Below are positions 1-64,000 of a stretch of DNA of 64,000 nt, piece by piece. The position numbers were made by a program, and so were the translations under genes. Within the stretch, counting starts at the first letter, position 1, and each line of letters opens with the position of its first letter. The DNA comes from Candidatus Multivoraceae bacterium (lineage in GTDB: Bacteria > Acidobacteriota > Thermoanaerobaculia > Multivoradales > Multivoraceae): contig OZ244782.1 of the NCBI GenBank assembly GCA_965219625.1, positions 2,727,551 to 2,791,550 of the forward strand. Direction: 5' to 3'. Under the pieces are notes generated by a model. It saw only the letters and a list, made by a program, of their open reading frames with translations. It was not told the DNA's origin and did not search any database.

Positions 1-742
1 CGACATCGATGCGGGCGGCGCCTTCGCCGCGGTGGCCGAGCTCCGCGCACGCCAAGGACACCGCCTCCGACAGGTCGACCGCCTCGCGGACTCGTTCGGC
101 TTGGCGCTCCTCCAGGCGGGTCGTCTCGAGCAGGTTGCCGACGAGCCGCTCGAGCCGTCGCAGATCCTCCAGGTTGCGCTCGAGCAGGTCGCGCCGGTCG
201 AGCGCGGCGAGATCGCGGAGAAGGAGCGTCTCGGTCGTCAGCCGGAGGCTCGCAAGCGGACTCCGCAGTTCATGCGACACTGCGGCGAGGAAGTTCTGTT
301 GCCGAGCCAGGAGATCCGCCTCGCGTTGGAGCACGCGCCACAGGACGAGGATTCCTCCGCCCAGCACGAAGAGGAAGAAGGCGCCTTCCCAGCGATACTG
401 GCTGAGGTGGCTTCGGCGCTCGAGCTCGATTGCCTCGAGCGAAACCTGTGGGATGCGGGCGCCGTCGGCTTCGATCTCGAGTTCGGGGTAGAACTCCCGC
501 AGCTCCTCGGCTGGCTGACCTGCCCGAAGCGCCGCTTCCGCCGCCTCGCGGTGCAGCTCGAGCACGACCGCGCGGTCGTCGGCGATGCGATCCGCAAGCC
601 GCGACTGATCGACGAGCCACCAGACGACCTGCACCGCGGTCGCGCCGAGGACCAGCAGGAACCCGACCTGCGTGCGCCGGACCCACAGCCCCTCTGGGGA
701 TGCGGCGCTGAGCGAACCGGTCGTCGACCGCGATTTCAGCAT
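1..742 (-). CDS. Sensor histidine kinase, partial (C-terminus lies beyond the window start)
   Basis: Minus-strand frame (absent from the ORF track because it has no in-window stop) reads MLKSRSTTG...GFLLVLGATAVQVVWWLV (TM helix)...AAVSHELRSPLASLRLTTETLL (HisKA H-box)...; ATG at 742. Confidence 0.7.
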   Translation of the reverse strand, partial: MLKSRSTTGSLSAASPEGLWVRRTQVGFLLVLGATAVQVVWWLVDQSRLADRIADDRAVVLELHREAAEAALRAGQPAEELREFYPELEIEADGARIPQVSLEAIELERRSHLSQYRWEGAFFLFVLGGGILVLWRVLQREADLLARQQNFLAAVSHELRSPLASLRLTTETLLLRDLAALDRRDLLERNLEDLRRLERLVGNLLETTRLEERQAERVREAVDLSEAVSLACAELGHRGEGAARIDV

Positions 743-826
743 TCCCTTATTCTGCAACGAACCGGAGGCTGGGTCGCGTGGCTGGCGGGTGTCGGTTCGG
801 GACGAGCCGTGTAGGCTCCGCGACCG

Positions 827-1708
827 GTGATGATCGAGTCAGTTGCCATGGAGCGGGTCCGCTCGACGGACGGCGTGGAGGTGGTGGCTTACGACTACGG
901 CGGTCAGGGGCCGGATCTGCTCTGCGGCCATGCGACGGGGTTCCATGGTCGGGTCTACGATCCGATGCTGGCGCATCTGAGCGGTTTCCGGCTGATCAGC
1001 GCGGACCTGAGAGGCCACGGCCGCGCCAGCGTCCCGGACGGTCTCGACTATCGATGGGAGTCCTTTGCAGATGACCTGCTGGCAATCGTCGACGCGCTCG
1101 CCCTCGGTTCGCATGGGCCGCTCTACGGTTTTGGGCATTCGATGGGGGCGGCGAGTCTGCTCATGGCGGAGCCTCGCCGGCCCGGTACCTTCGCCGGCCT
1201 GGTCTGCTACGAGCCGGTGGTCTACCCGCCATGGGAGAACGACGACGCGGTCCGGCTGTCCGGCTGGGTCGAGCGGACGACTCGTCGGCGGCGTCGCTTC
1301 GAGTCGGCTGACGCGGCGGTCGCCAACTTCAAGGCGAAACCTCCGTATTCCCTGTTCGACCCGGCTGCGCTCGATGCCTACGTGGAACATGGCTTTGCGG
1401 GGACTGCCGGCGGCGCGGTCGAGATCAGGTGTCGGCCTGAGGTCGAAGCGCAGATCTACCTGATGGGCCCGAACCATCGGGCCTGGGACACGCTGTCGGC
1501 AGTGCGATGCCCCGTCACCTTGATGCGTGGCTCGGTGCTTCAGCCGGGGCCGGCCTACTGGGCAGAAGCGCTGGTTGAGGAGTTGCCCGATGTCGATTTC
1601 CTCGAGGTCGAGGAACTCGGGCATCTGGGGCCGATGGAGAGACCCGAGATGATCGCGCATCTCGTCGCACGGTCCCTCCGCGCTCGGCGGACGGGGACGA
1701 GCGGGTAG
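827..1708 (+). CDS. Alpha/beta-fold hydrolase
   Basis: 293 aa; HGxxxxxxR...GHSMGA nucleophile elbow (G-x-S-x-G); size typical of the fold. Confidence 0.75.
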   Translation: MMIESVAMERVRSTDGVEVVAYDYGGQGPDLLCGHATGFHGRVYDPMLAHLSGFRLISADLRGHGRASVPDGLDYRWESFADDLLAIVDALALGSHGPLYGFGHSMGAASLLMAEPRRPGTFAGLVCYEPVVYPPWENDDAVRLSGWVERTTRRRRRFESADAAVANFKAKPPYSLFDPAALDAYVEHGFAGTAGGAVEIRCRPEVEAQIYLMGPNHRAWDTLSAVRCPVTLMRGSVLQPGPAYWAEALVEELPDVDFLEVEELGHLGPMERPEMIAHLVARSLRARRTGTSG

Positions 1709-1782
1709 GTACCGAAGGTACCTCGAACGGGCGGTCCATCGTCCGACCGGGTTCGCCGCCACCCTTCGCTATCCTCTCCGGC

Positions 1783-2592
1783 GTGGAGCCGCTGCACCTG
1801 ATTGTCGTCGCCCTGGTGCAGGGGCTGACCGAGTATCTGCCGATCAGCTCGACGGCGCACCTGATCCTTCTGCCTCGACTGTTCGGTTGGCCCGATCAGG
1901 GGCTGGCGGTCGATGTGGCCGCGAATACCGGTACGCTCGCGGCGGTCGTCGCCTACTTCCGACGAGACCTCCTGCAGTTCGCGCGGGCGTTCGCGCCCGG
2001 TCGGCGGCCAGCTTCGGAGTCGGTCGCCCGGGATGCGGCACGTCGAATGGTGTGGCGCTTGGCTGTCGCGTCCGTGCCGGTGCTCATCGCCGGTATCGCT
2101 GCCGGGGACTGGATTGCGGGTGACGCGCGTCGACCGGGCGTCATCGCCTGGGCGACGATCGGATTCGGTGCGGCGCTCGGCGTCGCCGATCGTTGGGGGA
2201 AGCAGAACCGCAGGCTCGACCAGGCAACCTGGCTCCACGCCGCCTGGTTCGGCGTGGCGCAGGCGTTGGCGCTTGTTCCCGGAGCTTCGCGGGCCGGGGT
2301 CGTGATCAGCGCCGGCCGGCTCCTCGGCTTCGACCGGGAGTCGTCCGCGCGGTTTTCGTTTCTCCTTGCGATTCCGGTAGGAGTCTTCGTTGCCGGCAAG
2401 GACGGCCTGGACCTGGTGCGCGGAACGTTGCCCGTGTCGCAACTGCCGTCCTTGCTCTTCGTTGCGGCGCTCTCCGCAGTCGTGGGATATGTCGTGATCG
2501 GTTTGCTTTTGGGCTGGGTGCGGCGCCGGAGTCTGCAGGTCTTCGTCGGCTATCGACTCGCGTTGGGAGTCGCTCTCCTCATCCTCCTCTGA
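1783..2592 (+). CDS. uppP: Undecaprenyl-diphosphatase (UppP/BacA)
   Basis: 269 aa; N-terminal GLTEYLPISSTAHL motif and multi-TM composition; GTG start. Confidence 0.8.
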   Translation: MEPLHLIVVALVQGLTEYLPISSTAHLILLPRLFGWPDQGLAVDVAANTGTLAAVVAYFRRDLLQFARAFAPGRRPASESVARDAARRMVWRLAVASVPVLIAGIAAGDWIAGDARRPGVIAWATIGFGAALGVADRWGKQNRRLDQATWLHAAWFGVAQALALVPGASRAGVVISAGRLLGFDRESSARFSFLLAIPVGVFVAGKDGLDLVRGTLPVSQLPSLLFVAALSAVVGYVVIGLLLGWVRRRSLQVFVGYRLALGVALLILL

Positions 2593-2631
2593 GGCGCCGG
2601 TCGAACGTCGCGCGGCTTCCGAGCTCCGTGC

Positions 2632-3702
2632 TCAGGCCATGGCGACTCTGGCGGCGATGGCCTGGCCCATCTCGGTCGTCGACACGGCCGCCTGCCCCTT
2701 CAACGCGAGATCGGCAGTGCGGAGTCCATCGTCGAGCACTCCGGCGACGGCGGCCTCGACCGCGGCAGCCTCATCGTCGAGCCGCAGGCTGTGGCGAAGC
2801 AGCATCGCGACGCTGAGGACGGCGCCGATCGGATTCGCTATGCCCTGCCCGGCGATGTCCGGCGCCGCCCCGTGGACCGGTTCGTAGAGCCCCTGGCGGT
2901 TCGAACCGAGCGAAGCGGAGGGCAGCATGCCGAGCGACCCGGCGAGGATGGCGGCCTCGTCGCTCAGGATGTCCCCGAACATGTTGCCGGCGAGGATCAC
3001 GTCGTAGTCGGCTGGCGAGCGCATCAACTGCATGGCGAACGCGTCGACGAGGTGGTGAGTCACTTCCACGTCGGCGTAGGCGCTGGCGACCTCGGTGACC
3101 GACCGTCGCCAGAGTCGCATCGAGGCGAGCACGTTCGCCTTGTCGATCGAGGCCAGCTTGCCGCGCCTGCCGCGGGCGGCTTCGAGCGCCACCCGCGCAA
3201 CGCGCTCGACCTCGGCCGTCGAATAGACGAGCGTGTCGTGGGCCGTATCGCCGTCCCCCTGTTCCTGGCGCGGTCCGAAGTAGATGCCGCCGGTCAACTC
3301 GCGGACGAAGAGCAGGTCGACGCCTTGAAGGAGCTCGGGCCGGAGCGGCGCGAACTCGATCAGCGAGTCGAATACGGGCACCGGGCGAAGGTTCGCGAAC
3401 AGATCGAGTGCTGAGCGCAGATCGAGCAGTCCCTGTTCCGGGCGAAGGGCCGCCGCCGGATCCGACCACTTCGGGCCGCCGACGGCCCCCAGAAACACGG
3501 CGTCCGCCTCGCGGCAGGCGGCAAGAGTGTCTGGCGGCAGGGGGTTCCGGAAATCGTCGATCGCGTTGCCCCCGATCGGGTGCGCCGCGATGTCGAACCG
3601 GTGATCGCCGAGCGCGGCGACGAGGTCGAGGATCCGCGTCGCCTCGGTCGTGACTTCCGGGCCGATGCCGTCGCCGGGCAGGATGACGATGTTCGCGTGC
3701 AT
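2632..3702 (-). CDS. leuB: 3-isopropylmalate dehydrogenase
   Basis: [18 protein letters not shown]... typical LeuB N-terminus; the track ORF extends upstream but the start is the internal ATG at 3702. Confidence 0.85.
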
Positions 3703-3763
3703 GGCGGAACTCCAGGGCGAGAAGGGAGGGGGCCGTAGGTGGAGGCGGAGAGGGCAGGCCGGC

Positions 3764-4387
3764 TCAGCCGGTCCGCGTGTCGAGCCTTGGCGCGTGAGTC
3801 GCTTCGAATCTCTCGATGGCGGGCAGCTGCTCGAGGAGGTAGCCAAGCTGGTCGACTCCGTCGAGCAGGCAGCGGCGGGCGAACGGGTCCACGTCGAAGG
3901 ACGTGTCCTCGCCGTCGGGGAGCCTGAGCGTCTGCGCTTCGAGGTCGATCGTCACCTGGGTCGCGGGGTCGTCCGCCACGGCTCTGAAGAGCGCCGCCGA
4001 GACCCGGTCGCTCACCGCCACGGTGAGTAGACCGTTCTTCAGTGCGTTGCTGCGGAAGATGTCCGCGAAGGAGGTGCTGATCACCGCGCGGAGGCCGTAG
4101 CCCACGAGAGCCCAGGGCGCGTGCTCTCGGGAGCTGCCGCAACCGAAGTTGTCGCCGGCGAGGAGGATCTTCGCGCTCTGGTGCTCTGGCCGGTTGAGCA
4201 CGAAGTCGACATTCGGCTCGGCGTTCGGATCGCCGTCTCGGTAGCGCCAGCGAGCGAACAGGCCCGAGGCGATTCCCGAGCGGTCGGTGACCTTCAGGTA
4301 GGACGCGGGGATGATCTGGTCGGTGTCGATGTTCGTGATCGGCAGCGGCGCCAGGGTGCTCGTCAGGCGGTCGAAGCGGAGGTTCAC
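3764..4387 (-). CDS. leuD: 3-isopropylmalate dehydratase small subunit
   Basis: [27 protein letters not shown]...; GTG start overlaps the leuC stop (GTGA). Confidence 0.85.
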
Positions 4388-5805
4388 GACAGGACCTCCC
4401 GCACGTCGGTAACCCGGCCGGTGATCGCCGACGCGGCCGCGGTCAGCGGGCTGGCAAGAAAGGTGCGGCCGCCGGCGCCCTGCCGGCCCTCGAAGTTGCG
4501 GTTCGACGTGCTGACCGCGTACTGGCCGGGCTCGAGCTGGTCGCCGTTCATCGCCAGACACATCGAGCAGCCGGCCTCGCGCCACTCGGCGCCGGCGTCG
4601 ATGAAGACCTGAGCGAGACCATCGTCTTCAGCCTGTTTCTTGACGGCTTCCGAACCGGGAACGACGAGCACCCTCAGGCCATCGGCGACCCTCTGTCCGC
4701 GCAGGACTCCCGCCGCGGCGCGCAGGTCGCTGTAGCGCGAGTTCGTGCAACTGCCAACGAAGACGACGTCGATGGGCTTTCCCGCAAGCCGTTGCCCGGG
4801 CTCCAGAGCCATGTACTCGAGCGCCTTGGCGAACGAGGCGCGGCCCTCGGGCTCGACGGACTCCGTCTCGGGAATGACGCCGGCGATGGGGATCGCCATG
4901 CCGGGATTCGTACCGTAGGTGACCATCGGTTCGAGAGCCGAAGCGTCGAGCAGGGTCGTCCGGTCGTAGACGGCGCCGTCGTCGCTGGGAAGCGATCGCC
5001 AGTCCTCGAGTGCGGCCTCCCAGGCTTCGCCCCGGGGCGCCATCCGCCGCCCCTTCAGATAGTCGAAGGTCACGTCGTCGGGCGCGATCAGCCCAGCTCG
5101 GGCGCCTCCCTCGATCGACATGTTGCACACCGTCATTCGGCCTTCCATGTCGAGGGCGCGGATCGCCTCGCCCGTGTACTCGAACACGTGGCCGGTACCG
5201 CCGCCGATGCCGAGCTTCGCGATGACCGCCAGGATGACGTCCTTCGCGACGACTCCCTCCTGGAGTCGGCCGTCGACGCGGACTTCGAAGGTGCTCGGCC
5301 GGTATTGGAGCAGGCACTGAGTGGCCAACACGTGGCCGACCTCGCTCGTGCCGATGCCGAACGCGAGCGCACCGACCGCGCCGTGGGTGCTCGTGTGGCT
5401 GTCCCCGCAGACGACCGTCATGCCGGGCTGCGTGGCGCCGAGCTCGGGCCCGATCACATGGACGATGCCGCGGCGGTCGTCGCCCATCGCAAACAACGGG
5501 ATGCCGTGGCGAGCGCAGTTCTCCTCGAGGCGCTCGAGTTGGGCTGCCCCCTCCGGATCGAGCACCCGGAGTCGGGAGCTGCCGATGGACGGATCCGTCG
5601 GCGTCGAGTGGTCCATCGTCGCCAGGGTCAGATCGGGACGCCGTACGGAGAGCGTCCGCTCGGAGAGCATCGTGAACGCCTGCGGCGAGGTCACCTCGTG
5701 GATCAGATGCAAGTCGACGTAGAGCGTCGCCGGCAGGCCGGCGTCGCCATCCGTGACGATGTGGCGCTGCCAGATCTTCTCGAACAGGGTCTGCGGCGCG
5801 GTCAT
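4384..5805 (-). CDS. leuC: 3-isopropylmalate dehydratase large subunit
   Basis: 473 aa aconitase-family protein ([12 protein letters not shown], Fe-S Cys motifs); ATGA overlap with the leuA stop. Confidence 0.9.
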
Positions 5806-7433
5806 GACTGGGCCGGATTCCGGCTCGACACCTTGAGCGTCGCCGGGCCGGGTTCGCCGGCGGTGTACTTCGTGCCGACCGCGGCGAGCATCCGATTCAG
5901 CGCGGCGAGGTACGCCTTCGCCGACGCGACGATGACGTCCGTATCCGCACCGTAGCCGCCGAAGACGCGGCCGCGGCCTTGACCGCCCTCCGGGCTCTTG
6001 ATCCGTACCGTAACCTCGCCGACCGCGTCGATGCCCTCGGTGACGCTGTGGACGTTGTACTCGAGCAGCGTGGCGCCGGCCTCGACCACCGCATCGATCG
6101 CCCGGTACGCAGCGTCGACCGGACCCGTGCCGACGCCGGGCGAGACATACTCGTCACCGTTCGGGCCGCGCAGCCGCACGGTCGCCGTCGGCATTCCGGG
6201 CCGTCCGCAGGTGATCTGCAGGTCGGTCAGAACGAAGAGCTCCGAGGGCGCGAGGATCTGCTGGTTGGCCAGCGCCTGCAGGTCGGCATCCGTGATGTCC
6301 TTCTTCTGATCGGCGAGCTGCTTGAAGCGGCGAAAAGCCTCGCTGAGTTCCTCCCGGTTCAGCTCGAAACCGAGCTCTTCCATTCGCGCCCGGAGCGCGT
6401 GCTTTCCGGAGTGTTTTCCGAGCACCAGACGGCTCTGGGTGAGACCGACGGTCTGGGGGGTCATGATCTCGTAGGTGCGCTGGTCCTGAAGCATGCCGTG
6501 CTGGTGAATGCCGGCTTCATGAGCGAACGCGTTCTCACCGACGATCGCCTTGTTTCGGGGTACCCCGATACCCGTGTAATGCGCGACCATGCGGCTGGTT
6601 CGGACGATTTCGGTCGTGTTGATCCGGCTGCCGATGCCGTAGATCTTCGGCCGGGTGTGGAGCGCCATGACGACCTCCTCGAGCGAGGTGTTCCCCGCGC
6701 GTTCGCCGATGCCGTTGATCGTCACTTCGACCTGCCGGACACCGGCTTCGATCGCGGCGAGCGTGTTCGCCGTGGCGCAGCCCAGGTCGTCGTGGCAGTG
6801 CGCCGACCACACGACGTTGTCCGCCCCGTCCGTTCGCTCGATCAGGCAACGGAAAAGGTCGGCGTACTCGGCCGGCATGTCGTAGCCGACGGTGTCCGGG
6901 ACGTTCAGCGTCGTGGCGCCCTCGGCAATCGCCAGCGAGAGCACCTCGACCAGGAAGTCCGGATCGGAACGGGTGCCGTCCTCGGGACTGAACTCGATGT
7001 CGTCGCACAGCGATCGGGCATGGGAGACCATGTGGCCGACCTGACTCAGCACCTGTTCGCGGGTCATTCCGAGCTTGCGCTCCATGTGCAGGTCGGAGGT
7101 GGCGATGAATGCGTGGATGCGCGGCTTCGCCGCGTCGCGCACCGCCTCCCAGGCCTTGTCGATGTCCTCCCGCCAGCAGCGGGCAAGCCCGGCGATGACC
7201 GGACCGTCTCGCTTGCCGACTTCGCGGGCGATGCGGCGCGTGGCTTCGAGGTCGTCGGGGCTTGCGGCAGGGAAGCCTGCCTCGATGATGTCCACGCCGA
7301 GGACCGCGAGCTGGCGCGCCACCTCGAGCTTCTCTGCACTTGTCATCGTCGCGCCTGGCGATTGTTCGCCGTCGCGGAGTGTCGTGTCGAAGATGCGGAC
7401 GTAGTCGCTTCTCTGCGCTCCGGTCACGATCAC
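5802..7433 (-). CDS. leuA: 2-isopropylmalate synthase
   Basis: 543 aa; [19 protein letters not shown]-like motif with a C-terminal LeuA dimerisation region; ATGA overlap with the ilvC stop. Confidence 0.85.
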
Positions 7434-8431
7434 ACCTCCTTCGCATCCAGAAACGGCATCATCCGGCGGAGCTTCCTGCCCACGTCCTCGATCGGGTGGT
7501 CGCGTTCCTGGGCGCGCCGTGGAGTGAAACGCGGACGGCCGTCCTTGTTCTCGGCGATCCAGTCGCGGGCGTACGTGCCGTCCTGAATGTCACTGAGGAC
7601 CTTGTCCATGACCGCCCGCACGTCCTTCGTGATGAGTTGATCCCCGGCGTGGTAGCCGCCGTGTTCGGCGGTGTCGGAGACGCTGTACCACATGTAGCCG
7701 AGGCCGCCTTCGTACATCAGGTCGACGATCAGCTTGAGTTCGTGCAGGCATTCGAAGTAGGCGACTTCGGGCTGATAGCCGGCGGCGACCAGCTTTTCGA
7801 AGCCGGCGCGAACGAGGGCCGAGGCGCCGCCGCAGAGCACGATCTGCTCGCCGAAGAGGTCGGTTTCGGTTTCTTCGGCGAACGTGGTCTCGATGACGCC
7901 CGCCCGCGTGCAGCCGATTCCCTTCGCGTAGGCGAGCGCGTCCGCCAGAGCGCCGCCCGTCGCGTCGTTCGCGACGGCGACGAGGCCCGGCGTGCCTGCG
8001 CCCTCGGTGAACACTTCGCGTACCCGGTGTCCTGGCGCCTTCGGCGCGACAAGCGACACATCGATGTTTGCCGGAGGCGTGATCTCGCCGTAGCGGATGT
8101 TGAATCCGTGCGCGAACATCAGCGTATCGCCGGCTTTCAGGTGCGGCGCGACGTCGCGCTCGTAGACCTCGGCCTGCACGGTGTCCGGCGCGAGAATGAT
8201 GATCGTCTGCGCGCGGGCGGCGGCGTCCGCGTTGCTCAGGACCTCGAGTCCGTCCGCTTCGGCCTTCGCCGCGCTGCCGCTCCCCTCGTGCAGGCCGACG
8301 ACGACGTCGACTCCGCTATCGCGCAGGTTCAGCGCATGGGCGTGGCCCTGGCTGCCGTAGCCGATGACGGCGACGGTCCGTCCGTCGAGCCGCGACAGAT
8401 CCGCATCGTCGTCATAGTAGAGATTCGCCAT
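7430..8431 (-). CDS. ilvC: Ketol-acid reductoisomerase
   Basis: 333 aa; [29 protein letters not shown]-binding motif. Confidence 0.9.
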
Positions 8432-8518
8432 CGATGTCGTCCTCGTTGCGTTCTCAGAGGTGCGTCGACCTGCTGATCCGGTTGGTATTCGGGGTGGTTT
8501 CGTGCCGCAGGTTGCTCG

Positions 8519-9064
8519 TCACAACACGTTCTTGCGCGCCGCCGAGCGGCTTCGATTCGGCTTGTAGCCCTCGTCCTTCAGGGTGTGGCTCCCGCGGCCC
8601 ATCGCGATGACGCCGGTACGTACCATCTCGATGATCCCGAACGGACGGATGAGCTCGGTGAAATGCTCGATCTTCTCCTCCTCGCCGGTGATCTCGACGA
8701 CCAGGGACTCGGCGGCGACGTCGATGATCCGCGCACGGAAGATGTCGCAGAGCTGGATGACTTCGCGTCGGTTCTCCGACGATGCTCTGACCTTGACGAG
8801 AGCCATGTCGCGAGCCACCGCCGGCTTCTTGTGGAGATGGTCGACATGGACGACCTCGACGAGCTTGTAGAGATTCGTAACCAGGCGGTCCGCCTCGGCG
8901 GTGTCCGACTCCATGACGACCGTCATGCGAGAGAGATTCTCCCGCTGCGTCCGACCGACCGACAGACTGTCGATATTGAAGCTCCGCCTTCGGAAGAGGT
9001 TCGCCACCCGGGCGAGAACGCCCGGGCGATTCTCGACCAGCGCGGCCAGGATGTGCTTCGCCAC
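8519..9064 (-). CDS. ilvN: Acetolactate synthase small (regulatory) subunit
   Basis: VAKHILAALVENRPGVLARVANLFRRRSFNIDSLSVG (ACT domain); GTG start at 9064, 20 nt after the ilvB stop; the track ORF is over-extended. Confidence 0.8.
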   Translation of the reverse strand: MAKHILAALVENRPGVLARVANLFRRRSFNIDSLSVGRTQRENLSRMTVVMESDTAEADRLVTNLYKLVEVVHVDHLHKKPAVARDMALVKVRASSENRREVIQLCDIFRARIIDVAAESLVVEITGEEEKIEHFTELIRPFGIIEMVRTGVIAMGRGSHTLKDEGYKPNRSRSAARKNVL

Positions 9065-9084
9065 AGCGGAATCTCCGTCTGCCG

Positions 9085-11037
9085 TCAGACTCCGAACCGC
9101 GAGCCGAGTTTGGCGTCGGCTGGCGCAGGAGGCGTCGGGGGCTGCTCGGCCCCCGCGGCGTCGGTGTCTGCGGAGGCTTCGGCCGCCTCCCGCTTGCGGC
9201 GTTGCTGCTCGTACTCTTCCGGTGTGGGACGCCGGATCATGTCGTCGAGGTCCGCGCCGGCCGGCACCATGGGATAGACGATCTCCTCTTTCTCGACGAC
9301 GAACTCGATGAGCGTCGGACCCTCGGTGCGTGCCCGCGACGACTCGACGGCGCGCTCGATCTCGCTGCGCTCGGTGACGCGGATGGCTGGGATGCCGAAT
9401 GCATCGGCCAGTTTGCAGAAGTCCGGGTTGACCATCGGCGTCGCGTTGTAGCGCTCCTCGTAGAAGAACTCCTGCCACTGCCGGACCATGCCCAGGAAGC
9501 CGTTGTTGATCACGGCGATGTGTACGTTGACCTGCTCCTGAACGGCGGTGGCGAGTTCCATCATCGTCATCTGAAATCCACCGTCGCCGACGATCGCCCA
9601 TACCTCCTCGTCGGGGCGCGCCATCTTCGCGCCAATCGCCGCGGGTACGCCGAAACCCATCGTCCCCAGGCCGCCGCTCGTGATCAGGCTGTGCGGACGA
9701 TCGTGCTGGTAGTACTGCGCCTCCCACATCTGGTGCTGGCCGACATCCGTGACGGTGACGGCGCCTCCTCCCGTGACCTCGAACAGATCGCGGATGACCT
9801 GGGCGCCGAGCAGCTTGCCCTCGGGCACTGCGGGATGCTGAGGCTCGTCCGCTGGCCGGACGATCTCGCGCTGCTCGGAGTCCGCCCGCCACTCGGCGAT
9901 CCGGTCGAGCCAGGACGGCGCGGGCTCGCGCTCGACCCGGCCGAGCAGCTGGCGCAGCACCTCGCGCAGGTCGCCGACGATGCCGACGTCAGTGGCGACG
10001 TTCTTGTTGATCTCGGACGGGTCGATGTCCACGTGGATCTTCCGCGAGGCCCTCGCGTAGGTGGCGAGATTGCCGGTGACCCGGTCGTCGAAGCGCATGC
10101 CGAGCGCAATCAGCAGATCGGCCTCCTGAATCGCGTGGTTCACCTCGGCGCCGCCGTGCATTCCCATCATTCCCAGGCACAGAGGGTGGTGCTCGGACAG
10201 CGCGCCCTTGCCGAGCAAGGTCAGCGCGACGGGGATCTGCGCTCGTTCGGCAAGCGCCTTCAGCTCGCGATTCGCGTTCGACATCGAGATGCCGTGTCCG
10301 GCGAGGATGATCGGCCGTTTCGACTCGCGAATCAGCTCGAGGGCGGCGTCGATCTGCCGGGCCCGCGCCGACCGCGGCGGCCGGTAGCCCGGCAGCATGA
10401 TCGGATCGGTGGGATACGCGAACTCCGCGGTCTGCATCTGAATGTCCTTCGGAATGTCGACGAGTACCGGACCCGGGCGCCCGGTGCGGGCGATGTGGAA
10501 GGCCTCGCGGATGACTTCGGGCAGTTCGTCGACGCTTGTCACGAGGTAGTTGTGCTTCGTGATCGGCAGAGTGATGCCGGTCACGTCCGTCTCCTGGAAG
10601 GCGTCGCTGCCGATCGCGCCGGTCGGTACCTGGCCGGTGATGCAGACGATCGGCGAGGAGTCCATCATCGCGGTGGCGATGCCGGTGACGAGGTTCGTAG
10701 CGCCCGGACCGCTCGTCGCGATCGCTACGCCAACCCGGCCGGTGGCGCGGGCGTAGCCGTCCGCCATGTGCGAAGCGCCCTGCTCGTGTCGGGTCAGCAC
10801 ATGGTGAATCTGCGGGTACTGCGTGAGCGCGTCGTAGGTGGGAAGGATCGCTCCGCCCGGGTAGCCGAACACGATGTCGATCCCCTCGCGGATCAGGCAC
10901 TCGCAGACGATCTCCGCGCCGGTCAGGATCTTCGGCTCGTCGGTCGTCCGTGCGCTCGCCTGCTCCGTCGCCCGCGCCTCGGCGCCTGCGTCGGCATTTG
11001 CGGTTGTCCTGCCAGTTGCCGTGTCTTCGGTCATCAT
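9085..11037 (-). CDS. ilvB: Acetolactate synthase large subunit (ThDP-dependent)
   Basis: 650 aa; GYPGGAILPTYDAL, ThDP-binding GDGGFQM...N; AGGAGG RBS 4 nt before the ATGATG start. Confidence 0.9.
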   Translation of the reverse strand: MMTEDTATGRTTANADAGAEARATEQASARTTDEPKILTGAEIVCECLIREGIDIVFGYPGGAILPTYDALTQYPQIHHVLTRHEQGASHMADGYARATGRVGVAIATSGPGATNLVTGIATAMMDSSPIVCITGQVPTGAIGSDAFQETDVTGITLPITKHNYLVTSVDELPEVIREAFHIARTGRPGPVLVDIPKDIQMQTAEFAYPTDPIMLPGYRPPRSARARQIDAALELIRESKRPIILAGHGISMSNANRELKALAERAQIPVALTLLGKGALSEHHPLCLGMMGMHGGAEVNHAIQEADLLIALGMRFDDRVTGNLATYARASRKIHVDIDPSEINKNVATDVGIVGDLREVLRQLLGRVEREPAPSWLDRIAEWRADSEQREIVRPADEPQHPAVPEGKLLGAQVIRDLFEVTGGGAVTVTDVGQHQMWEAQYYQHDRPHSLITSGGLGTMGFGVPAAIGAKMARPDEEVWAIVGDGGFQMTMMELATAVQEQVNVHIAVINNGFLGMVRQWQEFFYEERYNATPMVNPDFCKLADAFGIPAIRVTERSEIERAVESSRARTEGPTLIEFVVEKEEIVYPMVPAGADLDDMIRRPTPEEYEQQRRKREAAEASADTDAAGAEQPPTPPAPADAKLGSRFGV

Positions 11038-11058
11038 CGCCTCCTGTTCGCTTCGGAC

Positions 11059-12021
11059 CTAGCCTTCGGACGCAGCGGCGCTCTGCGTTCGAGCCAGTTG
11101 GGGTACGGGCGTGAGCCAGCCGTGCCGGTCGGGGAGACGCCCTTCGACCAGCCCGAAGAACTCCTCCTGCAGGCGGTGGGTGATGGGTCCTCGGCGGCCG
11201 CTGCCGACCTGGATGCGGTCGACCGATCGGACCGGACTCACCTCGGCGGCGGTGCCGGTCATGAACAACTCGTCCGCCACGTAGAGTTCCTCTCGGCTGA
11301 TCGGTCGGAAGTGGACATCGAACTGGAGATCCTGGGCGATGCGGATGACCGAGTCGCGGGTGATGCCGGCCAGGATCGAGCTGTAGAGCGGCGGAGTGAC
11401 GATGACGCCATCCTTGACGAGAAACAGGTTCTCGCCGGCGCCTTCGCAGACCAGACCGCGCTCGTCCAGCATGATTCCCTCGGCGAAGCCGTTGTCGCGG
11501 GCCTCGACGGAGACGAATTGGTTCGTCACGTATTGACCGCTGATCTTGCCGAGCGGCGCCGCGGTGTTCGGGTTGAAGCGCCGCCAGGAACTGACTGCCG
11601 CGTCGACGCCCTGCTCGATTGCCTCCTCGCCCAGATAGCGCCCCCAGCGGACGGCGAAGATGGCGAGTTTCACCGAGCAATCCGTCGGATTCAGGCCCAT
11701 GCTGTCTCCGCCGCGATAGACGAGCGGCCGGATGTAGCACGACTCGAGCTGGTTGCGGACGACGGCCTCGATGCACAGCTCGCTCACCTGGTCCTCGGTG
11801 AATCCGACGTCCATCCGCATGATCCGGCAACTGTCGAACAGCCGCCGGACGTGCGAACCGAGCCGGAAGACTGCGGTCGATTCGCCGGTGTCGTAGGCGC
11901 GGATGCCCTCGAAGACTCCGGAGCCGTACTGCAGGCTGTGCGTCGTCAGATGCACGTTCGCCTCGTCCCAAGGCTTCCACTGGTCGTCGATCCAGATCCA
12001 CTCTGATCGTTCGATGGTCAT
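11059..12021 (-). CDS. ilvE: Branched-chain amino-acid aminotransferase
   Basis: MTIERSEWIWIDDQWKPWDEANVHLTTHSLQYGSGVFEGIRAY (fold-type IV PLP); start at the internal ATG 12021. Confidence 0.85.
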   Translation of the reverse strand: MTIERSEWIWIDDQWKPWDEANVHLTTHSLQYGSGVFEGIRAYDTGESTAVFRLGSHVRRLFDSCRIMRMDVGFTEDQVSELCIEAVVRNQLESCYIRPLVYRGGDSMGLNPTDCSVKLAIFAVRWGRYLGEEAIEQGVDAAVSSWRRFNPNTAAPLGKISGQYVTNQFVSVEARDNGFAEGIMLDERGLVCEGAGENLFLVKDGVIVTPPLYSSILAGITRDSVIRIAQDLQFDVHFRPISREELYVADELFMTGTAAEVSPVRSVDRIQVGSGRRGPITHRLQEEFFGLVEGRLPDRHGWLTPVPQLARTQSAAASEG

Positions 12022-12057
12022 TCCGATTAACTCCAAGGGCCCGCAGGCCTGAGACAA

Positions 12058-12087
12058 AGAAGCCCCCAGGCGTTGCTGGGGGCTTCT
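12058..12087 (-). terminator. Intrinsic terminator / attenuator hairpin upstream of ilvE (12-bp perfect GC-rich stem, 6-nt loop, then UUUGUCUC on the minus strand)
   Basis: AGAAGCCCCCAG-CAACGC-CUGGGGGCUUCU then UUUGUCUC. It lies between the candidate leader ORF stop (12113) and the ilvE ATG (12021). The U-tract is on the minus strand only. Confidence 0.45.
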
Positions 12088-12112
12088 AGTCGCTCGCTGA
12101 CGGTGTTTGCGC

Positions 12113-12322
12113 CTAGTTGGCCCCCTGGACGCCAAGGACCAGAACCAGAAGCAGGACGAGGATGAGCAGGCCGGCGAGACGACCGGCGTCGCTGCTTCGA
12201 CCCGGCAGCGTCTCCGTGACGAGAGCCGCGTGCGACGCTGCTCTGTGCTCCCGCGCGCTCGTCCGCAACTGGGTCTTTCGCGAACTTCGGTACCGCAGCC
12301 TTGGCGCCGCCGAGCGTCTCAT
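12113..12322 (-). CDS. Candidate ilv-leu leader peptide with a C-terminal run of 11 consecutive Leu/Ile/Val codons (LLILVLLLVLV)
   Basis: Minus-strand ORF ...RLAGLLILVLLLVLVLGVQGAN*; the stop is 22 nt upstream of the terminator hairpin. The true start may be an internal GTG/CTG, so the functional leader is probably shorter than 69 aa. Confidence 0.35.
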   Translation of the reverse strand: MRRSAAPRLRYRSSRKTQLRTSAREHRAASHAALVTETLPGRSSDAGRLAGLLILVLLLVLVLGVQGAN

Positions 12323-12579
12323 CGTCCGGTTCGTTCGTTCTTTTTTGGGCGGGGATTCATCAGGCGACCTGCCGTTCGGCAGGTTCAGTCGCGAAAGCGT
12401 AGGAGACGCCCTGAGGGGCTGTCAAGTCGGCCAGCTGTGGAGACACGGGCGCAGGAACGACGTGTCGGCCGTCGGCGATCGCCAGGGCGCTCCGTCTTTC
12501 CGATCCGCAACGTCCCACAAGGACGGGAATCGCCGATATCATCGAGCGTTTACGCGCGCTCCGCGCCCCTGGGTCCCTG

Positions 12580-15500
12580 TTGAAGCTGTTTCCCCGTCTG
12601 GAGTTTCATCGAACCGGCGTCGGTCTGTTGGCGGATCCTCATGATCCGGAGCCCGGTTCGGCGGTTCATCTCGCGAACGTGGCGGGCTCGAAGCGGCCGT
12701 TGACGTTCTGCAGTTGTTCGGCCGGGAGGCGGAGCGGCTGCCGTCACCTGAAGGAGCTCGAGGAGCAGATTCGGGAGTTTCGGCGGGAAACGGGAACGAC
12801 CTGGTTCGATCTGTTCGGGCAAAGCGGCTGGTTTCGATTGGCGCAGACGCTCTTCCAGGAGAATCTGCCGGCGGCGGCGGAGTGCACCGTGTCATGGGAA
12901 GGCGCCGGAACGCCGATTCGGCTGTTTGCGCCGAACGGGGTCGAGGTGCTCGCGTACTCCGAGCAGTCGCCGGCGACGATTCGGTTCCTGGAGCGGATCG
13001 GCAAGCTGGCGCCGGGCATCACCGTCGACGATCGATCGGGGCTGATCGAGCGTCTGTCGACGTTCATGCGGACGCCGGAGGAGCAGCACCTGAACAAGGC
13101 CGGCCTGCAGACGAACCGGCAGTTCTTCGAAGGCAGCCTCTGGTGTCGGGTTGCGTACCATGCGTTGCGGGAATACGGAGATCTTCCGGTCGGCCGCGAT
13201 GGCGATGCTGCGCGGGGCCCGGTCCGCCTGCGGCCCTTGATCGAACGCGCAAGCGGTACGTTGTTCCTGGAACTCCGGGTAGCGCCGGCGCTCGAGCCGC
13301 GGCTGCGCATCGCCGTACCCCGGCGTCGTGCCGCCGAGACCCTCGCGCTCCTTGCCGCGACCGGGTGGGCTCAGGTCATCCCGTTGCCGGCGGCCGACGT
13401 GTTCGCCATCGGCCCGGACACTCGAATCGACGAGAAGATCAGGTTCGACGTGCTGCGGCTCGCCGCCGAGGGCGAAGAGCTCCTCGACGAGCCGGAGCGC
13501 GAGCGCTATCGGTACGGCGACCTGGCGTACATCGACGAGCTGGGCGTGCTCGTCCGCAGGGCGGAGCGGGACGACGATCCCTGGCGCGAACCGGCCGCGC
13601 TCGATCTCGAACCGGCTCGAATTCCCACGTTCAACGCGGAACCGTGCGCCGGAGAGCCGCAGGATCAACTCGATGAGAACCCGCAACCGAGCCTCGGCAT
13701 CCTGACGGAGTACGACTACATCGAGATCGAGCCCGAGCGTGACCCTCAGGCGGCCGGCGAAGGTTCGGCTGTCTCGGACCGCACGGCTCCGTCCGCGGGT
13801 GCCGACGAGAATGGCCTGCTGTCGATTCGCTTTGGATTCGGCGACGAGGAGGTGGCGCTCGACGAACTCCTCGCGGCGAAGCAGGCCGGGATGCCCTTCC
13901 TCGAGACCAGGTCGGGATGGATCGACCTGAACGCTCCGGCACTTCGCAACGTCGGCTCGCTGCCAGGACGGCAGGAGCTGGCCGCGCGTGCCGGACCGGT
14001 CGGCAACGGCGGTGCGCGCGTGCGGATGTCGTCGGCGGAGCTGCTGCGGCTTCAGGCCTCGAGCCAGGCCCCCATTCGGGTCGAGGGAGATGGCCGCAGC
14101 TCGGACTTTCTGCGCCGGTTCCTGAGTCTGCGGCCCGCCGATCCGCTGGTCGAGCCGGATGGATTGAAGAGCGTGCTCCGGCCCTATCAGAAGCTCGGCG
14201 TCGAATGGCTCAAGTTCCTTTACGAGAACGGGCTTGCGGGCCTGCTCTGCGACGACATGGGGCTCGGCAAGACGCATCAGGCAATGGCGCTGATGGTCAT
14301 TCTGCGTGAACAGCTTCGCATCGATCTGCCCTTTCTCGTCGTCTGCCCGCGCACGGTGATCAGCCATTGGCGGAACAAGCTGCGCGAGTACGCTCCAGCG
14401 CTCCATCCGGTGGACTACCACGGGCCGCAGCGCGACCTCGACGAATCCCTGGACCGGGGCGACGTCGTGCTGACGTCGTACGGCGTGCTGCGAAACGACG
14501 TCGAGCGGTTCGCGGATCGTCACTGGGGCTTGGCCGTGTTCGACGAAGTGCAGCAGATCAAGAACCGGAGCACCCAGGGCTACCGGGCCGCGGCGGCGAT
14601 CAACTCGCGGATGAAGTTGGGTCTCACCGGCACGCCGATCGAGAACTCGCTGGTCGAACTGAAGGGTCTGTTCGACCTCGTCCTGCCGGGCTATCTCGGG
14701 GGCGACGACAGCTATCTCGATCTGGTCGGCGGCAACGAACTCGACGCGGATTCCTGGTACGCGGTGAACCTGCGGCGGCTCACCTCTCCCTTCGTGTTGC
14801 GACGGGTGAAGACGGCGGTGCTCGACGAGTTGCCCGAGAAGATCGAGGACACGCGAACCTGTCGCCTGAGCGACGAGCAGCTGCAGATGTATCGGCAGAC
14901 GATCGAATCCCGTGGCCTCGCTCTGATGAAGACCCTCCGCTCGGAGCGCGGTTCCCTGCCCTACATCCACATCTTCGCGCTGCTGAATGCGCTGAAGCAG
15001 ATCTGCGATCATCCGGCGCTCGCCGTGAACGACCTCGACCGCTACGAGAACTACGAATCGGGGAAGTGGGACCTGTGCCGGGATCTGCTGGAAGAGAGTC
15101 TGGACAGCGGCCAGAAGGTCGTCGTGTTCACCCAGTACCTGGGCATGATCGGGATCCTCGAGCGGCATCTCTCACAGCTCGGCATCGACTTCGTCACGTT
15201 GACGGGTTCGACGCGCGAACGCGGGAGAGTCGTCGACCGGTTCAATCTGGACGCCGACTGTCGGGTGTTCCTTGGCAGTCTGAAGGCGGGCGGTACGGGC
15301 ATCGACCTGGTCGGCGGCTCGGTCGTCATCCACTACGACCGCTGGTGGAACGCGGCGCGCGAAGACCAGGCGACCGACCGCCTGCACCGGATCGGGCAGA
15401 AGCGGGCCGTCCACGTTTTCAAGCTGATCACCGAGGACACGATCGAGGAGCGGATTGCCGACATCATCGAGCGCAAGCGGCGGCTGATGGAGAGTGTGGT

Positions 15501-15594
15501 CCAGGAGGACGATCCGGAACTCAAGAAGATCTTCTCCCGCGAGGAGCTCATCGAGCTGCTTCAGGGGCCCGGTCTGGACGACGCGGCGTCGTGA
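12580..15594 (+). CDS. SNF2-family helicase with an N-terminal SWIM zinc finger
   Basis: 1004 aa; FCSCSAGRRSGCRH (CxCx7CxH SWIM); LRPYQKLGVEWLKFLYENGLAGLLCDDMGLGKTHQA (SNF2_N, DEXD), C-terminal HELICc (DRWWNAAREDQATDRLHRIGQ). Confidence 0.85.
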   Translation: MKLFPRLEFHRTGVGLLADPHDPEPGSAVHLANVAGSKRPLTFCSCSAGRRSGCRHLKELEEQIREFRRETGTTWFDLFGQSGWFRLAQTLFQENLPAAAECTVSWEGAGTPIRLFAPNGVEVLAYSEQSPATIRFLERIGKLAPGITVDDRSGLIERLSTFMRTPEEQHLNKAGLQTNRQFFEGSLWCRVAYHALREYGDLPVGRDGDAARGPVRLRPLIERASGTLFLELRVAPALEPRLRIAVPRRRAAETLALLAATGWAQVIPLPAADVFAIGPDTRIDEKIRFDVLRLAAEGEELLDEPERERYRYGDLAYIDELGVLVRRAERDDDPWREPAALDLEPARIPTFNAEPCAGEPQDQLDENPQPSLGILTEYDYIEIEPERDPQAAGEGSAVSDRTAPSAGADENGLLSIRFGFGDEEVALDELLAAKQAGMPFLETRSGWIDLNAPALRNVGSLPGRQELAARAGPVGNGGARVRMSSAELLRLQASSQAPIRVEGDGRSSDFLRRFLSLRPADPLVEPDGLKSVLRPYQKLGVEWLKFLYENGLAGLLCDDMGLGKTHQAMALMVILREQLRIDLPFLVVCPRTVISHWRNKLREYAPALHPVDYHGPQRDLDESLDRGDVVLTSYGVLRNDVERFADRHWGLAVFDEVQQIKNRSTQGYRAAAAINSRMKLGLTGTPIENSLVELKGLFDLVLPGYLGGDDSYLDLVGGNELDADSWYAVNLRRLTSPFVLRRVKTAVLDELPEKIEDTRTCRLSDEQLQMYRQTIESRGLALMKTLRSERGSLPYIHIFALLNALKQICDHPALAVNDLDRYENYESGKWDLCRDLLEESLDSGQKVVVFTQYLGMIGILERHLSQLGIDFVTLTGSTRERGRVVDRFNLDADCRVFLGSLKAGGTGIDLVGGSVVIHYDRWWNAAREDQATDRLHRIGQKRAVHVFKLITEDTIEERIADIIERKRRLMESVVQEDDPELKKIFSREELIELLQGPGLDDAAS

Positions 15595-15609
15595 TGTGAG
15601 GATCGCACC

Positions 15610-17175
15610 TTGACCGCGAACCGCATCGAGCTCTACGACACGACGCTGCGCGACGGCACGCAGCGAGAGAACATCTCGCTCTCGCTGGCCGACAAGCTGG
15701 CCATCGCGAAGCGTCTCGATGCCTTCGGCATTCCGTACATCGAGTGCGGTTGGCCCGGTTCGAACCCGAAGGACGCGGACTTCTTCGAGGCGATTCGCGA
15801 CGTCGAGCTCCGCCAGGCGAAGATCTGCGCCTTCGGCAGCACCCGACGAAAGCACGCGGACTGCGCTCGCGACGGGAACGTGCAGGCTCTCGTGGACGCC
15901 GAGACCCCAACCGTGACGATCGTCGGCAAGAGCTGGGATCTCCATATCGAGAAGGTGCTGGAAACCGACGAGGACGAGAACAGGGCGATGATCGGCGAGA
16001 CGGTCGGGTACCTGAAGCGACTCGGCCGGGAGGTGATCTACGACGCGGAGCACTTCTTCGACGGTTTGGCGGCGAATCCCGATTGCGCTCTCGGCACGCT
16101 CGGGGCCGCCGCCGAGGCTGGCGCCGACTTCGTCGTCCTCTGCGACACGAACGGCGGCGCTCTGCCTTGGCAGATCGAGGCGGGAGTCGAGGCGGCTCGG
16201 GCCGCGCTCGGCGCGAACCAGAAGATCGGCATCCATACCCACGACGACGGCGGTTGCGGCGTCGCGAACTCGCTGGCGGCGGTCCGCGCCGGCGCGGTGA
16301 TGGTCCAGGGCACGGTGAACGGCTACGGCGAGCGGGTAGCGAATGCCAACCTGGTCACGATCCTGCCCGACCTGCAGTTGAAGATGGGTTATGCCTGCGT
16401 AGCCGAAGAGCAGCTTCGCGAACTGACGGGCCTGTCGCGCTACGTCGCCGAGGTCGCGAATGTCGCTCACGACGACCATCTGCCCTACGTCGGTCGGAGC
16501 GCCTTTGCCCACAAGGGTGGCATCCACGTCGCGGCGATGCTGAAGGAGCCGACGAGCTACCAACACCTGGCGCCCGAAGTCGTGGGCAACGAGATGCGCA
16601 CCGTTGTATCGGAGCTCTCGGGCCGCGGCAACATCGTCCATCTGGCCGAGAGCACCGGCGTCGGTGCGGACACGCCCCATGCCCGCGAGGTCCTCCACCG
16701 GGTGAAGGAAATGGAGAACCGCGGCTACAGCTTCGAAGCGGCGACAGCTTCCGTCGAGTTGATGCTCCGTCGCGCCGCATCCGGTTACGAGCCGCCGTTT
16801 CGCCTGATCGACTACCTGACCGTCGTCGAGCACCGCGACGGCCGCGGGCTGGTGGCGGAGGCGACGGTGAAGGTCGAGGTCCGAGGCGGCACGATCGAGC
16901 ACATGGTGTCCGAGGGCAACGGCCCGGTGAACGCCCTCGCGCACGCACTGCGCAAGGCGCTCGTTCCGCACTATCCGGCCATGGCCGACATGCGTCTGGC
17001 CGACTACAAGGTGCGGATACTCGACAGCGCCCAGGGCACCGCCGCGACGACCCGCGTTCTGATCGACTTCGTGCGGGGCGTCGACCGCTGGACCACGGTC
17101 GGCGCCGGCACGAACATCATCGAGGCGAGCTGGGAAGCGCTGTCCGACGCGGTCGAGTTCGGACTCCTGGGGTAG
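15610..17175 (+). CDS. cimA: (R)-citramalate synthase (LeuA paralogue)
   Basis: 521 aa; IELYDTTLRDGTQRENISLS N-terminus typical of CimA / short LeuA-like synthases, C-terminal LeuA_dimer-like region. Confidence 0.75.
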   Translation: MTANRIELYDTTLRDGTQRENISLSLADKLAIAKRLDAFGIPYIECGWPGSNPKDADFFEAIRDVELRQAKICAFGSTRRKHADCARDGNVQALVDAETPTVTIVGKSWDLHIEKVLETDEDENRAMIGETVGYLKRLGREVIYDAEHFFDGLAANPDCALGTLGAAAEAGADFVVLCDTNGGALPWQIEAGVEAARAALGANQKIGIHTHDDGGCGVANSLAAVRAGAVMVQGTVNGYGERVANANLVTILPDLQLKMGYACVAEEQLRELTGLSRYVAEVANVAHDDHLPYVGRSAFAHKGGIHVAAMLKEPTSYQHLAPEVVGNEMRTVVSELSGRGNIVHLAESTGVGADTPHAREVLHRVKEMENRGYSFEAATASVELMLRRAASGYEPPFRLIDYLTVVEHRDGRGLVAEATVKVEVRGGTIEHMVSEGNGPVNALAHALRKALVPHYPAMADMRLADYKVRILDSAQGTAATTRVLIDFVRGVDRWTTVGAGTNIIEASWEALSDAVEFGLLG

Positions 17176-17191
17176 CCGGGCTCGGGAGCGG

Positions 17192-20103
<2,912 letters not shown>

Positions 20104-20107
<4 letters not shown>

Positions 20108-21057
20108 AGCTTCGCGAAGAGCCACGCCACGTAGACCCCGTAGGCTGCCGCGAGGACCGCGCCCCAGGTTCGTCCGATGCTCCGCCCGTGTCGCAACAGG
20201 TAGACGGCGAGGAACATGAGCAGGCTGAACAGGAGCATGACCGAGGCGTCCAGCCCCTCGGCGAGGAAGGTGGTTTCGAAGGGGCGTATGAGCACGGCGG
20301 CGGGAAGGACGAGCAGGATGTTGAACACGTTCGAGCCGATGATGTTCCCGAGCACCAGACCGTGCTCGCGCCGCGCGGCCGCGACCAGACAGCTGGCCAG
20401 CTCCGGCACGCTCGTGCCGAAGGCGACCACCGTCAAACCGATGACCCGCTCGCTGATGCCGAGTTCCTGGGCCAGCTCGACCGCGCCGGGAACCAGCAGT
20501 TCGTCGGCGCCGGCGTAGAGCAGCAGCAACCCGAAGAGGGTGCCGGCGACGGCTTTCGGCCCGTGGACGTTCTGGGATTCGGATTCGCCGACCTCGCCGG
20601 AGCGTGCGAGCACGACGAGAAAGTACGCCATCAACGCGAGGAGCACGACGCCCTCGAACCGGGCCAGGCGACCGAATGCGGTGAAGGTCAGAACGAGCAG
20701 CGACGTGGCGAGCATGAAGGGGAGCTCGCGACGAACCAGCCGGGTCGACTCGCGGCTGCCGTCGCCGACCCCGGGCCGGAGCGGGAAGAGCAGCGCGCAC
20801 ATGCCGAGGATCAGGCCGACGTTCGCCACGTTCGAGCCGACGACGTTCCCGTAAACCAGTCCCGGGGAGTCCCGCAGCGCGGCGCTGACGGCCGCGGCGA
20901 GTTCCGGCGCCGAGGTGCCGAAGGCGACGACCGTGAGTCCGACGACTGTCGGACTCACCCGAAGGAGCGCGGCGAGCCCGGTCACCGAGCGGACGAGGAT
21001 CTCGCCGCCGGCCCAGAGCACGGCAATCCCGAGGGCGATGAGGAGCAGAGAAGTCAA
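20104..21057 (-). CDS. CaCA-family cation/Ca2+ exchanger (YrbG-like)
   Basis: 317 aa, two internal repeats with [11 protein letters not shown] / [11 protein letters not shown] alpha-repeat signatures, ~10 TM segments. Confidence 0.8.
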
Positions 21058-21090
21058 CGGAGTCTTCGCGTGGTCAGAGCAGTCCGCCGG

Positions 21091-22551
21091 TCAGGGGAAG
21101 ATCCCCGCGGAGCTGTACGAGGCAGCCACCTTGTCGATGGCGAGGACCATCGCCGCGGTGCGCAGATCGACTTTCTCGTCGAGCTTCCGCCGGTAGCTGC
21201 GGATGTGATGGTAGGCGGTCGCCATCGTCTCTTCGAGCCCGGAGTTGACCAGGTCGATCTCGTCCGCGCCGCGCGCCAGGAGGTTGATTTCGTCGTGGCT
21301 GAACGTCGCGCCGGTGACGGACGTCATCGCCTGGAGCAGATCGCGGCGGACGCTCTGCTCGAACCGCTTCTGCATGCGGCCGAACCGGACGTGGGAGAGG
21401 TTCTTCAGCCACTCGAAGTAGGACACCGTGACGCCGCCGGCATTCAGGTAGACGTCCGGGACGACCAGGATGCCGCGCTTCGCGGCGGCGGCGCTGGCGT
21501 AGGACGTGGTTGGGCCGTTCGCCGCCTCGGCCAGAAGACGGCAACGCAGCCGGCCGACGTTCTCGCGCGTGATCTGCTTCTCGAGCGCGGCCGGCACGAG
21601 AATGTCGCAATCGAGTTCGAGCGCCTTGCGGCTGGGCTCGATGTTCGCTGCGCCCGGAAAGTCGAGGATCGAGCCGGTGCGTCGCCGATGCTCGAGCACA
21701 TCGTCGATGTCGAGCCCCTCCTCGGAGGAGATGGCGCCTTCGTACTCGGCGAGACCGACGAGCAGCGCGCCGGCGCCCTGCAGGTATTTCGCCGCGTGGT
21801 AGCCGACGTTGCCCAGCCCCTGGATGACGATCCGTTTGCCTTCGACGCCGGGCTGAAGCCCGATCTTCGCCATGTCCTCCTTGAACGAGCAGGCCTCGCG
21901 AATGCCGAAGAACACGCCCAGGCCGGTGGCCGCCGTGCGGCCGCGGATGCCGCCGTGTTCGACCGGCTTGCCGGTGACGCAGGCGGCGACGTTCACCTCG
22001 CCGTGCTCGATCTGAGCGTAGGTGTCGGCGATCCAGGCCATTTCCTGTTCGCCGGTACCGTAGTCGGGCGCCGGCACGTCCTTGCCGGGGCCGATGAACG
22101 ACTTGCGTTGAAGCTCGGCGGTGTAGCGGCGGGTGAGTCGCTCGAGTTCGCCCGCGGAGTAGTTGTTGCGGTCAATCCGCACGCCGCCCTTCGCGCCGCC
22201 GAACGGGACGTCGACGAGGGCGCACTTGTACGTCATCAGCGCCGCGAGCGCCATGACTTCATCCTCGTTCACGTTCATCGCGTAGCGGATGCCGCCCTTG
22301 GTCGGCAACCGGTGATGGCTGTGTTCGGCGCGCCAAGCGTGGATGACCTCGATGCTCCCGTCGTCCCGACGTAGCGGAAAGCTCATCCGGTAGACCGAGT
22401 TGACCCACTTGACCTGCTCGAGCAGGGTCGGATCATGGTTCGTGTGCTTCGCTGCCAGGTCGAACGCCACGTTGACCTGGTCGAAGAAGCCCATCTGGTG
22501 CGCAGGGCTCTTTCTCGCCGTCGACTTCGACTTCGCTGCCGCGACCGTCAC
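21091..22551 (-). CDS. gdhA: Glutamate dehydrogenase (Glu/Leu/Phe/Val dehydrogenase family)
   Basis: KGGIRYAMNVNEDEVMALAALMTYKCALVDVPFGGAKGG; GLGNVGYHAAKYL Rossmann motif; the start may be an internal Met. Confidence 0.85.
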   Translation of the reverse strand: MTVAAAKSKSTARKSPAHQMGFFDQVNVAFDLAAKHTNHDPTLLEQVKWVNSVYRMSFPLRRDDGSIEVIHAWRAEHSHHRLPTKGGIRYAMNVNEDEVMALAALMTYKCALVDVPFGGAKGGVRIDRNNYSAGELERLTRRYTAELQRKSFIGPGKDVPAPDYGTGEQEMAWIADTYAQIEHGEVNVAACVTGKPVEHGGIRGRTAATGLGVFFGIREACSFKEDMAKIGLQPGVEGKRIVIQGLGNVGYHAAKYLQGAGALLVGLAEYEGAISSEEGLDIDDVLEHRRRTGSILDFPGAANIEPSRKALELDCDILVPAALEKQITRENVGRLRCRLLAEAANGPTTSYASAAAAKRGILVVPDVYLNAGGVTVSYFEWLKNLSHVRFGRMQKRFEQSVRRDLLQAMTSVTGATFSHDEINLLARGADEIDLVNSGLEETMATAYHHIRSYRRKLDEKVDLRTAAMVLAIDKVAASYSSAGIFP

Positions 22552-22722
22552 GAGATCATCCTCATCGATCCTCTGTCCTCCCGACTCGCGGGAGATGAAC
22601 CCGCATCCGCGTCAACCTATGCCCGCTGCGGGATCTCGTCAATCCGGCTCCGCGCCCGCGGGACTCTTCAACGCCGTCCTACCGCTGGCCGCGGGGCACG
22701 CTCTCAGGCTGCGGCGCGCGGT

Positions 22723-23748
22723 TTACGGTCTCGGGTCCTTCGCGGCCGCTGCCGTTTCTTCCGGCGGCGGACAGGAAGTGGAGAGCGTCCATCCACTCGG
22801 GGCGGGGAGGACTCCGACGACGAAACAGCCGGACCGGACCGCCTCTGCGGCGCTGCCCTTCAGGCCCCTCCAGAGCCTGGTGAACTCACCGTGGCCCAGC
22901 GTGTCCGCCAGATCGACGAAACCGTCTTGCCAGACGCCCCAGGCTCTTGCTCTTGCGTCGTCCAAGGTCTCGGGAAAGTCCGCCGCGAAGTCCACGGGAT
23001 AGAAGTCCGACCGGCCGTAGGTCTTCAGGCGGTCGCCCCCCTCAACCTGGACCACCCGGCTCATGCTCATCACGGTCAGAGCCCTGGCGTCTCGATCTGC
23101 CGGCAGGTCCGCGGCAATCAGCAGACGGTCCCCGACCTCCGGGTAGTACTCCTGATGAGTCGCGGGCGGCGCGCAGAAGACGCGGCCGCCGGCGACGAAC
23201 CGGGCGTAGGGAAGGATGGCGTACTCCACGAAGTACGGATACTTCCGGGACGGATAGAGGTGCTCGGCGTCGTCCAGAAGAACGAGCGTATTCGGCCGAC
23301 CCTCCTGGTCGAAGCCCGGAACGAAGCCAGTCACCGTCCCCAGAACGACGGCATCCGAGGCCGCCGTCCAACCCCGAAAGTCGCCGGGAGGAAACACGGT
23401 CCGACGCTTGAGGCGGAGCCTCTCACGGATGGCTGCCGCTTCCTCGGGGCTGATCTCGCAGCCGAGCTCCGTCCAGGGCGTGTCCTCGGTGACCGACTCG
23501 AATCTCCTTGGCGCCGGCCGCTCGAGCTGCTCGGCCAAGGCGCCTGCCAGCGGACCGATGCGCTCTTCGCTCTGAACCGTCCCATCCGGCCTGAAGGCGT
23601 ACGAAGCAGCGACCCAGTACGGCCCGTCCGACTCGCGGTCCGGGTGCGGGTGCAGGAGCCTCGGCGGTTCGGGCTGACCTTGACCGGCCGCGGGCCCTCC
23701 GGCAATGAGGGCAGCCAAGACGGCGAAACGAACACTTCGCTTCTTCAT
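22723..23748 (-). CDS. Secreted protein of unknown function, copy 1 of a duplicated gene
   Basis: Signal peptide MKKRSVRFAVLAALIAGGPAAGQG; 341 aa with 4 Cys; ~98% identical to the 25628..26653 product; the track ORF over-extends upstream. Confidence 0.6.
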   Translation of the reverse strand: MKKRSVRFAVLAALIAGGPAAGQGQPEPPRLLHPHPDRESDGPYWVAASYAFRPDGTVQSEERIGPLAGALAEQLERPAPRRFESVTEDTPWTELGCEISPEEAAAIRERLRLKRRTVFPPGDFRGWTAASDAVVLGTVTGFVPGFDQEGRPNTLVLLDDAEHLYPSRKYPYFVEYAILPYARFVAGGRVFCAPPATHQEYYPEVGDRLLIAADLPADRDARALTVMSMSRVVQVEGGDRLKTYGRSDFYPVDFAADFPETLDDARARAWGVWQDGFVDLADTLGHGEFTRLWRGLKGSAAEAVRSGCFVVGVLPAPSGWTLSTSCPPPEETAAAAKDPRP

Positions 23749-23765
23749 GGTGTCTCCGTGATCCC
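22732..23765. repeat. Direct repeat copy A (~1.03 kb), ~99% identical to 25637..26670
   Basis: Long near-identical stretches by inspection (e.g. gggtccttcgcggccgctgccgtttcttccggcggcg...); identity decays in the signal-peptide and upstream region. Confidence 0.85.
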
Positions 23766-24013
23766 GTCGATGTCGGAACGGTCCCCTACCTGAACCGGAG
23801 ATCGCCCGGATTCGCCTTCGTCCTACTGCTCGCTCTAATCGCCTTTCGTCGACTGCTTTGCGGCGCTGCCGGCACCTGCTTTCTCGGGGTTTCGGTTTTG
23901 CGAAGGCCTCTGCGGCGGCGGCTTGATCTTCCGAGGCATGGCAGGTTGCCCGCTGAGGTGCCGCAACGTCGCTGTCGGCTTCCTGGGATTCTGGGGCCGT
24001 TCGCGTTCGGCGC

Positions 24014-24508
24014 TCACGCCAAGCCCTCTGCTTGGTCGAGAGCCTTCCGGAGCAGCCTCGGACGTTCTCGTTGTCCGACGGTCTCACGGTCGATGTGGCG
24101 CCCGTTCTCCCGGATGCGGGCCAACTCCTCGTGGACCGAGCGATGATCGGCCTCGCCCTTCTCCATCTCGACCCAGAGATCGTCGAGCCGATCATGAAGC
24201 TCGCCCCAGGCCAAGGCGCTGTTCTTCAAGGCCACGAACGCCTCCCCGTACTTGAGGAGACCGACAAGGATGCCGGACACGCAAGCCACCACCGCGGGCC
24301 ATAGAGGACCGATTCCCAGCCCGCCCAGCGTGGCCGTCAGAGTGGCGGACGAGAACAGAGCGGTGAACAAGCCGAGACACCGCTCAGCGCGGCGGTACCT
24401 GAATGCCAAGCGGTTGAAGTAGATCGAGCGGGTGTGAGCCGCGATCCGCTCTTCCCACACCCGACAGCGGAGCTCCTCGGACGGCGCACTCCTCCCGACG
24501 GTGGTCAT
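24014..24508 (-). CDS. Small 2-TM membrane protein with SLATT-like architecture (N-terminal amphipathic helix, two TM helices, C-terminal helical tail)
   Basis: MTTVGRSAPSEELRCRVWEERIAAHTRSIYFNRLAFRYRRAERCLGLFTALFSSATLTATLGG...PLWPAVVACVSGILVGLLKYGEAFVALKNSALAWGELHDRL...; start at the internal ATG 24508. Confidence 0.4.
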   Translation of the reverse strand: MTTVGRSAPSEELRCRVWEERIAAHTRSIYFNRLAFRYRRAERCLGLFTALFSSATLTATLGGLGIGPLWPAVVACVSGILVGLLKYGEAFVALKNSALAWGELHDRLDDLWVEMEKGEADHRSVHEELARIRENGRHIDRETVGQRERPRLLRKALDQAEGLA

Positions 24509-24902
24509 CGCGGAGATGTTAGCCGAGTCGGAGTGACCCGCTGCTCGGTGACGCCCCGATTCAAGCGACCGACGACTCCCCGGAAGGCGACCGCCAGCTC
24601 CAGAGTGGCCCTGGCAGGGTGCGGACGCCTGCACGCGACTCGCGCTCAGGCTTCTCGCCGCAGCGGGCCCTCAAGAGGCGCAGGCCGGGGCCCGCCCGGA
24701 GTTGTGCCCAGAACGACCGCGGGATGAAACACGGTCTGACGCAGCAGCCGCATGAACTCTGAGGTTGCCCCGGTTTCGTCGACGCTAGGTCCTTGGAGTA
24801 AGGAAGTGTCCACTAAACCGAGCCAGCGTCGGTTCTCCCACTACTCACGGGATGGCCGTCTCGTCTCGCACGTTGGCAGAAAAGGAACGGAAGCGGTTCC
24901 CC

Positions 24903-25631
24903 TCAGTAAGAGCAGGTGAGCGTGTAGGCTTGCTTCTTGGGATCCCATGTGCCTTCGCACTTCAGTTCCTCTTCCGTCTCCTCGCAGTTATCTGGATCTT
25001 CCGTGCAGCGACTGACCGGGTCGGTGCCGCGATTGGGGTTCGATCCACCGCCCGAATTGCCGCCGCCGGGTTTGATTCCCTTGTCACGGTTGATCTTCTC
25101 CTGCTTGAATCTCTGAACCGCCGTGCAGTTCACGGCGCTGACGTGATTGGCCAGGGGCTTGGATGGATCGCCCGTCATCACGGTCGTCGGACAACCCGGT
25201 CCGTCGTGGCCAAGTCCCAGGCTGTGGCCTGCCTCGTGGAGAAACAGGTTCGGCAGCGGGTCGCTGCAACCAGGCGTGCCGCTCGGAGCCAGGTAGATTG
25301 TCCTCGGCGGGCCATAGTTGCCTGGGGCGTCTATGTAGCCACATCCGCCCGTTGGGCTTGCCTGCTGCAAGACGGTCCACGTCTTCGCGCCGCCCGCGCC
25401 TATCGATAAGGCAGGGGAGCCGGCGCAGGCGTTCCATTTGGCGACGGCGCCGGCGAACCAACCGGGCGTTTGGCCGCTGGACCACTTGTAGGACATGCTC
25501 TTTTCTGAGTAAGCCGTATCGTCCCAGAACGGGTTGCCAGAAAGCGTACGCGTGCAGTTTGCTTGTCCAGCAGCGTCAGTAGCTCCTGCGAACAAAGCAA
25601 CCAGGACGACAGCCGCGACCCGACTACTCAT
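24903..25631 (-). CDS. Secreted metzincin-type zinc metalloprotease (HEXXHXXGXXH) with a Cys-rich C-terminal tail
   Basis: Signal peptide MSSRVAAVVLVALFAGATDAAGQ; HEAGHSLGLGHD zinc-binding motif plus a downstream Met (TVMTG); its ATG overlaps the upstream gene stop (ATGA). Confidence 0.7.
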   Translation of the reverse strand: MSSRVAAVVLVALFAGATDAAGQANCTRTLSGNPFWDDTAYSEKSMSYKWSSGQTPGWFAGAVAKWNACAGSPALSIGAGGAKTWTVLQQASPTGGCGYIDAPGNYGPPRTIYLAPSGTPGCSDPLPNLFLHEAGHSLGLGHDGPGCPTTVMTGDPSKPLANHVSAVNCTAVQRFKQEKINRDKGIKPGGGNSGGGSNPNRGTDPVSRCTEDPDNCEETEEELKCEGTWDPKKQAYTLTCSY

Positions 25632-26653
25632 GATGCCGGGTCCTTCGCGGCCGCTGCCGTTTCTTCCGGCGGCGAACAGGAAGTGGAGAGCGTCCATCCA
25701 CTCGGGGCGGGGAGGACTCCGACGACGAAACAGCCGGACCGGACCGCCTCTGCGGCGCTGCCCTTCAGGCCCCTCCAGAGCTTGGTGAACTCACCGTGGC
25801 CCAGCGTGTCCGCCAGATCGACGAAACCGTCTTGCCAGACGCCCCAGGCTCTTGCTCTTGCGTCGTCCAAGGTCTCGGGAAAGTCCGCCGCGAAGTCCAC
25901 GGGATAGAAGTCCGACCGGCCGTAGGTCTTCAGGCGGTCGCCCCCCTCAACCTGGACCACCCGGCTCATGCTCATCACGGTCAGAGCCCTGGCGTCTCGA
26001 TCTGCCGGCAGGTCCGCGGCAATCAGCAGACGGTCCCCGACCTCCGGGTAGTACTCCTGATGAGTCGCGGGCGGCGCGCAGAAGACGCGGCCGCCGGCGA
26101 CGAACCGGGCGTAGGGAAGGATGGCGTACTCCACGAAGTACGGATACTTCCGGGACGGATAGAGGTGCTCGGCGTCGTCCAGAAGAACGAGCGTATTCGG
26201 CCGACCCTCCTGGTCGAAGCCCGGAACGAAGCCAGTCACCGTCCCCAGAACGACGGCATCCGAGGCCGCCGTCCAACCCCGAAAGTCGCCGGGAGGAAAC
26301 ACGGTCCGACGCTTGAGGCGGAGCATCTCACGGATGGCTGCCGCTTCCTCGGGGCTGATCTCGCAGCCCAGCTCCGTCCAGGGCGTGTCCTCGGTGACCG
26401 ACTCGAATCTCCTTGGCGCCGGCCGCTCGAGCTGCTCGGCCAAGGCGCGTGCCAGCGGACCGATGCGCTCTTCGCTCTGAACCGTCCCATCCGGCCTGAA
26501 GGCGTACGAAGCAGCGACCCAGTACGGCCCGTCCGACTCGCGGTCCGGGTGCGGGTGCAGGAGTCTTGGCGGTTCGGGCTGGCCTTGACCGGCCGCGGGC
26601 CCTCCGGCAATGAGGGCAGCCAAGACGGCGAAACCAACGTCTCGTCTCTTCAT
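25628..26653 (-). CDS. Secreted protein of unknown function, copy 2, translationally coupled to the metalloprotease
   Basis: MKRRDVGFAVLAALIAGGPAAGQG signal peptide; 341 aa; the stop overlaps the protease ATG. Confidence 0.6.
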   Translation of the reverse strand: MKRRDVGFAVLAALIAGGPAAGQGQPEPPRLLHPHPDRESDGPYWVAASYAFRPDGTVQSEERIGPLARALAEQLERPAPRRFESVTEDTPWTELGCEISPEEAAAIREMLRLKRRTVFPPGDFRGWTAASDAVVLGTVTGFVPGFDQEGRPNTLVLLDDAEHLYPSRKYPYFVEYAILPYARFVAGGRVFCAPPATHQEYYPEVGDRLLIAADLPADRDARALTVMSMSRVVQVEGGDRLKTYGRSDFYPVDFAADFPETLDDARARAWGVWQDGFVDLADTLGHGEFTKLWRGLKGSAAEAVRSGCFVVGVLPAPSGWTLSTSCSPPEETAAAAKDPAS

Positions 26654-26670
26654 GGCGTCTCCTTGATAGT
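25637..26670. repeat. Direct repeat copy B, ~99% identical to 22732..23765
   Basis: Same as copy A; offset 2905 bp. Confidence 0.85.
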
Positions 26671-26976
26671 TGCGGCCCGCCATCTGCGACCCGTTCGCGG
26701 GCATGGCGAGCTTCAGAACTTCACTTCAACGCACGCCTGAGCCTAGCAGAAGCGCTTGAGAACATCTCGGCTCTTGGCTGAACCACTGCACGGCCCTTGG
26801 GTGGACGGCCCTTGGGCTTGGCGCGTTCGCGCAACCGATAGGATCCCAGGCTGTGAGGGTGCGGCGAAGACTCTTCGCTCGACGCGGTGGCGATCCTCGT
26901 CTCAGGGCGTGTCAGGGAAGGAGTGGAGCCTGTTTCTCGTGAGCTGCGTCGCTGCCGACCTGGAGATTCGTCTTGC

Positions 26977-27945
26977 TCAGTCCGTCGAATGCTCCGCGCG
27001 GATCTCGACCCCGGCCTTCGGGTAGTAGTTGCTGCGGTCACGGGCGACGAAGGCGTAGACGTGGATTCCGGCCAAGTGCGCGATGTCGAGGGCCAGCGAG
27101 GACGGCGCGCCGACGGAGGCGACGACCGGGATGCCGCCGATGGCTGCCTTCTGCAGGATCTCGAAGCCGAGTCGTCCGCTGACAGCCAGGACCGCAGTGG
27201 AGAGCGGCAGCCGGCCCGCGAGGAGCGCGCTGCCGAGAACCTTGTCGACGGCGTTGTGGCGGCCGATATCCTCGCCCAGCCAGCGGAGACGGGGGCGCGC
27301 GGCGTCGACTTTCGCGCCGGCGGTCGCGTTGTGGTCGATCTCGAAGACCGCCGCCGCGTGTGCGCCGCCCGTGGCGTCGAACAGATGCTGCCGCTCGGTC
27401 ATCGCCGCCGGCAGGCTCTCGACCAGCCGGCGCTCGCTCGCCGCATCGAGCGGCAGGGGTTCGATCGGGGGCAGCCGCACCCAGAGATCCTCGAGCGATG
27501 GCTTGCCGCAGACTCCGCAGGCGCTGGTCATGCGGAAGGCGCGTTCGCGTTCGCGGCGCCGCTCTGCCTGGCTGGCGCGGCGACGTCCGTGGGTGGAGAG
27601 TTCGACATCGATGACGGCGCCGTGGACGGTCGGCGTTGTCCGCGTCGGTGGCGCCGGCAGGTTGGCTCGCTCTGGCGGACCGGTGCGCAGCGTCACCTCC
27701 TTGATGTCCGTCGCGTCTTCGATGAAGCCTTCGGCGTAGAGGTAGCCGAGGGCGAGCTCCCGGTCGTCGCCGGGGCTTCGCATGGTGACGACGATCGGGT
27801 CGCCGTCCAGGCGGATTTCCAGCGGTTCCTCGACGGCGACTTGGTCGCGGTGCGGTCGGTTTGCGCGGGGGCGCCGTTCGACCACGTCGTCGCGGACGGC
27901 TCGGGGATCCGGGAAGCCCCGGTCGACTCGGCTCTGCTCAGCCAC
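26977..27945 (-). CDS. fdhD: Formate dehydrogenase accessory sulfurtransferase FdhD
   Basis: 322 aa; TSACGVCGK ... DIGRHNAVDK signature motifs. Confidence 0.85.
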   Translation of the reverse strand: MAEQSRVDRGFPDPRAVRDDVVERRPRANRPHRDQVAVEEPLEIRLDGDPIVVTMRSPGDDRELALGYLYAEGFIEDATDIKEVTLRTGPPERANLPAPPTRTTPTVHGAVIDVELSTHGRRRASQAERRRERERAFRMTSACGVCGKPSLEDLWVRLPPIEPLPLDAASERRLVESLPAAMTERQHLFDATGGAHAAAVFEIDHNATAGAKVDAARPRLRWLGEDIGRHNAVDKVLGSALLAGRLPLSTAVLAVSGRLGFEILQKAAIGGIPVVASVGAPSSLALDIAHLAGIHVYAFVARDRSNYYPKAGVEIRAEHSTD

Positions 27946-30277
27946 CGGTGGGCGCGACGCGGACGCGGACGCCGTACTCCGGTTCTCCCGAATCGGGATC
28001 GAGCGACCAGGGCAGCAGCTCCATGCATTCGGGCCAATGCGCTTCGACGTTTCCCGGCTTGATCGGGCCGAAGCGTGCCCGCAGCTCGAGGGACGTCACC
28101 GGCGACTCGACGACGATCCGGTCGCCGTCCGCGATGCCGCGCCGCTCCCCGTCGTCGGCGTGCATCAGGAGGTCGGCGCGTTCGAGTCCGGTCAACGGGT
28201 CGCGTTCGCCATGGACCATCGAGTTGAACTGACGGCCGCGACGGGTGGACAGGAACAGCTCGCCGTCCCTCGGCGCCCGGTCTGCGGGCGGGCTGAGGAC
28301 AGCGAACCGGGCGCGGCCGGAGGCGGTGGCGAACCTCCCGTCCTCGAACAGGCGCGGTCCGCCCCACTGGAACTCGTCGCCCTTCGTTCGCAGGTTCTCG
28401 ATCCCTGCGTAGAGCGGCACGGCGCGGGCGATCTCGCGGCGGACGGCGGCGGTATCGGCAAAGTCGAGCGCGCCTTCCGGCTCGGGGCGCGCCCTCGAGA
28501 CGACTTCGCACAGCACCTCCCACTCGGGCCGACACTCGCCCAGCCTGCGGGGGCCGTTGTCGCCGTGTCCGATCGCCGGCGAGTAGACGATACGGCGCTC
28601 CGTCGTCGTCTCCGTCACGCCGCCGGGGATCTCGTAACGGGTCGTCGCCGGCAGCAGCAGCACGGTGTCGCTGGGTTCGACGAGCATGGACGAGTTGATC
28701 ACGATGTCCTGATGAATGCGGAGCTCGGGTCGGTGGAGTGCTCTGCCGACCCTTTCCCGGTCGGGCGCGGTCTTCAGGAAGTTGCCGCCGAGTATCCAGA
28801 ACGCGTCGATGTCGCCGCGGGCTGCAGCCTCGATCTGCCCGGTGGCGGCGAGCCCAGGGCCGCGCGGCGGATCGAAGCCCCACACGTCGGCCCAGTGATC
28901 GAGCTTCGCCAGGTCGGTGACGGGCGCGCAGCCGACCTCGGAGCCGCCCTGAACCCCGGAATGGCCGCGAATCGGCACGACCCCGGCGCCCGGCTTGCCG
29001 GGCAGCCCGCGCATCAACGCGAGATTGCAGGCGGCCAGCACCGTGTCGACGCCGTGGCGGTGTTGGGTCAGCCCCATCGACCAGACGAACACAGCGTTTG
29101 GCCGGTCGAGGAGGAAGCGGGCGAAGCGCTCCATTTCGGCCTTCGGTGCGCCGCTCGAACGTTCAAGTTCCGGCCAGGAGGCTGCGCGGAGGGCTGCCTC
29201 GACGGCCTCGAACCCCTCTGTCGAGCGCTCGACGAAATCGCGGTCGACCCCGCCCGGCAGATCGAGCAGAGCCTTCATCGTGCCGTTCAGGAACGCGAGG
29301 TCGCCGCCGGTGTCGACGGCGAACCAGTGACTCGCGAGGTCGGTGCCGAAGAGCGCGCTCCGAGGCACGGAAGGCACCCAGTAGCGCTCGAGTCCGGGTT
29401 CGCGGTACGGGTTGACGACTGCGATCTTCGCGCCGCGGCGGCGGGCGAAGTGGAGGTACTTGACTGTCACCGGCTGGTTGTTCGGCACGTTCGAACCGAA
29501 GAAGACGATGCTGTCGGCTTCGAGCCAGTCCCGATAGGAGTTCGTCGCCGCGCCGTGGCCGTAGGCGCGCTCGAGGGCGATCGTCGACGCGGCGTGGCAG
29601 AGCCGGGCGGCCGTGTCGATGTGCGGAGTCCCGAGGAAGCGTGCCGCCTTCTGCGCTACGTAGTACGTCTCGTTCGGAATCCCGCGCGAGGTGAGAAAGA
29701 ACGCCGTGCGCGTCGGGTCGCGGCGCCGCACCTTGGCGAGTCGTTCGGCGGCGATGGCGACCGCCTCGCTCCAGCGAATGCGGCGGAACCCTCGGTCGCC
29801 GCGGCGGCGCAGCATCGGGTAGGCGAGCCGACCGAGTTGGCGAAGCTCGGACGAGTCACGCGCGGCGAGCGCTTCCGCGTCGGCCAGCAGATCGTGGTCT
29901 GCCGCCGGCATCGTGTTCAACCGGAGCAAGTCGAGCCGCACCATGCACAGGTGCACCCCGTCCAGCGTCCAGTCGCGGAGTCCCGATGTTCCCAGGGCGC
30001 AGCCGTCGCAGACACCGTCGCGCAGGATGCGCCAAGCGTAGCCGGCCTCTCCTCGATTGCGCCAAGCCACCTTGCCCATCTCCAGGAAATGGCGCGGCTT
30101 CGTCTGACCCAAGCCGAAGGGGGTCCGCAGGCTGAGGCTCACCGGCCGATCATAGAAGAGCAGGGACGTTGGTTTGGTTAGAGTCTCGTCGGTGCGCGTA
30201 TCTCGAATCGTCGTCCCGCTCATCGTCGCGGCAGCGCCGGTCGCGGCGGTGGGGCAGAACAGGCAGGCGGAGGTCAC
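27938..30277 (-). CDS. Molybdopterin-dependent oxidoreductase alpha subunit (FdhF/YdeP-like)
   Basis: 779 aa; N-terminal Cys cluster (VCDGCALG...C), molybdopterin oxidoreductase body, 8-bp overlap with fdhD. The start is uncertain because its annotated 5' end overlaps the divergent 30174 gene. Confidence 0.7.
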   Translation of the reverse strand: MTSACLFCPTAATGAAATMSGTTIRDTRTDETLTKPTSLLFYDRPVSLSLRTPFGLGQTKPRHFLEMGKVAWRNRGEAGYAWRILRDGVCDGCALGTSGLRDWTLDGVHLCMVRLDLLRLNTMPAADHDLLADAEALAARDSSELRQLGRLAYPMLRRRGDRGFRRIRWSEAVAIAAERLAKVRRRDPTRTAFFLTSRGIPNETYYVAQKAARFLGTPHIDTAARLCHAASTIALERAYGHGAATNSYRDWLEADSIVFFGSNVPNNQPVTVKYLHFARRRGAKIAVVNPYREPGLERYWVPSVPRSALFGTDLASHWFAVDTGGDLAFLNGTMKALLDLPGGVDRDFVERSTEGFEAVEAALRAASWPELERSSGAPKAEMERFARFLLDRPNAVFVWSMGLTQHRHGVDTVLAACNLALMRGLPGKPGAGVVPIRGHSGVQGGSEVGCAPVTDLAKLDHWADVWGFDPPRGPGLAATGQIEAAARGDIDAFWILGGNFLKTAPDRERVGRALHRPELRIHQDIVINSSMLVEPSDTVLLLPATTRYEIPGGVTETTTERRIVYSPAIGHGDNGPRRLGECRPEWEVLCEVVSRARPEPEGALDFADTAAVRREIARAVPLYAGIENLRTKGDEFQWGGPRLFEDGRFATASGRARFAVLSPPADRAPRDGELFLSTRRGRQFNSMVHGERDPLTGLERADLLMHADDGERRGIADGDRIVVESPVTSLELRARFGPIKPGNVEAHWPECMELLPWSLDPDSGEPEYGVRVRVAPTGG

Positions 30278-31985
30278 TCCTGCCTTCGAGCCGGAGAACT
30301 ACGCCGCCGCGGTCGATCCGCGGGCCGACGGGTGGGACTCCGAGGCGCTCAGCGAACAGGCTGAGGCTCAGCTCAAAACGGTTGCTGCGTGGCTGGCGGA
30401 GATGGCCGCGCGCGGGGCGGCGGCCGTGCCGTCCAGAGACGTCAGAGCGGTCGTCGACGAGGCCTTCGAGTCGCCGGGGTTCGTCTCTCTCGAACTGACC
30501 GCGCGCTACCGAGACACGAGCTTCCTCGTCGAGCGTGGCGAAGCCGGCGATGGAGATGTCGCGTACCGCGGCGTCGAGGGCTTCCGACGCGCCCTCGGGG
30601 CTCTCGCCGAGCGGCTGGCCGGCGACGGCCGGAGGCGGGCGGACTTCAAGCTCTACTCGGTCGTCGTCGCGTCCACCGGCTTGACGACCCGCGCGTACTT
30701 CGAGGCCTCGGCGGCCGGGTCGGCCGGCAGCCGGCAGTTGAACGCGGTCTGGTCGACCGTCTGGAACCTGCCCGCGGACGACGGCGGAGCGCCGTTGCTC
30801 CGGCACGTCGAGGTGACCGGGTACGAGGAGACCTCGACTCCTCTGGGCCCCCTCTTCGTCGACGTCACGGAAGCCGCCGTCGGCCGCAATCCCAGCTACC
30901 GGGACCAGTTGCTTCGGTCGCCCGACGCCTGGCTCAACCGGATCACGAAGGCGGCGGGCTACAACAAGACGGGCTGGCAGGGCGTGTCGGCAGCCGACGT
31001 CAACGGGGACGGGCTGGACGACATCTTCCTGCCCGAGCAGGGCGGCCTGCCGAACCGTCTCTTCGTTCAGAACCGGGACGGAACGTTCGACGACCGCTCG
31101 GCGGAGTCGGCGGTCGACTATCTGGAGCGTACGCTCGCCGGGCTGTTCGTCGATCTCGACAATGACGGCGACCCGGATCTCGTCCTGTCGAGCCGCCCGG
31201 CGGTACTCGTGCTCGAGAACGACGGCAACGGCCGCTTCGCCCGGGTTCGCCACGTCGCCGGGAACGTCCCTGACAGCAACTCGCTGTCGGCAGCGGACGT
31301 CGACAACGACGGGGACCTCGACCTCTACGTTTGCGCCTACCGTCGCGCGTACGACGAGCGCGGCGTGGCGAGCCCGGTGCCCTACCACGACGCGAACAAC
31401 GGCGGCCGGAACGCGCTGCTCCGGAACGACGGCGACTTCCGGTTCGTCGACGCGACGGTCGAGATGGGGCTTGACGTGAACAACCGTCGCTTCAGCCTGG
31501 CGGCGGCCTGGGAGGACTTCGACGACGACGGCGACGCCGACCTTTACGTCGCGAACGACTACGGCCGGAACAACCTCTACCGCAACGACGGCGGCCGCTT
31601 CGTCGACGTGGCCGAGGACGTCGGGGTCGAGGACATCTCGTCCGGCATGTCCGTGAGCTGGGCCGATTACAACCGGGACGCCCGGATGGACGTCTACGTC
31701 GGCAACATGTTCTCCGCCGCCGGCAATCGGATCACCTACCAGCGGAAGTTCGAACGCGACCGCCAGCGCGCCGGCCTGCTGGCGGACGTCCAGCGGATGG
31801 CGCGCGGCAACTCCCTGTTCGCGGGCGCTCCGGATGGCGGCTTCCACGACCGGAGCGTCGAGGCCAGGGTCACGATGGGCCGCTGGGCCTGGTCGTCCGT
31901 GTTCGCGGACATCAACAACGACGGTTGGGAGGACCTGGTCATCGCGAACGGCAACTTGACCCAGACCCTCCCGGACGACCTGTGA
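30174..31985 (+). CDS. FG-GAP/VCBS repeat beta-propeller protein (CRTAC1-like, N-terminal part)
   Basis: Signal-like N-terminus; repeated DxNGDGxxDxx motifs (DVNGDGLDDIF, DLDNDGDPDLVL, DVDNDGDLDLYV, DFDDDGDADLYV, INNDGWEDLVI); ends at TGA 31983-31985, in frame with the next ORF. Confidence 0.7.
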   Translation: MVRVSSVRVSRIVVPLIVAAAPVAAVGQNRQAEVTPAFEPENYAAAVDPRADGWDSEALSEQAEAQLKTVAAWLAEMAARGAAAVPSRDVRAVVDEAFESPGFVSLELTARYRDTSFLVERGEAGDGDVAYRGVEGFRRALGALAERLAGDGRRRADFKLYSVVVASTGLTTRAYFEASAAGSAGSRQLNAVWSTVWNLPADDGGAPLLRHVEVTGYEETSTPLGPLFVDVTEAAVGRNPSYRDQLLRSPDAWLNRITKAAGYNKTGWQGVSAADVNGDGLDDIFLPEQGGLPNRLFVQNRDGTFDDRSAESAVDYLERTLAGLFVDLDNDGDPDLVLSSRPAVLVLENDGNGRFARVRHVAGNVPDSNSLSAADVDNDGDLDLYVCAYRRAYDERGVASPVPYHDANNGGRNALLRNDGDFRFVDATVEMGLDVNNRRFSLAAAWEDFDDDGDADLYVANDYGRNNLYRNDGGRFVDVAEDVGVEDISSGMSVSWADYNRDARMDVYVGNMFSAAGNRITYQRKFERDRQRAGLLADVQRMARGNSLFAGAPDGGFHDRSVEARVTMGRWAWSSVFADINNDGWEDLVIANGNLTQTLPDDL

Positions 31986-32006
31986 AGCTTCTTCTGGCGG
32001 CAGGTC

Positions 32007-34427
32007 GTGCCGCGTGCGCCGAGTGCCCCGGATGACCGCTCGCTCGAGCCGTATCTGGAGTCGCTGCGCGCGCTCCACGAGCGGCTCGACGAGGGGCTCT
32101 CCTTCAGCGGCAAGGAACGGAACTGCGTCTTCCTGAACCCGGGTCTCGCGGGAGGCGCCTTCGCGAACGCGTCGGCGGTCAGCGGTCTGGACTTCCCGGA
32201 CGACGGCCGCGGCGTCGCCTTCCTCGACCTGGAGGGCGACGGCGACCTCGACGTGGCGGTCAGCAACCGCACCGCGCCGAGACTCCGGCTGATGCGCAAC
32301 GAACTTCCGGCGGCGAAGCGCTTTCTGGCGCTTCGCCTCGAAGGAGACGGCGTCGTGACGAACCGGGACGCGGTGGGCGCGCGGGTTGAGGTTCCGACAT
32401 CGTCAGGCGTCCTCCGGCGCTCCGTCCGTGCCGGCGAGGGCTTCCTCTCCCAGTCGAGCCGCTGGCTCCACTTCGGCCTGGGCGACAGCGACGTTTCGGG
32501 TCCGATCGCGGTCGGTTGGCCCGGGGGTGGCAGCGAGACGTTCGTTGGCGTCGAGGCCGGCGGCCGCTACCGGATCGTCCAGGGCCGCGGCCGGGCGGAG
32601 GCTGTACCGGCGCTGCCGAGGCGGTCGCCGCTTGAACCTCGAGAGCAGGTTGTGCCGACGCCGACGACGGGGGCGCGCGTCGTCCTCGCGCCGCGGCCGC
32701 CGGCGCCCTCCCTGACGCTACGTCCTTTCGAGGCCGTCGAGGCGGTCGCGGTCGAGGCGGGTCGAGGCCGGCCGGTGCTCGTGAACATCTGGGCGAGTTG
32801 GTGCGCGCCATGCCGCTCGGAGCTCCGCGAGCTGGCGAACGAACAGGACGCTGTCCGTGCCGCGGATCTTCAGATCGTCGCGTTGTCGACGGACGGCATG
32901 GGCGACGTGCCGAGCACGACGGAAGAGGCGGCGCGTACGTTCATGGATCAGATCGGTTTTCCGTTCCTCAGCGGGATGGCGACCGAAGAGACGCTCGACA
33001 AGATCGAGATCGTCAAACGGTCGTTGTTCGACCGCCGTTTCCCGCTGTCACTGCCGTTCTCCATGCTGATCGACGGCGCGGGTCGGGTCGCCGTCCTCTA
33101 TCGGGGAGGGGTGACTGCCGCCGACTTGGTCGCCGATCTCGATTTGCTGGACGCGCGCGCCGCCGAGCTGCGGACGGCGTCGGCGCCGATGCCTGGCCGC
33201 TGGTACACCGAGCCTCCAGACGAAGTCTCGCTCGCGAGCTACGCGCGCTGGTACGAGGAGCCGTTTCCCGAGGAGTCCATGGCCCTGTTGCGGCGTTCGG
33301 TCGACATCGAGCGGGCGCGTCTCGACAGCGGCGGCCCGGTTTCGTCCAGCGGCCGGGGGTCGTTCGAGAGGCAGGGGGCGCGGGACCGTCTGTTCAGGTC
33401 GCTTCGGCGGCTGACCGTACTCGAGAGCCGCCGCGGCGAAGACGAGGCAGCGGTTCGGTACGCCCGCGCCGCACTCGACCTCGAACCGGACGATCCAGGA
33501 GCGCGGGCCGCTTGGCAGAGCGCCCTGGTCGACGCTGGCGACATCGGCTCGGTCAGGGCTCAGGCAGAGGCAGCACTCGCCGCCGACCCGGACGATGCAG
33601 CCGCTCGGGTGCGGCTGGCCGAGTTGCTCGACGGCGAAGGCCGCACGGACGAAGCGGCGCGGGAACTCGAGCGCGCCGTCCGGGCGAGCCCGCGGGACGC
33701 GGAACTCCGTTATCTCTACGGCCAGCTGCTCGGCAAGGCGGAACGGCTGAGGGAGGCGATGGAGCAGTTCGCGGCTGCGGTCACCCTCGACCCGCGTCAC
33801 GTGGAAGCGCACCGGATCCTCGCTGATGCCGCCGTCCAGAGCGACGAACTCGGCGCCGCCTGGGGACACTACCGGGCGATCCTTGAGGTGGAGCCGCGGG
33901 ACACGGAGGCGCTCTACGGCGCGGCCCGGATAGCCGCCGCTGCGGGTCGCCTGGAAGAGGCGGTCGAGGATTACCGGGCGCTGCTTGAGCACGACCCCGA
34001 CCACGTGGCGGGCCGCCACGAGCTCGGCCTGGCCCTGATCCGCAGCGGTCCGACCGGCGCCGCCGAGGGCGCGGAACATCTGCGCCGCGCCTACATCGAG
34101 GATCGGAACCTCCTGGCGCGGGGCAACGAGATCGCCTGGTCCCTGGCGACCCATCCGGATGGCAGCCGGCGCGACGGCCAGCTCGCGCTTCTGATCGCCC
34201 TTGAACTCAACGCGGTCGCTGGCGGGGCGGCGCCGGCTCTGCTCGAGACTCTGGCCGCCGCCCAGGCCGAGACGGGCGACTTCGAGGCGGCGGTGCAGAC
34301 AGTGGAATCGGCACTCGAGATCGTCGCCTCCCCGCGGAACGCCTCGCCTGACCGCGACCGGCTGCTCGAATTGCTGACCCGCAGACGCGAGCAGTACCGG
34401 CAGGGGATCCCCGTCAGGGGCCGGTAG
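32007..34427 (+). CDS. ASPIC/UnbV domain + TlpA-like thioredoxin + TPR repeat protein (CRTAC1-like, C-terminal part)
   Basis: RNCVFLNPG...FLDLEGDGDLDVAVSN...GEGFLSQSSRWLHFGLGD (UnbV_ASPIC); NIWASWCAPCRSEL (redoxin CxxC); multiple TPR repeats; same frame as the 30174 gene. Confidence 0.7.
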   Translation: MPRAPSAPDDRSLEPYLESLRALHERLDEGLSFSGKERNCVFLNPGLAGGAFANASAVSGLDFPDDGRGVAFLDLEGDGDLDVAVSNRTAPRLRLMRNELPAAKRFLALRLEGDGVVTNRDAVGARVEVPTSSGVLRRSVRAGEGFLSQSSRWLHFGLGDSDVSGPIAVGWPGGGSETFVGVEAGGRYRIVQGRGRAEAVPALPRRSPLEPREQVVPTPTTGARVVLAPRPPAPSLTLRPFEAVEAVAVEAGRGRPVLVNIWASWCAPCRSELRELANEQDAVRAADLQIVALSTDGMGDVPSTTEEAARTFMDQIGFPFLSGMATEETLDKIEIVKRSLFDRRFPLSLPFSMLIDGAGRVAVLYRGGVTAADLVADLDLLDARAAELRTASAPMPGRWYTEPPDEVSLASYARWYEEPFPEESMALLRRSVDIERARLDSGGPVSSSGRGSFERQGARDRLFRSLRRLTVLESRRGEDEAAVRYARAALDLEPDDPGARAAWQSALVDAGDIGSVRAQAEAALAADPDDAAARVRLAELLDGEGRTDEAARELERAVRASPRDAELRYLYGQLLGKAERLREAMEQFAAAVTLDPRHVEAHRILADAAVQSDELGAAWGHYRAILEVEPRDTEALYGAARIAAAAGRLEEAVEDYRALLEHDPDHVAGRHELGLALIRSGPTGAAEGAEHLRRAYIEDRNLLARGNEIAWSLATHPDGSRRDGQLALLIALELNAVAGGAAPALLETLAAAQAETGDFEAAVQTVESALEIVASPRNASPDRDRLLELLTRRREQYRQGIPVRGR

Positions 34428-34473
34428 GGTTCTGAATCTCGGCACGGTTGAAGTCGACTGGAGCAAGCGGGTC

Positions 34474-35478
34474 ATGGTGCGTTCAGACACGGTTCGCGGC
34501 GCCAGGCGCGGTCGACGCTCGACGGAGGCCGACTCGCCGGTCGTGAGAACTGGGCAACGTCGGCGCGAGCGGTTCTGCCTGGACGGGAGAAGTGACTGGG
34601 TGATCCACGCCGACAACGCCGACGTGCTGCCCGAGCTTCCCGACGACTTCTTCCGGCTGATCTACATCGACCCGCCCTTCAATACCGGCAAGGTTCAGCA
34701 GCGCAAGGAGATCTCGACCGTCCGCTCACGGGAAGGGGACCGGGTCGGTTTCGGCGGGCGTCGCTACCGCACGGTCGAGCTGGGAACGACTTCGTACGAG
34801 GACGTCTTCGACGATTACCTCGGGTTCATCAGGCCGCGGCTCAAGCATGCGCGCCGGCTGTTGAGCCCCGACGGCACGCTCTACCTCCATCTCGACTACC
34901 GCGAGGCGCACTACTGCAAGGTGCTTCTCGATCAGCTCTTCGGGCGGGAGAGCTTCGTGAACGAGATCATCTGGGCGTACGACTACGGTGGGCGCTCGCG
35001 TCGAAAGTGGCCCGCGAAGCACGACACGATCCTGGTCTACGCGAAGGACCCGGATCGCTACTTCTTCGACCAGGACGCGATCGAACGGATCCCGTACATG
35101 GCGCCTGGCCTCGTATCGAAGGCGAAGGCCGAGCGCGGGAAGCTCCCTACGGACGTCTGGTGGCACACGATCGTGCCGACGAACGGAAGGGAGAAGACGG
35201 GCTACGCCTCCCAGAAGCCGGAAGGCATCCTGCGGAGGATCCTGAGCGCGTCGTCGGAGGCGAACGACTGGGTGCTCGACTTCTTCGCGGGATCCGGGAC
35301 GGCGGCGGCCGTGGCTCAGAAGATGGGCAGGCGTTTCGTGATGATCGACAGGAACGACGAAGCCATCGCCGTCATGGCCAACCGCTTGGGAACGGCGAGT
35401 GTCGTTTACGTGGACGAGCGCTTCCGCCGCTTACCGGTTCGGGCCGAGGAGTCTGGACAGTTGGACCTGTTGCCATGA
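34474..35478 (+). CDS. Beta-class DNA amino-methyltransferase (N6-adenine or N4-cytosine)
   Basis: Motif IV DPPF(N) near the N-terminus (IYIDPPFNTG), motif I FAGSGT near the C-terminus; 334 aa. Confidence 0.85.
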   Translation: MVRSDTVRGARRGRRSTEADSPVVRTGQRRRERFCLDGRSDWVIHADNADVLPELPDDFFRLIYIDPPFNTGKVQQRKEISTVRSREGDRVGFGGRRYRTVELGTTSYEDVFDDYLGFIRPRLKHARRLLSPDGTLYLHLDYREAHYCKVLLDQLFGRESFVNEIIWAYDYGGRSRRKWPAKHDTILVYAKDPDRYFFDQDAIERIPYMAPGLVSKAKAERGKLPTDVWWHTIVPTNGREKTGYASQKPEGILRRILSASSEANDWVLDFFAGSGTAAAVAQKMGRRFVMIDRNDEAIAVMANRLGTASVVYVDERFRRLPVRAEESGQLDLLP

Positions 35479-36035
35479 ACGAGGCCGCGGGATCGATCAC
35501 CGACCCTGAAGTATGCGAGTTGGCGCGGCACGCGGCTCAGCTCCGGCGCGAGTACGTGAAGGACGAATCGGACCCCTGGCGTGACAGTCCGTTCGGCTGG
35601 ATGAAGGCCAGGCCTTCCAGCAAACAGGTCGGCGCTATTGGCGAGAAGCTGGTGGAGAGATGGTGCGTCGCCAACGATCTTAAGGTCCGCAAGTCGCCCG
35701 ACACAGTGGCGGACCGGCTCATCGAGGGACGTCGAGTCGAAATCAAGTTCTCCACGCTATGGCTTCGTGGTGAGTACAGGTTCCAGCAGATTCGCGACCA
35801 GGACTACGAGTACTTGTTCGCCCTGGGAGTCTCCCCTTTCGACGCGCACGCCTGGGTCATTCCGAAGTCGGTCCTGATGCGGCACGTGATGGGACGCATG
35901 GGTCAGCACACGGGTGCGGACGCGACGGACACGTCCTGGCTCCGGGTCAAGGTGGGCGAAGAACCGGGGTGGCTGACGGAGTGGGGCGGTACGCTCGCGA
36001 AGGCCCGCGACCTCCTCGCGGCGATGAACGGCTGA
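35475..36035 (+). CDS. Putative Type II restriction endonuclease (PD-(D/E)xK fold), partner of the methyltransferase
   Basis: 186 aa; the ATG overlaps the methyltransferase stop (ATGA); VADRLIEGRRVEIKFS looks like a D...E-x-K motif. Confidence 0.5.
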   Translation: MNEAAGSITDPEVCELARHAAQLRREYVKDESDPWRDSPFGWMKARPSSKQVGAIGEKLVERWCVANDLKVRKSPDTVADRLIEGRRVEIKFSTLWLRGEYRFQQIRDQDYEYLFALGVSPFDAHAWVIPKSVLMRHVMGRMGQHTGADATDTSWLRVKVGEEPGWLTEWGGTLAKARDLLAAMNG

Positions 36036-36267
36036 CGTGTCGATTTGTGCTTGCCTCAAGCAACCGCAGCCGGTACTGCGCCGTCACCAGTGGTCGGGTC
36101 GGCTTTGCCGGCACTTCCGGGTCGTGAACCGCACCTGAAGGCGGTTGGAGGCACCGAGACCTCGCCAGATGTCTCTTTCTCGTCTTGGCAACGTGTCTTC
36201 CACCATTCGAGGAGGTCGCAGCTCTGTCACTTACATTGGCAGAACCGGGACAATCCCACGACCGCCA

Positions 36268-36834
36268 TCACGGTTCGGCCTCCAGCACGACGAAGTTCTG
36301 GCCGACAACAGCCAGTACCGCCAGAATCGCCACGGCGACGATAAAGGGCGTCGCGACGGCGGCGGCACCCAGGACGAACGGATCTTCCGTTTCTTGCGAG
36401 AGTGCTAATGCGATCACCGCTAGTCCGTAGAGAATCGAAAGCACATAGAGACCGTTGGCCACCAAACTCGAGGAGCCGAGGATCTCAAGGAAGATCGACG
36501 CCGAGAAACCCACGAGCGGAAACAAGAACGCGATGCCGACACGTCGAGTCACTCTTACAGCGCTTAGTGCCTTCCTTCCCATCTGCGCGATCAAGAACGT
36601 GCCAAACGACAGGTAGAGCCACGCCACGAAGCCGAGGACGAACGCTACGGCGATACCGATGCCGAAACCGGCATCGGCCGCCCATGCGAGACTCTCGTCG
36701 ATCTCAGGGATCTCGGTGTTCAACAGGACGTTGAGCGTGTGTGCGATCGAGAAGCTCCCGACCGCCAGCGCCGCGTACATGAGTCCTCCAGGCCGGTCAG
36801 CAGTCCGATTCAGCCATTGGGCTGCGGATCTCAC
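36268..36834 (-). CDS. Integral membrane protein (multi-TM), unknown function
   Basis: 188 aa, 4-5 hydrophobic helices; 4-bp overlap with the upstream DUF95-like gene. Confidence 0.45.
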   Translation of the reverse strand: MRSAAQWLNRTADRPGGLMYAALAVGSFSIAHTLNVLLNTEIPEIDESLAWAADAGFGIGIAVAFVLGFVAWLYLSFGTFLIAQMGRKALSAVRVTRRVGIAFLFPLVGFSASIFLEILGSSSLVANGLYVLSILYGLAVIALALSQETEDPFVLGAAAVATPFIVAVAILAVLAVVGQNFVVLEAEP

Positions 36835-37385
36835 AGCAACTCCAGGGCGATGACTGGTGTGACGGTTGACTCAAGGGTGCCAGCGAGCACGGTGAGAACG
36901 ACCGCCACGAGAATCCACCGCAGGATTGGGAGTAAAGAAAAGGGCCGATCTTGGGTGAGACGCCTCACGATCTGTGAGGTGAGGCCGAGCCCTGCGGTAG
37001 TGGCGGCGATCTGGCCGAGGGACTCCGGTATCCCGTGAACGAGCAGAGGGATCCGTAGCGAGCTTGGTTCCAGACCGACGAACAGTGCTCCGAATTGTAG
37101 CCCGTTCCAGGCTGCTACCAAGACGGTTGGGATCGCGAGAACCAAGCTTCCCACGACCAAGATCCCGACGATGCGGAGATTGTGAGCAACGGTCCCGACA
37201 AACTGAACCGCCGTGATGTCGTCAACGCTGACGCTCGCCCCAAACGGGTTGGGGTTCAGGAAGCAACCGACAACGAACCCGCCGAGGAAGATAGTGGCCG
37301 CAGCCCGGAGCGGCTGCGGCCACGAACGGTCTGCGTTCAATACGTCGGGCGCTCCGCTCTTGCGTGGCAGAATCGTAGGAGCCAC
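36831..37385 (-). CDS. SpoIIM/DUF95-like membrane protein
   Basis: 184 aa; multi-TM with a conserved LVHGIPE segment typical of DUF95. Confidence 0.5.
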   Translation of the reverse strand: MAPTILPRKSGAPDVLNADRSWPQPLRAAATIFLGGFVVGCFLNPNPFGASVSVDDITAVQFVGTVAHNLRIVGILVVGSLVLAIPTVLVAAWNGLQFGALFVGLEPSSLRIPLLVHGIPESLGQIAATTAGLGLTSQIVRRLTQDRPFSLLPILRWILVAVVLTVLAGTLESTVTPVIALELL

Positions 37386-37562
37386 ATGTAGGCGGCACCT
37401 TGGAAACCTGCCGTCAGACCGAGCCAGAGTCCGAAGTCACGCTCGAAGAATAGTGCGGTGAGCGTCGCAGTGGCGAGCGCGATGCCAGCTACACCCATCA
37501 CGAATCGCCCTGGAGCGTTTCGGATTGCCGTGAACGGTTCCCGCGGTGTCGGCGCCATCCGA

Positions 37563-37844
37563 CTACGCTCCGCCGAGGATGGCCCCGAGACCCGCGCCGA
37601 TGTCGGCACCCTTGAGTCCCGCGAAGACGGTGCCCGGACCGGGGGCGATGAGGCTCCCCAAGTAGGCGCCGCCGAAGAGGCCAAGCGTGCCGCCGACGAT
37701 GGCACCGACGGCAGCCGCACCTGCTCCGTGCTTGCTGCCCAGGAAACCACCGATCTCCGACGAGAGACCGTGATCGCTGGACGGAATCGCAAGTGGCGCG
37801 AGCAACAGCGCTACGGCGATGAACGCGACAAGGTTCTGCTTCAT
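37563..37844 (-). CDS. Glycine-zipper small membrane/secreted protein
   Basis: 93 aa; signal/TM then GxxxG-rich GAGAAAVGAIVGGTLGLFGGAYLGSL...GADIGAGLGAILGG; AGGAGG SD 5 nt upstream of the ATG. Confidence 0.55.
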   Translation of the reverse strand: MKQNLVAFIAVALLLAPLAIPSSDHGLSSEIGGFLGSKHGAGAAAVGAIVGGTLGLFGGAYLGSLIAPGPGTVFAGLKGADIGAGLGAILGGA

Positions 37845-37846
37845 TG

Positions 37847-37933
37847 GGACCTCCTGTTGTTGGAGGACCTCCTGTTGTTGGAGGACCTCCTGTTGTTGGA
37901 GGACCTCCTGTTGTTGGATCTTGAGAAGCTACT
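37847..37933. repeat. Tandem 18-bp repeat (gacctcctgttgttggag x ~4.8) immediately upstream of the glycine-zipper gene; each unit carries AGGAGG and a complementary CCTCC on the coding strand
   Basis: Direct inspection: cctcctgttgttggaggacctcctgttgttggaggacctcctgttgttggaggacctcctgttgttggat. Confidence 0.9.
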
Positions 37934-37985
37934 ACGGAAGGGTTCCGCGTGTCAAGCTGCCTCAGGCGGGCCCCGCCGCTCCCGG

Positions 37986-40900
37986 CTACCGGAAGTCGTG
38001 GCTCGGGATCCGCTCCAGGCGGTCGATGGGCCAGAACTTGTCCGCCTTGACGGATAGCGAACCGTCTTTCTTCTGCAGGACGCCCTCGACGATCAGGCCG
38101 GAGGAGGAGACGATCGTGCGGCGGTGTTTCTTGAACTCGTCCGGCATGACGATGGCCTGGCTCATCCCCGTCTCGTCCTCCAGGGTCAGGAACAGGAGGC
38201 CGCGGGCGGTGCCCGGGCGCTGGCGGACGATGACGGAACCGGCGGTGCGCACGCGGCGTCCGGCGGGAGACCTGGGGAGCTGGGCGGCGGGGACGACGTT
38301 TCGGCGGTCAAGCCCCCGGCGGTAGTACTCCATCGGGTGAGGGCCGGTGGTGATCGAGGCGAGGCGCAAGTCGGCGGCCGTCTCTTCCATCTGCGTCATC
38401 TCTTCGAGCGGCGAGGGAGAGGCGGTCGAAAGATCCGCGAACAGCGGGCCCTTCGGCTTCTCGACCTGAGCCGCCTGCCACAGGGCGGCGCGTCGTCCGA
38501 GATTCCCGGGCGCTCGATGAGCGTTGTGGGAGAAGCCGAAGGTTTGCTGTACGGCCTGCCGCCCGGCGTCGCCGCTCTCGCCCAGCCCGCCAAGCGCCCC
38601 GATGGACGCCAACGCAGTGAGTTCGTTTCGCCGCAACCGACAGCGTTCGGCCAGGTCCTCGATGGAGCGGAACCGTCGCGTCGCCTGCTCGGTTTCGATC
38701 CGTTCCGCCGCTTCGCGCCGCATTCCCTTGACGTAGCGCAACCCGAGGCGAATCGCGCCCGGCGGGGTCGGCTCGCCGGCCAGGGTGTTCTCGTCGGCGT
38801 CCGCCGGCCGGTCCTGCCAGCGGCACCGGACCCCCGATTCGTTCACGTCGATGGGCAGCACCGCGCTGCCCGCGCGCTGCGCTTCGCGGACCAATGTCGC
38901 CGGATGGTAGAAGCCCATCGGCCAGGCGTTCAGGAGCGACAGGAAGAAGGCGGTCGGGTGGTGGCGCTTCAAGTAGGCGCTGGCATAGGCGATCAGGGCG
39001 AAGCTGGCGGAGTGCGACTCGGGGAAGCCGTAGAGAGCGAACGAGGTGATCGCCTTGACGATCTGTTCCTGAGCAGGGCCCGTGATGTTCCGCTCGTTCA
39101 TGCCGGAACGAAGCCGGTCCTCGATCTGCTGCATCCGCTCGACGGAGCGTTTGAAGCCCATTGCGCGCCGTAACTCCTCCGCCTCGCCGCCGGAGAAGCC
39201 GGCCGCGACCATGGCGATCTTCAGGATCTGTTCCTGGAAGATCGGCACGCCGAGAGTTCGGCGCAGGATCGGCTCAAGCAGCGGGTGGGGGTAGGTGACG
39301 TCCTCGCGGCCGACCCGGCGCTCGAAGAACGGGTGGGCCATGCGGCCGACGATCGGCCCGGGGCGGATGATCGCGATCTGGATGACCAGGTCGTAGAACT
39401 TGTATGGCTTGTGGCGCGGCAGGGACGCCATCTGCGCCCGACTCTCGATCTGGAAGACGCCGACCGTGTCGGCGCGGCAGATCATCTCGTAGGTTGCCGG
39501 GTCGTCCGGCGGCAGGTGGGCCAGGTCGATCTGCTTGCCTTCGTGCCGACGGATCAGGGGCGCCGCCTCCTCCAGCGCGTTCAGCATGCCGAGGCCGAGC
39601 AGATCGACCTTGATGAGTCCCAGATCGGCGCAGTCGTCCTTGTCCCATTGGACGATGACCCGGTTCTCCATCGCCGCCGGTTCGAGCGGCACGATCTCGT
39701 CGAGCCGCCCGGCGCAGAGCACCATGCCGCCCGAATGCTGGCCCAGATGGCGGGGGTGGTTCTGGAGCTGCCGCCACAACCGGACGAAGAGCTGGATGCG
39801 CCGATCGTGGGGATCGAACCCGAGTTCCGTGAGCTCCTCGTCCATCTCCTTGCTGTCGCCGCGGGAGAGGTCGTAGTGCCAGTGGCCGAGCCCCTTCGCC
39901 AGGCGGTCGACCTGAACCTTGGAGCAGCCCAGCGCCTTCGCCGCCTCGCGCGCGGCCATGCGGTCGCGGTAGGTGATCACGTTCGCGGTCATCGCCGCGC
40001 CGTGCCGGCCGTAGCGCCCGTAGACGTACTGGATGACCTTCTCGCGCTTCACGCCGGACGGCAGGTCGATGTCGATGTCCGGCCACTCGCCGCGCTCCTC
40101 GGACAGGAAGCGCTCGAACAGCAGGTCCATCTTCACCGGGTCGACCGCAGTGATCGAGAGCGCGTAGCAGACGGCGGAGTTGGCGGCGGAACCGCGTCCC
40201 TGGGCCAGGATCCGCTCCTCCTTGCAGAAGCGGACGATGTCCCAGACGATCAGGAAGTAGCCGGCGAGATCGAGCTTCTCGATCAGCGCGAGTTCCTTCT
40301 CGAGTTGCGCGCCGGCCTTGGCGGTGAGTGGCCGGAAGCGTTCCTGGGCCCCTTGCCAGGTCCGTTCGCGGAGATGGGAGATCGCCGTTTCGCCAGCGGG
40401 AACCGGGTAGTCCGGGAAGCGGTAGCCGAGGTCGGCGAGCGTGAAGTCGAGTTCGCAGGCCAGTTCGTGCGCGGCGTGCACCGCGTGCGGCAGATCGGCG
40501 AACAGCCGGTGCATCTCCTCCGGGCTTCTCAGGCGCCGCTGGCGCTCGCGGGCGAGGCGGGCGCCGGCGGCGTCGACCGTCACATGGTGTCGAATCGCGG
40601 TCATCAGATCGAAGAGCGGTTTGTCGCGGGCTGTGGCGTAACGCACGCCGCCGGTGGCGACGACGGGCACGCCGAGCTGCTGCGCGATGCGGACCAACGC
40701 CTGGTTGCGGTGCTCTTCGGCGCGGATGCCGTGGCGCGCGAGTTCCACGTGCAGACGGCCGGGGAAGATGGCGTGCAGACGTTCGAGCTGCCGCCCGGCC
40801 GCCTCCAGCCCTTCCCGCGCGAGTGCTCGGCCAACGGGGTCGGCTTCGGCGCCGGCCAGACAGTGGAGTCCGTCCGCGTGTTCCTTGAGCAGAGCCCAGT

Positions 40901-41489
40901 TGATCCGTGCCTCGCCCTTGGGACGGTTGAGCGCTCCGGCGGTCAACAGGCGGCAGAGGTTGCGATATCCGCGACGGTTGCGCACCAGCAGATGAACGCG
41001 GGTCTCCTCGTCGTCCAGGGTTGGCCGCTCCTCGCGCCGACGCGAGGCAGCCGACGCTTGCGGCCGGTCGATGACCGCTTCGGCGCCCACCAGCGCCCGA
41101 ATTCCCGCTTCTCGCGCCGCCTTGTAGAAGCGCGGCGCGCCGGAGACTCCGTTCCGGTCGAGCAGGGCGACTGCCTCAAGCCCCAGGGCCGCCGCCCGCG
41201 CGACGAGGTCCTCGGGTTGGGACGAGGCGCGCAGAAAGGAGAACGACGACGCGGCGTGGAGTTCGGCGTAGGGCGGAGACTTCTGCCGGCGCTTCGGCGG
41301 CGGCTTGAACTCGCGCCGCCGCAGCCGTTCCTTGACCGCTCCCGGCGCGGCGTAGCCGGGGTTCGGCTCGCCTCGGGCGTCGAGCAGCCCGTTGTCGCCG
41401 CGGTTGGCGCGGCCGCTGCCCTTGCCGACGGCGCCGGACAGCCCCATGTTGCGCGCTGGCACGCTGATCTTGGGCGGCTTGCGAGCCAT
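37986..41489 (-). CDS. dnaE2: Error-prone DNA polymerase III alpha-like DnaE2 (ImuC)
   Basis: ...PPYAELHAASSFSFLRASSQPEDLV (PHP domain) followed by a Pol III alpha core; the 1309-aa track ORF has a spurious Arg/Pro-rich N-terminus. Start placed at the internal ATG 41489 (MARKPP), possibly later. Confidence 0.85.
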   Translation of the reverse strand: MARKPPKISVPARNMGLSGAVGKGSGRANRGDNGLLDARGEPNPGYAAPGAVKERLRRREFKPPPKRRQKSPPYAELHAASSFSFLRASSQPEDLVARAAALGLEAVALLDRNGVSGAPRFYKAAREAGIRALVGAEAVIDRPQASAASRRREERPTLDDEETRVHLLVRNRRGYRNLCRLLTAGALNRPKGEARINWALLKEHADGLHCLAGAEADPVGRALAREGLEAAGRQLERLHAIFPGRLHVELARHGIRAEEHRNQALVRIAQQLGVPVVATGGVRYATARDKPLFDLMTAIRHHVTVDAAGARLARERQRRLRSPEEMHRLFADLPHAVHAAHELACELDFTLADLGYRFPDYPVPAGETAISHLRERTWQGAQERFRPLTAKAGAQLEKELALIEKLDLAGYFLIVWDIVRFCKEERILAQGRGSAANSAVCYALSITAVDPVKMDLLFERFLSEERGEWPDIDIDLPSGVKREKVIQYVYGRYGRHGAAMTANVITYRDRMAAREAAKALGCSKVQVDRLAKGLGHWHYDLSRGDSKEMDEELTELGFDPHDRRIQLFVRLWRQLQNHPRHLGQHSGGMVLCAGRLDEIVPLEPAAMENRVIVQWDKDDCADLGLIKVDLLGLGMLNALEEAAPLIRRHEGKQIDLAHLPPDDPATYEMICRADTVGVFQIESRAQMASLPRHKPYKFYDLVIQIAIIRPGPIVGRMAHPFFERRVGREDVTYPHPLLEPILRRTLGVPIFQEQILKIAMVAAGFSGGEAEELRRAMGFKRSVERMQQIEDRLRSGMNERNITGPAQEQIVKAITSFALYGFPESHSASFALIAYASAYLKRHHPTAFFLSLLNAWPMGFYHPATLVREAQRAGSAVLPIDVNESGVRCRWQDRPADADENTLAGEPTPPGAIRLGLRYVKGMRREAAERIETEQATRRFRSIEDLAERCRLRRNELTALASIGALGGLGESGDAGRQAVQQTFGFSHNAHRAPGNLGRRAALWQAAQVEKPKGPLFADLSTASPSPLEEMTQMEETAADLRLASITTGPHPMEYYRRGLDRRNVVPAAQLPRSPAGRRVRTAGSVIVRQRPGTARGLLFLTLEDETGMSQAIVMPDEFKKHRRTIVSSSGLIVEGVLQKKDGSLSVKADKFWPIDRLERIPSHDFR

Positions 41490-41562
41490 CCGATAAGCGT
41501 AAATCAGGCGGCAATAAGTGCGCAAGAGCTCACGCTGTCTCCGGCCCCCCTTCCGCGGGCGG

Positions 41563-43278
41563 TCAGTTCGGGCGTCGCGGCGCCCGGAGCGGCTGACGCG
41601 CTCGATACAGCGCGAGGCGGTCGAGACGTTGCGGAGAATTCCCGCCGGCGGCCTGCCGCTCCTGCTCGAGTGCCCGTTGTTGCCAGAGCACGGCGTCGTC
41701 GAAACGTCCGGCTTCGGCCAGGGCCATGGCCAGGGTCTCCAGATGGTCGAGCGCTGGTTGCTCGTCGACAACACCCTGAGCGAGGTCGACCGCCCGGGCG
41801 CCGTCGCGAGCCGCATCGTCGGGGCTCGTGGCAAGAAGCCGCGCCAGGAGGTGGCGTGTCGCGATGTCGGCGGGGAAGCGCTCCAAAGCCTCGTCCAACG
41901 TCCGGCGCGCCGCAAGGTAGCGGCCGGTCTCGAACCGCATGAGACCGAGATTGAAACGCGCCTGGAGGTCGTCCGGCGTCAACGCGACGAGGGCCTGAAG
42001 CTGGTCCGCGGCTGCTTCCGCCCGCCCCGAGCCGATGAGCAGGGCGGCGAAGGTGCGGCGGGCTTCGGCCATCGCGGGGTCCGCGGCGACGATCCGCTCG
42101 AGTTCGGCGATGGCGCCCTCCGCGTCGCCAACGACGGCTCGCATCTGCGCCCGCTCAAGGCGCCAAGGCAGGTTGTCCGGCATGAGGTCCGCCGCTCGCT
42201 CCAGGTGGGCGGCGCTCTGGGTTCGCCGGCCGGCTCGTTTGAGGAGCGCCGCGAGCGCGTAGTGGGCCGGACCGTGTTCCGGGTCGAGCGCGATCGTCCG
42301 GCGCAGATGACGTTCCGCGCGTTCGTTCTGGCCGACGACGAGCAGCGAACCGGCGAGGCGGAAGTGAGCCTCCTCGTCCGTTTCGTCCGTTTCGAGGATC
42401 TCCTCGTAGAGTCGAATCGCCCGCTCGTAGTCGCCCTCGGCGGCGGCGGCGACGGCGCGGTCGAGCGGCAGCGTGACGTCCTCCTCGAGCGGCCTCAGGC
42501 GTTCAAGCAACGGGTCGTACATCGGAATGAGGACGTCCTGGTTCAGGCGCCACGCCTCGGCGGCCCGGTCGGCGTCGCCGAGGGCGCGGTAGGCGAGGCC
42601 GACGTGGTGGTTCGCCTCGCTGCCCTCGGGCTGGGTCGCCGCGACCTCCTGGAAGAACTCCAGCGCCCTGGCCGGGTCGTCGCGCTCGAGGGCGATGTAG
42701 CCGAGTCCGACGCGGGCCGTGGCGCTTTGGGGATAGGCCTCGAGCGCCTTCTTGTAGGCGGCTTCCGCGGCGTCGACGTCGCCCGCGGCGACGTGGAGTT
42801 CCGCCAGCCGGATCAAGGTCGGCGGGTCATCGGGCCGGATGGCGAGCGCCTCTTCGGCACTTGCGAGCGCTGCTGGCAGGTCGCCGAGCTCGATGTGGAG
42901 CAGCAGCTTGAAGTAGGCCCACTGGAAGTCCGCCGGCGCGAGATCTCGTAGCTGGTCGAGGCAAACCGCGGCGGCGTCATGAAGCTCGTAGTGCAGGTAG
43001 CGAGCGCAGAGGTCGCCGAACGTGTTCGCCGCCAATTGCGCCTGCATCGGCTCGGCGGCATGTTGCAGCGCGCCGGCCGTGAGCGTTCGGTAGTCCCGGA
43101 GCCTCTGGGCTTGAGCTGCGGGGACCCGGCTCAGGTCGGGCGCCGGCACCTGGGTGAGATCCAGCGTCTCCTTGACCCGCCGGATCTCCAGGATCTCGGC
43201 GAAGTCCTGGGCGCCGCCCGGCAGGGAAGCGAGAGACAGCGCGGCCAACATGACCAAGCTCGCAGGAACCGAGTTCAC
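41563..43278 (-). CDS. Secreted TPR-repeat protein
   Basis: 571 aa; signal peptide MNSVPASLVMLAALSLASLPGGAQ; >10 TPR-like repeats. Confidence 0.7.
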   Translation of the reverse strand: MNSVPASLVMLAALSLASLPGGAQDFAEILEIRRVKETLDLTQVPAPDLSRVPAAQAQRLRDYRTLTAGALQHAAEPMQAQLAANTFGDLCARYLHYELHDAAAVCLDQLRDLAPADFQWAYFKLLLHIELGDLPAALASAEEALAIRPDDPPTLIRLAELHVAAGDVDAAEAAYKKALEAYPQSATARVGLGYIALERDDPARALEFFQEVAATQPEGSEANHHVGLAYRALGDADRAAEAWRLNQDVLIPMYDPLLERLRPLEEDVTLPLDRAVAAAAEGDYERAIRLYEEILETDETDEEAHFRLAGSLLVVGQNERAERHLRRTIALDPEHGPAHYALAALLKRAGRRTQSAAHLERAADLMPDNLPWRLERAQMRAVVGDAEGAIAELERIVAADPAMAEARRTFAALLIGSGRAEAAADQLQALVALTPDDLQARFNLGLMRFETGRYLAARRTLDEALERFPADIATRHLLARLLATSPDDAARDGARAVDLAQGVVDEQPALDHLETLAMALAEAGRFDDAVLWQQRALEQERQAAGGNSPQRLDRLALYRARQPLRAPRRPN

Positions 43279-43697
43279 CGTTCGGGGATCGCCGGAATCT
43301 CGTCTTCCGGAAGACCTTTCGTCAGCAAGTACTGCCGGATGCGTCTTGCGAACGCGGTAGCCCGGACGTGTTCATCCCGAGCGTCCTCGGCGCTGAAGTG
43401 GGCGAAGACGTTGTATTCGGCCCGGTTCCGATCGTCCAGCCCTTCGCTGAGTTCCCTGGCCCAGGAGGGTTCGATCTCCGCCGTTTGCACCAGGTGAAGG
43501 CCGAACATACTGCGAACGCCGGCATGGGTGGTTGTCTCGATCTCCCGAACCGCGAGGGCAGCCTTGGCCGCGTGGAAGATGGAGTAGTACGACCTGGTTA
43601 CCGCGTCTTCGTAGTGGCCGGTGTTCAGGAGAGCCAGAGATGCGCCCAGAGACGAAAGTGCGCGCCTCCACTCCGCAGCGACGAGCATGCGGTTCAA
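43275..43697 (-). CDS. HEPN-domain protein (toxin component of a HEPN/MNT pair)
   Basis: 140 aa; helical, ...TRSYYSIFHAAKAAL...LDDRNRAEY resembling PF05168-type HEPN; 4-bp overlap with the upstream MNT gene. Confidence 0.6.
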   Translation of the reverse strand: MNRMLVAAEWRRALSSLGASLALLNTGHYEDAVTRSYYSIFHAAKAALAVREIETTTHAGVRSMFGLHLVQTAEIEPSWARELSEGLDDRNRAEYNVFAHFSAEDARDEHVRATAFARRIRQYLLTKGLPEDEIPAIPER

Positions 43698-44029
43698 AGG
43701 ACAGTCACGCCTTCGCGCTCGACTGCGTCACAGTAAGGGGAACGGAGGCCTCTCAGTGATTCCCATTCGCCTTCCGTGTACGCCTGGATCGAAGGGGCCA
43801 TGGCGGAGGTGGCGGCCATCGTGTAGCCAAGCCGGCGGAGAGGCCGCATCAGCTCGGCGGCGTCGTCCCGCACGATGAGCAGAAGATCGACATCGCTCTC
43901 GTCGTGTGCGTCGCCACGCGCCTTGGAGCCGTATAGCACCAAGCGCAGCACGACGTCTGCGTGTTCACGCCGCAGCGCTTCCCGGTATGCGTCGAGCCAA
44001 GCTTCTTCTTCGGGGTGGAGTGTAAGCAT
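43694..44029 (-). CDS. Minimal nucleotidyltransferase (MNT) domain protein (antitoxin partner)
   Basis: LYGSKARGDAHDESDVDLLLIV = GSxxRG...DxD NTase motif; 111 aa. Confidence 0.75.
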   Translation of the reverse strand: MLTLHPEEEAWLDAYREALRREHADVVLRLVLYGSKARGDAHDESDVDLLLIVRDDAAELMRPLRRLGYTMAATSAMAPSIQAYTEGEWESLRGLRSPYCDAVEREGVTVL

Positions 44030-44084
44030 GGTCGGGTCCGTCGCCGAGCCGATTCTACAAGTGACGACCGGACGGCTTGGCCGC

Positions 44085-44459
44085 TCAAACCTGTTGATGG
44101 AAGTAGTAGCAGAGGCCGTCCGGCGCGACGACGAAGAAGACCAGGAACTTCTTGCCGTCCCGTTTGTCGATGCGCCAGTTCGCGATCTTCACGCCCTTCG
44201 CCTTGAGTTCGGCCCGCGCCCGCTTGATGTCCGTTACCAGAATCGCCGCGCCGTCCATGCTCGCGTCGCCCCCGTTGACCGCGAAACCGATCCGGACGCC
44301 GTCGCGTTCGAGGATCACCGTCGGCGCCGGTTCCTCGAGGCGTTCGACTTCCTCGAGGCCGAAGGCGTCCGCGTACCACTTCGCCGTCGCGTCCAGGTCC
44401 TCGACCGGCAAGGCGAGCACGTCGTCCTGGAACGGGTAGGCAGCCTCGAACAGCTTCAT
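44085..44459 (-). CDS. VOC/glyoxalase-bleomycin-resistance family protein
   Basis: 124 aa; two betaalphabetabetabeta-type halves by pattern. Confidence 0.55.
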
Positions 44460-44500
44460 CGCGTGAAGCCTACCGCCGAGGTCATGGAATCATCGGCGCC

Positions 44501-44884
44501 ATGGAACACGAGGCCCTGGAGCGCGCCCGCCGCAAGGCGGAGGCCATCGGCATCTCGAACGTCGAACGGCACATCTTCCTCTGCTGCGACCAGACGAAGC
44601 CGAAGTGCTGCGACCGGGACGTATCGCTCGAGTCCTGGGAGTACCTCAAGCGCCGGTTGCGCGAACTCGGTCTCAGCGAATCCGGCGGAGTCCTGCGGAC
44701 GAAGGCGAACTGCCTGCGCGTCTGCGACGCGGGCCCGATCGCGGTCGTCTACCCGGAGGGAGTCTGGTACTGGGGCTGTACGCCGGATGTCCTCGAGCGG
44801 GTGATTCAGGAGCACCTGATCGGCGGCCGGGTCGTGGCGGATCGGGTGATCGCGAACGCAGCTGTTTTTAGCAATCTGCCGTAA
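44501..44884 (+). CDS. Thioredoxin-like [2Fe-2S] ferredoxin family protein
   Basis: 127 aa; Cys pattern [14 protein letters not shown] ... CLRVCDAGP. Confidence 0.5.
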
Positions 44885-45133
44885 TTTTATCCAGATGCGA
44901 TAAAAATCGGGCAGATCCCTATAATCGGTCGGTGGATCCGACCCGCAACCCCTACAGCCCGGGCGCCGGGAGCCCTCCGCCCGGCTGCTCACGGAGGTCG
45001 ATGAGGCTTCTCGCGAGCGGAGACAGGGATGGGGTGTGGGTGCTGTTCAGGCCTTGACAGTCTCCGAGCTTCCGAGGTTGAGGCTTGAGCAGGGCCGAGT
45101 TCCGAGCGAGACTGGCCTTGGCCGAGGCCCGCT

Positions 45134-45589
45134 TCAGTTCGCGCACAGGTTCTGCTGACTCTGCAGCCAACGCCGGCACCCGGCGCCCTTCTTCTCCGGG
45201 TAGACCTTGCCACGAGGCTTCCCGAGCAGACGTACGTCCTTGAAGTCGTCGCCCAACGGTCCGTCGCGGGAGTAGAGGAGCCTGGCGCCGCTCAGGCGGG
45301 CGAGCGCCAGCACATGTTCGTCGTTCGATTTGAAGGAAGCACTCTGCCTCAGCGACTCGGCCTCCTTGTCCACGCGCGAATCCGGGACGCTCGTGGCCTT
45401 GCTCTGCCGGAGTGCCTCCTGCAACCAGGCGCGGAACGCCCTGTTCTCGCAGAGTTCCCTTAGGTTCTTGCCGCCGACGACGAGACGGGCGCCTCCTGCT
45501 TCGATCCAGCGCTTGAATTCTCTTGCACCCGGACACGGATCAGGCCGGAAGACCGCAGCGACGACGTCGTTGTCGAGAATCGTACACAC
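45134..45589 (-). CDS. PIN-domain nuclease (VapC-like)
   Basis: N-terminus TILDNDVVAAVFRPDP resembles the VapC xLDTNVxSExxRPxP motif; C-terminus SNDEHVLALARLSG...LYSRDGPLGDDF resembles DALIAATA...TRNxxDF; 151 aa. Confidence 0.55.
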   Translation of the reverse strand: MCTILDNDVVAAVFRPDPCPGAREFKRWIEAGGARLVVGGKNLRELCENRAFRAWLQEALRQSKATSVPDSRVDKEAESLRQSASFKSNDEHVLALARLSGARLLYSRDGPLGDDFKDVRLLGKPRGKVYPEKKGAGCRRWLQSQQNLCAN

Positions 45590-45601
45590 GACTGTTGCCG
45601 C

Positions 45602-46975
45602 CTACAGGCCGATGGACCGGTTCGTCTCTTCCATGAAGAACCGTCGGTAGCTTGGAGGGGCACCGAGGATGTTCCCGTTCTCGTCGATTCGCAGGGGGTG
45701 GATGCGGACTTCCAGCTCCTCTCGCTCAAAGTAGAGGATGGAGACCTGGTCCGGCTTCAGGCCGCTCCGGCCATCGCGGACATCCATGCGGACACGGTCG
45801 ATCAGATGGTCGCCGTGGGTCTCCACGATCAGCTGTTTGTCCCGAGCGGCCACGGCGCAAAAGAGCGAGCCGAGGGCGGCTTGAGCGCTGGGGTGAAGAT
45901 GGACCTCCGGCTGCTGGAGGAGGAACGTGCCGGGCGCGTCGGTCCTCAACAACTCCGTGATGACGGGCAGCACTTGGCTCACGCCGTAGCCCACGTCGGT
46001 CAGGTTCCGCCAAGGGCCCTTGAGCCTGCGGCTGCCCGACTTCCGTACCTGGATCTGGAAGGGCTCGCTCGTCTTGCCGAGGCGCCGGACGCGTATCTCG
46101 TCGAAGAGGCCCGAAGCGCGTCCGAACTCCTCGAGTGCGGTGTGCAGCGTGGACCACTCTCGACGGTCCCGGTACGAGGCGTCGGCCAGGTACATGGGAA
46201 CGGCTGCGCCTTCCGGATCGCTCGTCACGCGCGAGGGGTCGTACGTGCGGCGTGGCTTCGAGCGGACGGGCGCGCTGGCGAAAGGGCGCTGGAGTGACTG
46301 GAACCGGGGCCAACTGACATCCCGTATGAGTGCCTGAAGGCCCTTCCGATCGTCCTCGGAGGGCGCGCCGGCCCCCTCTGGGGAGGTCCAGTCTGTTTCC
46401 GGTGCGCCATTTCCTGCGTCGACGGCGGAGATCAGCCCTTGCAGAAGAAAGAACCAGGAAATCGGAACGCTATGTTCGTCGAACGAGAGACCGGCGGGGA
46501 GGGCGTCCTTCAGGCCGTGTGACCAGCTGCCGTTCTTCGTGCCGACAGTCGTCTTGCCTCTCTTCAAGTCGAGCTCGATGAACATGTCCTCCTGTTGAAT
46601 CCGTTCGCTCGCCAGTGCCGGCTGGTTGCGCTTCTTCGAGAAGGTGAAGTCGAACGATCGTTCCTTGCCGGTAGTCGGTCGGCCACGCTCGGTCCATCGC
46701 AATGCCGGCGCGGTGAACCCCACTTCGAACGAGTCTGCGCGGCTGCCGCGAGCCCCCCGGTGATGGGCGATCTCGTCGAAGCTCCCGAGGTCGTACGGCT
46801 TCTCCTTGAAGTCCGGCAGTGTGTTCAGATAGCCGAGGTCCCAGAGCGCTCGGATGAGCGCGAGGAAGGACGTTTTCCCTGTGCTGTTTTCGCCGACGAG
46901 CAGGGTGAGCGGCGCCATCCGCGCGCTTTGTTCGTCGCGGAAGCAGCGATAGCCGCGGAGCCTGATCTCGTTCAT
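45602..46975 (-). CDS. ABC/OLD-family (AAA_21-like) ATPase
   Basis: Start at the internal ATG 46975: MNEIRLRGYRCFRDEQSARMAPLTLLVGENSTGKTSFLALI (Walker A); FLLQQPEVHLHP (Walker B/D-loop); VETHGDHL (H-loop); 458 aa; 12-nt gap before the PIN gene. Confidence 0.75.
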   Translation of the reverse strand: MNEIRLRGYRCFRDEQSARMAPLTLLVGENSTGKTSFLALIRALWDLGYLNTLPDFKEKPYDLGSFDEIAHHRGARGSRADSFEVGFTAPALRWTERGRPTTGKERSFDFTFSKKRNQPALASERIQQEDMFIELDLKRGKTTVGTKNGSWSHGLKDALPAGLSFDEHSVPISWFFLLQGLISAVDAGNGAPETDWTSPEGAGAPSEDDRKGLQALIRDVSWPRFQSLQRPFASAPVRSKPRRTYDPSRVTSDPEGAAVPMYLADASYRDRREWSTLHTALEEFGRASGLFDEIRVRRLGKTSEPFQIQVRKSGSRRLKGPWRNLTDVGYGVSQVLPVITELLRTDAPGTFLLQQPEVHLHPSAQAALGSLFCAVAARDKQLIVETHGDHLIDRVRMDVRDGRSGLKPDQVSILYFEREELEVRIHPLRIDENGNILGAPPSYRRFFMEETNRSIGL

Positions 46976-47103
46976 CGGCGGTAACTCTCTTGGCCCAGCC
47001 TGGGCTTGGGGCGTTTTCGACGGCGGGATTCGTGTCGGGAGAGGCCGGCCGGTCGCTCTTTCTGGACGACGCGGAGGACGGCCGAACCGAGCCCTGACCC
47101 ATC

Positions 47104-48618
47104 TCAATCGTATACGCCGTCTGCGAACCAGCGCTCCGACAGCCGGTCGCGGTAGAGCCGGCACACGGCGCCGTTCTGCAGTTCCACGTCCCAGTAGTCG
47201 CGGAGCGTCGGCTGGTCGCGCCACCAGCCCTCCTCGAGCTCCCACGGGCCGGCGGCGACGCGGACCGAGCCTTCGATGCGAACGTGGCGCTTCTCGGTGG
47301 GCAGAGGGTTGATCTGCACCGGCTCGGGACAGGGAGTGCGCGCTTCGCCGTCCGCGGTCAGGACCTCGACCTCGACCGGCGGTCGCAGGGTGCGGACCGT
47401 CAGCATGCCGCGGCCGGGCCTCGGTTCGAGCCGGATCCGGGGCGGCGGAGGCGGGTCGTAGGCGGCGATCCGGAAGCGTTCCGGCAGGTGACCGTCCCGG
47501 GTGCGTGGCGAGCCGATCCGGTTCGGGCCGAGCAGGGCGAGCAGCCGCGCGGTAACGGCGGCCAGGCGGTCGGGCGACAGGGCGGTCGGCCCGAGCAGGG
47601 AGAGCTGCGTCTGGCGCGGCGCGTCGGGATGAGCGAGCAGTTGCATCGAGGTGATCGGCGCCCGCGGCGGCTCTCCCTCCAGGTGGAGTCGTACGAGCGA
47701 CAACAGGCTGCGCGCATCGCGGGTAGGCGCGGGCAGTTCGATGGCCAGCTCGTGGAGGCCTTCGGGCTCGAGCTTGAGCGACAGCTCGAGCCGCTTGCAA
47801 CCCATTCCCCGCGCTTCGAGCCGGTTGGCGAGCCGCTCGACCGCGCCGCGGGTGGCGAACAGGAACGGTTCCAGGTTGTCGATCGGCCACTCGAAGGTCT
47901 GCGCCTCGCGGAAAGTGGGCGACGGCGGGCGGGGGGTGAGCGGTGTCGGGTCGATGCCGCGGGCGGCGGCATGGAGCGCGGCGCCGCGCTCGCCGAGACG
48001 GCTGTGGATCTCGCCCGCCGGCAAGCCGGCGAGGTCGCCGACGGTGTGCAAGCCCCAGAGCTTCAGCGTGTGGAGGATCTCCTGGTCGTCGCCGTCCGCC
48101 GCCGCGTTGTCGCTGCGTTCGAACAGGGACTTGAGCGGCAACGGCGCCAGGAACCTGGCCTCGCTGCGGGGCGCCACGACGTTCGGCGCCCGCGGCAGGG
48201 CGGCCGCGGCTCGCGCTGCGAGCTTGCTGCCGGCGATACCGACCCGGCCGGGCAGCCCGGCGCCGTCCATGTCCCGCATCATCGTCAGGCCGAGGCCGTG
48301 TTCGTCGTCGACTGCGATGTCGAGGTAGATCATTCCCTCGCCGCCGTTCTCGACTCGGGGCGAGAAGGCGCCGGCGATCTCGAGCAGCACGTCCTGCGCA
48401 GTGTGTTCGCGTTCCGGATCGCGAGCGCGGGAGACGAGGCCGGACTCGATGTTCCGAGCCTGGGCCACGGTCAGCCCCGCGTGGATTCCTGCGCGACGCG
48501 CCAGCCGGGAGGCGGCGACGATCCGGGCCGAAGGTCCCTCATGAACGACGACGGCTTCGCGGGCAAGCTCCGGCGCCCCCCGCAGGTAGGCCGCGAGAGG
48601 GAACAGCGCCGCTCTCAT
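47104..48618 (-). CDS. imuB: ImuB (Y-family polymerase-like mutasome subunit)
   Basis: MRAALFPLAAYLRGAPELAREAVVVHEGPSARIVAASRLARRAGIHAGLTVAQARN... (IMS/UmuC-like N-terminus); start at the internal ATG 48618. Confidence 0.75.
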   Translation of the reverse strand: MRAALFPLAAYLRGAPELAREAVVVHEGPSARIVAASRLARRAGIHAGLTVAQARNIESGLVSRARDPEREHTAQDVLLEIAGAFSPRVENGGEGMIYLDIAVDDEHGLGLTMMRDMDGAGLPGRVGIAGSKLAARAAAALPRAPNVVAPRSEARFLAPLPLKSLFERSDNAAADGDDQEILHTLKLWGLHTVGDLAGLPAGEIHSRLGERGAALHAAARGIDPTPLTPRPPSPTFREAQTFEWPIDNLEPFLFATRGAVERLANRLEARGMGCKRLELSLKLEPEGLHELAIELPAPTRDARSLLSLVRLHLEGEPPRAPITSMQLLAHPDAPRQTQLSLLGPTALSPDRLAAVTARLLALLGPNRIGSPRTRDGHLPERFRIAAYDPPPPPRIRLEPRPGRGMLTVRTLRPPVEVEVLTADGEARTPCPEPVQINPLPTEKRHVRIEGSVRVAAGPWELEEGWWRDQPTLRDYWDVELQNGAVCRLYRDRLSERWFADGVYD

Positions 48619-48640
48619 GCAGGCGATGCGGGTTCTTCGT

Positions 48641-49474
48641 TCATCCGGCACGGCGCAGGTTCTCGGTGGGTGAGGCGGCTTGGCCGCTTTCCGCGGGTCG
48701 GGGTCGAGGTCGGGACAGGGGGCGTCGCAAGCTGCCGGTGAGCACGCGGAGTTCGATATCCGTCGCAGTACCTGGCCGTTCGCCGCGCGACTTGGCGAGT
48801 TCAAGCCGGGCTCGGAGCCCGTCCAGCAACCGCGGACTCCTCGGTGCGGCCTGCGCCCAGAGGGCGCGGCTCGGCGACGTTCGCGACCTCAGATCGAGAA
48901 TCTTCTGTGGCGCCGTACCCCCGGCGCGGTACGGCGTCGCGATCAGCAGCGCGGCTTGATGGTCCTCCGCCGTCCGCCGCAGCCGCAGCCACGCCGATTC
49001 CTTGCCGCGTCCGCCGGGTACGGGAGGCAGGCCCAGGTCGATGACGACCAGGGGGAAGCCGCCGTCGATCAGCGCCTCGGCGCTGCCCAGCGCCTGCTTG
49101 AGCCGCTCGGGCCGCGCCCAGAGCAGTCGTTCGAGGTCGACTCCGGCGCGCGCCGCCACCTGGGGATCGAAGTGATCGCCGAGATCGACCAGCGCCGCCG
49201 ATTCACCACTCTCGGTAGCGCCGGCCAACAGTTCGGTCACCAGCGAGAAGCGCCCGCTGCTTCGCGCCCCGACCAACTCCACCGTCTGTCCGCGCCGGAT
49301 GCCGCCCCCCAGCAATCGGTCGACGCCGGCAAGCCGCGTGGGGAACACGCCGTCGACGGCGTCCTGGACTCCGGCCTGATCGTCGCTGTTGACCAGATCC
49401 CGCCCGCGTCGGATCTGACGCAGCAGAGACCGCGGCCATTGCGGATCGGTGAGTGCTGCGGGCAGGGAAGTCAC
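48641..49474 (-). CDS. imuA: ImuA (RecA/SulA-like cell-division inhibitor family)
   Basis: 277 aa; ...RGQTVELVGARSSGRFSLVTELLAGA...PLVVIDLGLPP; positioned directly upstream of imuB. Confidence 0.65.
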   Translation of the reverse strand: MTSLPAALTDPQWPRSLLRQIRRGRDLVNSDDQAGVQDAVDGVFPTRLAGVDRLLGGGIRRGQTVELVGARSSGRFSLVTELLAGATESGESAALVDLGDHFDPQVAARAGVDLERLLWARPERLKQALGSAEALIDGGFPLVVIDLGLPPVPGGRGKESAWLRLRRTAEDHQAALLIATPYRAGGTAPQKILDLRSRTSPSRALWAQAAPRSPRLLDGLRARLELAKSRGERPGTATDIELRVLTGSLRRPLSRPRPRPAESGQAASPTENLRRAG

Positions 49475-49604
49475 GACGACGTTCAGCGGAACGAGAGAAG
49501 TCGAAGAAATGGAAAGAGAGCATCTTAGCGCAACTAAGGCGGAAAAAGTGGCTCACATCGGCGAACCTCGCAAAGCCCCGAAGCGTCGTACGAAGACTGC
49601 GAGC

Positions 49605-49641
49605 CGAACTCTGAATATGCTGAACTCTTATTCAGAGTTCG
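49605..49641. promoter_or_regulatory. 37-bp perfect inverted repeat (CGAACTCTGAATA-N11-TATTCAGAGTTCG) in the divergent imuA/fic intergenic region; candidate LexA-type (SOS) operator
   Basis: The arms are exact reverse complements. The outer ends are CGAAC...GTTCG, and the spacer repeats GAACTCT. It lies 131 bp upstream of imuA and 77 bp upstream of fic. Confidence 0.45.
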
Positions 49642-49717
49642 TGGACAAGGACTGGATTCTCCGTTCCGTGATAAAACTCACGGCGCAACTCTTCATACGA
49701 CGAAGCGGAGTGCATCG

Positions 49718-50878
49718 ATGAGACGTTCCATGCCGGGCCGCTACGAGGTCAGCGCTGCAAGCGGCGAGCAGGTGCGAGCCTTCATACCGGCGCCGTTGCC
49801 ACCTGAGCCGCCGCTTGATCTGCAAGGCCCTCTTCTGCGTTCCCTGGAAGCCGCCAGTCTCGCCTTGGGACGGCTGGAGGGCGCGAATCCACTCCTGGAG
49901 CCGACGATTCTCGTCTACTCCTACGTCCGCCAGGAGGCGGTGCTCTCCTCCCGGATCGAGGGCACCCAGTCTTCGCTTGCCGATCTTCTGCTCTTCGAGC
50001 TGGACCAGGCGCCGGGCGTGCCGCGCGACGACGCGGCCGAAGTCTCACGCTACGTAGCGGCTCTGGAACACGGGCTGCGGCGATTGCGTGAGGATTTCCC
50101 GTTCTCGAACCGCCTGATCCGCGAGTTGCACCGCATTCTCCTGTCCGCTGGGCGCGGCGCGAGCAAGGACCCAGGCGAGTTTCGGCGTTCTCAGAACTGG
50201 GTCGGCGGCACGCGCCCCGGAAACGCCGTCTTCGTTCCCCCGCCGCACCTTGCCATACCGGACTGCATGGGCGACCTCGAACGCTTCCTGCACGCTGACG
50301 GCGATGGCCTGCCCGCCCTTGTACGCGCCGGCTTGGCTCACGTTCAGTTCGAGACGATCCACCCTTTCCTGGACGGCAACGGGCGTATCGGCCGGCTCCT
50401 GATTACCCTGATGCTGTGCGAAGCAGGCCTGTTGCGTAGGCCGCTCCTCTATCTCAGCGTCTACTTCAAACGCCATCGGGAGCGCTACTACGAACTCCTG
50501 AACGGCGTTCGGCAGACCGGCGACTGGGAAGCGTGGCTGGCGTTCTTTCTCGACGGTGTGCAGGAAACCGCGGAGAACGCTGCTGCAACCGCCCGGCGGC
50601 TCTCCGAGCGCTTCGCGGGCGACAGGGAACGCATCGCCGAACAAGGCCGCCGTGCCGGGTCAGCTCTTCGGGTCCATGAAGTCCTCCAGGAACGGCCGAT
50701 TCTGACGATTCCCGAGACCTGCAGGCGCACCGGCCTCTCCTTTCCGGCCGTCTCGGCTGCGCTGGGGCTCCTGGAAGAAGCACGCCTCGTCCGCGAGATC
50801 ACCGGCTTCCGTCGAAATCGAGTCTACGTTTACGACGAATACCTGAAGATCCTGAACGAAGGCGTGGAGGACGCATGA
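49718..50878 (+). CDS. fic: Fic family protein (AMPylase-type) with an N-terminal inhibitory helix
   Basis: HPFLDGNGRIGR = Fic motif HPFx[DE]GNGR; upstream SSRIEGTQ = [ST]xxxE[GN] inhibitory motif; 386 aa. Confidence 0.85.
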   Translation: MRRSMPGRYEVSAASGEQVRAFIPAPLPPEPPLDLQGPLLRSLEAASLALGRLEGANPLLEPTILVYSYVRQEAVLSSRIEGTQSSLADLLLFELDQAPGVPRDDAAEVSRYVAALEHGLRRLREDFPFSNRLIRELHRILLSAGRGASKDPGEFRRSQNWVGGTRPGNAVFVPPPHLAIPDCMGDLERFLHADGDGLPALVRAGLAHVQFETIHPFLDGNGRIGRLLITLMLCEAGLLRRPLLYLSVYFKRHRERYYELLNGVRQTGDWEAWLAFFLDGVQETAENAAATARRLSERFAGDRERIAEQGRRAGSALRVHEVLQERPILTIPETCRRTGLSFPAVSAALGLLEEARLVREITGFRRNRVYVYDEYLKILNEGVEDA

Positions 50879-50887
50879 CGGGACGGT

Positions 50888-51319
50888 TCAGCGGAGCCGC
50901 TGGAGGAACCACCAGTGGTGGCCCTCCGGGTCGCGAGCACAGTAGTTCCGGTCGACCCAGTAGCCCTCGCCGTAGTCTTGGGTCATCGGCTCGACCGTGA
51001 TGTCGGCGCCGGCCGCCCGTGCCCGCTCGCAGTGCGCGTCGGCGTCGTCGACGTAGACGGCCAGGGACTGGGTATTCGCGCCCCCGACCGCCCGCGGAGA
51101 CTTCTGGTACTCCCGGTCCGGCTGCAGCCCCGTCTGTCCGACCATGATCAGACCGCCGTCCAGGACGAGCTGTGAATGGACGACTCGCCCTTGCTCGTCC
51201 TCGACCCTCTCCCGCACCTCGAATCCGAACGCCCGGGTCAACCAGTCGATCGCGGTTGCCGCGTCGTCATAGAAGACAGATGGTGAGATTCTCGGCCAGC
51301 CGTCCGGCGGATTCTTCAT
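50888..51319 (-). CDS. VOC/glyoxalase family protein
   Basis: Start at internal Met (MKNPPDGWPR...); ~143 aa; glyoxalase-like composition. Confidence 0.55.
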   Translation of the reverse strand: MKNPPDGWPRISPSVFYDDAATAIDWLTRAFGFEVRERVEDEQGRVVHSQLVLDGGLIMVGQTGLQPDREYQKSPRAVGGANTQSLAVYVDDADAHCERARAAGADITVEPMTQDYGEGYWVDRNYCARDPEGHHWWFLQRLR

Positions 51320-51324
51320 CGGTT

Positions 51325-52215
51325 CTACGGCACGACCTCGGCCCAGTTCGGCGCGGCTGCGGCTTCGCCTTCGCCTGCGGCCCACTCGATCGTGTCGCCG
51401 ACCCAGGCCTGGAACATCTCATCGTCCCAGACGTCCTCGCGGTGGCCCATTGCGTTGTAGAGGACGCGGCCGGCGCCGAGTTCGCGGCACCAGGCGATGG
51501 GGTACGGGTCGATGTCGTAGACCTCCTGCTTGGCGCGCTCTTCGCCGGGGTCCATCAGGGCGAGGACGTGGAGCTTGTCCCTCGCGACGTTCTTGAACAG
51601 GTACCACTCGTCCATGATCTTCCACCCGTCCTCGACGGACTTCATCGTCGGGTGTGCCGCGTCGGCGACGCGGACGATCCCCGGGAACTGGGCGCCGTGA
51701 TGAACGAACTCGCCGCCGATCATGCCTACGTACGGGGTCACTTCGTCGTTCTCGCCGTGGAAGGTGTCAGTCGCGGGGTGGAAGCCGACGAAGCCGCCGC
51801 CGGCTTCGATCCAGGCGATCAGGTCGGAGACGCCGTCGGAACTCATCGGCGGATTCCCGTCGCCGCGGAAGAAGCCCTCGCCGGCGCCGCCGCGCTCCGT
51901 CAGGTCGCCCGTCGTGTAGAAGATGACGACGTCGAAGTTCGCGAGCTGTGCGGCGTTGATCAGGCCGGCGTCCTTCGTCGACGTGATCTCGAATCCCCGG
52001 TCTGCCGCGACCTCGGCGAGCACGGTATCGACGTGGCTCGGATGGCCGTCCGTGCGCTTGATCGCCGAGTGTTCGAAGCCGGAGGACTTGCTCAGGAAGA
52101 GGACGCGCGCGGGGCGGTCCGTTTCGTCCTCGGAGGCGAAGGTCGGGGCGCCGGCCGCCAGGAACGCGGCAAGGGTGAGGATCAGGGGGCGAGCGAGGCT
52201 GTGAGTGGAGTTCAT
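51325..52215 (-). CDS. ThuA-like (trehalose-utilisation) secreted protein
   Basis: 296 aa with a signal peptide; class-I glutamine-amidotransferase-like fold by pattern (VVIFYTTGD...GGGFVGFHPATDTF). Confidence 0.65.
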   Translation of the reverse strand: MNSTHSLARPLILTLAAFLAAGAPTFASEDETDRPARVLFLSKSSGFEHSAIKRTDGHPSHVDTVLAEVAADRGFEITSTKDAGLINAAQLANFDVVIFYTTGDLTERGGAGEGFFRGDGNPPMSSDGVSDLIAWIEAGGGFVGFHPATDTFHGENDEVTPYVGMIGGEFVHHGAQFPGIVRVADAAHPTMKSVEDGWKIMDEWYLFKNVARDKLHVLALMDPGEERAKQEVYDIDPYPIAWCRELGAGRVLYNAMGHREDVWDDEMFQAWVGDTIEWAAGEGEAAAAPNWAEVVP

Positions 52216-52259
52216 GCGAGGAAGCTACCACCGCGCTGTTGCCACCGCGCTGTCGCTTC

Positions 52260-53102
52260 TCAGCTGAACTTCGCGATGACGTCCTCGCCGAACGTCGCCA
52301 GGCGGTCCGGCGGCATGGGCGGCACGATGACGCGGGAGACGCCGAGGTCGGCCATCCGCCGAATGTGGTTGGGCGGTCCGCCGTTCGCCGTGATCTCGAT
52401 CGCGTCCGGGTCGCGGCCGGCCGCTTCGGCGCTCTCGCGCATGATGCGGAGCAGACGTTTCAGTTCGTCCGCGTCGCCGAGGGCGGGGAAGAAGCCGTCG
52501 CCGAGCCTGCCGGCGCGTCGGGCGGCCGGTTCCGAGTGGCCGCCGACGACGATCGGAACGGAGCCGTCGACGGGCCGGGGTCGGCTGTAACAGTCGGAGA
52601 ACGAGACGAACTCGCCGTCGTGGCTCGGGCAGTCCTCGGTCCACAGCGCCCGGAAGGCGCGCAGATAGTCGTCCAGGCGGCGTCCGCGGCTGGCGAAGGG
52701 AACGCCAAGGGCCTTGAACTCCTCCTCGAGCCAGCCGACGCCGACGCCGAGGATGGCTCGGCCGCCGGAGAGCTTGTCCAGGGTGGCGACAGCCTTCGCC
52801 GTGACGAGGGGATTCCGCTGCGGGACGATCAGGATGCCGGTGGCGAGTTTGATCCTCTTCGTTGCCGCCGCCACGTAGGATAGCCAGACGAGCGGGTCGG
52901 GGATGTCGAAGTCCTCGCGTCCGCCAGGCATCTTGCCGCTCTCGTCGTAGGGATAGGTGGAGGCGTAGCCGCGCGGTACGACGACGTGCTCCACCGTCCA
53001 TAGCGAGTCGAAACCGGCAGCTTCGGCTGCCTGAGCCAGAGCCGCGGCCGGGGGGCCGTCGACGAAGGGCCCGGTGTTCGCGAACATGATCCCGAATTTC
53101 AA
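52260..53102 (-). CDS. LLM-class F420-dependent oxidoreductase (luciferase-like monooxygenase)
   Basis: LKFGIMFANTGPF N-terminus, TIM-barrel LLM pattern; TTG start at 53102 preceded by GAGGAAGAG; the upper part of the 1032-aa track ORF is antisense to the MMPL gene. Confidence 0.75.
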   Translation of the reverse strand: MKFGIMFANTGPFVDGPPAAALAQAAEAAGFDSLWTVEHVVVPRGYASTYPYDESGKMPGGREDFDIPDPLVWLSYVAAATKRIKLATGILIVPQRNPLVTAKAVATLDKLSGGRAILGVGVGWLEEEFKALGVPFASRGRRLDDYLRAFRALWTEDCPSHDGEFVSFSDCYSRPRPVDGSVPIVVGGHSEPAARRAGRLGDGFFPALGDADELKRLLRIMRESAEAAGRDPDAIEITANGGPPNHIRRMADLGVSRVIVPPMPPDRLATFGEDVIAKFS

Positions 53103-53150
53103 TTCTCTTCCTCGTTCCAGGTGCGTCGGAGCGCGGGACTCTAGCAGCCC

Positions 53151-55469
53151 GTGGCGAAGGTCGCGCTCCGGTCCGCGAGCATGAGGCGGGCGCTCGACGC
53201 GGTCGCGCGCTGGACGATTCGCTCCCCGCGGAGCGCGATCGCCTGGGCTGTCCTGCCGGCTCTCGGCCTGGCGGCGCTGCTGCCGACAACCACCGTCGAT
53301 CTCACGTTCACGGGCGTGATGAACCGCGGCAACGAGCACGTCGGCCGTTACTTCGAGATGTCCGCGCAGTACGATCTCGGCGGTCTGCTCCTCGTCCTTC
53401 TCGAGGGCGAGGAGGAGCGACTCGACGAGGCGGTCGAACGGACGATCCACGCCGCTTCGGCCTTGCCGTCGGTTGCTGCCGCCCGGGGCCCGTTGCCGCT
53501 TGACTGGCTCGAGGAACAGGCGCCGTGGCTCGTCGAGCGGCCGCTGTTCGATCGTTGGCTCGCCGTCGCCGAACGGCCGGAGGATCTTGCAAACCTGGCT
53601 GAGTTTGCCGCCTCTGCCGTGGCCCTTCGCGGGAGGGCCGCCGGAGTGGCCGGCGCCCGGCTGGTCGAGGTGAAGATGGCGAAGGATCCGCTGGCGGAAG
53701 AGGTGGGGGAGAGCGCGTTCTTCGAGATCGAAGCCGCTATCGAAGGGGCGCTCGCCGGTTCCGGGGTGACGGCGGGGTTCTCGGGGCTGCCGGCGCTGTC
53801 GGCGGGTGACCAGGAACAGACGTTCGGCGCGATCAAGCGGCTGACGCCGATCAGCCTCGCGCTCGTGTTGCTGCTCTTCCGGATCGTCGAGAAGCGGCCT
53901 GGCGGCATGCTGTCGGTGGCCCTGGTTCTGGTGCTCTCGATCGGGGCGGCCTTGGGCGTCGTCGGCTTCCTGACCGGGAAGCTGACGGTCATGGAGACGT
54001 TGTTCGGCGTGACCGTCTTCGGCCTCGGCATCGACTTCGCCGTCCATCTCTTCGTGCGCCAGAGGGAGGAACTCGCTCATCGTCGTCCGTTCGACCTCGC
54101 GGTCCGGCGGACGTTGTCCGGCGCCGGCCGCGGCGTCGTCGCCGGCTGCATCACGACGGCGGGGGCGTTTCTTGTCGCGGCGACCGCGCCGGATCCGGTG
54201 GCGCTCCATCTCGGCCTGTCGGGCGGCCTGGGACTGCTGTTCTGCCTGCCGCTCACGCTGCTCATCCTTCCTTCCGTGTGGGTGCTGCGGCAACGGCGGC
54301 TTCACGGGCGGGCGGCAGGCGCGTCCGCGGCACCGGTTGGGCGGGTGACGCCGGTCCGCGTTCCTGGTCTCCCTTCCGTCGTTCGGTGGGCGACGGAGCG
54401 GCCGGTCGGGTGTCTGCTCGTGAGTGGAGGATTGCTCGCGGTGGCTCTCGCGGGGTTGCCCCGGCTGCAGGTCGAGACGCGGCTTGAGCGGATCATGAAC
54501 CGCGACGTTCCGGCGATCGCGATGGTCGATCGGATTCAGGAGGTGCTGGGCACGAATGGGGCGCCTTGGATCCTGGCGGCGGAGAGCCTCGAGGAGGCTC
54601 GGGAGTTCGCTGGCCGGCTGGACGGTCATCCGCTGTTCAGCGAGACGTTGAGTCTCGGCGCCATCTTGCCGACTGATCTGTCGGCGCGGGCCGCGGCGCT
54701 CGACCGCGTCCTTGGCACCGAGGGCGGAGCGTCGACAACCGGCGAAGGACTGGGCGATCCTCGGGCGCTCGCGGTGGCGGCGCTTCGGCGAGCCGCCGCG
54801 GCCGGCCCGCCTGACGTCGACTCGCTGCCGCCCAGCTTGCGCGACAAGTTCATCGCGCCGACGGGCGAGTTCCTGGTCTACGCCTACGCCGCGGACTCGA
54901 AGGCGGACGGCGCCCTCGCCCGGCGTCAGCGGGAGGTCGTGCAGGCGATCGACCCGGACGCCAGCGGCCTGCTGGCGGTGGTGGAAGGGATGATGATCGG
55001 CGATCGGCCCTGGCTCCCGTGGATCGGTCTTGCGATCCTGGGATTCGTGCTCGTCGTCCTCTTCGTCGATTTCCGTCGGCCTGTCTCGGTTCTGCTGGCG
55101 GTGCTGCCGGTTCTGGCCGCCGTGCCGTTCACCTTGGGCGTGCTCTGCTGGGCCGGCATTCCCTTCAACGTGATGACGTGGCTCGTCTTGCCCTTGATCT
55201 TCGGGCTCGGCATCGACGACGGCATCCATGTCGTTCACAGGTTCCTCGACGATCCGGCGCAGTCGATTCGCGAGGCTGCCCTGTCCGTGGGGCGGGCGAT
55301 CGCGATGACGACGCTGACGACGATGGCGAGTTTCTCCATCCTGCTGTTCACCGATCACCCGGGGCTCGAGACGATGGCGGCGGTCATGCTGATCGGTTTG
55401 CCGGCCTGCCTCCTTGCCTCGGTGACGGTGCTTCCGGCGGCGGCGGTTCTGTTGCTTGGAAGACGGTAG
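53151..55469 (+). CDS. MMPL/RND-family membrane transporter
   Basis: 772 aa, two 6-TM MMPL modules separated by periplasmic domains. Confidence 0.8.
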   Translation: MAKVALRSASMRRALDAVARWTIRSPRSAIAWAVLPALGLAALLPTTTVDLTFTGVMNRGNEHVGRYFEMSAQYDLGGLLLVLLEGEEERLDEAVERTIHAASALPSVAAARGPLPLDWLEEQAPWLVERPLFDRWLAVAERPEDLANLAEFAASAVALRGRAAGVAGARLVEVKMAKDPLAEEVGESAFFEIEAAIEGALAGSGVTAGFSGLPALSAGDQEQTFGAIKRLTPISLALVLLLFRIVEKRPGGMLSVALVLVLSIGAALGVVGFLTGKLTVMETLFGVTVFGLGIDFAVHLFVRQREELAHRRPFDLAVRRTLSGAGRGVVAGCITTAGAFLVAATAPDPVALHLGLSGGLGLLFCLPLTLLILPSVWVLRQRRLHGRAAGASAAPVGRVTPVRVPGLPSVVRWATERPVGCLLVSGGLLAVALAGLPRLQVETRLERIMNRDVPAIAMVDRIQEVLGTNGAPWILAAESLEEAREFAGRLDGHPLFSETLSLGAILPTDLSARAAALDRVLGTEGGASTTGEGLGDPRALAVAALRRAAAAGPPDVDSLPPSLRDKFIAPTGEFLVYAYAADSKADGALARRQREVVQAIDPDASGLLAVVEGMMIGDRPWLPWIGLAILGFVLVVLFVDFRRPVSVLLAVLPVLAAVPFTLGVLCWAGIPFNVMTWLVLPLIFGLGIDDGIHVVHRFLDDPAQSIREAALSVGRAIAMTTLTTMASFSILLFTDHPGLETMAAVMLIGLPACLLASVTVLPAAAVLLLGRR

Positions 55470-55480
55470 CCTCCCGCGTC

Positions 55481-56344
55481 ATGGACGAGTTCCGCATGGA
55501 CACGGCGAATCGGCCGATCCGCTGGCGAGGCAGCCTTCTTGCCGCGGTTCTGCTCGGCGGCGTCGGTGTCCTTGCCTGCGACGCTCCGAAGTCCGTTCAG
55601 CTCGACGGCTGGGACGAGAGCAACGAGGCGAGCACGGAGCGGATCGACCACGGCCTCTGGCAGGAGTTGCTGGATCGCTACGTCGTCGCGAGGGACACGG
55701 GCGTCAACTTGGTCGACTATGCAGGCTTCGCCGGGAACCGCGAGGACACGGCGAAACTCGGTGCCTACCTCGACGACCTGCAGGGCCTCGATCCGAGCGT
55801 CTACTCCCGTGCCGAGCAGAAGGCTCTCTGGATGAACCTCTACAACGCGTTGACGCTCCAGGTCGTCCTCTCGGAGTATCCGGTCGATTCGATCAGGGAG
55901 ATTCACGAGGGCCTGATCCCCAGCGCCGGCCCCTGGGGTGACGTCCGGGCTCGGGTGAACGGACGGGACCTGACCCTGGACGACATCGAACACGGCATCC
56001 TTCGGCCTCTGTGGCAGGACGAGCGGATCCACTACGGCGTGAACTGCGCTGCCTACAGCTGCCCTCACCTGATCGCTACCGCGTTTACCGGCGCGAACAC
56101 CGAGAGGCTGCTCGAGGAGGCGGCTCGGGCCTACGTGAACCACCCGCGCGGCGTCCGCTTCAGGGCTCCTCATCGGATGATCCTCTCGAGCATCTACGAG
56201 TGGTACGTCGAAGACTTCGGCGGCACCGAGGAATCCGTGATCCAGCACCTTCTCGAGTACGCCGACCCGGAACTCGAGGACCGTTTGTCGAACTTCGACG
56301 GCGCGATCGACTACGAGTACGACTGGCGCCTGAACGAACCTTGA
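55481..56344 (+). CDS. DUF547-domain protein (secreted/lipoprotein-like)
   Basis: MDEFRMD... hydrophobic N-terminus; LWMNLYNALT...GVNCAAYSCP pattern typical of DUF547. Confidence 0.6.
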   Translation: MDEFRMDTANRPIRWRGSLLAAVLLGGVGVLACDAPKSVQLDGWDESNEASTERIDHGLWQELLDRYVVARDTGVNLVDYAGFAGNREDTAKLGAYLDDLQGLDPSVYSRAEQKALWMNLYNALTLQVVLSEYPVDSIREIHEGLIPSAGPWGDVRARVNGRDLTLDDIEHGILRPLWQDERIHYGVNCAAYSCPHLIATAFTGANTERLLEEAARAYVNHPRGVRFRAPHRMILSSIYEWYVEDFGGTEESVIQHLLEYADPELEDRLSNFDGAIDYEYDWRLNEP

Positions 56345-56417
56345 GCCGGCGGCGCTGTGCCAGAATCGGAACCCCCGCGGGGTCGGCAACGATGGCCTGG
56401 GAAGGAGCGATAGGGGC

Positions 56418-57269
56418 ATGATCCAGACAGGCGAGTTCAGGGGCTTCGAGGTCTCGATGGAGGATCCGGGCATCCTCGTCGTCACGTTCAACCGGCCGGA
56501 CCGGCTGAACGGGATGGACGCGCCGATGAAGCGGGACCTGATCGAGACGCTGACCCAGGCAGCGATGGAAGACGCCGTTCGCGTGCTGCTCTTTGCCGGC
56601 AGCGGCAGGGCGTTCTCGGCCGGCGACGACATCAGCGGCCAGGACAAGGGACGACGCGGCGAGGCTCTGGTACCCGACATTCACAGGGGCCACGACAACG
56701 TCCTCGGCACGATCAACGGCCTGCGCAAGATCTCGCAGCCGGTGAACATGGCGATCCGGGGCATGGACAAGCTGTCGATCGCGGCGATGAACGGCGTTGC
56801 CGTGCAGACCGGCTTCTCGCTGGCGCTCAGTTGCGACTTCCGCATCGCCTCGACCGCGGCGCGAATGGGCAGCGGCACGCTCCGCTTCGGGTTGCTGCCC
56901 GACGAGGGTGGCCACTATCTGCTGCTCCAGATGATGGGCTTGCCCAAGGCCTTGGATTTTCTGATGCGGAGCAAGCTCGTCGGCGCGGCGGAGGCGCTCG
57001 ACCTCGGCCTCGTCCACGAGGTCGTCGCGCCGGACGAGCTGATGCCGCGCGCGATGGAGCTTGCCCGCGAACTGGCGAACGGGCCCCAGGTGGCGATGCG
57101 CTTGCTCAAGCGGAGCCTCTACAACGCCGCGGACCAGACCTGGGAGCAGTCGCTCGAGGACATCGCGGCCCGCACGCCGATGGCCGACCATCACCCGGAC
57201 GCGCGGGAAGGCGTCGCCGCGTTTCGCGAGAAGCGGAGACCGGGCTTCAACGCGTGGTTGGACGAGTGA
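56418..57269 (+). CDS. Enoyl-CoA hydratase/isomerase (crotonase family)
   Basis: 283 aa; crotonase fold signature AGSGRAFSAGDD. Confidence 0.85.
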   Translation: MIQTGEFRGFEVSMEDPGILVVTFNRPDRLNGMDAPMKRDLIETLTQAAMEDAVRVLLFAGSGRAFSAGDDISGQDKGRRGEALVPDIHRGHDNVLGTINGLRKISQPVNMAIRGMDKLSIAAMNGVAVQTGFSLALSCDFRIASTAARMGSGTLRFGLLPDEGGHYLLLQMMGLPKALDFLMRSKLVGAAEALDLGLVHEVVAPDELMPRAMELARELANGPQVAMRLLKRSLYNAADQTWEQSLEDIAARTPMADHHPDAREGVAAFREKRRPGFNAWLDE

Positions 57270-57383
57270 CCCGATGAGAGAATCACCGGGTGGCTGGCCG
57301 ACCGACCGGACGGTAGGTGCTATTCTCCGACCTCCACAAGCGACTGAACACACCGTAACCCTTCATGTCCGGGGAGCCTCTCC

Positions 57384-58565
57384 ATGACTGACGCCGTTAT
57401 CGTCTCCACCGCCCGCACGCCGATTGGCAAGGCCTACCGTGGCGCCTTCAACAACCTCGAATCCCCGACGATGGGCGCTGCCGCGATCGAAGCGGCGGTC
57501 GAACGGGCCGGTGTCGAGAAGGGCGAGGTCGACGATGTCGTCATGGGTTGTGCCATGCAGCAGGGCACTCAGGGCAACAACGTCGCCCGCCAGTGCGCGA
57601 TCCGGGCCGGCATGCCGGTCGAGGTATCCGGGATGACGATGGACCGGCAGTGCTCGTCCGGCATGATGGCGATCGCCACCGCCGCCAAGCAGGTCGTCAT
57701 CGATCAAGCGCCCGTTGTCGTCGCCGGCGGCATCGACTCGATCAGCCTCGTCCAGAACGACAAGATGAACCACTTCCGCACTCCGGATCCCTGGATTCGG
57801 GAGCACAAGCCGGACCTTCACCTGCCGATGATCGATACCGCGGAAGTCGTGGCAAAGCGCTACAACGTCACGCGGGAGCAGCAGGACGAGTACGGGCTGC
57901 AGAGCCAGCAGCGGACCGCCGCCGGCCAGGAAGCGGGCGCCTTCGATGACGAGATCATCGCGATGAAGGCGACGAAGATGATCCTCGACAAGGCGACGGG
58001 CGACATCAGCTTCGGCGAGGTCGAGCTGAGCCAGGACGAAGGCAACCGGCCGAGCACGACGATCGAGGGCTTGGCCGGGCTGAAGCCGGTGCGCGAAAAC
58101 GGCACGATCACGGCCGGCAACGCGAGCCAACTCTCGGACGGCGCGTCTGCCTGTGTCGTCATGGATTCCAAGCTGGCCGAGCAGCGCGGTCTGGAGCCGC
58201 TCGGCATCTACAAGGGCATGGCGGTCGCCGGCTGCGAGCCGGACGAGATGGGCATCGGCCCGGTCTTCGCCGTGCCCAAGCTGCTCAAGCGTCACGGCCT
58301 GACGATGGACGACATCGACCTCTGGGAGCTGAACGAAGCGTTCGCCGTTCAGGTCATCTACTGCCGTGACCGGCTGGGCATCCCGAACGACAAGCTGAAC
58401 GTGAACGGAGGCGCGATCTCGATCGGTCACCCGTACGGGATGAGCGGTGCGCGGCTCGTCGGCCACGCGCTGATCGAGGGCAAGCGCCGCGGCGCGAAGA
58501 ACGTCGTCGTCACGATGTGCATCGGCGGCGGCATGGGCGCGGCGGGGCTGTTCGAGGTCGCGTGA
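57384..58565 (+). CDS. Acetyl-CoA C-acetyltransferase (thiolase II)
   Basis: 393 aa; [21 protein letters not shown]-terminal [20 protein letters not shown] and CIGGGMG active-site motifs. Confidence 0.9.
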
Positions 58566-59374
58566 CGGACGACGGTCGGAGCGGCGGCCTCGGGCGGCGT
58601 TGGCGCCGCCTGGCCGCGACGGTCGTCGTCGCCGCGTTGACCGTGACCGGCGCCCCGGCCGCCGCCCAGACGGAGTTCCACCTGCAGTTCGGCGAGCTGT
58701 TGAATCCGTTCGCCGCGCAAGAGGAGGAGACCTTCCTTCTCACCCTGCAGCAGGCAACTCAGTGGAAGTACGGGGACAGCTTCTTCTTCGTCGATTATCT
58801 GGACGACAGGGGTCGGGATGGCTTCAACGAGCGGGACTTCTTCGCGGAGTGGTACCCGACGGTGAGCCTCGGCAAGATGACCGGGAGGACGATGGGAGGC
58901 GGCCCTCTCGGCGACGTCGGCTTCATCGCCGGACTGAATGCCGCGGGCGACGCGAAGGTCGTCAAGTACCTGCCGGGGGTGCGCCTGGCCTGGAAGGCGC
59001 CCGGGTTCATCTTCCTGAACACGGACCTGATGCTCTACGTCGACGGCAGCAGCGGCGTCGGCGCCGGCGGCGCTCCGAAGACCGATGACAGCTACTGCGT
59101 CGACGTGAACTGGCTGTACCTGTTCTCGGTCGGAGAACAGGACTTTCAGATGACGGGTCACGCGGAGTACATCGGCAGCGTGACGAACGAACTCGGGCGG
59201 ACCTACGGAGGTTCGATTCTGGCCCAGCCGCAGTTCCGCTGGGATGCGGGCAAGGCGTTCGGCGGCGACGCCGGCAAGCTGTTCGCGGGGATCGAGTACC
59301 AGTACTGGAGCAACAAGCTCGGCACGGATGAGGACGAAAGCGCGGTCCAGCTCCTCCTCGTCTGGCAGCTCTAG
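58562..59374 (+). CDS. Outer-membrane beta-barrel protein (Tsx/OmpK-like, putative)
   Basis: GTG start overlapping the thiolase stop (GTGA); signal peptide ...[20 protein letters not shown]; alternating amphipathic beta-strand pattern. Confidence 0.5.
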
Positions 59375-59411
59375 CTCTAGCTCTAGCGCCGCGGGCCAGC
59401 GCCACAGGCTG

Positions 59412-60317
59412 CTAGGTCGGCTCCCAGGTGAACACGTCCGTCGTCCGGTCGAGGTCGAAGAAGGACCCCGCCAAGGCCGGCATCCCGCGCTCGGCGATGG
59501 ACTCCGGGGTCCAGCCGTCGCCGTTGTGCACGGAACGGATCGGCCGCGGCTGGCTCATCAGGAAGATCTCGTTCTTGCGTACGGCGAAGATCTGGCCGCT
59601 GACGTCCCTGGCCTTCTCGCTCAGCAGATAGACCGCGAGGGGCGCGACGAGGGCCGGCGTCATCTCCTTCATCTTCGCCACCCGCGCCTCCTGCGCCGGG
59701 TCGGCGGTCGGAATCGTGCCGATCAGGCGGGACCAGGCGAAGGGTGCGATGCAGTTCGAGCGCACCTCGAAGCGCTGCATGTCGAGCGCGAGGGACTTGG
59801 ACAGCCCGACGATGCCGAGCTTTGCGGCAGCGTAGTTCGCCTGGCCGAAGTTGCCGATCAGCCCCGAGGTCGACGTCATGTGGACGAAGGCGCCGCCGAT
59901 CTGCTTGCGATAGTGCGGCGCCGCCGCCCGGGCCACGTTGAAGCTGCCCTTCAGGTGGACGGCGATCACCGCGTCCCAGTCGCTCTCCGTCATCTTGTGG
60001 AAGATCACGTCGCGCAGGATGCCGGCGTTGTTGACGACGCCGTCGATCTGGCCGAACTCGTCCAGCGCCTGCTCGATCATCCGCTCCGCGCCCTGGTGGT
60101 CCGCGACGCTCTCGTAATTCGCCGCGGCGCGCCCGCCGCCGACCTGAATCTCGTCGACGACGGCCTGCGCCGGCGTTTGGTCGGCGCCGTCGCCGCGCTC
60201 GGAACCGCCGAGATCGTTGACGACCACGGCGGCGCCCTGAGCCGCGGCGAGCAGGGCGATATCGCGGCCGATGCCGCGCCCCGCGCCGGTGACGACGATG
60301 ACCTTCTCGTGCAACAT
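59412..60317 (-). CDS. SDR-family oxidoreductase (3-oxoacyl/3-hydroxyacyl dehydrogenase-like)
   Basis: Start MLHEKVIVVTGAGRGIGR (TGxxxGxG) with a GGAGG RBS; YAAAK catalytic motif; 302 aa. Confidence 0.8.
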   Translation of the reverse strand: MLHEKVIVVTGAGRGIGRDIALLAAAQGAAVVVNDLGGSERGDGADQTPAQAVVDEIQVGGGRAAANYESVADHQGAERMIEQALDEFGQIDGVVNNAGILRDVIFHKMTESDWDAVIAVHLKGSFNVARAAAPHYRKQIGGAFVHMTSTSGLIGNFGQANYAAAKLGIVGLSKSLALDMQRFEVRSNCIAPFAWSRLIGTIPTADPAQEARVAKMKEMTPALVAPLAVYLLSEKARDVSGQIFAVRKNEIFLMSQPRPIRSVHNGDGWTPESIAERGMPALAGSFFDLDRTTDVFTWEPT

Positions 60318-60346
60318 GCGGGTGTTCAAGTCGGGGCCTCCCTTCT

Positions 60347-61546
60347 TCACGCCGCGGCAATCGCGGTGATCATCCGACAACCGTCGAGGTACTCCTGGAC
60401 ATCGACGTACTCGTCCACGGTGTGGGGATTGTGTTGGCCCGCGCCCAGGGTCACCGTGGGCAGGCCCTTCGCGTTCAAGTAGTTCGCGTCGAGCCCCCCG
60501 TTCGCGACGAGGTACTCGGCCTCCATGCCGAGAACGGCGCGGACCCTTGCCGCGGCGAGTTCGACCGGCGCTCCGTCCCTCGCCATCTCGAACGCCTCGT
60601 AGTCGGTTTCCGCGTGGAAGTCGACGCGGCCGCAGGCGCCGTCGGAGCTGGTGACGCTCTTCGCGGCCCGCTCGAAGGCGTCGCGCCACGTGGTCGTGAT
60701 TCGCGCGAGGAAGGCCTTGTCGTGGCTGCGTGATTCGCCCGAGACGAAGACGTGGTCGGTGACCTGGTTCGTTGCCTCGCCGCCAGTCATTCGGCCGATG
60801 TTCGAGGTGCCGTCGCCATCCTCGAGAGAGATCTTCCCGAAGAAGCCGCGCGCGGCGACGTCGGCGATCGCGCGGGAGGCAATCAGCGCTGCCGAGACGC
60901 CGTGTTCCGGGTGGACCCCGGCGTGCGAGGAACGGCCGTAGACGTCGACCTCCCAGCGGTCGGCGCCGGTGGCGCCGATGATCAGGACGTGGGGCGCCCC
61001 GGAGTCGATGTTGAAGCCCATGTCGGGATCGCCGAGGCGGTCGAGCCGCACCGTGCGGGCCCCCCAGAGGCCGACTTCCTCGCCGACCGTCATCAGGACG
61101 GTGATCGGCGTCCGCGGCAGGTCCTGCGCGAGCAGGGTTTCGACCATCGTCACCAAGGCGCCGATCGACGTCCGGTTATCGCCGCCCAGCGCCGTGTCGC
61201 CCTCCGCCTCGATCCGACCGTTGCGGCGGACCGGCACGGCTCCGCGGCAGAGCGGCACCGTGTCGAGGTGTCCCATGAACAGACGCCTGGGCCCGGGCTT
61301 CGTGCCTGGGATCGTGACAATCAGGTTGCCGATCTCGAAGTCGCGGGGGATCCGCTCGTTCGCGTCGTCGTGTTCGATCCATGACGGTTCGCAACCGGCC
61401 GCCAGCAGCTTTTCGCGCACGGCGGCCGCGACCGCCGCCTCGCGTCCCGACAACCCCTCGATCGCGAGCAGGTCCATCAGGTGGTCGAGCGCGCGGGCTT
61501 CGTCGATCCGGGGCAGGGTCATCTCGATCTCGGGTCGTTCGGTCAA
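60347..61546 (-). CDS. M20-family metallopeptidase (peptidase T / tripeptidase-like)
   Basis: 399 aa; HLDTV ... metal-binding pattern (GEEVG, H...E) of M20/M42 peptidases. Confidence 0.75.
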   Translation of the reverse strand: MTERPEIEMTLPRIDEARALDHLMDLLAIEGLSGREAAVAAAVREKLLAAGCEPSWIEHDDANERIPRDFEIGNLIVTIPGTKPGPRRLFMGHLDTVPLCRGAVPVRRNGRIEAEGDTALGGDNRTSIGALVTMVETLLAQDLPRTPITVLMTVGEEVGLWGARTVRLDRLGDPDMGFNIDSGAPHVLIIGATGADRWEVDVYGRSSHAGVHPEHGVSAALIASRAIADVAARGFFGKISLEDGDGTSNIGRMTGGEATNQVTDHVFVSGESRSHDKAFLARITTTWRDAFERAAKSVTSSDGACGRVDFHAETDYEAFEMARDGAPVELAAARVRAVLGMEAEYLVANGGLDANYLNAKGLPTVTLGAGQHNPHTVDEYVDVQEYLDGCRMITAIAAA

Positions 61547-61657
61547 GGCAGAACGGAAGCGATCCTACCGCCCTCGCCTCGGTTCCCGCCGACCTTCCGG
61601 CCGGGATGCCGCGCGACGGTGCGAAATGCGGAGAGCGTTCTGGCCTACACTCGCTCC

Positions 61658-63103
61658 ATGCGAAGAACAGCGCGGACTGCTCTCCTGCCGCTCGCCTTCC
61701 TGGCCGCATGCGCTCAGGGATCCCCGGAGCCGTCGCCGTCAGGCCGGCTCCCGAACGTCGTCATCGTCTTTGCCGACGACCTGGGCTGGGGCGATCTGGG
61801 GAGTTACGGCGCGCCCGTCATTCGGACTCCCCACCTCGACCGGATGGCTGCGGAGGGCCAGCGCTGGACGAGTTTCTACGTCACCGCATCCGTCTGCTCG
61901 CCGAGTCGAGCCGGCCTCCTCACCGGACGGTTGCCGGTGCGGAACGGGCTCTACGGCGATCGGGCGCGGGTTCTGTTCCCGGACTTCGTCGGCGGAATTC
62001 AGGACGAGGAGATCACGCTCGCCGAGGCTCTGAGCGACCTCGGCTACGCGACGGGGATGTTCGGCAAGTGGCACCTGGGCGATCGCCCGGAGTATCTGCC
62101 GACCCGGCACGGGTTCGACGAGTGGTTCGGCATCCCTTACTCGAACGACATGATGGCCACCTTGCCGCGCGAGGAACGTCTGGCGGCGTTCCAGGAGCCG
62201 AAGATCGAGTACTGGAACGTGCCGCTCGTCCGCTCCCGCCGCGATCGGGAGACGGGTGTCGTGACTGCCGACACGATCGAGCAACCGGCCGATCAGGCCA
62301 CGATCACGCGTCGGTTCGCCGAGGAGGCGGTCGGGTTCATCCGCGCGCACCGGGACGAACCGTTCTTCGTCTACCTGCCGCACAGCATGCCCCACGTCCC
62401 CCTCTTCCGGTCGCCCGAGTTCACCGACCACAGCGCGGCCGGGCTCTACGGCGACGTGATCGAGGAGATCGACTGGAGCGTCGGCCGCATCCTGGAGGTT
62501 GTCGAGGAACTTGGCTTGGCCGAGGAAACGCTCGTGTTCGTGAGCAGCGACAACGGGCCTTGGACCGCATTTCGAACCCAGGGCGGGTCGTCAGGGCCGC
62601 TTCGCGAGGGCAAGGGGATGACCTGGGAGGGCGGTGTTCGGGTGCCGGCGTTGTTCTGGTGGCCGGGATCGATCGCCCCGGCCACGGTTACCGGGGCGAT
62701 CGGGTCGACGAGCGACCTGTTCGCGACGGTGATGACGCTCGCCGGAGGCCGCGTGCCGGCCGATCGGCCGATGGACAGTCTCGATCTCGGCCCGGTGCTG
62801 TTCGGCTCAGGCGAAGGGCCTCGCCGTGAGGTTGCTTTCTACCGCGGCAGCGAGCTCTACGCGTACCGGGTCGGCGACTACAAGGCTCACTTCATCACGG
62901 AAGGCGCATACGGCCTGGCGGGAGAGCGGATGGAGCACGATCCGCCGCTCCTCTACGACTTGTCGGTCGATATCGGCGAGCGCTGGGATGTTTCGGCGGA
63001 TCGGCCCGAGGCGCTCGCTGCGGTGACGTCCGCGGCGGTTCTGCACATGGCCGGCGTGGACGTGGCGCCGTCCCAGTTCGACCTGGGAACCGGAGACGAC
63101 TGA
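61658..63103 (+). CDS. Arylsulfatase (formylglycine-dependent sulfatase family)
   Basis: Lipoprotein-like signal (LAFLAAC); PNVVIVFADDLGWGDLG; CSPSRAGLLTGR (C-x-P-x-R FGly motif); start at the internal ATG 61658. Confidence 0.85.
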   Translation: MRRTARTALLPLAFLAACAQGSPEPSPSGRLPNVVIVFADDLGWGDLGSYGAPVIRTPHLDRMAAEGQRWTSFYVTASVCSPSRAGLLTGRLPVRNGLYGDRARVLFPDFVGGIQDEEITLAEALSDLGYATGMFGKWHLGDRPEYLPTRHGFDEWFGIPYSNDMMATLPREERLAAFQEPKIEYWNVPLVRSRRDRETGVVTADTIEQPADQATITRRFAEEAVGFIRAHRDEPFFVYLPHSMPHVPLFRSPEFTDHSAAGLYGDVIEEIDWSVGRILEVVEELGLAEETLVFVSSDNGPWTAFRTQGGSSGPLREGKGMTWEGGVRVPALFWWPGSIAPATVTGAIGSTSDLFATVMTLAGGRVPADRPMDSLDLGPVLFGSGEGPRREVAFYRGSELYAYRVGDYKAHFITEGAYGLAGERMEHDPPLLYDLSVDIGERWDVSADRPEALAAVTSAAVLHMAGVDVAPSQFDLGTGDD

Positions 63104-63321
63104 GGCCCGCCGTCCCCGGGGCGAGCCGTCACCCTAAGCGCCACCTTGACGCCGCTCGCGTTCGAGTCGGCGCTCCCAGGCGATCGCCTCGCGGGCAACC
63201 TGGCGCCGAGCCCTGATGCCGCGGATCCACCAGCCGAATCCGGCGCCGGCAACCGCGGCGGCGACGATCCAGATCCAGATCTCGAGCAGCAGATAGAGCA
63301 TCGCGGAGCGGAACCAGCGAT

Positions 63322-64000
63322 TCAGGGACGGTGCAGCACGCGGAATTCGATGGGTTCGCCGATTCTTCCTCGGTCGGCCCGGCGCTGGTCGCCGTATCCG
63401 ATGGCGACCAGGCGGTCCGAGTCGATTCGCCGGGCCAGTACGTTGCGCACGGCTTCCGCGCGGGCTTGGCTCAGCTCGCGGTTGGCCGCCTCGTTCTGGG
63501 CGGCGTCGGCGTGCCCGAGGATCTCGATCCGAATGTTCGAATAGCCGGCGAGCCTCTCGCCGACTCTGGCCACGGCCGCAAGCGACGGCTCGGTCAGCGC
63601 CGCGGTAGCTCCTCTGAACGCGATCGATTCGTCTTCCAGCAGGCTCGCGATACGCCGCTCCAGGTGTTCGTTTCTCGATACCGGGGCGATCCGCAGACTG
63701 TCGACGACGGTCCATTCCGCGCCGGAGTCGGCGCCGATCATCGCGATCTGGAGAACCAGGTAGTCGCGGAGTCCCACGCTCGACGTGTGGCCCGCGAGGG
63801 TGACGGCGCCGTCCTCGAGGCCCAGCCGGGGTCGCCCGTCGACGGCCCGCAGCAGCTGAACCAGTCGCGGCAGCGTGCCCAGCCAGGTCGGCTGGGTAAC
63901 CGAACTGTCGACCTCCATCTCATCGATTACGTTGCCCTGCCCGACGATGGCCGCGGCGGCATCGAAGAGCTCCTGTCGACTCTCGGCGGTCGGCAGCCGG
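63322..64000 (-). CDS. OmpA-like peptidoglycan-binding domain protein (partial; N-terminus beyond the window end)
   Basis: C-terminal NIRIEILGHADAAQNEAANRELSQARAEAVRNVLARRIDSDRLVAIGYGDQRRAD = OmpA_C signature; the ORF continues upstream past 63918. Confidence 0.65.
   Translation of the reverse strand, partial: RLPTAESRQELFDAAAAIVGQGNVIDEMEVDSSVTQPTWLGTLPRLVQLLRAVDGRPRLGLEDGAVTLAGHTSSVGLRDYLVLQIAMIGADSGAEWTVVDSLRIAPVSRNEHLERRIASLLEDESIAFRGATAALTEPSLAAVARVGERLAGYSNIRIEILGHADAAQNEAANRELSQARAEAVRNVLARRIDSDRLVAIGYGDQRRADRGRIGEPIEFRVLHRP

What the first reader, a model, noticed from the sequence alone, without database searches (positions are those of the whole stretch)
22723..26670. ~1-kb near-identical direct repeats, each encoding a secreted 341-aa protein, flanking a metzincin protease and a SLATT-like 2-TM protein
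- Two copies of the same gene (22723..23748 and 25628..26653) are ~99% identical at the DNA level over ~1.03 kb.
- Identity decays only in the signal-peptide and promoter region, which suggests a recent duplication or gene conversion.
- Copy 2 is translationally coupled (ATGA) to a secreted HEXXHXXGXXH zinc metalloprotease.
- A 2-TM SLATT-like protein lies between the protease and copy 1.
- All four genes are co-directional.

The function of the duplicated protein is unknown (4 Cys, no motif I recognise). The arrangement could be a protease with paired inhibitor/chaperone genes, or a secreted toxin/immunity-like cassette.
Basis: seen in the sequence. Interest (0 to 1): 0.65.

Follow-up and report, generated by a model that had tools for sequence, protein, structure and literature searches.

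The report
Metzincin protease with duplicated TIMP-fold partner
A small secreted zinc protease is translationally coupled to an upstream uncharacterised secreted protein whose core is predicted to fold like animal TIMP protease inhibitors; a second, 98%-identical orphan copy of that partner lies 2.9 kb away, and the protease–partner pairing recurs in related Acidobacteriota genomes.

Summary
Window 22732-23763 and 25637-26668 are a 1031-bp direct repeat with 16 mismatches (98.4%). Each copy carries a 341-aa secreted protein gene on the minus strand. Copy 2 overlaps, by ATGA, a 242-aa secreted HEXXHXXGXXH/Met-turn mini-metzincin that has no room for a prodomain.

The 341-aa protein has no Pfam, NCBIfam or PADLOC match. 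It belongs to a small family found in Thermoanaerobaculia MAGs, with about 140 remote relatives. A confident AlphaFold model (pLDDT 87.8) has a beta-barrel core whose best PDB matches are all TIMP-1/-2/-3 and NTR modules. There is no sequence similarity to TIMPs.

Of 28 family genes with readable downstream DNA, 9 are followed at once by a homologous mini-metzincin, including relatives only 24-28% identical. Another 4-5 are followed by decayed remnants. Every metzincin of this type found sits right behind a barrel gene.

The best reading is an operon-coupled protease plus cognate inhibitor or latency partner, with orphan partner copies. The closest analogues are Tannerella potempin/KLIKK operons and the Listeria Mtz-Tim pair.

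The SLATT-like gene is weakly supported and is not a conserved part of the unit. The near-identical duplicate is confined to the coding sequence, which points to gene conversion or a very recent duplication. Function is untested.

The parts
25628..26653 (-). Copy 2 of the 341-aa secreted barrel protein with a TIMP/NTR-like predicted core. This is the cognate copy, directly upstream of the metzincin. It has a Sec-type signal peptide with no lipobox Cys. The mature protein has an N-terminal region (about residues 25-118), a beta-barrel (about 120-245), a helical bundle (262-303) and a Cys308-Cys326 hairpin.
   Evidence: ORF. Hydrophobic N-terminus and Cys positions. AF2 model m478116e02e83, pLDDT 87.8, pTM 0.84. 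Foldseek top hits are TIMP-1/-2/-3 and NTR modules. No Pfam, NCBIfam or PADLOC hit.
25919..26296 (-). Approximate coding region of the beta-barrel core (residues about 120-245) of copy 2. That this is the region aligned to TIMPs is inferred, because it is the only beta-rich stretch of about 120 residues. Cys97 (26363-26365) and Cys192 (26078-26080) are the only cysteines nearly invariant across the wider family, so they probably form a disulfide.
   Evidence: Secondary structure. Conservation. The disulfide and the equivalence to TIMP Cys1-Cys70 are inference. The hhalign register (query 125-183 to TIMP-2 9-69) agrees with this but is not significant.
25628..25631 (-). ATGA overlap. The TGA stop of copy 2 shares bases with the ATG start of the metzincin, giving translational coupling. 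An AAGGA Shine-Dalgarno-like motif lies about 10 nt upstream, inside the end of copy 2.
   Evidence: Read directly from the sequence. The same kind of overlap or abutment occurs in L014, L023, L030 and L010.
24903..25631 (-). 242-aa secreted mini-metzincin. It has a signal peptide and a predicted mature N-terminus near QANCTRTL. The zinc motif HEAGHSLGLGHD (residues 132-143) maps to about 25203-25238. The invariant Met-turn Met152 (TTVMTG) maps to 25176-25178. A Gly-rich linker is followed by an acidic four-Cys C-terminal tail ending in TCSY. There is no room for a prodomain.
   Evidence: Sub-threshold Pfam hits to Reprolysin_3/5 and Peptidase_M10. A profile search against PDB sequences hits serralysin-type PrtC at 3.5e-5, and snapalysin at 3e-3 aligned over profile 48-151 to chain 11-108 of 132.
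24014..24508 (-). 164-aa SLATT-like protein with two transmembrane segments (the ORF could start as far upstream as 24634). It is an accessory neighbour, not a conserved member of the module.
   Evidence: NCBIfam SLATT_4 E 9e-8, 32 bits, below the 55-bit cutoff. Two adjacent hydrophobic segments at residues 44-62 and about 66-88. Only 4 homologues were found. One context was recovered (L031) and it has no barrel or metzincin gene.
22723..23748 (-). Copy 1 of the 341-aa barrel protein. This is the orphan copy with no metzincin downstream; glutamate dehydrogenase follows after 171 bp. Its C-terminus ...DPRP departs from the DPAS ending of copy 2 and four close homologues.
22732..23763 (.). Direct repeat, copy A. 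It runs from 9 nt before the stop codon to 15 nt upstream of the start codon, including a GGAG ribosome-binding site.
25637..26668 (.). Direct repeat, copy B, at offset 2905. There are 16 mismatches in 1031 bp.

Best explanation
The functional unit is a two-gene operon. An upstream gene encodes a roughly 320-residue (mature) Sec-exported protein whose core is predicted to be a TIMP/NTR-type OB barrel. It is translationally coupled to a downstream gene for a small Sec-exported metzincin that has no prodomain.

Proposed mechanism (inferred, not shown): the barrel protein is the protease's cognate binding partner. It is made first and in matched amounts, and it binds the metzincin in the periplasm or outside the cell. 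There it acts as a tight-binding inhibitor or latency factor, in place of the missing prodomain, and so protects the producer's envelope. This is what potempins do for KLIKK peptidases and what AprI/Inh does for serralysins.

The binding face is probably the barrel end that carries the family's conserved loops: PGFD, VFC192 and the Cys97 segment tethered to it. Conserved cysteines lie in the order seen for the TIMP Cys1-Cys70 ridge.

Extra barrel genes without a protease are orphan partner copies. Copy 1 in this window is one, and so are about half of the family elsewhere. They may raise the inhibitor dose or neutralise related proteases from neighbouring cells.

The 98.4%-identical copy 1 arose by gene conversion or a very recent duplication limited to the coding sequence. 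The SLATT-like gene is an unrelated neighbour in a variable region.
For: Shown:
- The repeat and the ATGA coupling are real.
- The family is small and confined, where taxonomy is known, almost entirely to Thermoanaerobaculia MAGs. There are 2-4 paralogues per genome.
- A homologous mini-metzincin lies immediately downstream of the barrel gene in the window, L009, L010, L014, L015, L023 and L026. L006 is cut by the contig end and L012 is frameshifted. Remnants occur in L003, L004, L007, L016 and probably L030.
- The pairing survives down to 24-28% partner identity (L023, L026).
- Every metzincin of this family that was found lies behind a barrel gene. The homologues share contigs with barrel genes, judged by matching contig lengths. 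The reverse is not true.
- AF2 with 129 sequences gives pLDDT 87.8 and pTM 0.84.
- In two independent models the top roughly 16-21 Foldseek PDB hits are exclusively TIMP-1/-2/-3 and NTR modules. The best E-values are 7e-4 to 3e-3 and probabilities are up to 1.00. TM-scores against isolated N-TIMP domains are 0.50-0.58. Other OB folds score far worse.
- The metzincin aligns to mature snapalysin from about 25 residues after its signal peptide, so it has no prodomain.

From the literature:
- OB-fold inhibitors encoded immediately upstream of, and overlapping, their peptidase genes are established in T. forsythia, where orphan ORFs and an 82%-identical paralogue pair are also reported (PMC9890683).
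- A secreted metzincin plus TIMP-like pair is described in Listeria (PMC8235301).
Against: - No binding or inhibition data exist, and no complex model could be run.
- The structural similarity is at fold level only. hhalign against TIMPs gives a probability below 1%, and neither Pfam nor PDB sequence searches find a match.
- The hallmark of the TIMP mechanism, a free N-terminal Cys, is absent. The first Cys is residue 97.
- The protein is about three times the size of potempins or N-TIMP and has extra domains of unknown role.
- Half of the family members have no adjacent protease, so the barrel protein may have a function of its own.
- In Listeria the TIMP-like protein is a substrate of the protease, not a demonstrated inhibitor.
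Confidence: 0.5

Rival explanations
1. Substrate or effector model, as for Listeria Mtz-Tim. The metzincin's job is to cleave the barrel protein, for example by removing its roughly 95-residue N-terminal region. The released TIMP-like fragment is then the active product. It could act on the cell envelope, on neighbours or on host metalloproteases.
For: In Listeria, Mtz removes about 50 N-terminal residues of Tim, and both proteins are needed for the phenotype (PMC8235301). Here the barrel is also preceded by a long N-terminal region. Cleavage before Cys97 would create a TIMP-like N-terminal Cys (inference). Orphan copies and the retention of intact barrel genes beside decayed metzincins (L003, L004, L007) fit a protein with activity of its own.
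Against: The N-terminal region is well conserved and is predicted to pack as a folded part of the protein (pLDDT above 90 for residues 30-110). That is unlike a disposable linker. Orphan copies would never be processed, so they would need another protease. The gene order is the reverse of that in Listeria.
Confidence: 0.15
2. Dedicated foldase or secretion chaperone, that is, a prodomain supplied in trans. The barrel protein would be needed to fold or export the disulfide-rich, prodomain-less metzincin rather than to inhibit it.
For: The two genes are tightly translationally coupled. The protease has no prodomain and 10 Cys. The protease is never found without the partner.
Against: A chaperone has no obvious use as an orphan copy or beside a decayed protease gene. 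The best structural matches are inhibitors and binding modules, not foldases.
Confidence: 0.1
3. Interbacterial toxin/immunity-like cassette. The metzincin is a secreted antibacterial or anti-host weapon, and the barrel proteins are immunity factors. Orphan immunity genes accumulate in variable, island-like regions next to conflict genes such as the SLATT-like protein.
For: Partner genes are multi-copy and include orphans. Some protease genes are decayed. Several loci lie beside integrases, MobC, AbiEii, methyltransferases or AAA_21 ATPases. The cassette has slightly lower G+C than its flanks (0.63-0.67 versus 0.68-0.72). A SLATT-like gene is the neighbour.
Against: The gene order, with immunity upstream, and Sec signal peptides on both proteins are atypical of polymorphic toxin systems. 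There is no secretion-system or toxin-delivery domain. PADLOC gives no hit. SLATT linkage is not conserved. Mechanistically this largely overlaps the inhibitor model.
Confidence: 0.1
4. The duplication is an assembly artefact, or the two genes are independent secreted proteins with no functional link.
For: Read coverage could not be inspected. L001 is 100% identical to the window, so it may derive from the same population.
Against: The copies differ at 16 positions and have unique flanks on both sides. They are separated by 1.9 kb of unique sequence. They appear identically in two contigs of different length, 118 kb and 3.7 Mb. The barrel-metzincin adjacency recurs across genomes and down to about 25% identity, which independent genes would not show.
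Confidence: 0.03

Closest known systems
Potempin / KLIKK-peptidase operons of Tannerella forsythia (Ksiazek et al. 2022, PMC9890683)
   Same: The partner ORF lies immediately upstream of the peptidase gene, and its stop overlaps or abuts the peptidase start. The two genes are co-transcribed. The partner is exported and built on a beta-barrel (five-stranded OB fold in PotA, PotC and PotD). PotA targets an MMP-like metzincin, karilysin. Orphan ORFs and a near-identical paralogue pair (PotB1/B2, 82%) exist.
   Different: Potempins are 98-132-residue outer-membrane lipoproteins. The protein here is about 320 residues when mature, has no lipobox, and carries an extra N-terminal region plus a C-terminal helical bundle and hairpin. 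No sequence similarity was found: the PDB profile search returned no potempin. Potempins are not among the top 50 Foldseek hits. The phylum differs (Bacteroidota versus Acidobacteriota). Inhibition is untested here.
Listeria monocytogenes Mtz-Tim pair (Boichis et al. 2021, PMC8235301)
   Same: Adjacent genes encode a secreted HEXXHXXGXXH/D metzincin and an exported protein with a predicted TIMP-like fold and no TIMP sequence similarity. The pair is conserved as a unit. It is often near mobile-element genes, as in L020/L021, L030 and L022 here. The TIMP-like domain is preceded by an N-terminal extension.
   Different: The gene order is reversed (mtz then tim). Tim is a lipoprotein in Listeria. 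Cleavage by the protease is shown there and untested here. No sequence link was detectable to phage or PHROG families. A direct comparison with the Tim sequence was not possible.
Metazoan TIMPs / NTR modules (TIMP-1 to -4, agrin NtA, PCOLCE NTR)
   Same: These are the best structural matches to the barrel core. TIMPs inhibit metzincins. The order helix, SD-x-V strand...C-loop, LIAG-like strand resembles N-TIMP (inference; weak hhalign register).
   Different: There is no significant sequence similarity. There is no N-terminal Cys1-x-Cys3. The barrel region has two conserved Cys rather than six. The flanking domains differ. The family is bacterial with no sign of recent transfer from animals.
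Serralysin inhibitors (AprI / Inh) of Pseudomonas, Serratia and Erwinia
   Same: This is an operon-encoded, Sec-exported beta-barrel inhibitor of the organism's own metzincin. It is thought to protect the periplasm.
   Different: It has an eight-stranded barrel of a different topology, and its N-terminal trunk inserts into the active site. The protease is exported by a type I system and is much larger. There is no sequence or top-ranking structural match here.
Snapalysin (M7) and other minimal bacterial metzincins
   Same: The catalytic domain is of similar size. The profile aligns over nearly the whole mature snapalysin chain. The distant homologue in L023 has the snapalysin-type HEXXHXXGXXD motif.
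   Different: All Pfam and PDB matches are sub-threshold or weak. There is no prodomain. The Gly-rich linker and four-Cys acidic C-terminal tail are unique to this family.

Membership tests
TIMP / NTR superfamily | N-TIMP-type five-stranded OB barrel fold | tested here: met
   Foldseek against PDB was run with two AF2 models. The top hits are all TIMP-1/-2/-3 and NTR modules. TM-scores against isolated N-TIMP chains are 0.50-0.58 and probabilities are up to 1.00.
TIMP / NTR superfamily | Detectable sequence or profile similarity to TIMP or NTR families | tested here: not met
   There is no Pfam hit. hhalign of the family against TIMP-1 to -4 gives a probability below 1%. The profile search of PDB sequences finds no TIMP.
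TIMP / NTR superfamily | Mature N-terminus is Cys1 (CxC), whose alpha-amino and carbonyl groups chelate the catalytic zinc | tested here: not met
   The signal peptide ends near residue 22-24, and the first Cys is residue 97. This feature could only be met after proteolytic processing, which is untested.
TIMP / NTR superfamily | Six conserved cysteines (three disulfides) in the N-domain | tested here: not met
   Only Cys97 and Cys192 are conserved in or next to the barrel. Cys308 and Cys326 lie in the C-terminal hairpin and are absent from many relatives.
TIMP / NTR superfamily | Inhibits metzincins with 1:1 stoichiometry | not testable with these tools
   This needs biochemistry or a complex prediction.
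Potempin-type operon-coupled peptidase inhibitors | ORF immediately upstream of the peptidase gene, with its stop overlapping or within 5 bp of the peptidase start | tested here: met
   There is an ATGA overlap in the window. Overlap or abutment also occurs in L014, L023, L030 and L010.
Potempin-type operon-coupled peptidase inhibitors | Small (98-132 aa) lipoprotein with a lipobox | tested here: not met
   The protein is 341 aa and has no Cys in or after the signal peptide before residue 97.
Potempin-type operon-coupled peptidase inhibitors | Sequence or closest-structure relationship to PotA-E | tested here: not met
   No potempin appears in the PDB profile search or in the top 50 Foldseek hits.
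Listeria Mtz-Tim type pair | Conserved adjacency of a secreted metzincin gene and a gene for an exported protein with a TIMP-like fold | tested here: met
   The gene order is reversed relative to Listeria (PMC8235301).
Listeria Mtz-Tim type pair | Sequence homology to Mtz or Tim | not tested
Indirect checks were negative: there is no tblastn hit in 50,697 phage records and no PHROG hit.
Metzincin clan (downstream gene) | HEXXHXXGXX(H/D) zinc motif followed by a conserved Met-turn | tested here: met
   The motif is HEAGHSLGLGHD...TTVMTG. H132, E133, H136, G139 and M152 are invariant in 8 homologues. The third ligand is H or D.
Metzincin clan (downstream gene) | Profile similarity to curated metzincin families | tested here: inconclusive
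   All Pfam hits (Reprolysin_3/5, Peptidase_M10, M7) fall below the gathering cutoffs. The profile against PDB sequences hits serralysin PrtC at 3.5e-5, adamalysins, MMP-8 and snapalysin at 3e-3.
SLATT domain (gene 24014-24508) | Match to a SLATT model at the curated threshold | tested here: not met
   NCBIfam SLATT_4 gives 32 bits (E 9e-8) against a cutoff of 55. Pfam and PADLOC give nothing.
SLATT domain (gene 24014-24508) | Two-transmembrane hairpin followed by a helical region | tested here: met
   Kyte-Doolittle analysis shows hydrophobic segments at residues 44-62 and about 66-88.
SLATT domain (gene 24014-24508) | Association with nucleotide-signalling or defence partners (SMODS, SLOG, TIR and similar) | tested here: not met
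   None is present in the window neighbourhood or in L031.

The most novel reading that the evidence does not exclude
The barrel family would be a true bacterial counterpart of TIMPs, made as a pro-inhibitor. Cleavage in front of the invariant Cys97, possibly by the coupled metzincin, would expose an N-terminal cysteine. That cysteine would be tethered by a Cys97-Cys192 disulfide in the position of TIMP Cys1-Cys70, giving a TIMP-style zinc-chelating wedge.

The relatives' record titles point to sponge- and coral-associated Acidobacteriota (inference). In that setting the many orphan copies could neutralise host matrix metalloproteases or the metzincins of neighbouring symbionts, much as PotA inhibits MMP-12.
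Probability: 0.12. Interest if true: 0.85.

Novelty: new variant of a known kind. Interest (0 to 1): 0.55.

Why it matters
Endogenous protein inhibitors of bacterial metzincins are few. Known examples are AprI/Inh, the potempins and possibly Listeria Tim. The authors of the 2021 Listeria report said they knew of no bacterial TIMP-fold protein in the literature.

This locus defines an unannotated family with no Pfam or NCBIfam model and about 140 clusters at 50% identity. It couples a TIMP-fold partner to an equally unannotated family of prodomain-less mini-metzincins, with clear comparative-genomic support.

If the partner is an inhibitor, it adds a third independent OB-barrel solution for controlling metzincins. 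It would also provide a tractable protease-inhibitor pair from symbiont-type Acidobacteriota, with possible relevance to host-matrix interactions.

The near-identical duplication itself is an ordinary event in a paralogue-rich family.

Tried and rejected
- The BFVD viral fold search gave nothing meaningful.
With A5 it returned only two redundant loci, neither with a metzincin.
- The word-indexed protein searches found only 5 metzincin and 5 SLATT-like relatives. One SLATT homologue could not be located.
- PADLOC, PHROGs, phage and plasmid searches were all negative.
- hhalign against TIMPs was not significant. The TIMP-2 sequence used was verified against PDB 1br9.
The Cys97-Cys192 distance and the exact residues aligned to TIMP could therefore not be checked.
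- A simple tandem segmental duplication was rejected, because homology stops within 15 nt of the CDS on both sides.
- An assembly artefact was rejected.
- SLATT as a module component was rejected.
- Shared FdhD...gdh synteny with other loci was rejected: none was found.
- There is no evidence of positive selection between the copies. Outside the last two codons there are 7 nonsynonymous and 4 synonymous differences, 3 of them in the signal peptide.
- The promoter/terminator scan was uninformative.

Full report
**Observation.**
An in-register comparison at offset 2905 shows that window 22732-23763 and 25637-26668 are a gap-free direct repeat. It is 1031 bp long with 16 mismatches (98.4%), and similarity drops to background on both sides.

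All the genes involved lie on the minus strand:
- Copy 2 of a 341-aa ORF at 25628-26653.
- A 242-aa metzincin at 24903-25631.
- A 164-206-aa ORF with two transmembrane segments at 24014-24508, or up to 24634.
- Copy 1 of the 341-aa ORF at 22723-23748.

The stop of copy 2 and the start of the metzincin overlap as ATGA, and an AAGGA motif lies about 10 nt upstream.

The repeat runs from 15 nt upstream of the start codon, including GGAG, to 9 nt before the stop. As a result the two proteins end differently...DPRP versus ...DPAS, the ending copy 2 shares with four close homologues.

Thirteen codons differ between the copies, excluding the synonymous stop-codon change. Three are in the signal peptide, two are the last codons, four are nonsynonymous changes in the mature part, and four are synonymous. 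Nothing here suggests positive selection.

The same 21 kb, with both copies, is present at 100% identity on a second contig of 118 kb from an ENA metagenome assembly (L001). The copies also have unique flanks and 16 fixed differences. An assembly artefact is therefore unlikely, although read coverage could not be checked.

**Surroundings.**
The cassette lies between FdhD plus a molybdopterin oxidoreductase on the upstream side and glutamate dehydrogenase, a Na/Ca exchanger and GcvP on the downstream side.

Its G+C content is 0.63-0.67, against 0.68-0.72 in the flanks. None of the related loci shares this synteny.

**The 341-aa protein.**
It has a Sec-type signal peptide with no lipobox cysteine, and four Cys at positions 97, 192, 308 and 326. 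It matches nothing in Pfam, NCBIfam or PADLOC.

Close homologues number only 23. In GTDB species-representative genomes they occur almost only in Thermoanaerobaculia (Acidobacteriota) MAGs, with 2-4 paralogues per genome. Record titles such as 'Plut_' and the UUID-named MAG chromosomes suggest invertebrate-associated metagenomes, which is an inference.

Within-genome paralogues elsewhere are 58-64% identical, so the 97.4% pair in this window is exceptional.

An exhaustive profile search found 140 relatives at E up to 1e-3. Most match the central part of the profile, positions 120-225. None of 67 sampled relatives has a Pfam family for this region. Across the wide family only Cys97 and Cys192 are nearly invariant cysteines. 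In an exported protein this implies a disulfide between them, which is an inference.

**Linkage to the metzincin.**
tblastn and HMM scans were run on all the loci held. Of 28 distinct barrel-family genes with readable downstream DNA:
- Seven are followed at once by an intact homologous mini-metzincin: the window copy 2, L009, L010, L014, L015, L023 and L026.
- Two more are followed by a metzincin that is cut by the contig end (L006) or frameshifted (L012).
- Four are followed by decayed remnants (L003, L004, L007, L016). One probably has a truncated gene next to an integrase (L030).
- Fourteen have no metzincin downstream.

L023 and L026 are partners only 24-28% identical to the window protein. 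Even so, they keep the arrangement, with start/stop overlap in L023, and they keep the metzincin's peculiar architecture.

In the other direction, every metzincin of this family that was found lies directly behind a barrel gene. The homologues returned by the word-indexed search share contigs with barrel genes, judged by matching contig lengths.

Barrel genes also cluster with each other. L027 has three within 6 kb, and L015 has two in tandem ahead of one metzincin.

So the protease depends on the partner, but the partner does not depend on the protease.

**Structure.**
With 18 close sequences the AF2 model was mediocre (pLDDT 66.8). With 129 sequences it is confident (pLDDT 87.8, pTM 0.84).

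The confident model has four parts:
- A folded N-terminal region.
- A beta-barrel at about residues 130-245.
- A helical bundle at 262-303.
- A beta-hairpin at 308-326.

Foldseek against the PDB gave the same answer for both models. The top 16-21 hits are exclusively TIMP-2, TIMP-1, TIMP-3 and NTR modules such as agrin NtA and PCOLCE. The best E-values are 7e-4 and 2.8e-3 and probabilities are up to 1.00. About 120 columns align at about 4 Å. TM-scores normalised to isolated N-TIMP chains are 0.50-0.58.

Generic OB-fold proteins follow with probabilities of 0.2 or less and very large rmsd values.

At sequence level there is nothing. hhalign against TIMP-1 to -4 gives a probability below 1%. 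Its best register aligns 'RGWTAASDAVVLGTV' with 'QQAFCNADVVIRAKA' of TIMP-2, which fits the fold match but is not significant.

The defining TIMP features are absent. These are an N-terminal Cys1-x-Cys3 and six N-domain cysteines.

**The metzincin.**
It has these features:
- A signal peptide and a predicted mature N-terminus near QANCTRTL.
- The motif HEAGHSLGLGHD and an invariant Met-turn (TTVMTG).
- Ten Cys.
- A Gly-rich linker and an acidic four-Cys tail ending in C-x-Y or C-x-F, conserved even in the distant homologues.

Pfam hits (Reprolysin_3/5, Peptidase_M10, M7) are all below the gathering cutoffs. A family profile hits PDB serralysins at 3.5e-5, adamalysins and MMP-8. It also hits snapalysin at 3e-3, aligned over almost the whole 132-residue mature chain and starting about 25 residues after the signal peptide. 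There is therefore no room for a prodomain.

**The SLATT-like gene.**
It has a sub-threshold NCBIfam SLATT_4 hit (E 9e-8, 32 bits against a cutoff of 55) and a two-transmembrane hairpin. Only four homologues were found.

The one context recovered (L031) has no barrel or metzincin gene and lies beside an MmeI-type fragment and a Fic gene. No other barrel/metzincin locus contains a SLATT-like homologue.

It is therefore a neighbour in a variable region, not part of the module.

**Mechanism.**
The best-supported reading, at about 0.5, is an operon-coupled protease with a cognate inhibitor or latency partner.

Under this reading the barrel protein is translated first and in matched amounts. It binds the prodomain-less metzincin after Sec export and keeps it harmless to the producer until release. 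Orphan copies would add dose or neutralise related proteases. Copy 1 in this window is an orphan.

What is shown:
- The translational coupling.
- The conservation and asymmetry of the pairing.
- The predicted TIMP-type fold.
- The absence of a prodomain.

What is inferred:
- Binding and inhibition.
- The interacting face.
- The Cys97-Cys192 disulfide.

The rivals are:
- The barrel protein is the protease's substrate or effector, as for Listeria Tim (0.15).
- It is a foldase acting in trans (0.1).
- The pair is an interbacterial toxin/immunity cassette (0.1). This largely overlaps the inhibitor model.
- The duplication is an artefact, or the linkage is coincidental (0.03).

**Origin of the duplicate.**
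Homology ends within 15 nt of the CDS at the 5' end and 9 nt inside it at the 3' end. Mismatches are concentrated at the 5' end, and a central stretch of more than 400 bp is identical. Copy 1 lacks the metzincin entirely.

This pattern does not fit a simple tandem segmental duplication. It fits gene conversion of an older paralogue by copy 2, or a very recent CDS-sized duplicative insertion. The data cannot separate these two.

**Comparison with known systems.**
The closest functional analogue is the potempin/KLIKK-peptidase system of Tannerella forsythia. There, OB-fold or eight-stranded barrel lipoprotein inhibitors are encoded immediately upstream of their peptidase genes and overlap them. 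Orphan ORFs and an 82%-identical paralogue pair are also reported (PMC9890683).

The closest reported bacterial case of a TIMP-like partner is the Listeria Mtz-Tim pair. There the gene order is reversed, Tim is a lipoprotein, and Mtz cleaves about 50 N-terminal residues from Tim. The authors noted no earlier record of bacterial TIMP-like proteins (PMC8235301).

The family here differs from both. It differs in sequence, size, domain composition, lack of lipidation and phylum. It fails the sequence- and cysteine-based membership tests for TIMPs.

I therefore file it as a new variant of a known kind, namely a metzincin with an operon-coupled barrel partner. I do not file it as a member of any named family.

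**Limits.**
- No complex prediction, no model coordinates and no read data were available.
- Neighbourhoods were examined for only a handful of the 140 remote relatives.
- The taxonomy and habitat of the window itself are inferred from its relatives.

Noticed in passing
window 43275-44029 (-): Two overlapping genes encode a HEPN domain protein (43275-43697) and a nucleotidyltransferase (43694-44029). This is the layout of a HEPN-MNT toxin-antitoxin pair (Pfam).
   Followed up: partly
window 45134-45589 (-) and 49718-50878 (+): There is a PIN-domain protein, just under the Pfam cutoff, and a Fic_N+Fic protein with a possible winged-helix C-terminus, whose HTH_24 hit is just below the Pfam cutoff. 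Together with the HEPN-MNT pair they suggest a stretch rich in accessory and conflict genes around 43-51 kb.
   Followed up: partly
window 37986-41915 (-) and 47104-48804 (-): A DnaE-type Pol III alpha subunit (PHP, DNA_pol3_alpha, finger, HHH, OB) and an IMS/ImuB-like Y-family polymerase protein lie about 5 kb apart. They may be a split imuB-dnaE2 mutagenesis cassette.
   Followed up: no
window 20306-20946: Internal direct repeats with 501-bp spacing and 73-76% identity lie inside the Na/Ca exchanger gene (20104-21057). They most likely reflect the internal two-fold domain duplication of that transporter family (families D2-D5).
   Followed up: no
window 24903-25030 (metzincin C-terminus); L009, L010, L014, L023, L026: All these mini-metzincins end in a Gly-rich linker followed by an acidic tail of about 40 residues. 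The tail has four invariant Cys and a terminal C-x-Y or C-x-F. No family or fold was assigned, and its role (sorting signal, binding knot or autoinhibitory tail) is unknown.
   Followed up: partly
L020/L021 1-13023: In a Candidatus Multivorans genome the barrel-metzincin pair sits among AbiEii, a NikA/MobC-like protein, a phage-type integrase and many small ORFs. This looks like an integrative element. L030 and L022 also have integrase fragments next to the pair.
   Followed up: partly
L024/L025 4001-6392: A remote barrel-family member is fused to a C-terminal TonB_C domain and is followed by a secreted ankyrin-repeat protein. A second barrel-family gene lies 2.3 kb away on the other strand.
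   Followed up: no
L027 201-5885: Three remote barrel-family paralogues lie within 6 kb and none has a metzincin. Clustered paralogue expansion therefore seems to be a general trait of the wider family.
   Followed up: partly
L002 9550-11065: The orphan barrel gene P0008 lies directly downstream of a 121-aa Zincin_1 (PF06262) protein. This is a different zincin-like family, and the possible link was not examined.
   Followed up: no
same genome as the window, outside it (P0023): A third barrel-family ORF of 191 aa, truncated and 63% identical, is recorded on the same 3.7-Mb contig as the window genes.
   Followed up: no

Follow-up and report, generated by a model that had tools for sequence, protein, structure and literature searches.

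The two adjacent genes at positions 45134 to 46975 of the window, by which we mean the whole 64,000-nt stretch of DNA analyzed here, are one conserved two-gene module of an ATPase and a PIN protein, and this is probably an operon-like antiphage module of the "ABC ATPase + nuclease effector" kind, a divergent relative of HEC-03 (Hma-embedded candidate 03) with an ATPase of the Menshen NsnB type. HEC-03 consists of a DUF3696-type ABC ATPase and a VapC-like PIN protein and protects E. coli against phages, with both genes needed, as shown only for the HEC-03 of Pseudomonas cichorii (Payne et al., bioRxiv 10.1101/2024.01.29.577857); the reference, from P. cichorii ATCC 10857 (WP_025259138.1 and WP_025259137.1), is included in PADLOC-DB. 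Since HEC-03 has been described and tested, the window pair is no new kind of system; it is a large, unannotated new member of a system type that is already known. The original prediction had called the system a candidate undescribed one whose PIN effector matched none of the named systems, and neither claim held: HEC-03 has the same ATPase-PIN architecture, and Menshen also combines NsnB with a PIN-like domain in NsnC. The features of the pair and its surroundings are as follows.

45602..46975, minus strand: ABC ATPase (OLD/AAA_15-AAA_21 type) with C-terminal DUF3696 tail, 457 aa, NsnB/HEC-03-like (ORF and translation, Pfam, PADLOC, AF2/Foldseek)
46868..46894, minus strand: Walker A/P-loop GENSTGKTS, residues 28 to 36 (sequence reading, family conservation)
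46295..46735, minus strand: hypervariable central region, residues 81 to 227, the Insert-1 beta-sheet of the ABC fold (residue frequencies, AF2 strands)
45983..45991, minus strand: signature-motif equivalent G-Y-G, residues 329 to 331, in place of the canonical SGG, as in NsnB (conserved in 70/70)
45890..45925, minus strand: degenerate Walker B FLLQQPEVHLHP, residues 351 to 362, with Q-Q where D-E is canonical (conserved in 70/70)
45803..45823, minus strand: H-loop ETHGDHL, residues 385 to 391 (conserved in 70/70)
45656..45760, minus strand: DUF3696 C-terminal segment, residues 406 to 440, predicted PIN docking site by analogy to NsnB-NsnC (Pfam PF12476)
45590..45601, minus strand: 12-nt spacer from ATPase stop to PIN start, putative translational coupling (ORF coordinates)
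45134..45589, minus strand: stand-alone VapC-like PIN nuclease, 151 aa, GTG start (ORF, conserved residues)
45572-45574, minus strand: PIN catalytic D6
45455-45457, minus strand: PIN catalytic E45
45320-45322, minus strand: PIN catalytic D90
45263-45265, minus strand: PIN catalytic D109
43275-43697: HEPN
43694-44029: MNT
47104-48804: imuB, upstream of the pair
48641-49474: imuA, upstream of the pair
37986-41915: dnaE2, about 5 kb downstream of the pair

The ATPase reading frame runs on the minus strand from an ATG at 46975 to a stop codon at 45602, and the PIN gene starts at a GTG at 45589, exactly 12 nt past that stop codon, and ends at 45134. Both start codons are backed by near-invariant N termini among the homologues ("MC..D" for the PIN protein and "M..I.L..FRCF" for the ATPase). 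The original prediction had this layout right, namely an ATPase gene and, 12 nt beyond it in the same direction, the gene for a 151-aa PIN protein; its motifs GENSTGKTS (residues 28 to 36), LLQQPEVHLHP (residues 352 to 362), and ETHGDHL (residues 385 to 391) were all found in the ATPase translation, and only the length given for this protein was wrong (457 aa, not 458 aa).

The original prediction had also proposed that gene neighborhoods be checked for co-occurrence of the two genes. The PIN protein alone was used to find 82 loci, spread over more than 10 phyla, and 81 of them have the ATPase gene immediately upstream in the same orientation; the sole exception is a locus truncated at a contig end. 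Such consistency far exceeds what chance would give. The genes are separated by -20 to +23 nt at about 75 of 80 homologous loci, with stop and start codons often overlapping. All of the ATPase-seeded loci examined have a gene for a 153- to 167-aa protein directly downstream; these partners were matched by size and position, and only one gave a faint Pfam PIN match. Distances among the ATPases and among the PIN proteins are correlated (Mantel r of 0.58, with 0 of 2,000 permutations as high), indicating that the two have co-diverged. When representatives of 185,579 species were scanned, 470 PIN relatives were confirmed, which is a minimum, since the scan was limited to stretches that fit two short peptide patterns. 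PIN clusters number 569, and ATPase relatives run to thousands of proteins, a total extending beyond the window family. The distribution of the pair is accessory and patchy, with hosts in uncultured Acidobacteriota, Chloroflexota, Spirochaetota, Nitrospirota, Latescibacterota, and other little-studied phyla. These bacteria are uncultured and apparently often sponge associated. No relatives were found when the PIN profile was searched against IMG/VR or the PIN protein against INPHARED phages and PLSDB plasmids; evidence of mobility from phage, plasmid, and viral-contig collections is thus absent.

The PIN protein scores 23.1 bits against Pfam PF01850, slightly below the cutoff of 23.6, and its D6, D90, and D109 are kept in 70 of 70 family members and its E45 in 69 of 70. 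With this complete D-E-D-D metal site, the catalytic site is predicted to be intact, and the VapC-like PIN protein with acidic motifs that was originally proposed is borne out. Further residues (C2, S88, H92, D115, and C149) are invariant within the window family. PADLOC v2.0.0 returned no match to the window PIN protein at an E value of ≤1 and none to four diverse family members at ≤0.1; as a control, HEC-03's own PIN protein scores 9.4e-86 against the PADLOC HEC-03 PIN model (PDLC04147). The window PIN family is a large separate branch, unseen by any PADLOC v2.0.0 model.

The ATPase matches Pfam AAA_15 (3.4e-18) and AAA_21 (3.3e-17) and, at its C terminus, DUF3696 (PF12476; 24.0 bits, cutoff of 22). 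Its PADLOC matches are NsnB (1.4e-44, the best), PDC-M55A (1.7e-29), and the HEC-03 ATPase (8.6e-27), with P0217 matching the NsnB model full-length; models of AriA (about 1e-20), PtuA and GajA (about 1e-8), and Old are matched at the superfamily level only (1e-20 to 1e-8), and an NCBIfam search gave only P-loop-level matches far under the cutoffs. Foldseek comparison of the AF2 model of the ATPase (pLDDT of 80) gave SMC/Rad50 heads, GajA, PtuA, and OLD as best matches, and together with the Pfam results this agrees with the AAA_21/OLD-like family named at the outset. Conservation is complete (70 of 70 family members) at Walker A residues G28, G33, K34, and T35, the G-Y-G signature equivalent, Walker B residues Q354, Q355, P356, and E357, and H-loop residues E385 and H387. 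The frequency of the majority residue falls to 0.32 across residues 81 to 227, compared with 0.75 to 0.79 across the remaining ATPase; the AF2 model places strands at residues 82 to 154 within this hypervariable region, which is swapped out or unalignable at loci L047, L069, L071, and L075, and this Insert-1 region is a candidate trigger-sensing surface.

By BLASTP, the window and HEC-03 ATPases share 30% identity over residues 228 to 396, in the C-terminal half (E value of 8e-23). The match to the HEC-03 ATPase model (PDLC04148; 8.6e-27) is partial, aligning residues 236 to 442 with profile positions 221 to 432 of 458, and the NsnB and PDC-M55A models score higher. For the PIN proteins, hhalign of the HEC-03 PIN protein as a single sequence against the window family profile gave a 36-column match (probability of 21%); after this weak result, a HEC-03 PIN family profile was built for profile-profile comparison, which gave an E value of 8e-5 over 114 columns with the four catalytic acids aligned (probability of 61%, 18% identity). 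Judged by these alignments, homology between the window pair and HEC-03 is remote, the pair being a divergent relative.

A possible mechanism is suggested by Menshen (NsnABC; Millman et al. 2022; Li et al., NAR 2025, PMC12065111), for which AF3 models show two NsnB DUF3696 tails sandwiching the PIN-like domain of NsnC in a predicted NsnB4-NsnC2 complex. NsnB has GxG in place of the SGG signature and a Walker B of E-N; NsnC is an inactive N-terminal PIN adaptor (inPIN) fused to a separate C-terminal toxin, and all inPIN families lack D-E-D-D (PMC12065111). By analogy, docking of the PIN protein on the DUF3696 tails of the ATPase is predicted for the window pair. The ATPase would bind ATP via its intact P-loop and oligomerize head-to-head like other ABC/SMC-type heads, while its C-terminal tails would hold the PIN protein, with the RNase kept silent. 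The hypervariable Insert-1 may detect a phage cue, which could be a protein of the phage or an altered nucleotide state, and the conformational change that follows would release or activate the PIN protein. VapC toxins cleave tRNA, rRNA, or mRNA, and the PIN protein, with its D-E-D-D metal site, would presumably cut one of these same RNAs, halting translation and aborting the infection. Because Walker B invariably reads QQPE, where DE-PE would be canonical, the ATPase would more likely be a nucleotide-dependent switch, slow or nonhydrolyzing, than a motor; with Q-Q it may not hydrolyze ATP at all, which leaves any "ATPase-driven" step uncertain. Tentatively, the window clade could be a third, unnamed branch of "DUF3696 ABC ATPase + PIN-fold partner" systems, possibly near the ancestral form, in which an NsnB-like clamp with a catalytically dead Walker B (Q-Q) would sense nucleotide and hold an active stand-alone PIN RNase; Menshen would then be derived, by loss of PIN catalysis (the inPIN adaptor) and gain of swappable toxins and the NsnA sensor, and the clade would be widespread and invisible to PADLOC v2.0.0. 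This is a possibility that we rate well below the broader reading as an antiphage module related to HEC-03.

The antiphage role first proposed for the pair is likely, given homology to HEC-03 and the surroundings of homologous loci, about 15% of which lie inside DISARM or Hma systems and others in defense islands or among housekeeping genes. Upstream neighbors (n = 75) include DrmD/HmaA at 7 to 8 loci and HmaB at 4, and downstream neighbors (n = 78) include DrmMI and HEC-01A at 6 each. One locus (L083) belongs to an island that also contains PLD-SNF2, AIPR, and an Eco57I-type methylase, and another (L086) is between DUF1156 (HmaB) and DUF499. Housekeeping genes are the neighbors in most homologous loci, however, and at many loci they would suit a toxin-antitoxin-like addiction or stress module. 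In such a module the ATPase would regulate the PIN protein, a toxin of the VapC type, or act as its protein antitoxin, and the main role would be to stabilize a region or arrest growth under stress rather than to defend against phages. The intact active site of the VapC-like PIN protein, the tight gene coupling, which resembles that of toxin-antitoxin operons, and the adjoining HEPN/MNT pair, itself of the toxin-antitoxin type, point the same way. We consider this reading unlikely, as a small DNA-binding antitoxin of the VapB type is absent and a large ABC ATPase (457 aa in the window) is upstream in every complete locus examined; moreover, the searched PLSDB plasmids hold no family members, though addiction modules are common there, embedding within DISARM and Hma systems is repeated, and the homologue HEC-03 defends against phages. 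Toxin-antitoxin and abortive-infection roles are compatible with each other.

It is very unlikely that the pair is a decaying remnant of Menshen, in which NsnB and a shortened NsnC remain after loss of NsnA and the C-terminal toxin domain. NsnB is the best PADLOC match of the ATPase (1.4e-44; full-length for P0217), which also resembles NsnB in its DUF3696 tail and GxG signature variant, and NsnC opens with a PIN-like domain; yet neighbor scans found a DUF262/NsnA gene among at most 1 of 75 upstream and 1 of 78 downstream genes, D-E-D-D is kept in 69 to 70 of 70 members and absent from all Menshen inPIN families, and the two-gene form is conserved at full length and co-diverging across more than 10 phyla, which is unlike decay.

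At the window locus, the HEPN/MNT pair adjoins as originally noted, and no defense island is recognizable beyond that pair and a Fic gene. The further claim that the pair lies in an insert within a split imuAB/dnaE2 cassette is supported by the coordinates and by GC content (0.64 to 0.65 between imuAB and dnaE2 versus 0.71 to 0.72 in the flanks), but this synteny is common to only one related genome and is therefore incidental to function. When window ImuA, ImuB, DnaE2, HEPN, MNT, Fic, and TPR proteins were compared with the 82 loci by tblastn, shared synteny was found only in L002 (the same locus as L006); other Thermoanaerobaculia hold the pair elsewhere in the genome, and neighborhoods in other phyla are unrelated to imuAB. 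Around 41400 to 47400, the flanking direct and inverted repeats were all short and imperfect, and none was convincing; no Rfam families were found in 42000 to 50000 and no sigma-70-like promoter in 44400 to 49800. A functional tie to the mutasome was rejected on the tblastn result: that the pair serves the SOS mutagenesis cassette imuA-imuB-dnaE2 as an accessory factor, perhaps cotranscribed with imuAB and acting on nucleic acids in translesion synthesis, is the least probable reading and close to negligible, even though the pair is on the same strand 128 nt downstream of imuB, with no terminator-like site found between them, and the order Fic-imuA-imuB-ATPase-PIN is repeated in that one related genome, from Ca. 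Multivorans, since the GC content of the insert is also below that of the cassette genes.

Although the pair reveals no new kind of immunity, it belongs to a large family missed by PADLOC v2.0.0, the sole annotation tool tested, because the PIN partner has no model; a PIN-family profile, if added, would recover loci in the Acidobacteriota, Chloroflexota, Spirochaetota, Nitrospirota, Latescibacterota, and other little-studied phyla. The family also bridges two separately published systems, HEC-03 with its active PIN protein and Menshen with its inactive PIN adaptor and toxin, and makes two ideas testable, namely that PIN docking is a general function of DUF3696 tails and that such ATPases (Walker B of Q-Q, E-Q, or E-N) are nucleotide-gated switches rather than motors.

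Among known systems, VapBC shares with the window pair the four conserved acidic residues of the PIN protein, but in place of VapB there is a 457-aa ABC ATPase upstream, and the 12-nt gap is too small for another ORF. PARIS (AriA/AriB) and Septu (PtuA/PtuB) are likewise two-gene systems of an ABC ATPase and a nuclease, in which an ATPase oligomer restrains the nuclease until triggered, and the window ATPase model resembles PtuA and GajA structures; these systems offer the best mechanistic analogy, although the window ATPase differs in its DUF3696 tail and Q-Q Walker B, and its effector is a PIN protein and not DUF4435/Toprim (AriB), HNH (PtuB), or, as in Gabija and OLD, a fused Toprim. Menshen is close in its ATPase (AAA_15 and DUF3696, GxG signature, and noncanonical Walker B) and in having a PIN-fold partner, as in the N-terminal domain of NsnC. 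It differs from the window pair in that the latter has no NsnA (ParB-DUF262 + ParBDB) gene, the gene upstream of the ATPase being imuB, and in that the window partner is a single 151-aa domain with conserved D-E-D-D and no C-terminal toxin. HEC-03 differs in that the N-terminal half of its ATPase barely aligns, its Walker B is E-Q rather than Q-Q, its PADLOC PIN model fails to detect the window PIN family, so that profile-profile comparison is the only link between the PIN proteins, and the sources named for its PIN family are Pseudomonas and Burkholderia rather than uncultured Acidobacteriota and the other phyla of the window family. It nevertheless shares with the window family a gene layout in which a DUF3696-type ABC ATPase (about 460 aa) precedes a stand-alone VapC-like PIN protein (about 155 aa) encoded on the same strand, with genes that overlap or nearly touch (12 nt apart in the window), the blocks TDVGxGVSQVLP and QPExHLHP in both ATPases, and, for some homologues of the window pair, a location within Hma systems.

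The two genes of the pair lie on the minus strand of the window, and near-invariant N-termini among homologues back both start sites. They and the features around them are as follows.

46975-45602, minus strand: ATPase gene, from ATG at 46975 to the stop at 45602, 457 aa
45589-45134, minus strand: PIN gene, GTG start at 45589, 12 nt past the ATPase stop codon, 151 aa
44501-44884, plus strand: cysteine-rich 127-aa ORF without a Pfam hit, convergent to the PIN gene
43275-44029, minus strand: MNT (111 aa) and HEPN (140 aa) genes, overlapping by 4 nt, both confirmed by Pfam
49718-50878, plus strand: Fic/DOC protein with Fic_N and a C-terminal winged-helix domain, divergent from imuA
37847-37918: perfect tandem repeat GGACCTCCTGTTGTTGGA, 18 nt in 4.0 copies with 100% matches, just past the 3' end of dnaE2 (stop 37986, minus strand)

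The original prediction had the 12-nt same-strand spacing right, as it did the ATPase motifs GENSTGKTS (residues 28-36), LLQQPEVHLHP (352-362), and ETHGDHL (385-391); only its ATPase length of 458 aa is corrected, to 457 aa, by the reading frame. Its placement of the pair in an insert beside an MNT/HEPN pair, flanked by imuAB and dnaE2, agrees with the annotation and the GC profile (0.64-0.65 in the insert versus 0.71-0.72 in the flanks). On the upstream side, imuA and imuB share the strand of the pair; the downstream side has the opposite-strand 127-aa ORF, a glyoxalase-like gene, the MNT/HEPN pair, a TPR protein, and dnaE2. In the same locus of a related Ca. Multivorans genome (L002), the Fic-imuA arrangement is also kept, the HEPN gene call is only 85 aa, and the 127-aa ORF has a counterpart with 80% identity; because of this conservation, the ORF is probably a genuine gene. 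Beyond the window, the pair is linked to imuA-imuB in just a single Ca. Multivorans genome, which has additional genes inserted 3' of the PIN gene; the linkage stems from local ancestry or from a local hot spot for insertion and not from function. Weak ImuA/RecA-like matches (39% identity, ~100 aa) are found ~5 kb upstream of the pair, on the opposite strand, at three loci from Gammaproteobacteria or "Ca. Azophilus" (L052, L053, and L067), and are probably from one lineage.

Homologous loci were searched for with the PIN protein alone in one genome per species, which gave at least 470 loci with a PIN relative, and the best 80 of these were fetched. Hosts include Acidobacteriota (Thermoanaerobaculia, "Ca. 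Multivorans," and Vicinamibacterales), Dehalococcoidia and other Chloroflexota, Spirochaetia, Nitrospirales, Latescibacterota, Binatia, Gemmatimonadota, Alpha- and Gammaproteobacteria, Rhodothermales, Opitutales, and Entotheonella; searches of IMG/VR, INPHARED phages, and PLSDB plasmids gave no PIN relatives. The co-occurrence of the two genes across genomes was borne out: a full-length ATPase homologue (43-70% identity) lies directly upstream of the PIN gene on the same strand in 81 of 82 loci, and in the single exception the PIN gene is 105 nt from a contig end. In about 75 of 80 loci, -20 to +23 nt separate the ATPase stop from the PIN start, and the two codons often overlap; the pairwise distances of the two proteins correlate (Mantel r 0.58, reached by none of 2,000 permutations). 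The two genes form one unit that is conserved and co-evolves. Loci found with the ATPase as seed all had, where examined, a gene for a 153-167-aa protein immediately downstream; judged by Pfam, these proteins give a faint PIN hit at most. In two Ca. Multivorans MAGs (L008:5149-5982 and L009:5001-5999), the ATPase is truncated (residues 184-457 or 1-331 align) and the PIN is kept, which could be module decay or assembly error. Many of the loci L003-L082 are from MAGs whose names (SB0661_bin, APA_bin, RHO_bin, Langseth_MAG, and Entotheonella) presumably denote sponge or other marine-host metagenomes, and sponge symbionts may thus be enriched for the family.

Although the small protein scores just below the Pfam PIN cutoff (23.1 versus 23.6 bits), its assignment as a PIN holds. 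An AlphaFold2 model built from an alignment of 40 family members (mean pLDDT 94.8) has VapC26 as its best PDB match (Foldseek probability 1.0, TM 0.55-0.60), and 69-70 of 70 family members have the canonical acidic residues D6, E45, D90, and D109. The same set shows no variation at S88, H92, and D115 and almost none at the N- and C-terminal cysteines, C2 and C149; the protein looks catalytically competent and not degenerate.

The ATPase matches AAA_15 (3.4e-18) and AAA_21 (3.3e-17) in Pfam, and near its C-terminus also DUF3696 (24.0 bits; threshold 22). Its AlphaFold2 model (pLDDT 80) resembles SMC/Rad50 heads, GajA, PtuA, and OLD, so the fold is that of an ABC ATPase. Across 70 family members the P-loop GKT and the H-loop histidine are invariant, as are the G-Y-G that replaces the SGG signature and the Walker B sequence, Q-Q-P-E where canonical relatives have D-E-P-E. 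The HEC-03 ATPase has E-Q at this position and NsnB of Menshen is reported with E-N (PMC12065111); the usual catalytic glutamate is thus missing from this entire DUF3696 clade. From these residues we infer for the ATPase nucleotide binding with slow hydrolysis or none, and the invariant Q-Q is of some interest. Conservation is high over residues 1-80 and 228-457 (majority-residue frequency 0.75-0.79), whereas the Insert-1 beta-sheet (residues 81-227) is hypervariable (0.32) and replaced in some loci, a pattern that would be expected where a surface recognises fast-changing partners.

Neighbours of the pair differ widely among homologous loci, but an informative minority recurs. Upstream, DrmD/HmaA-type SNF2 helicases match 7-8 of 75 neighbours (down to 3.7e-304) and HmaB, a DUF1156 methylase, matches 4 of 75; downstream, DrmMI (E = 0) is found in 6 of 78, and in 6 of 78 the next sizeable gene is an ATPase of the type of HEC-01A, an ABC ATPase whose partner is DUF4276. 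DUF262 (NsnA) was no recurrent neighbour in these scans. Among the ATPase-seeded loci, L083 has the pair in an island with a PLD-SNF2 helicase, AIPR, an Eco57I-type methylase, PrlF, and an AAA_21/DUF4276 pair, and L084 has it among dsr and other metabolic genes. In L086 the pair is flanked by DUF1156 and DUF499, the arrangement by which Hma-embedded candidates were defined. In the loci annotated in full, L083 (9383-11342) and L085/L086 (8999-10767), an AAA_21/DUF4276 pair of HEC-01/PD-T4-4-like type follows the PIN gene at a short distance, so that two different ABC-ATPase/nuclease modules are co-embedded side by side. A Spirochaetia MAG (L076:2826-6456) carries two tandem ATPase-PIN modules (ATPases 63% and PINs 48% identical) in what looks like a paralogous duplication within a DISARM-like locus; its flanks are apparently of DrmD and DrmMI type, as judged from the aggregate neighbour scans and not per locus.

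The most likely mechanism, which agrees with this anatomy, takes the solved PARIS and Septu complexes and models of NsnB-NsnC as guides. In an AlphaFold3 model, the inactive PIN-like N-domain of NsnC sits between the two DUF3696 tails of an NsnB dimer (PMC12065111). By analogy, a nucleotide-bound ATPase oligomer would grip the PIN via its DUF3696 tails, the variable Insert-1 surface would sense a phage-derived cue, and the PIN, freed or activated, would cleave RNA, stopping translation and aborting infection; it is from these guides that we infer docking mode, trigger, RNA target, and the role of nucleotide.

As to known systems, the pair is not VapBC, since VapB is absent. The top PADLOC matches of the ATPase are NsnB (1.4e-44), PDC-M55A (1.7e-29), and the HEC-03 ATPase model (8.6e-27), with AriA, HEC-01A, GajA, PtuA, and Old matched at superfamily level only. 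NsnB is likewise an AAA_15 plus DUF3696 ATPase (Li et al., NAR 2025, PMC12065111), and the window ATPase is at least as NsnB-like as HEC-03-like. The pair is nevertheless not Menshen, because it lacks NsnA and its PIN is single-domain and of active type. The Menshen survey does not mention HEC-03, and NsnA-less pairs were outside its scope because it was seeded on NsnA (PMC12065111).

HEC-03 was picked from genes embedded in Hma systems and consists of an ABC ATPase and a VapC-like PIN protein (Payne et al., bioRxiv 10.1101/2024.01.29.577857). In Pseudomonas cichorii, these are a 461-aa "DUF3696 domain-containing protein" (WP_025259138.1) and a 157-aa protein (WP_025259137.1) whose gene overlaps the ATPase gene by 14 nt (Table S2, same preprint). 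In PADLOC-DB v2.0.0 (PDLC04147/PDLC04148), HEC-03A stands for the PIN and HEC-03B for the ATPase; this swaps the letters used in the preprint text and is easily misread when hits are compared. Over residues 228-396 the two ATPases are 30% identical (E 8e-23) and have TDVGxGVSQVLP and QPExHLHP blocks in common; they are clearly homologous by sequence, although their N-terminal halves barely align. The PADLOC HEC-03 PIN model, which scores 9.4e-86 on HEC-03's own PIN, detected neither the window PIN nor four diverse relatives. A HEC-03-type PIN profile built from 36 sequences did align with the window family profile (114 columns, E 8e-5, probability 61%, 18% identity), placing D6, E45, D90, and D109 against D/E5, E52, D110, and D129, which are conserved in the HEC-03 family. 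Judged by these alignments, the pair shares its architecture with HEC-03 and is remotely homologous to it, HEC-03 being the homologue for which alone protection dependent on both genes has been shown, with plaquing of at least two phages cut by orders of magnitude (bioRxiv 10.1101/2024.01.29.577857). Of the original prediction, then, the observation is real and the defence function stands, but an ATPase with a PIN effector is not undescribed, HEC-03 being already such a pair (bioRxiv 10.1101/2024.01.29.577857). The pair is a new, large, currently unannotated family within a known kind of defence module, and is of some interest as a link from HEC-03 to Menshen.
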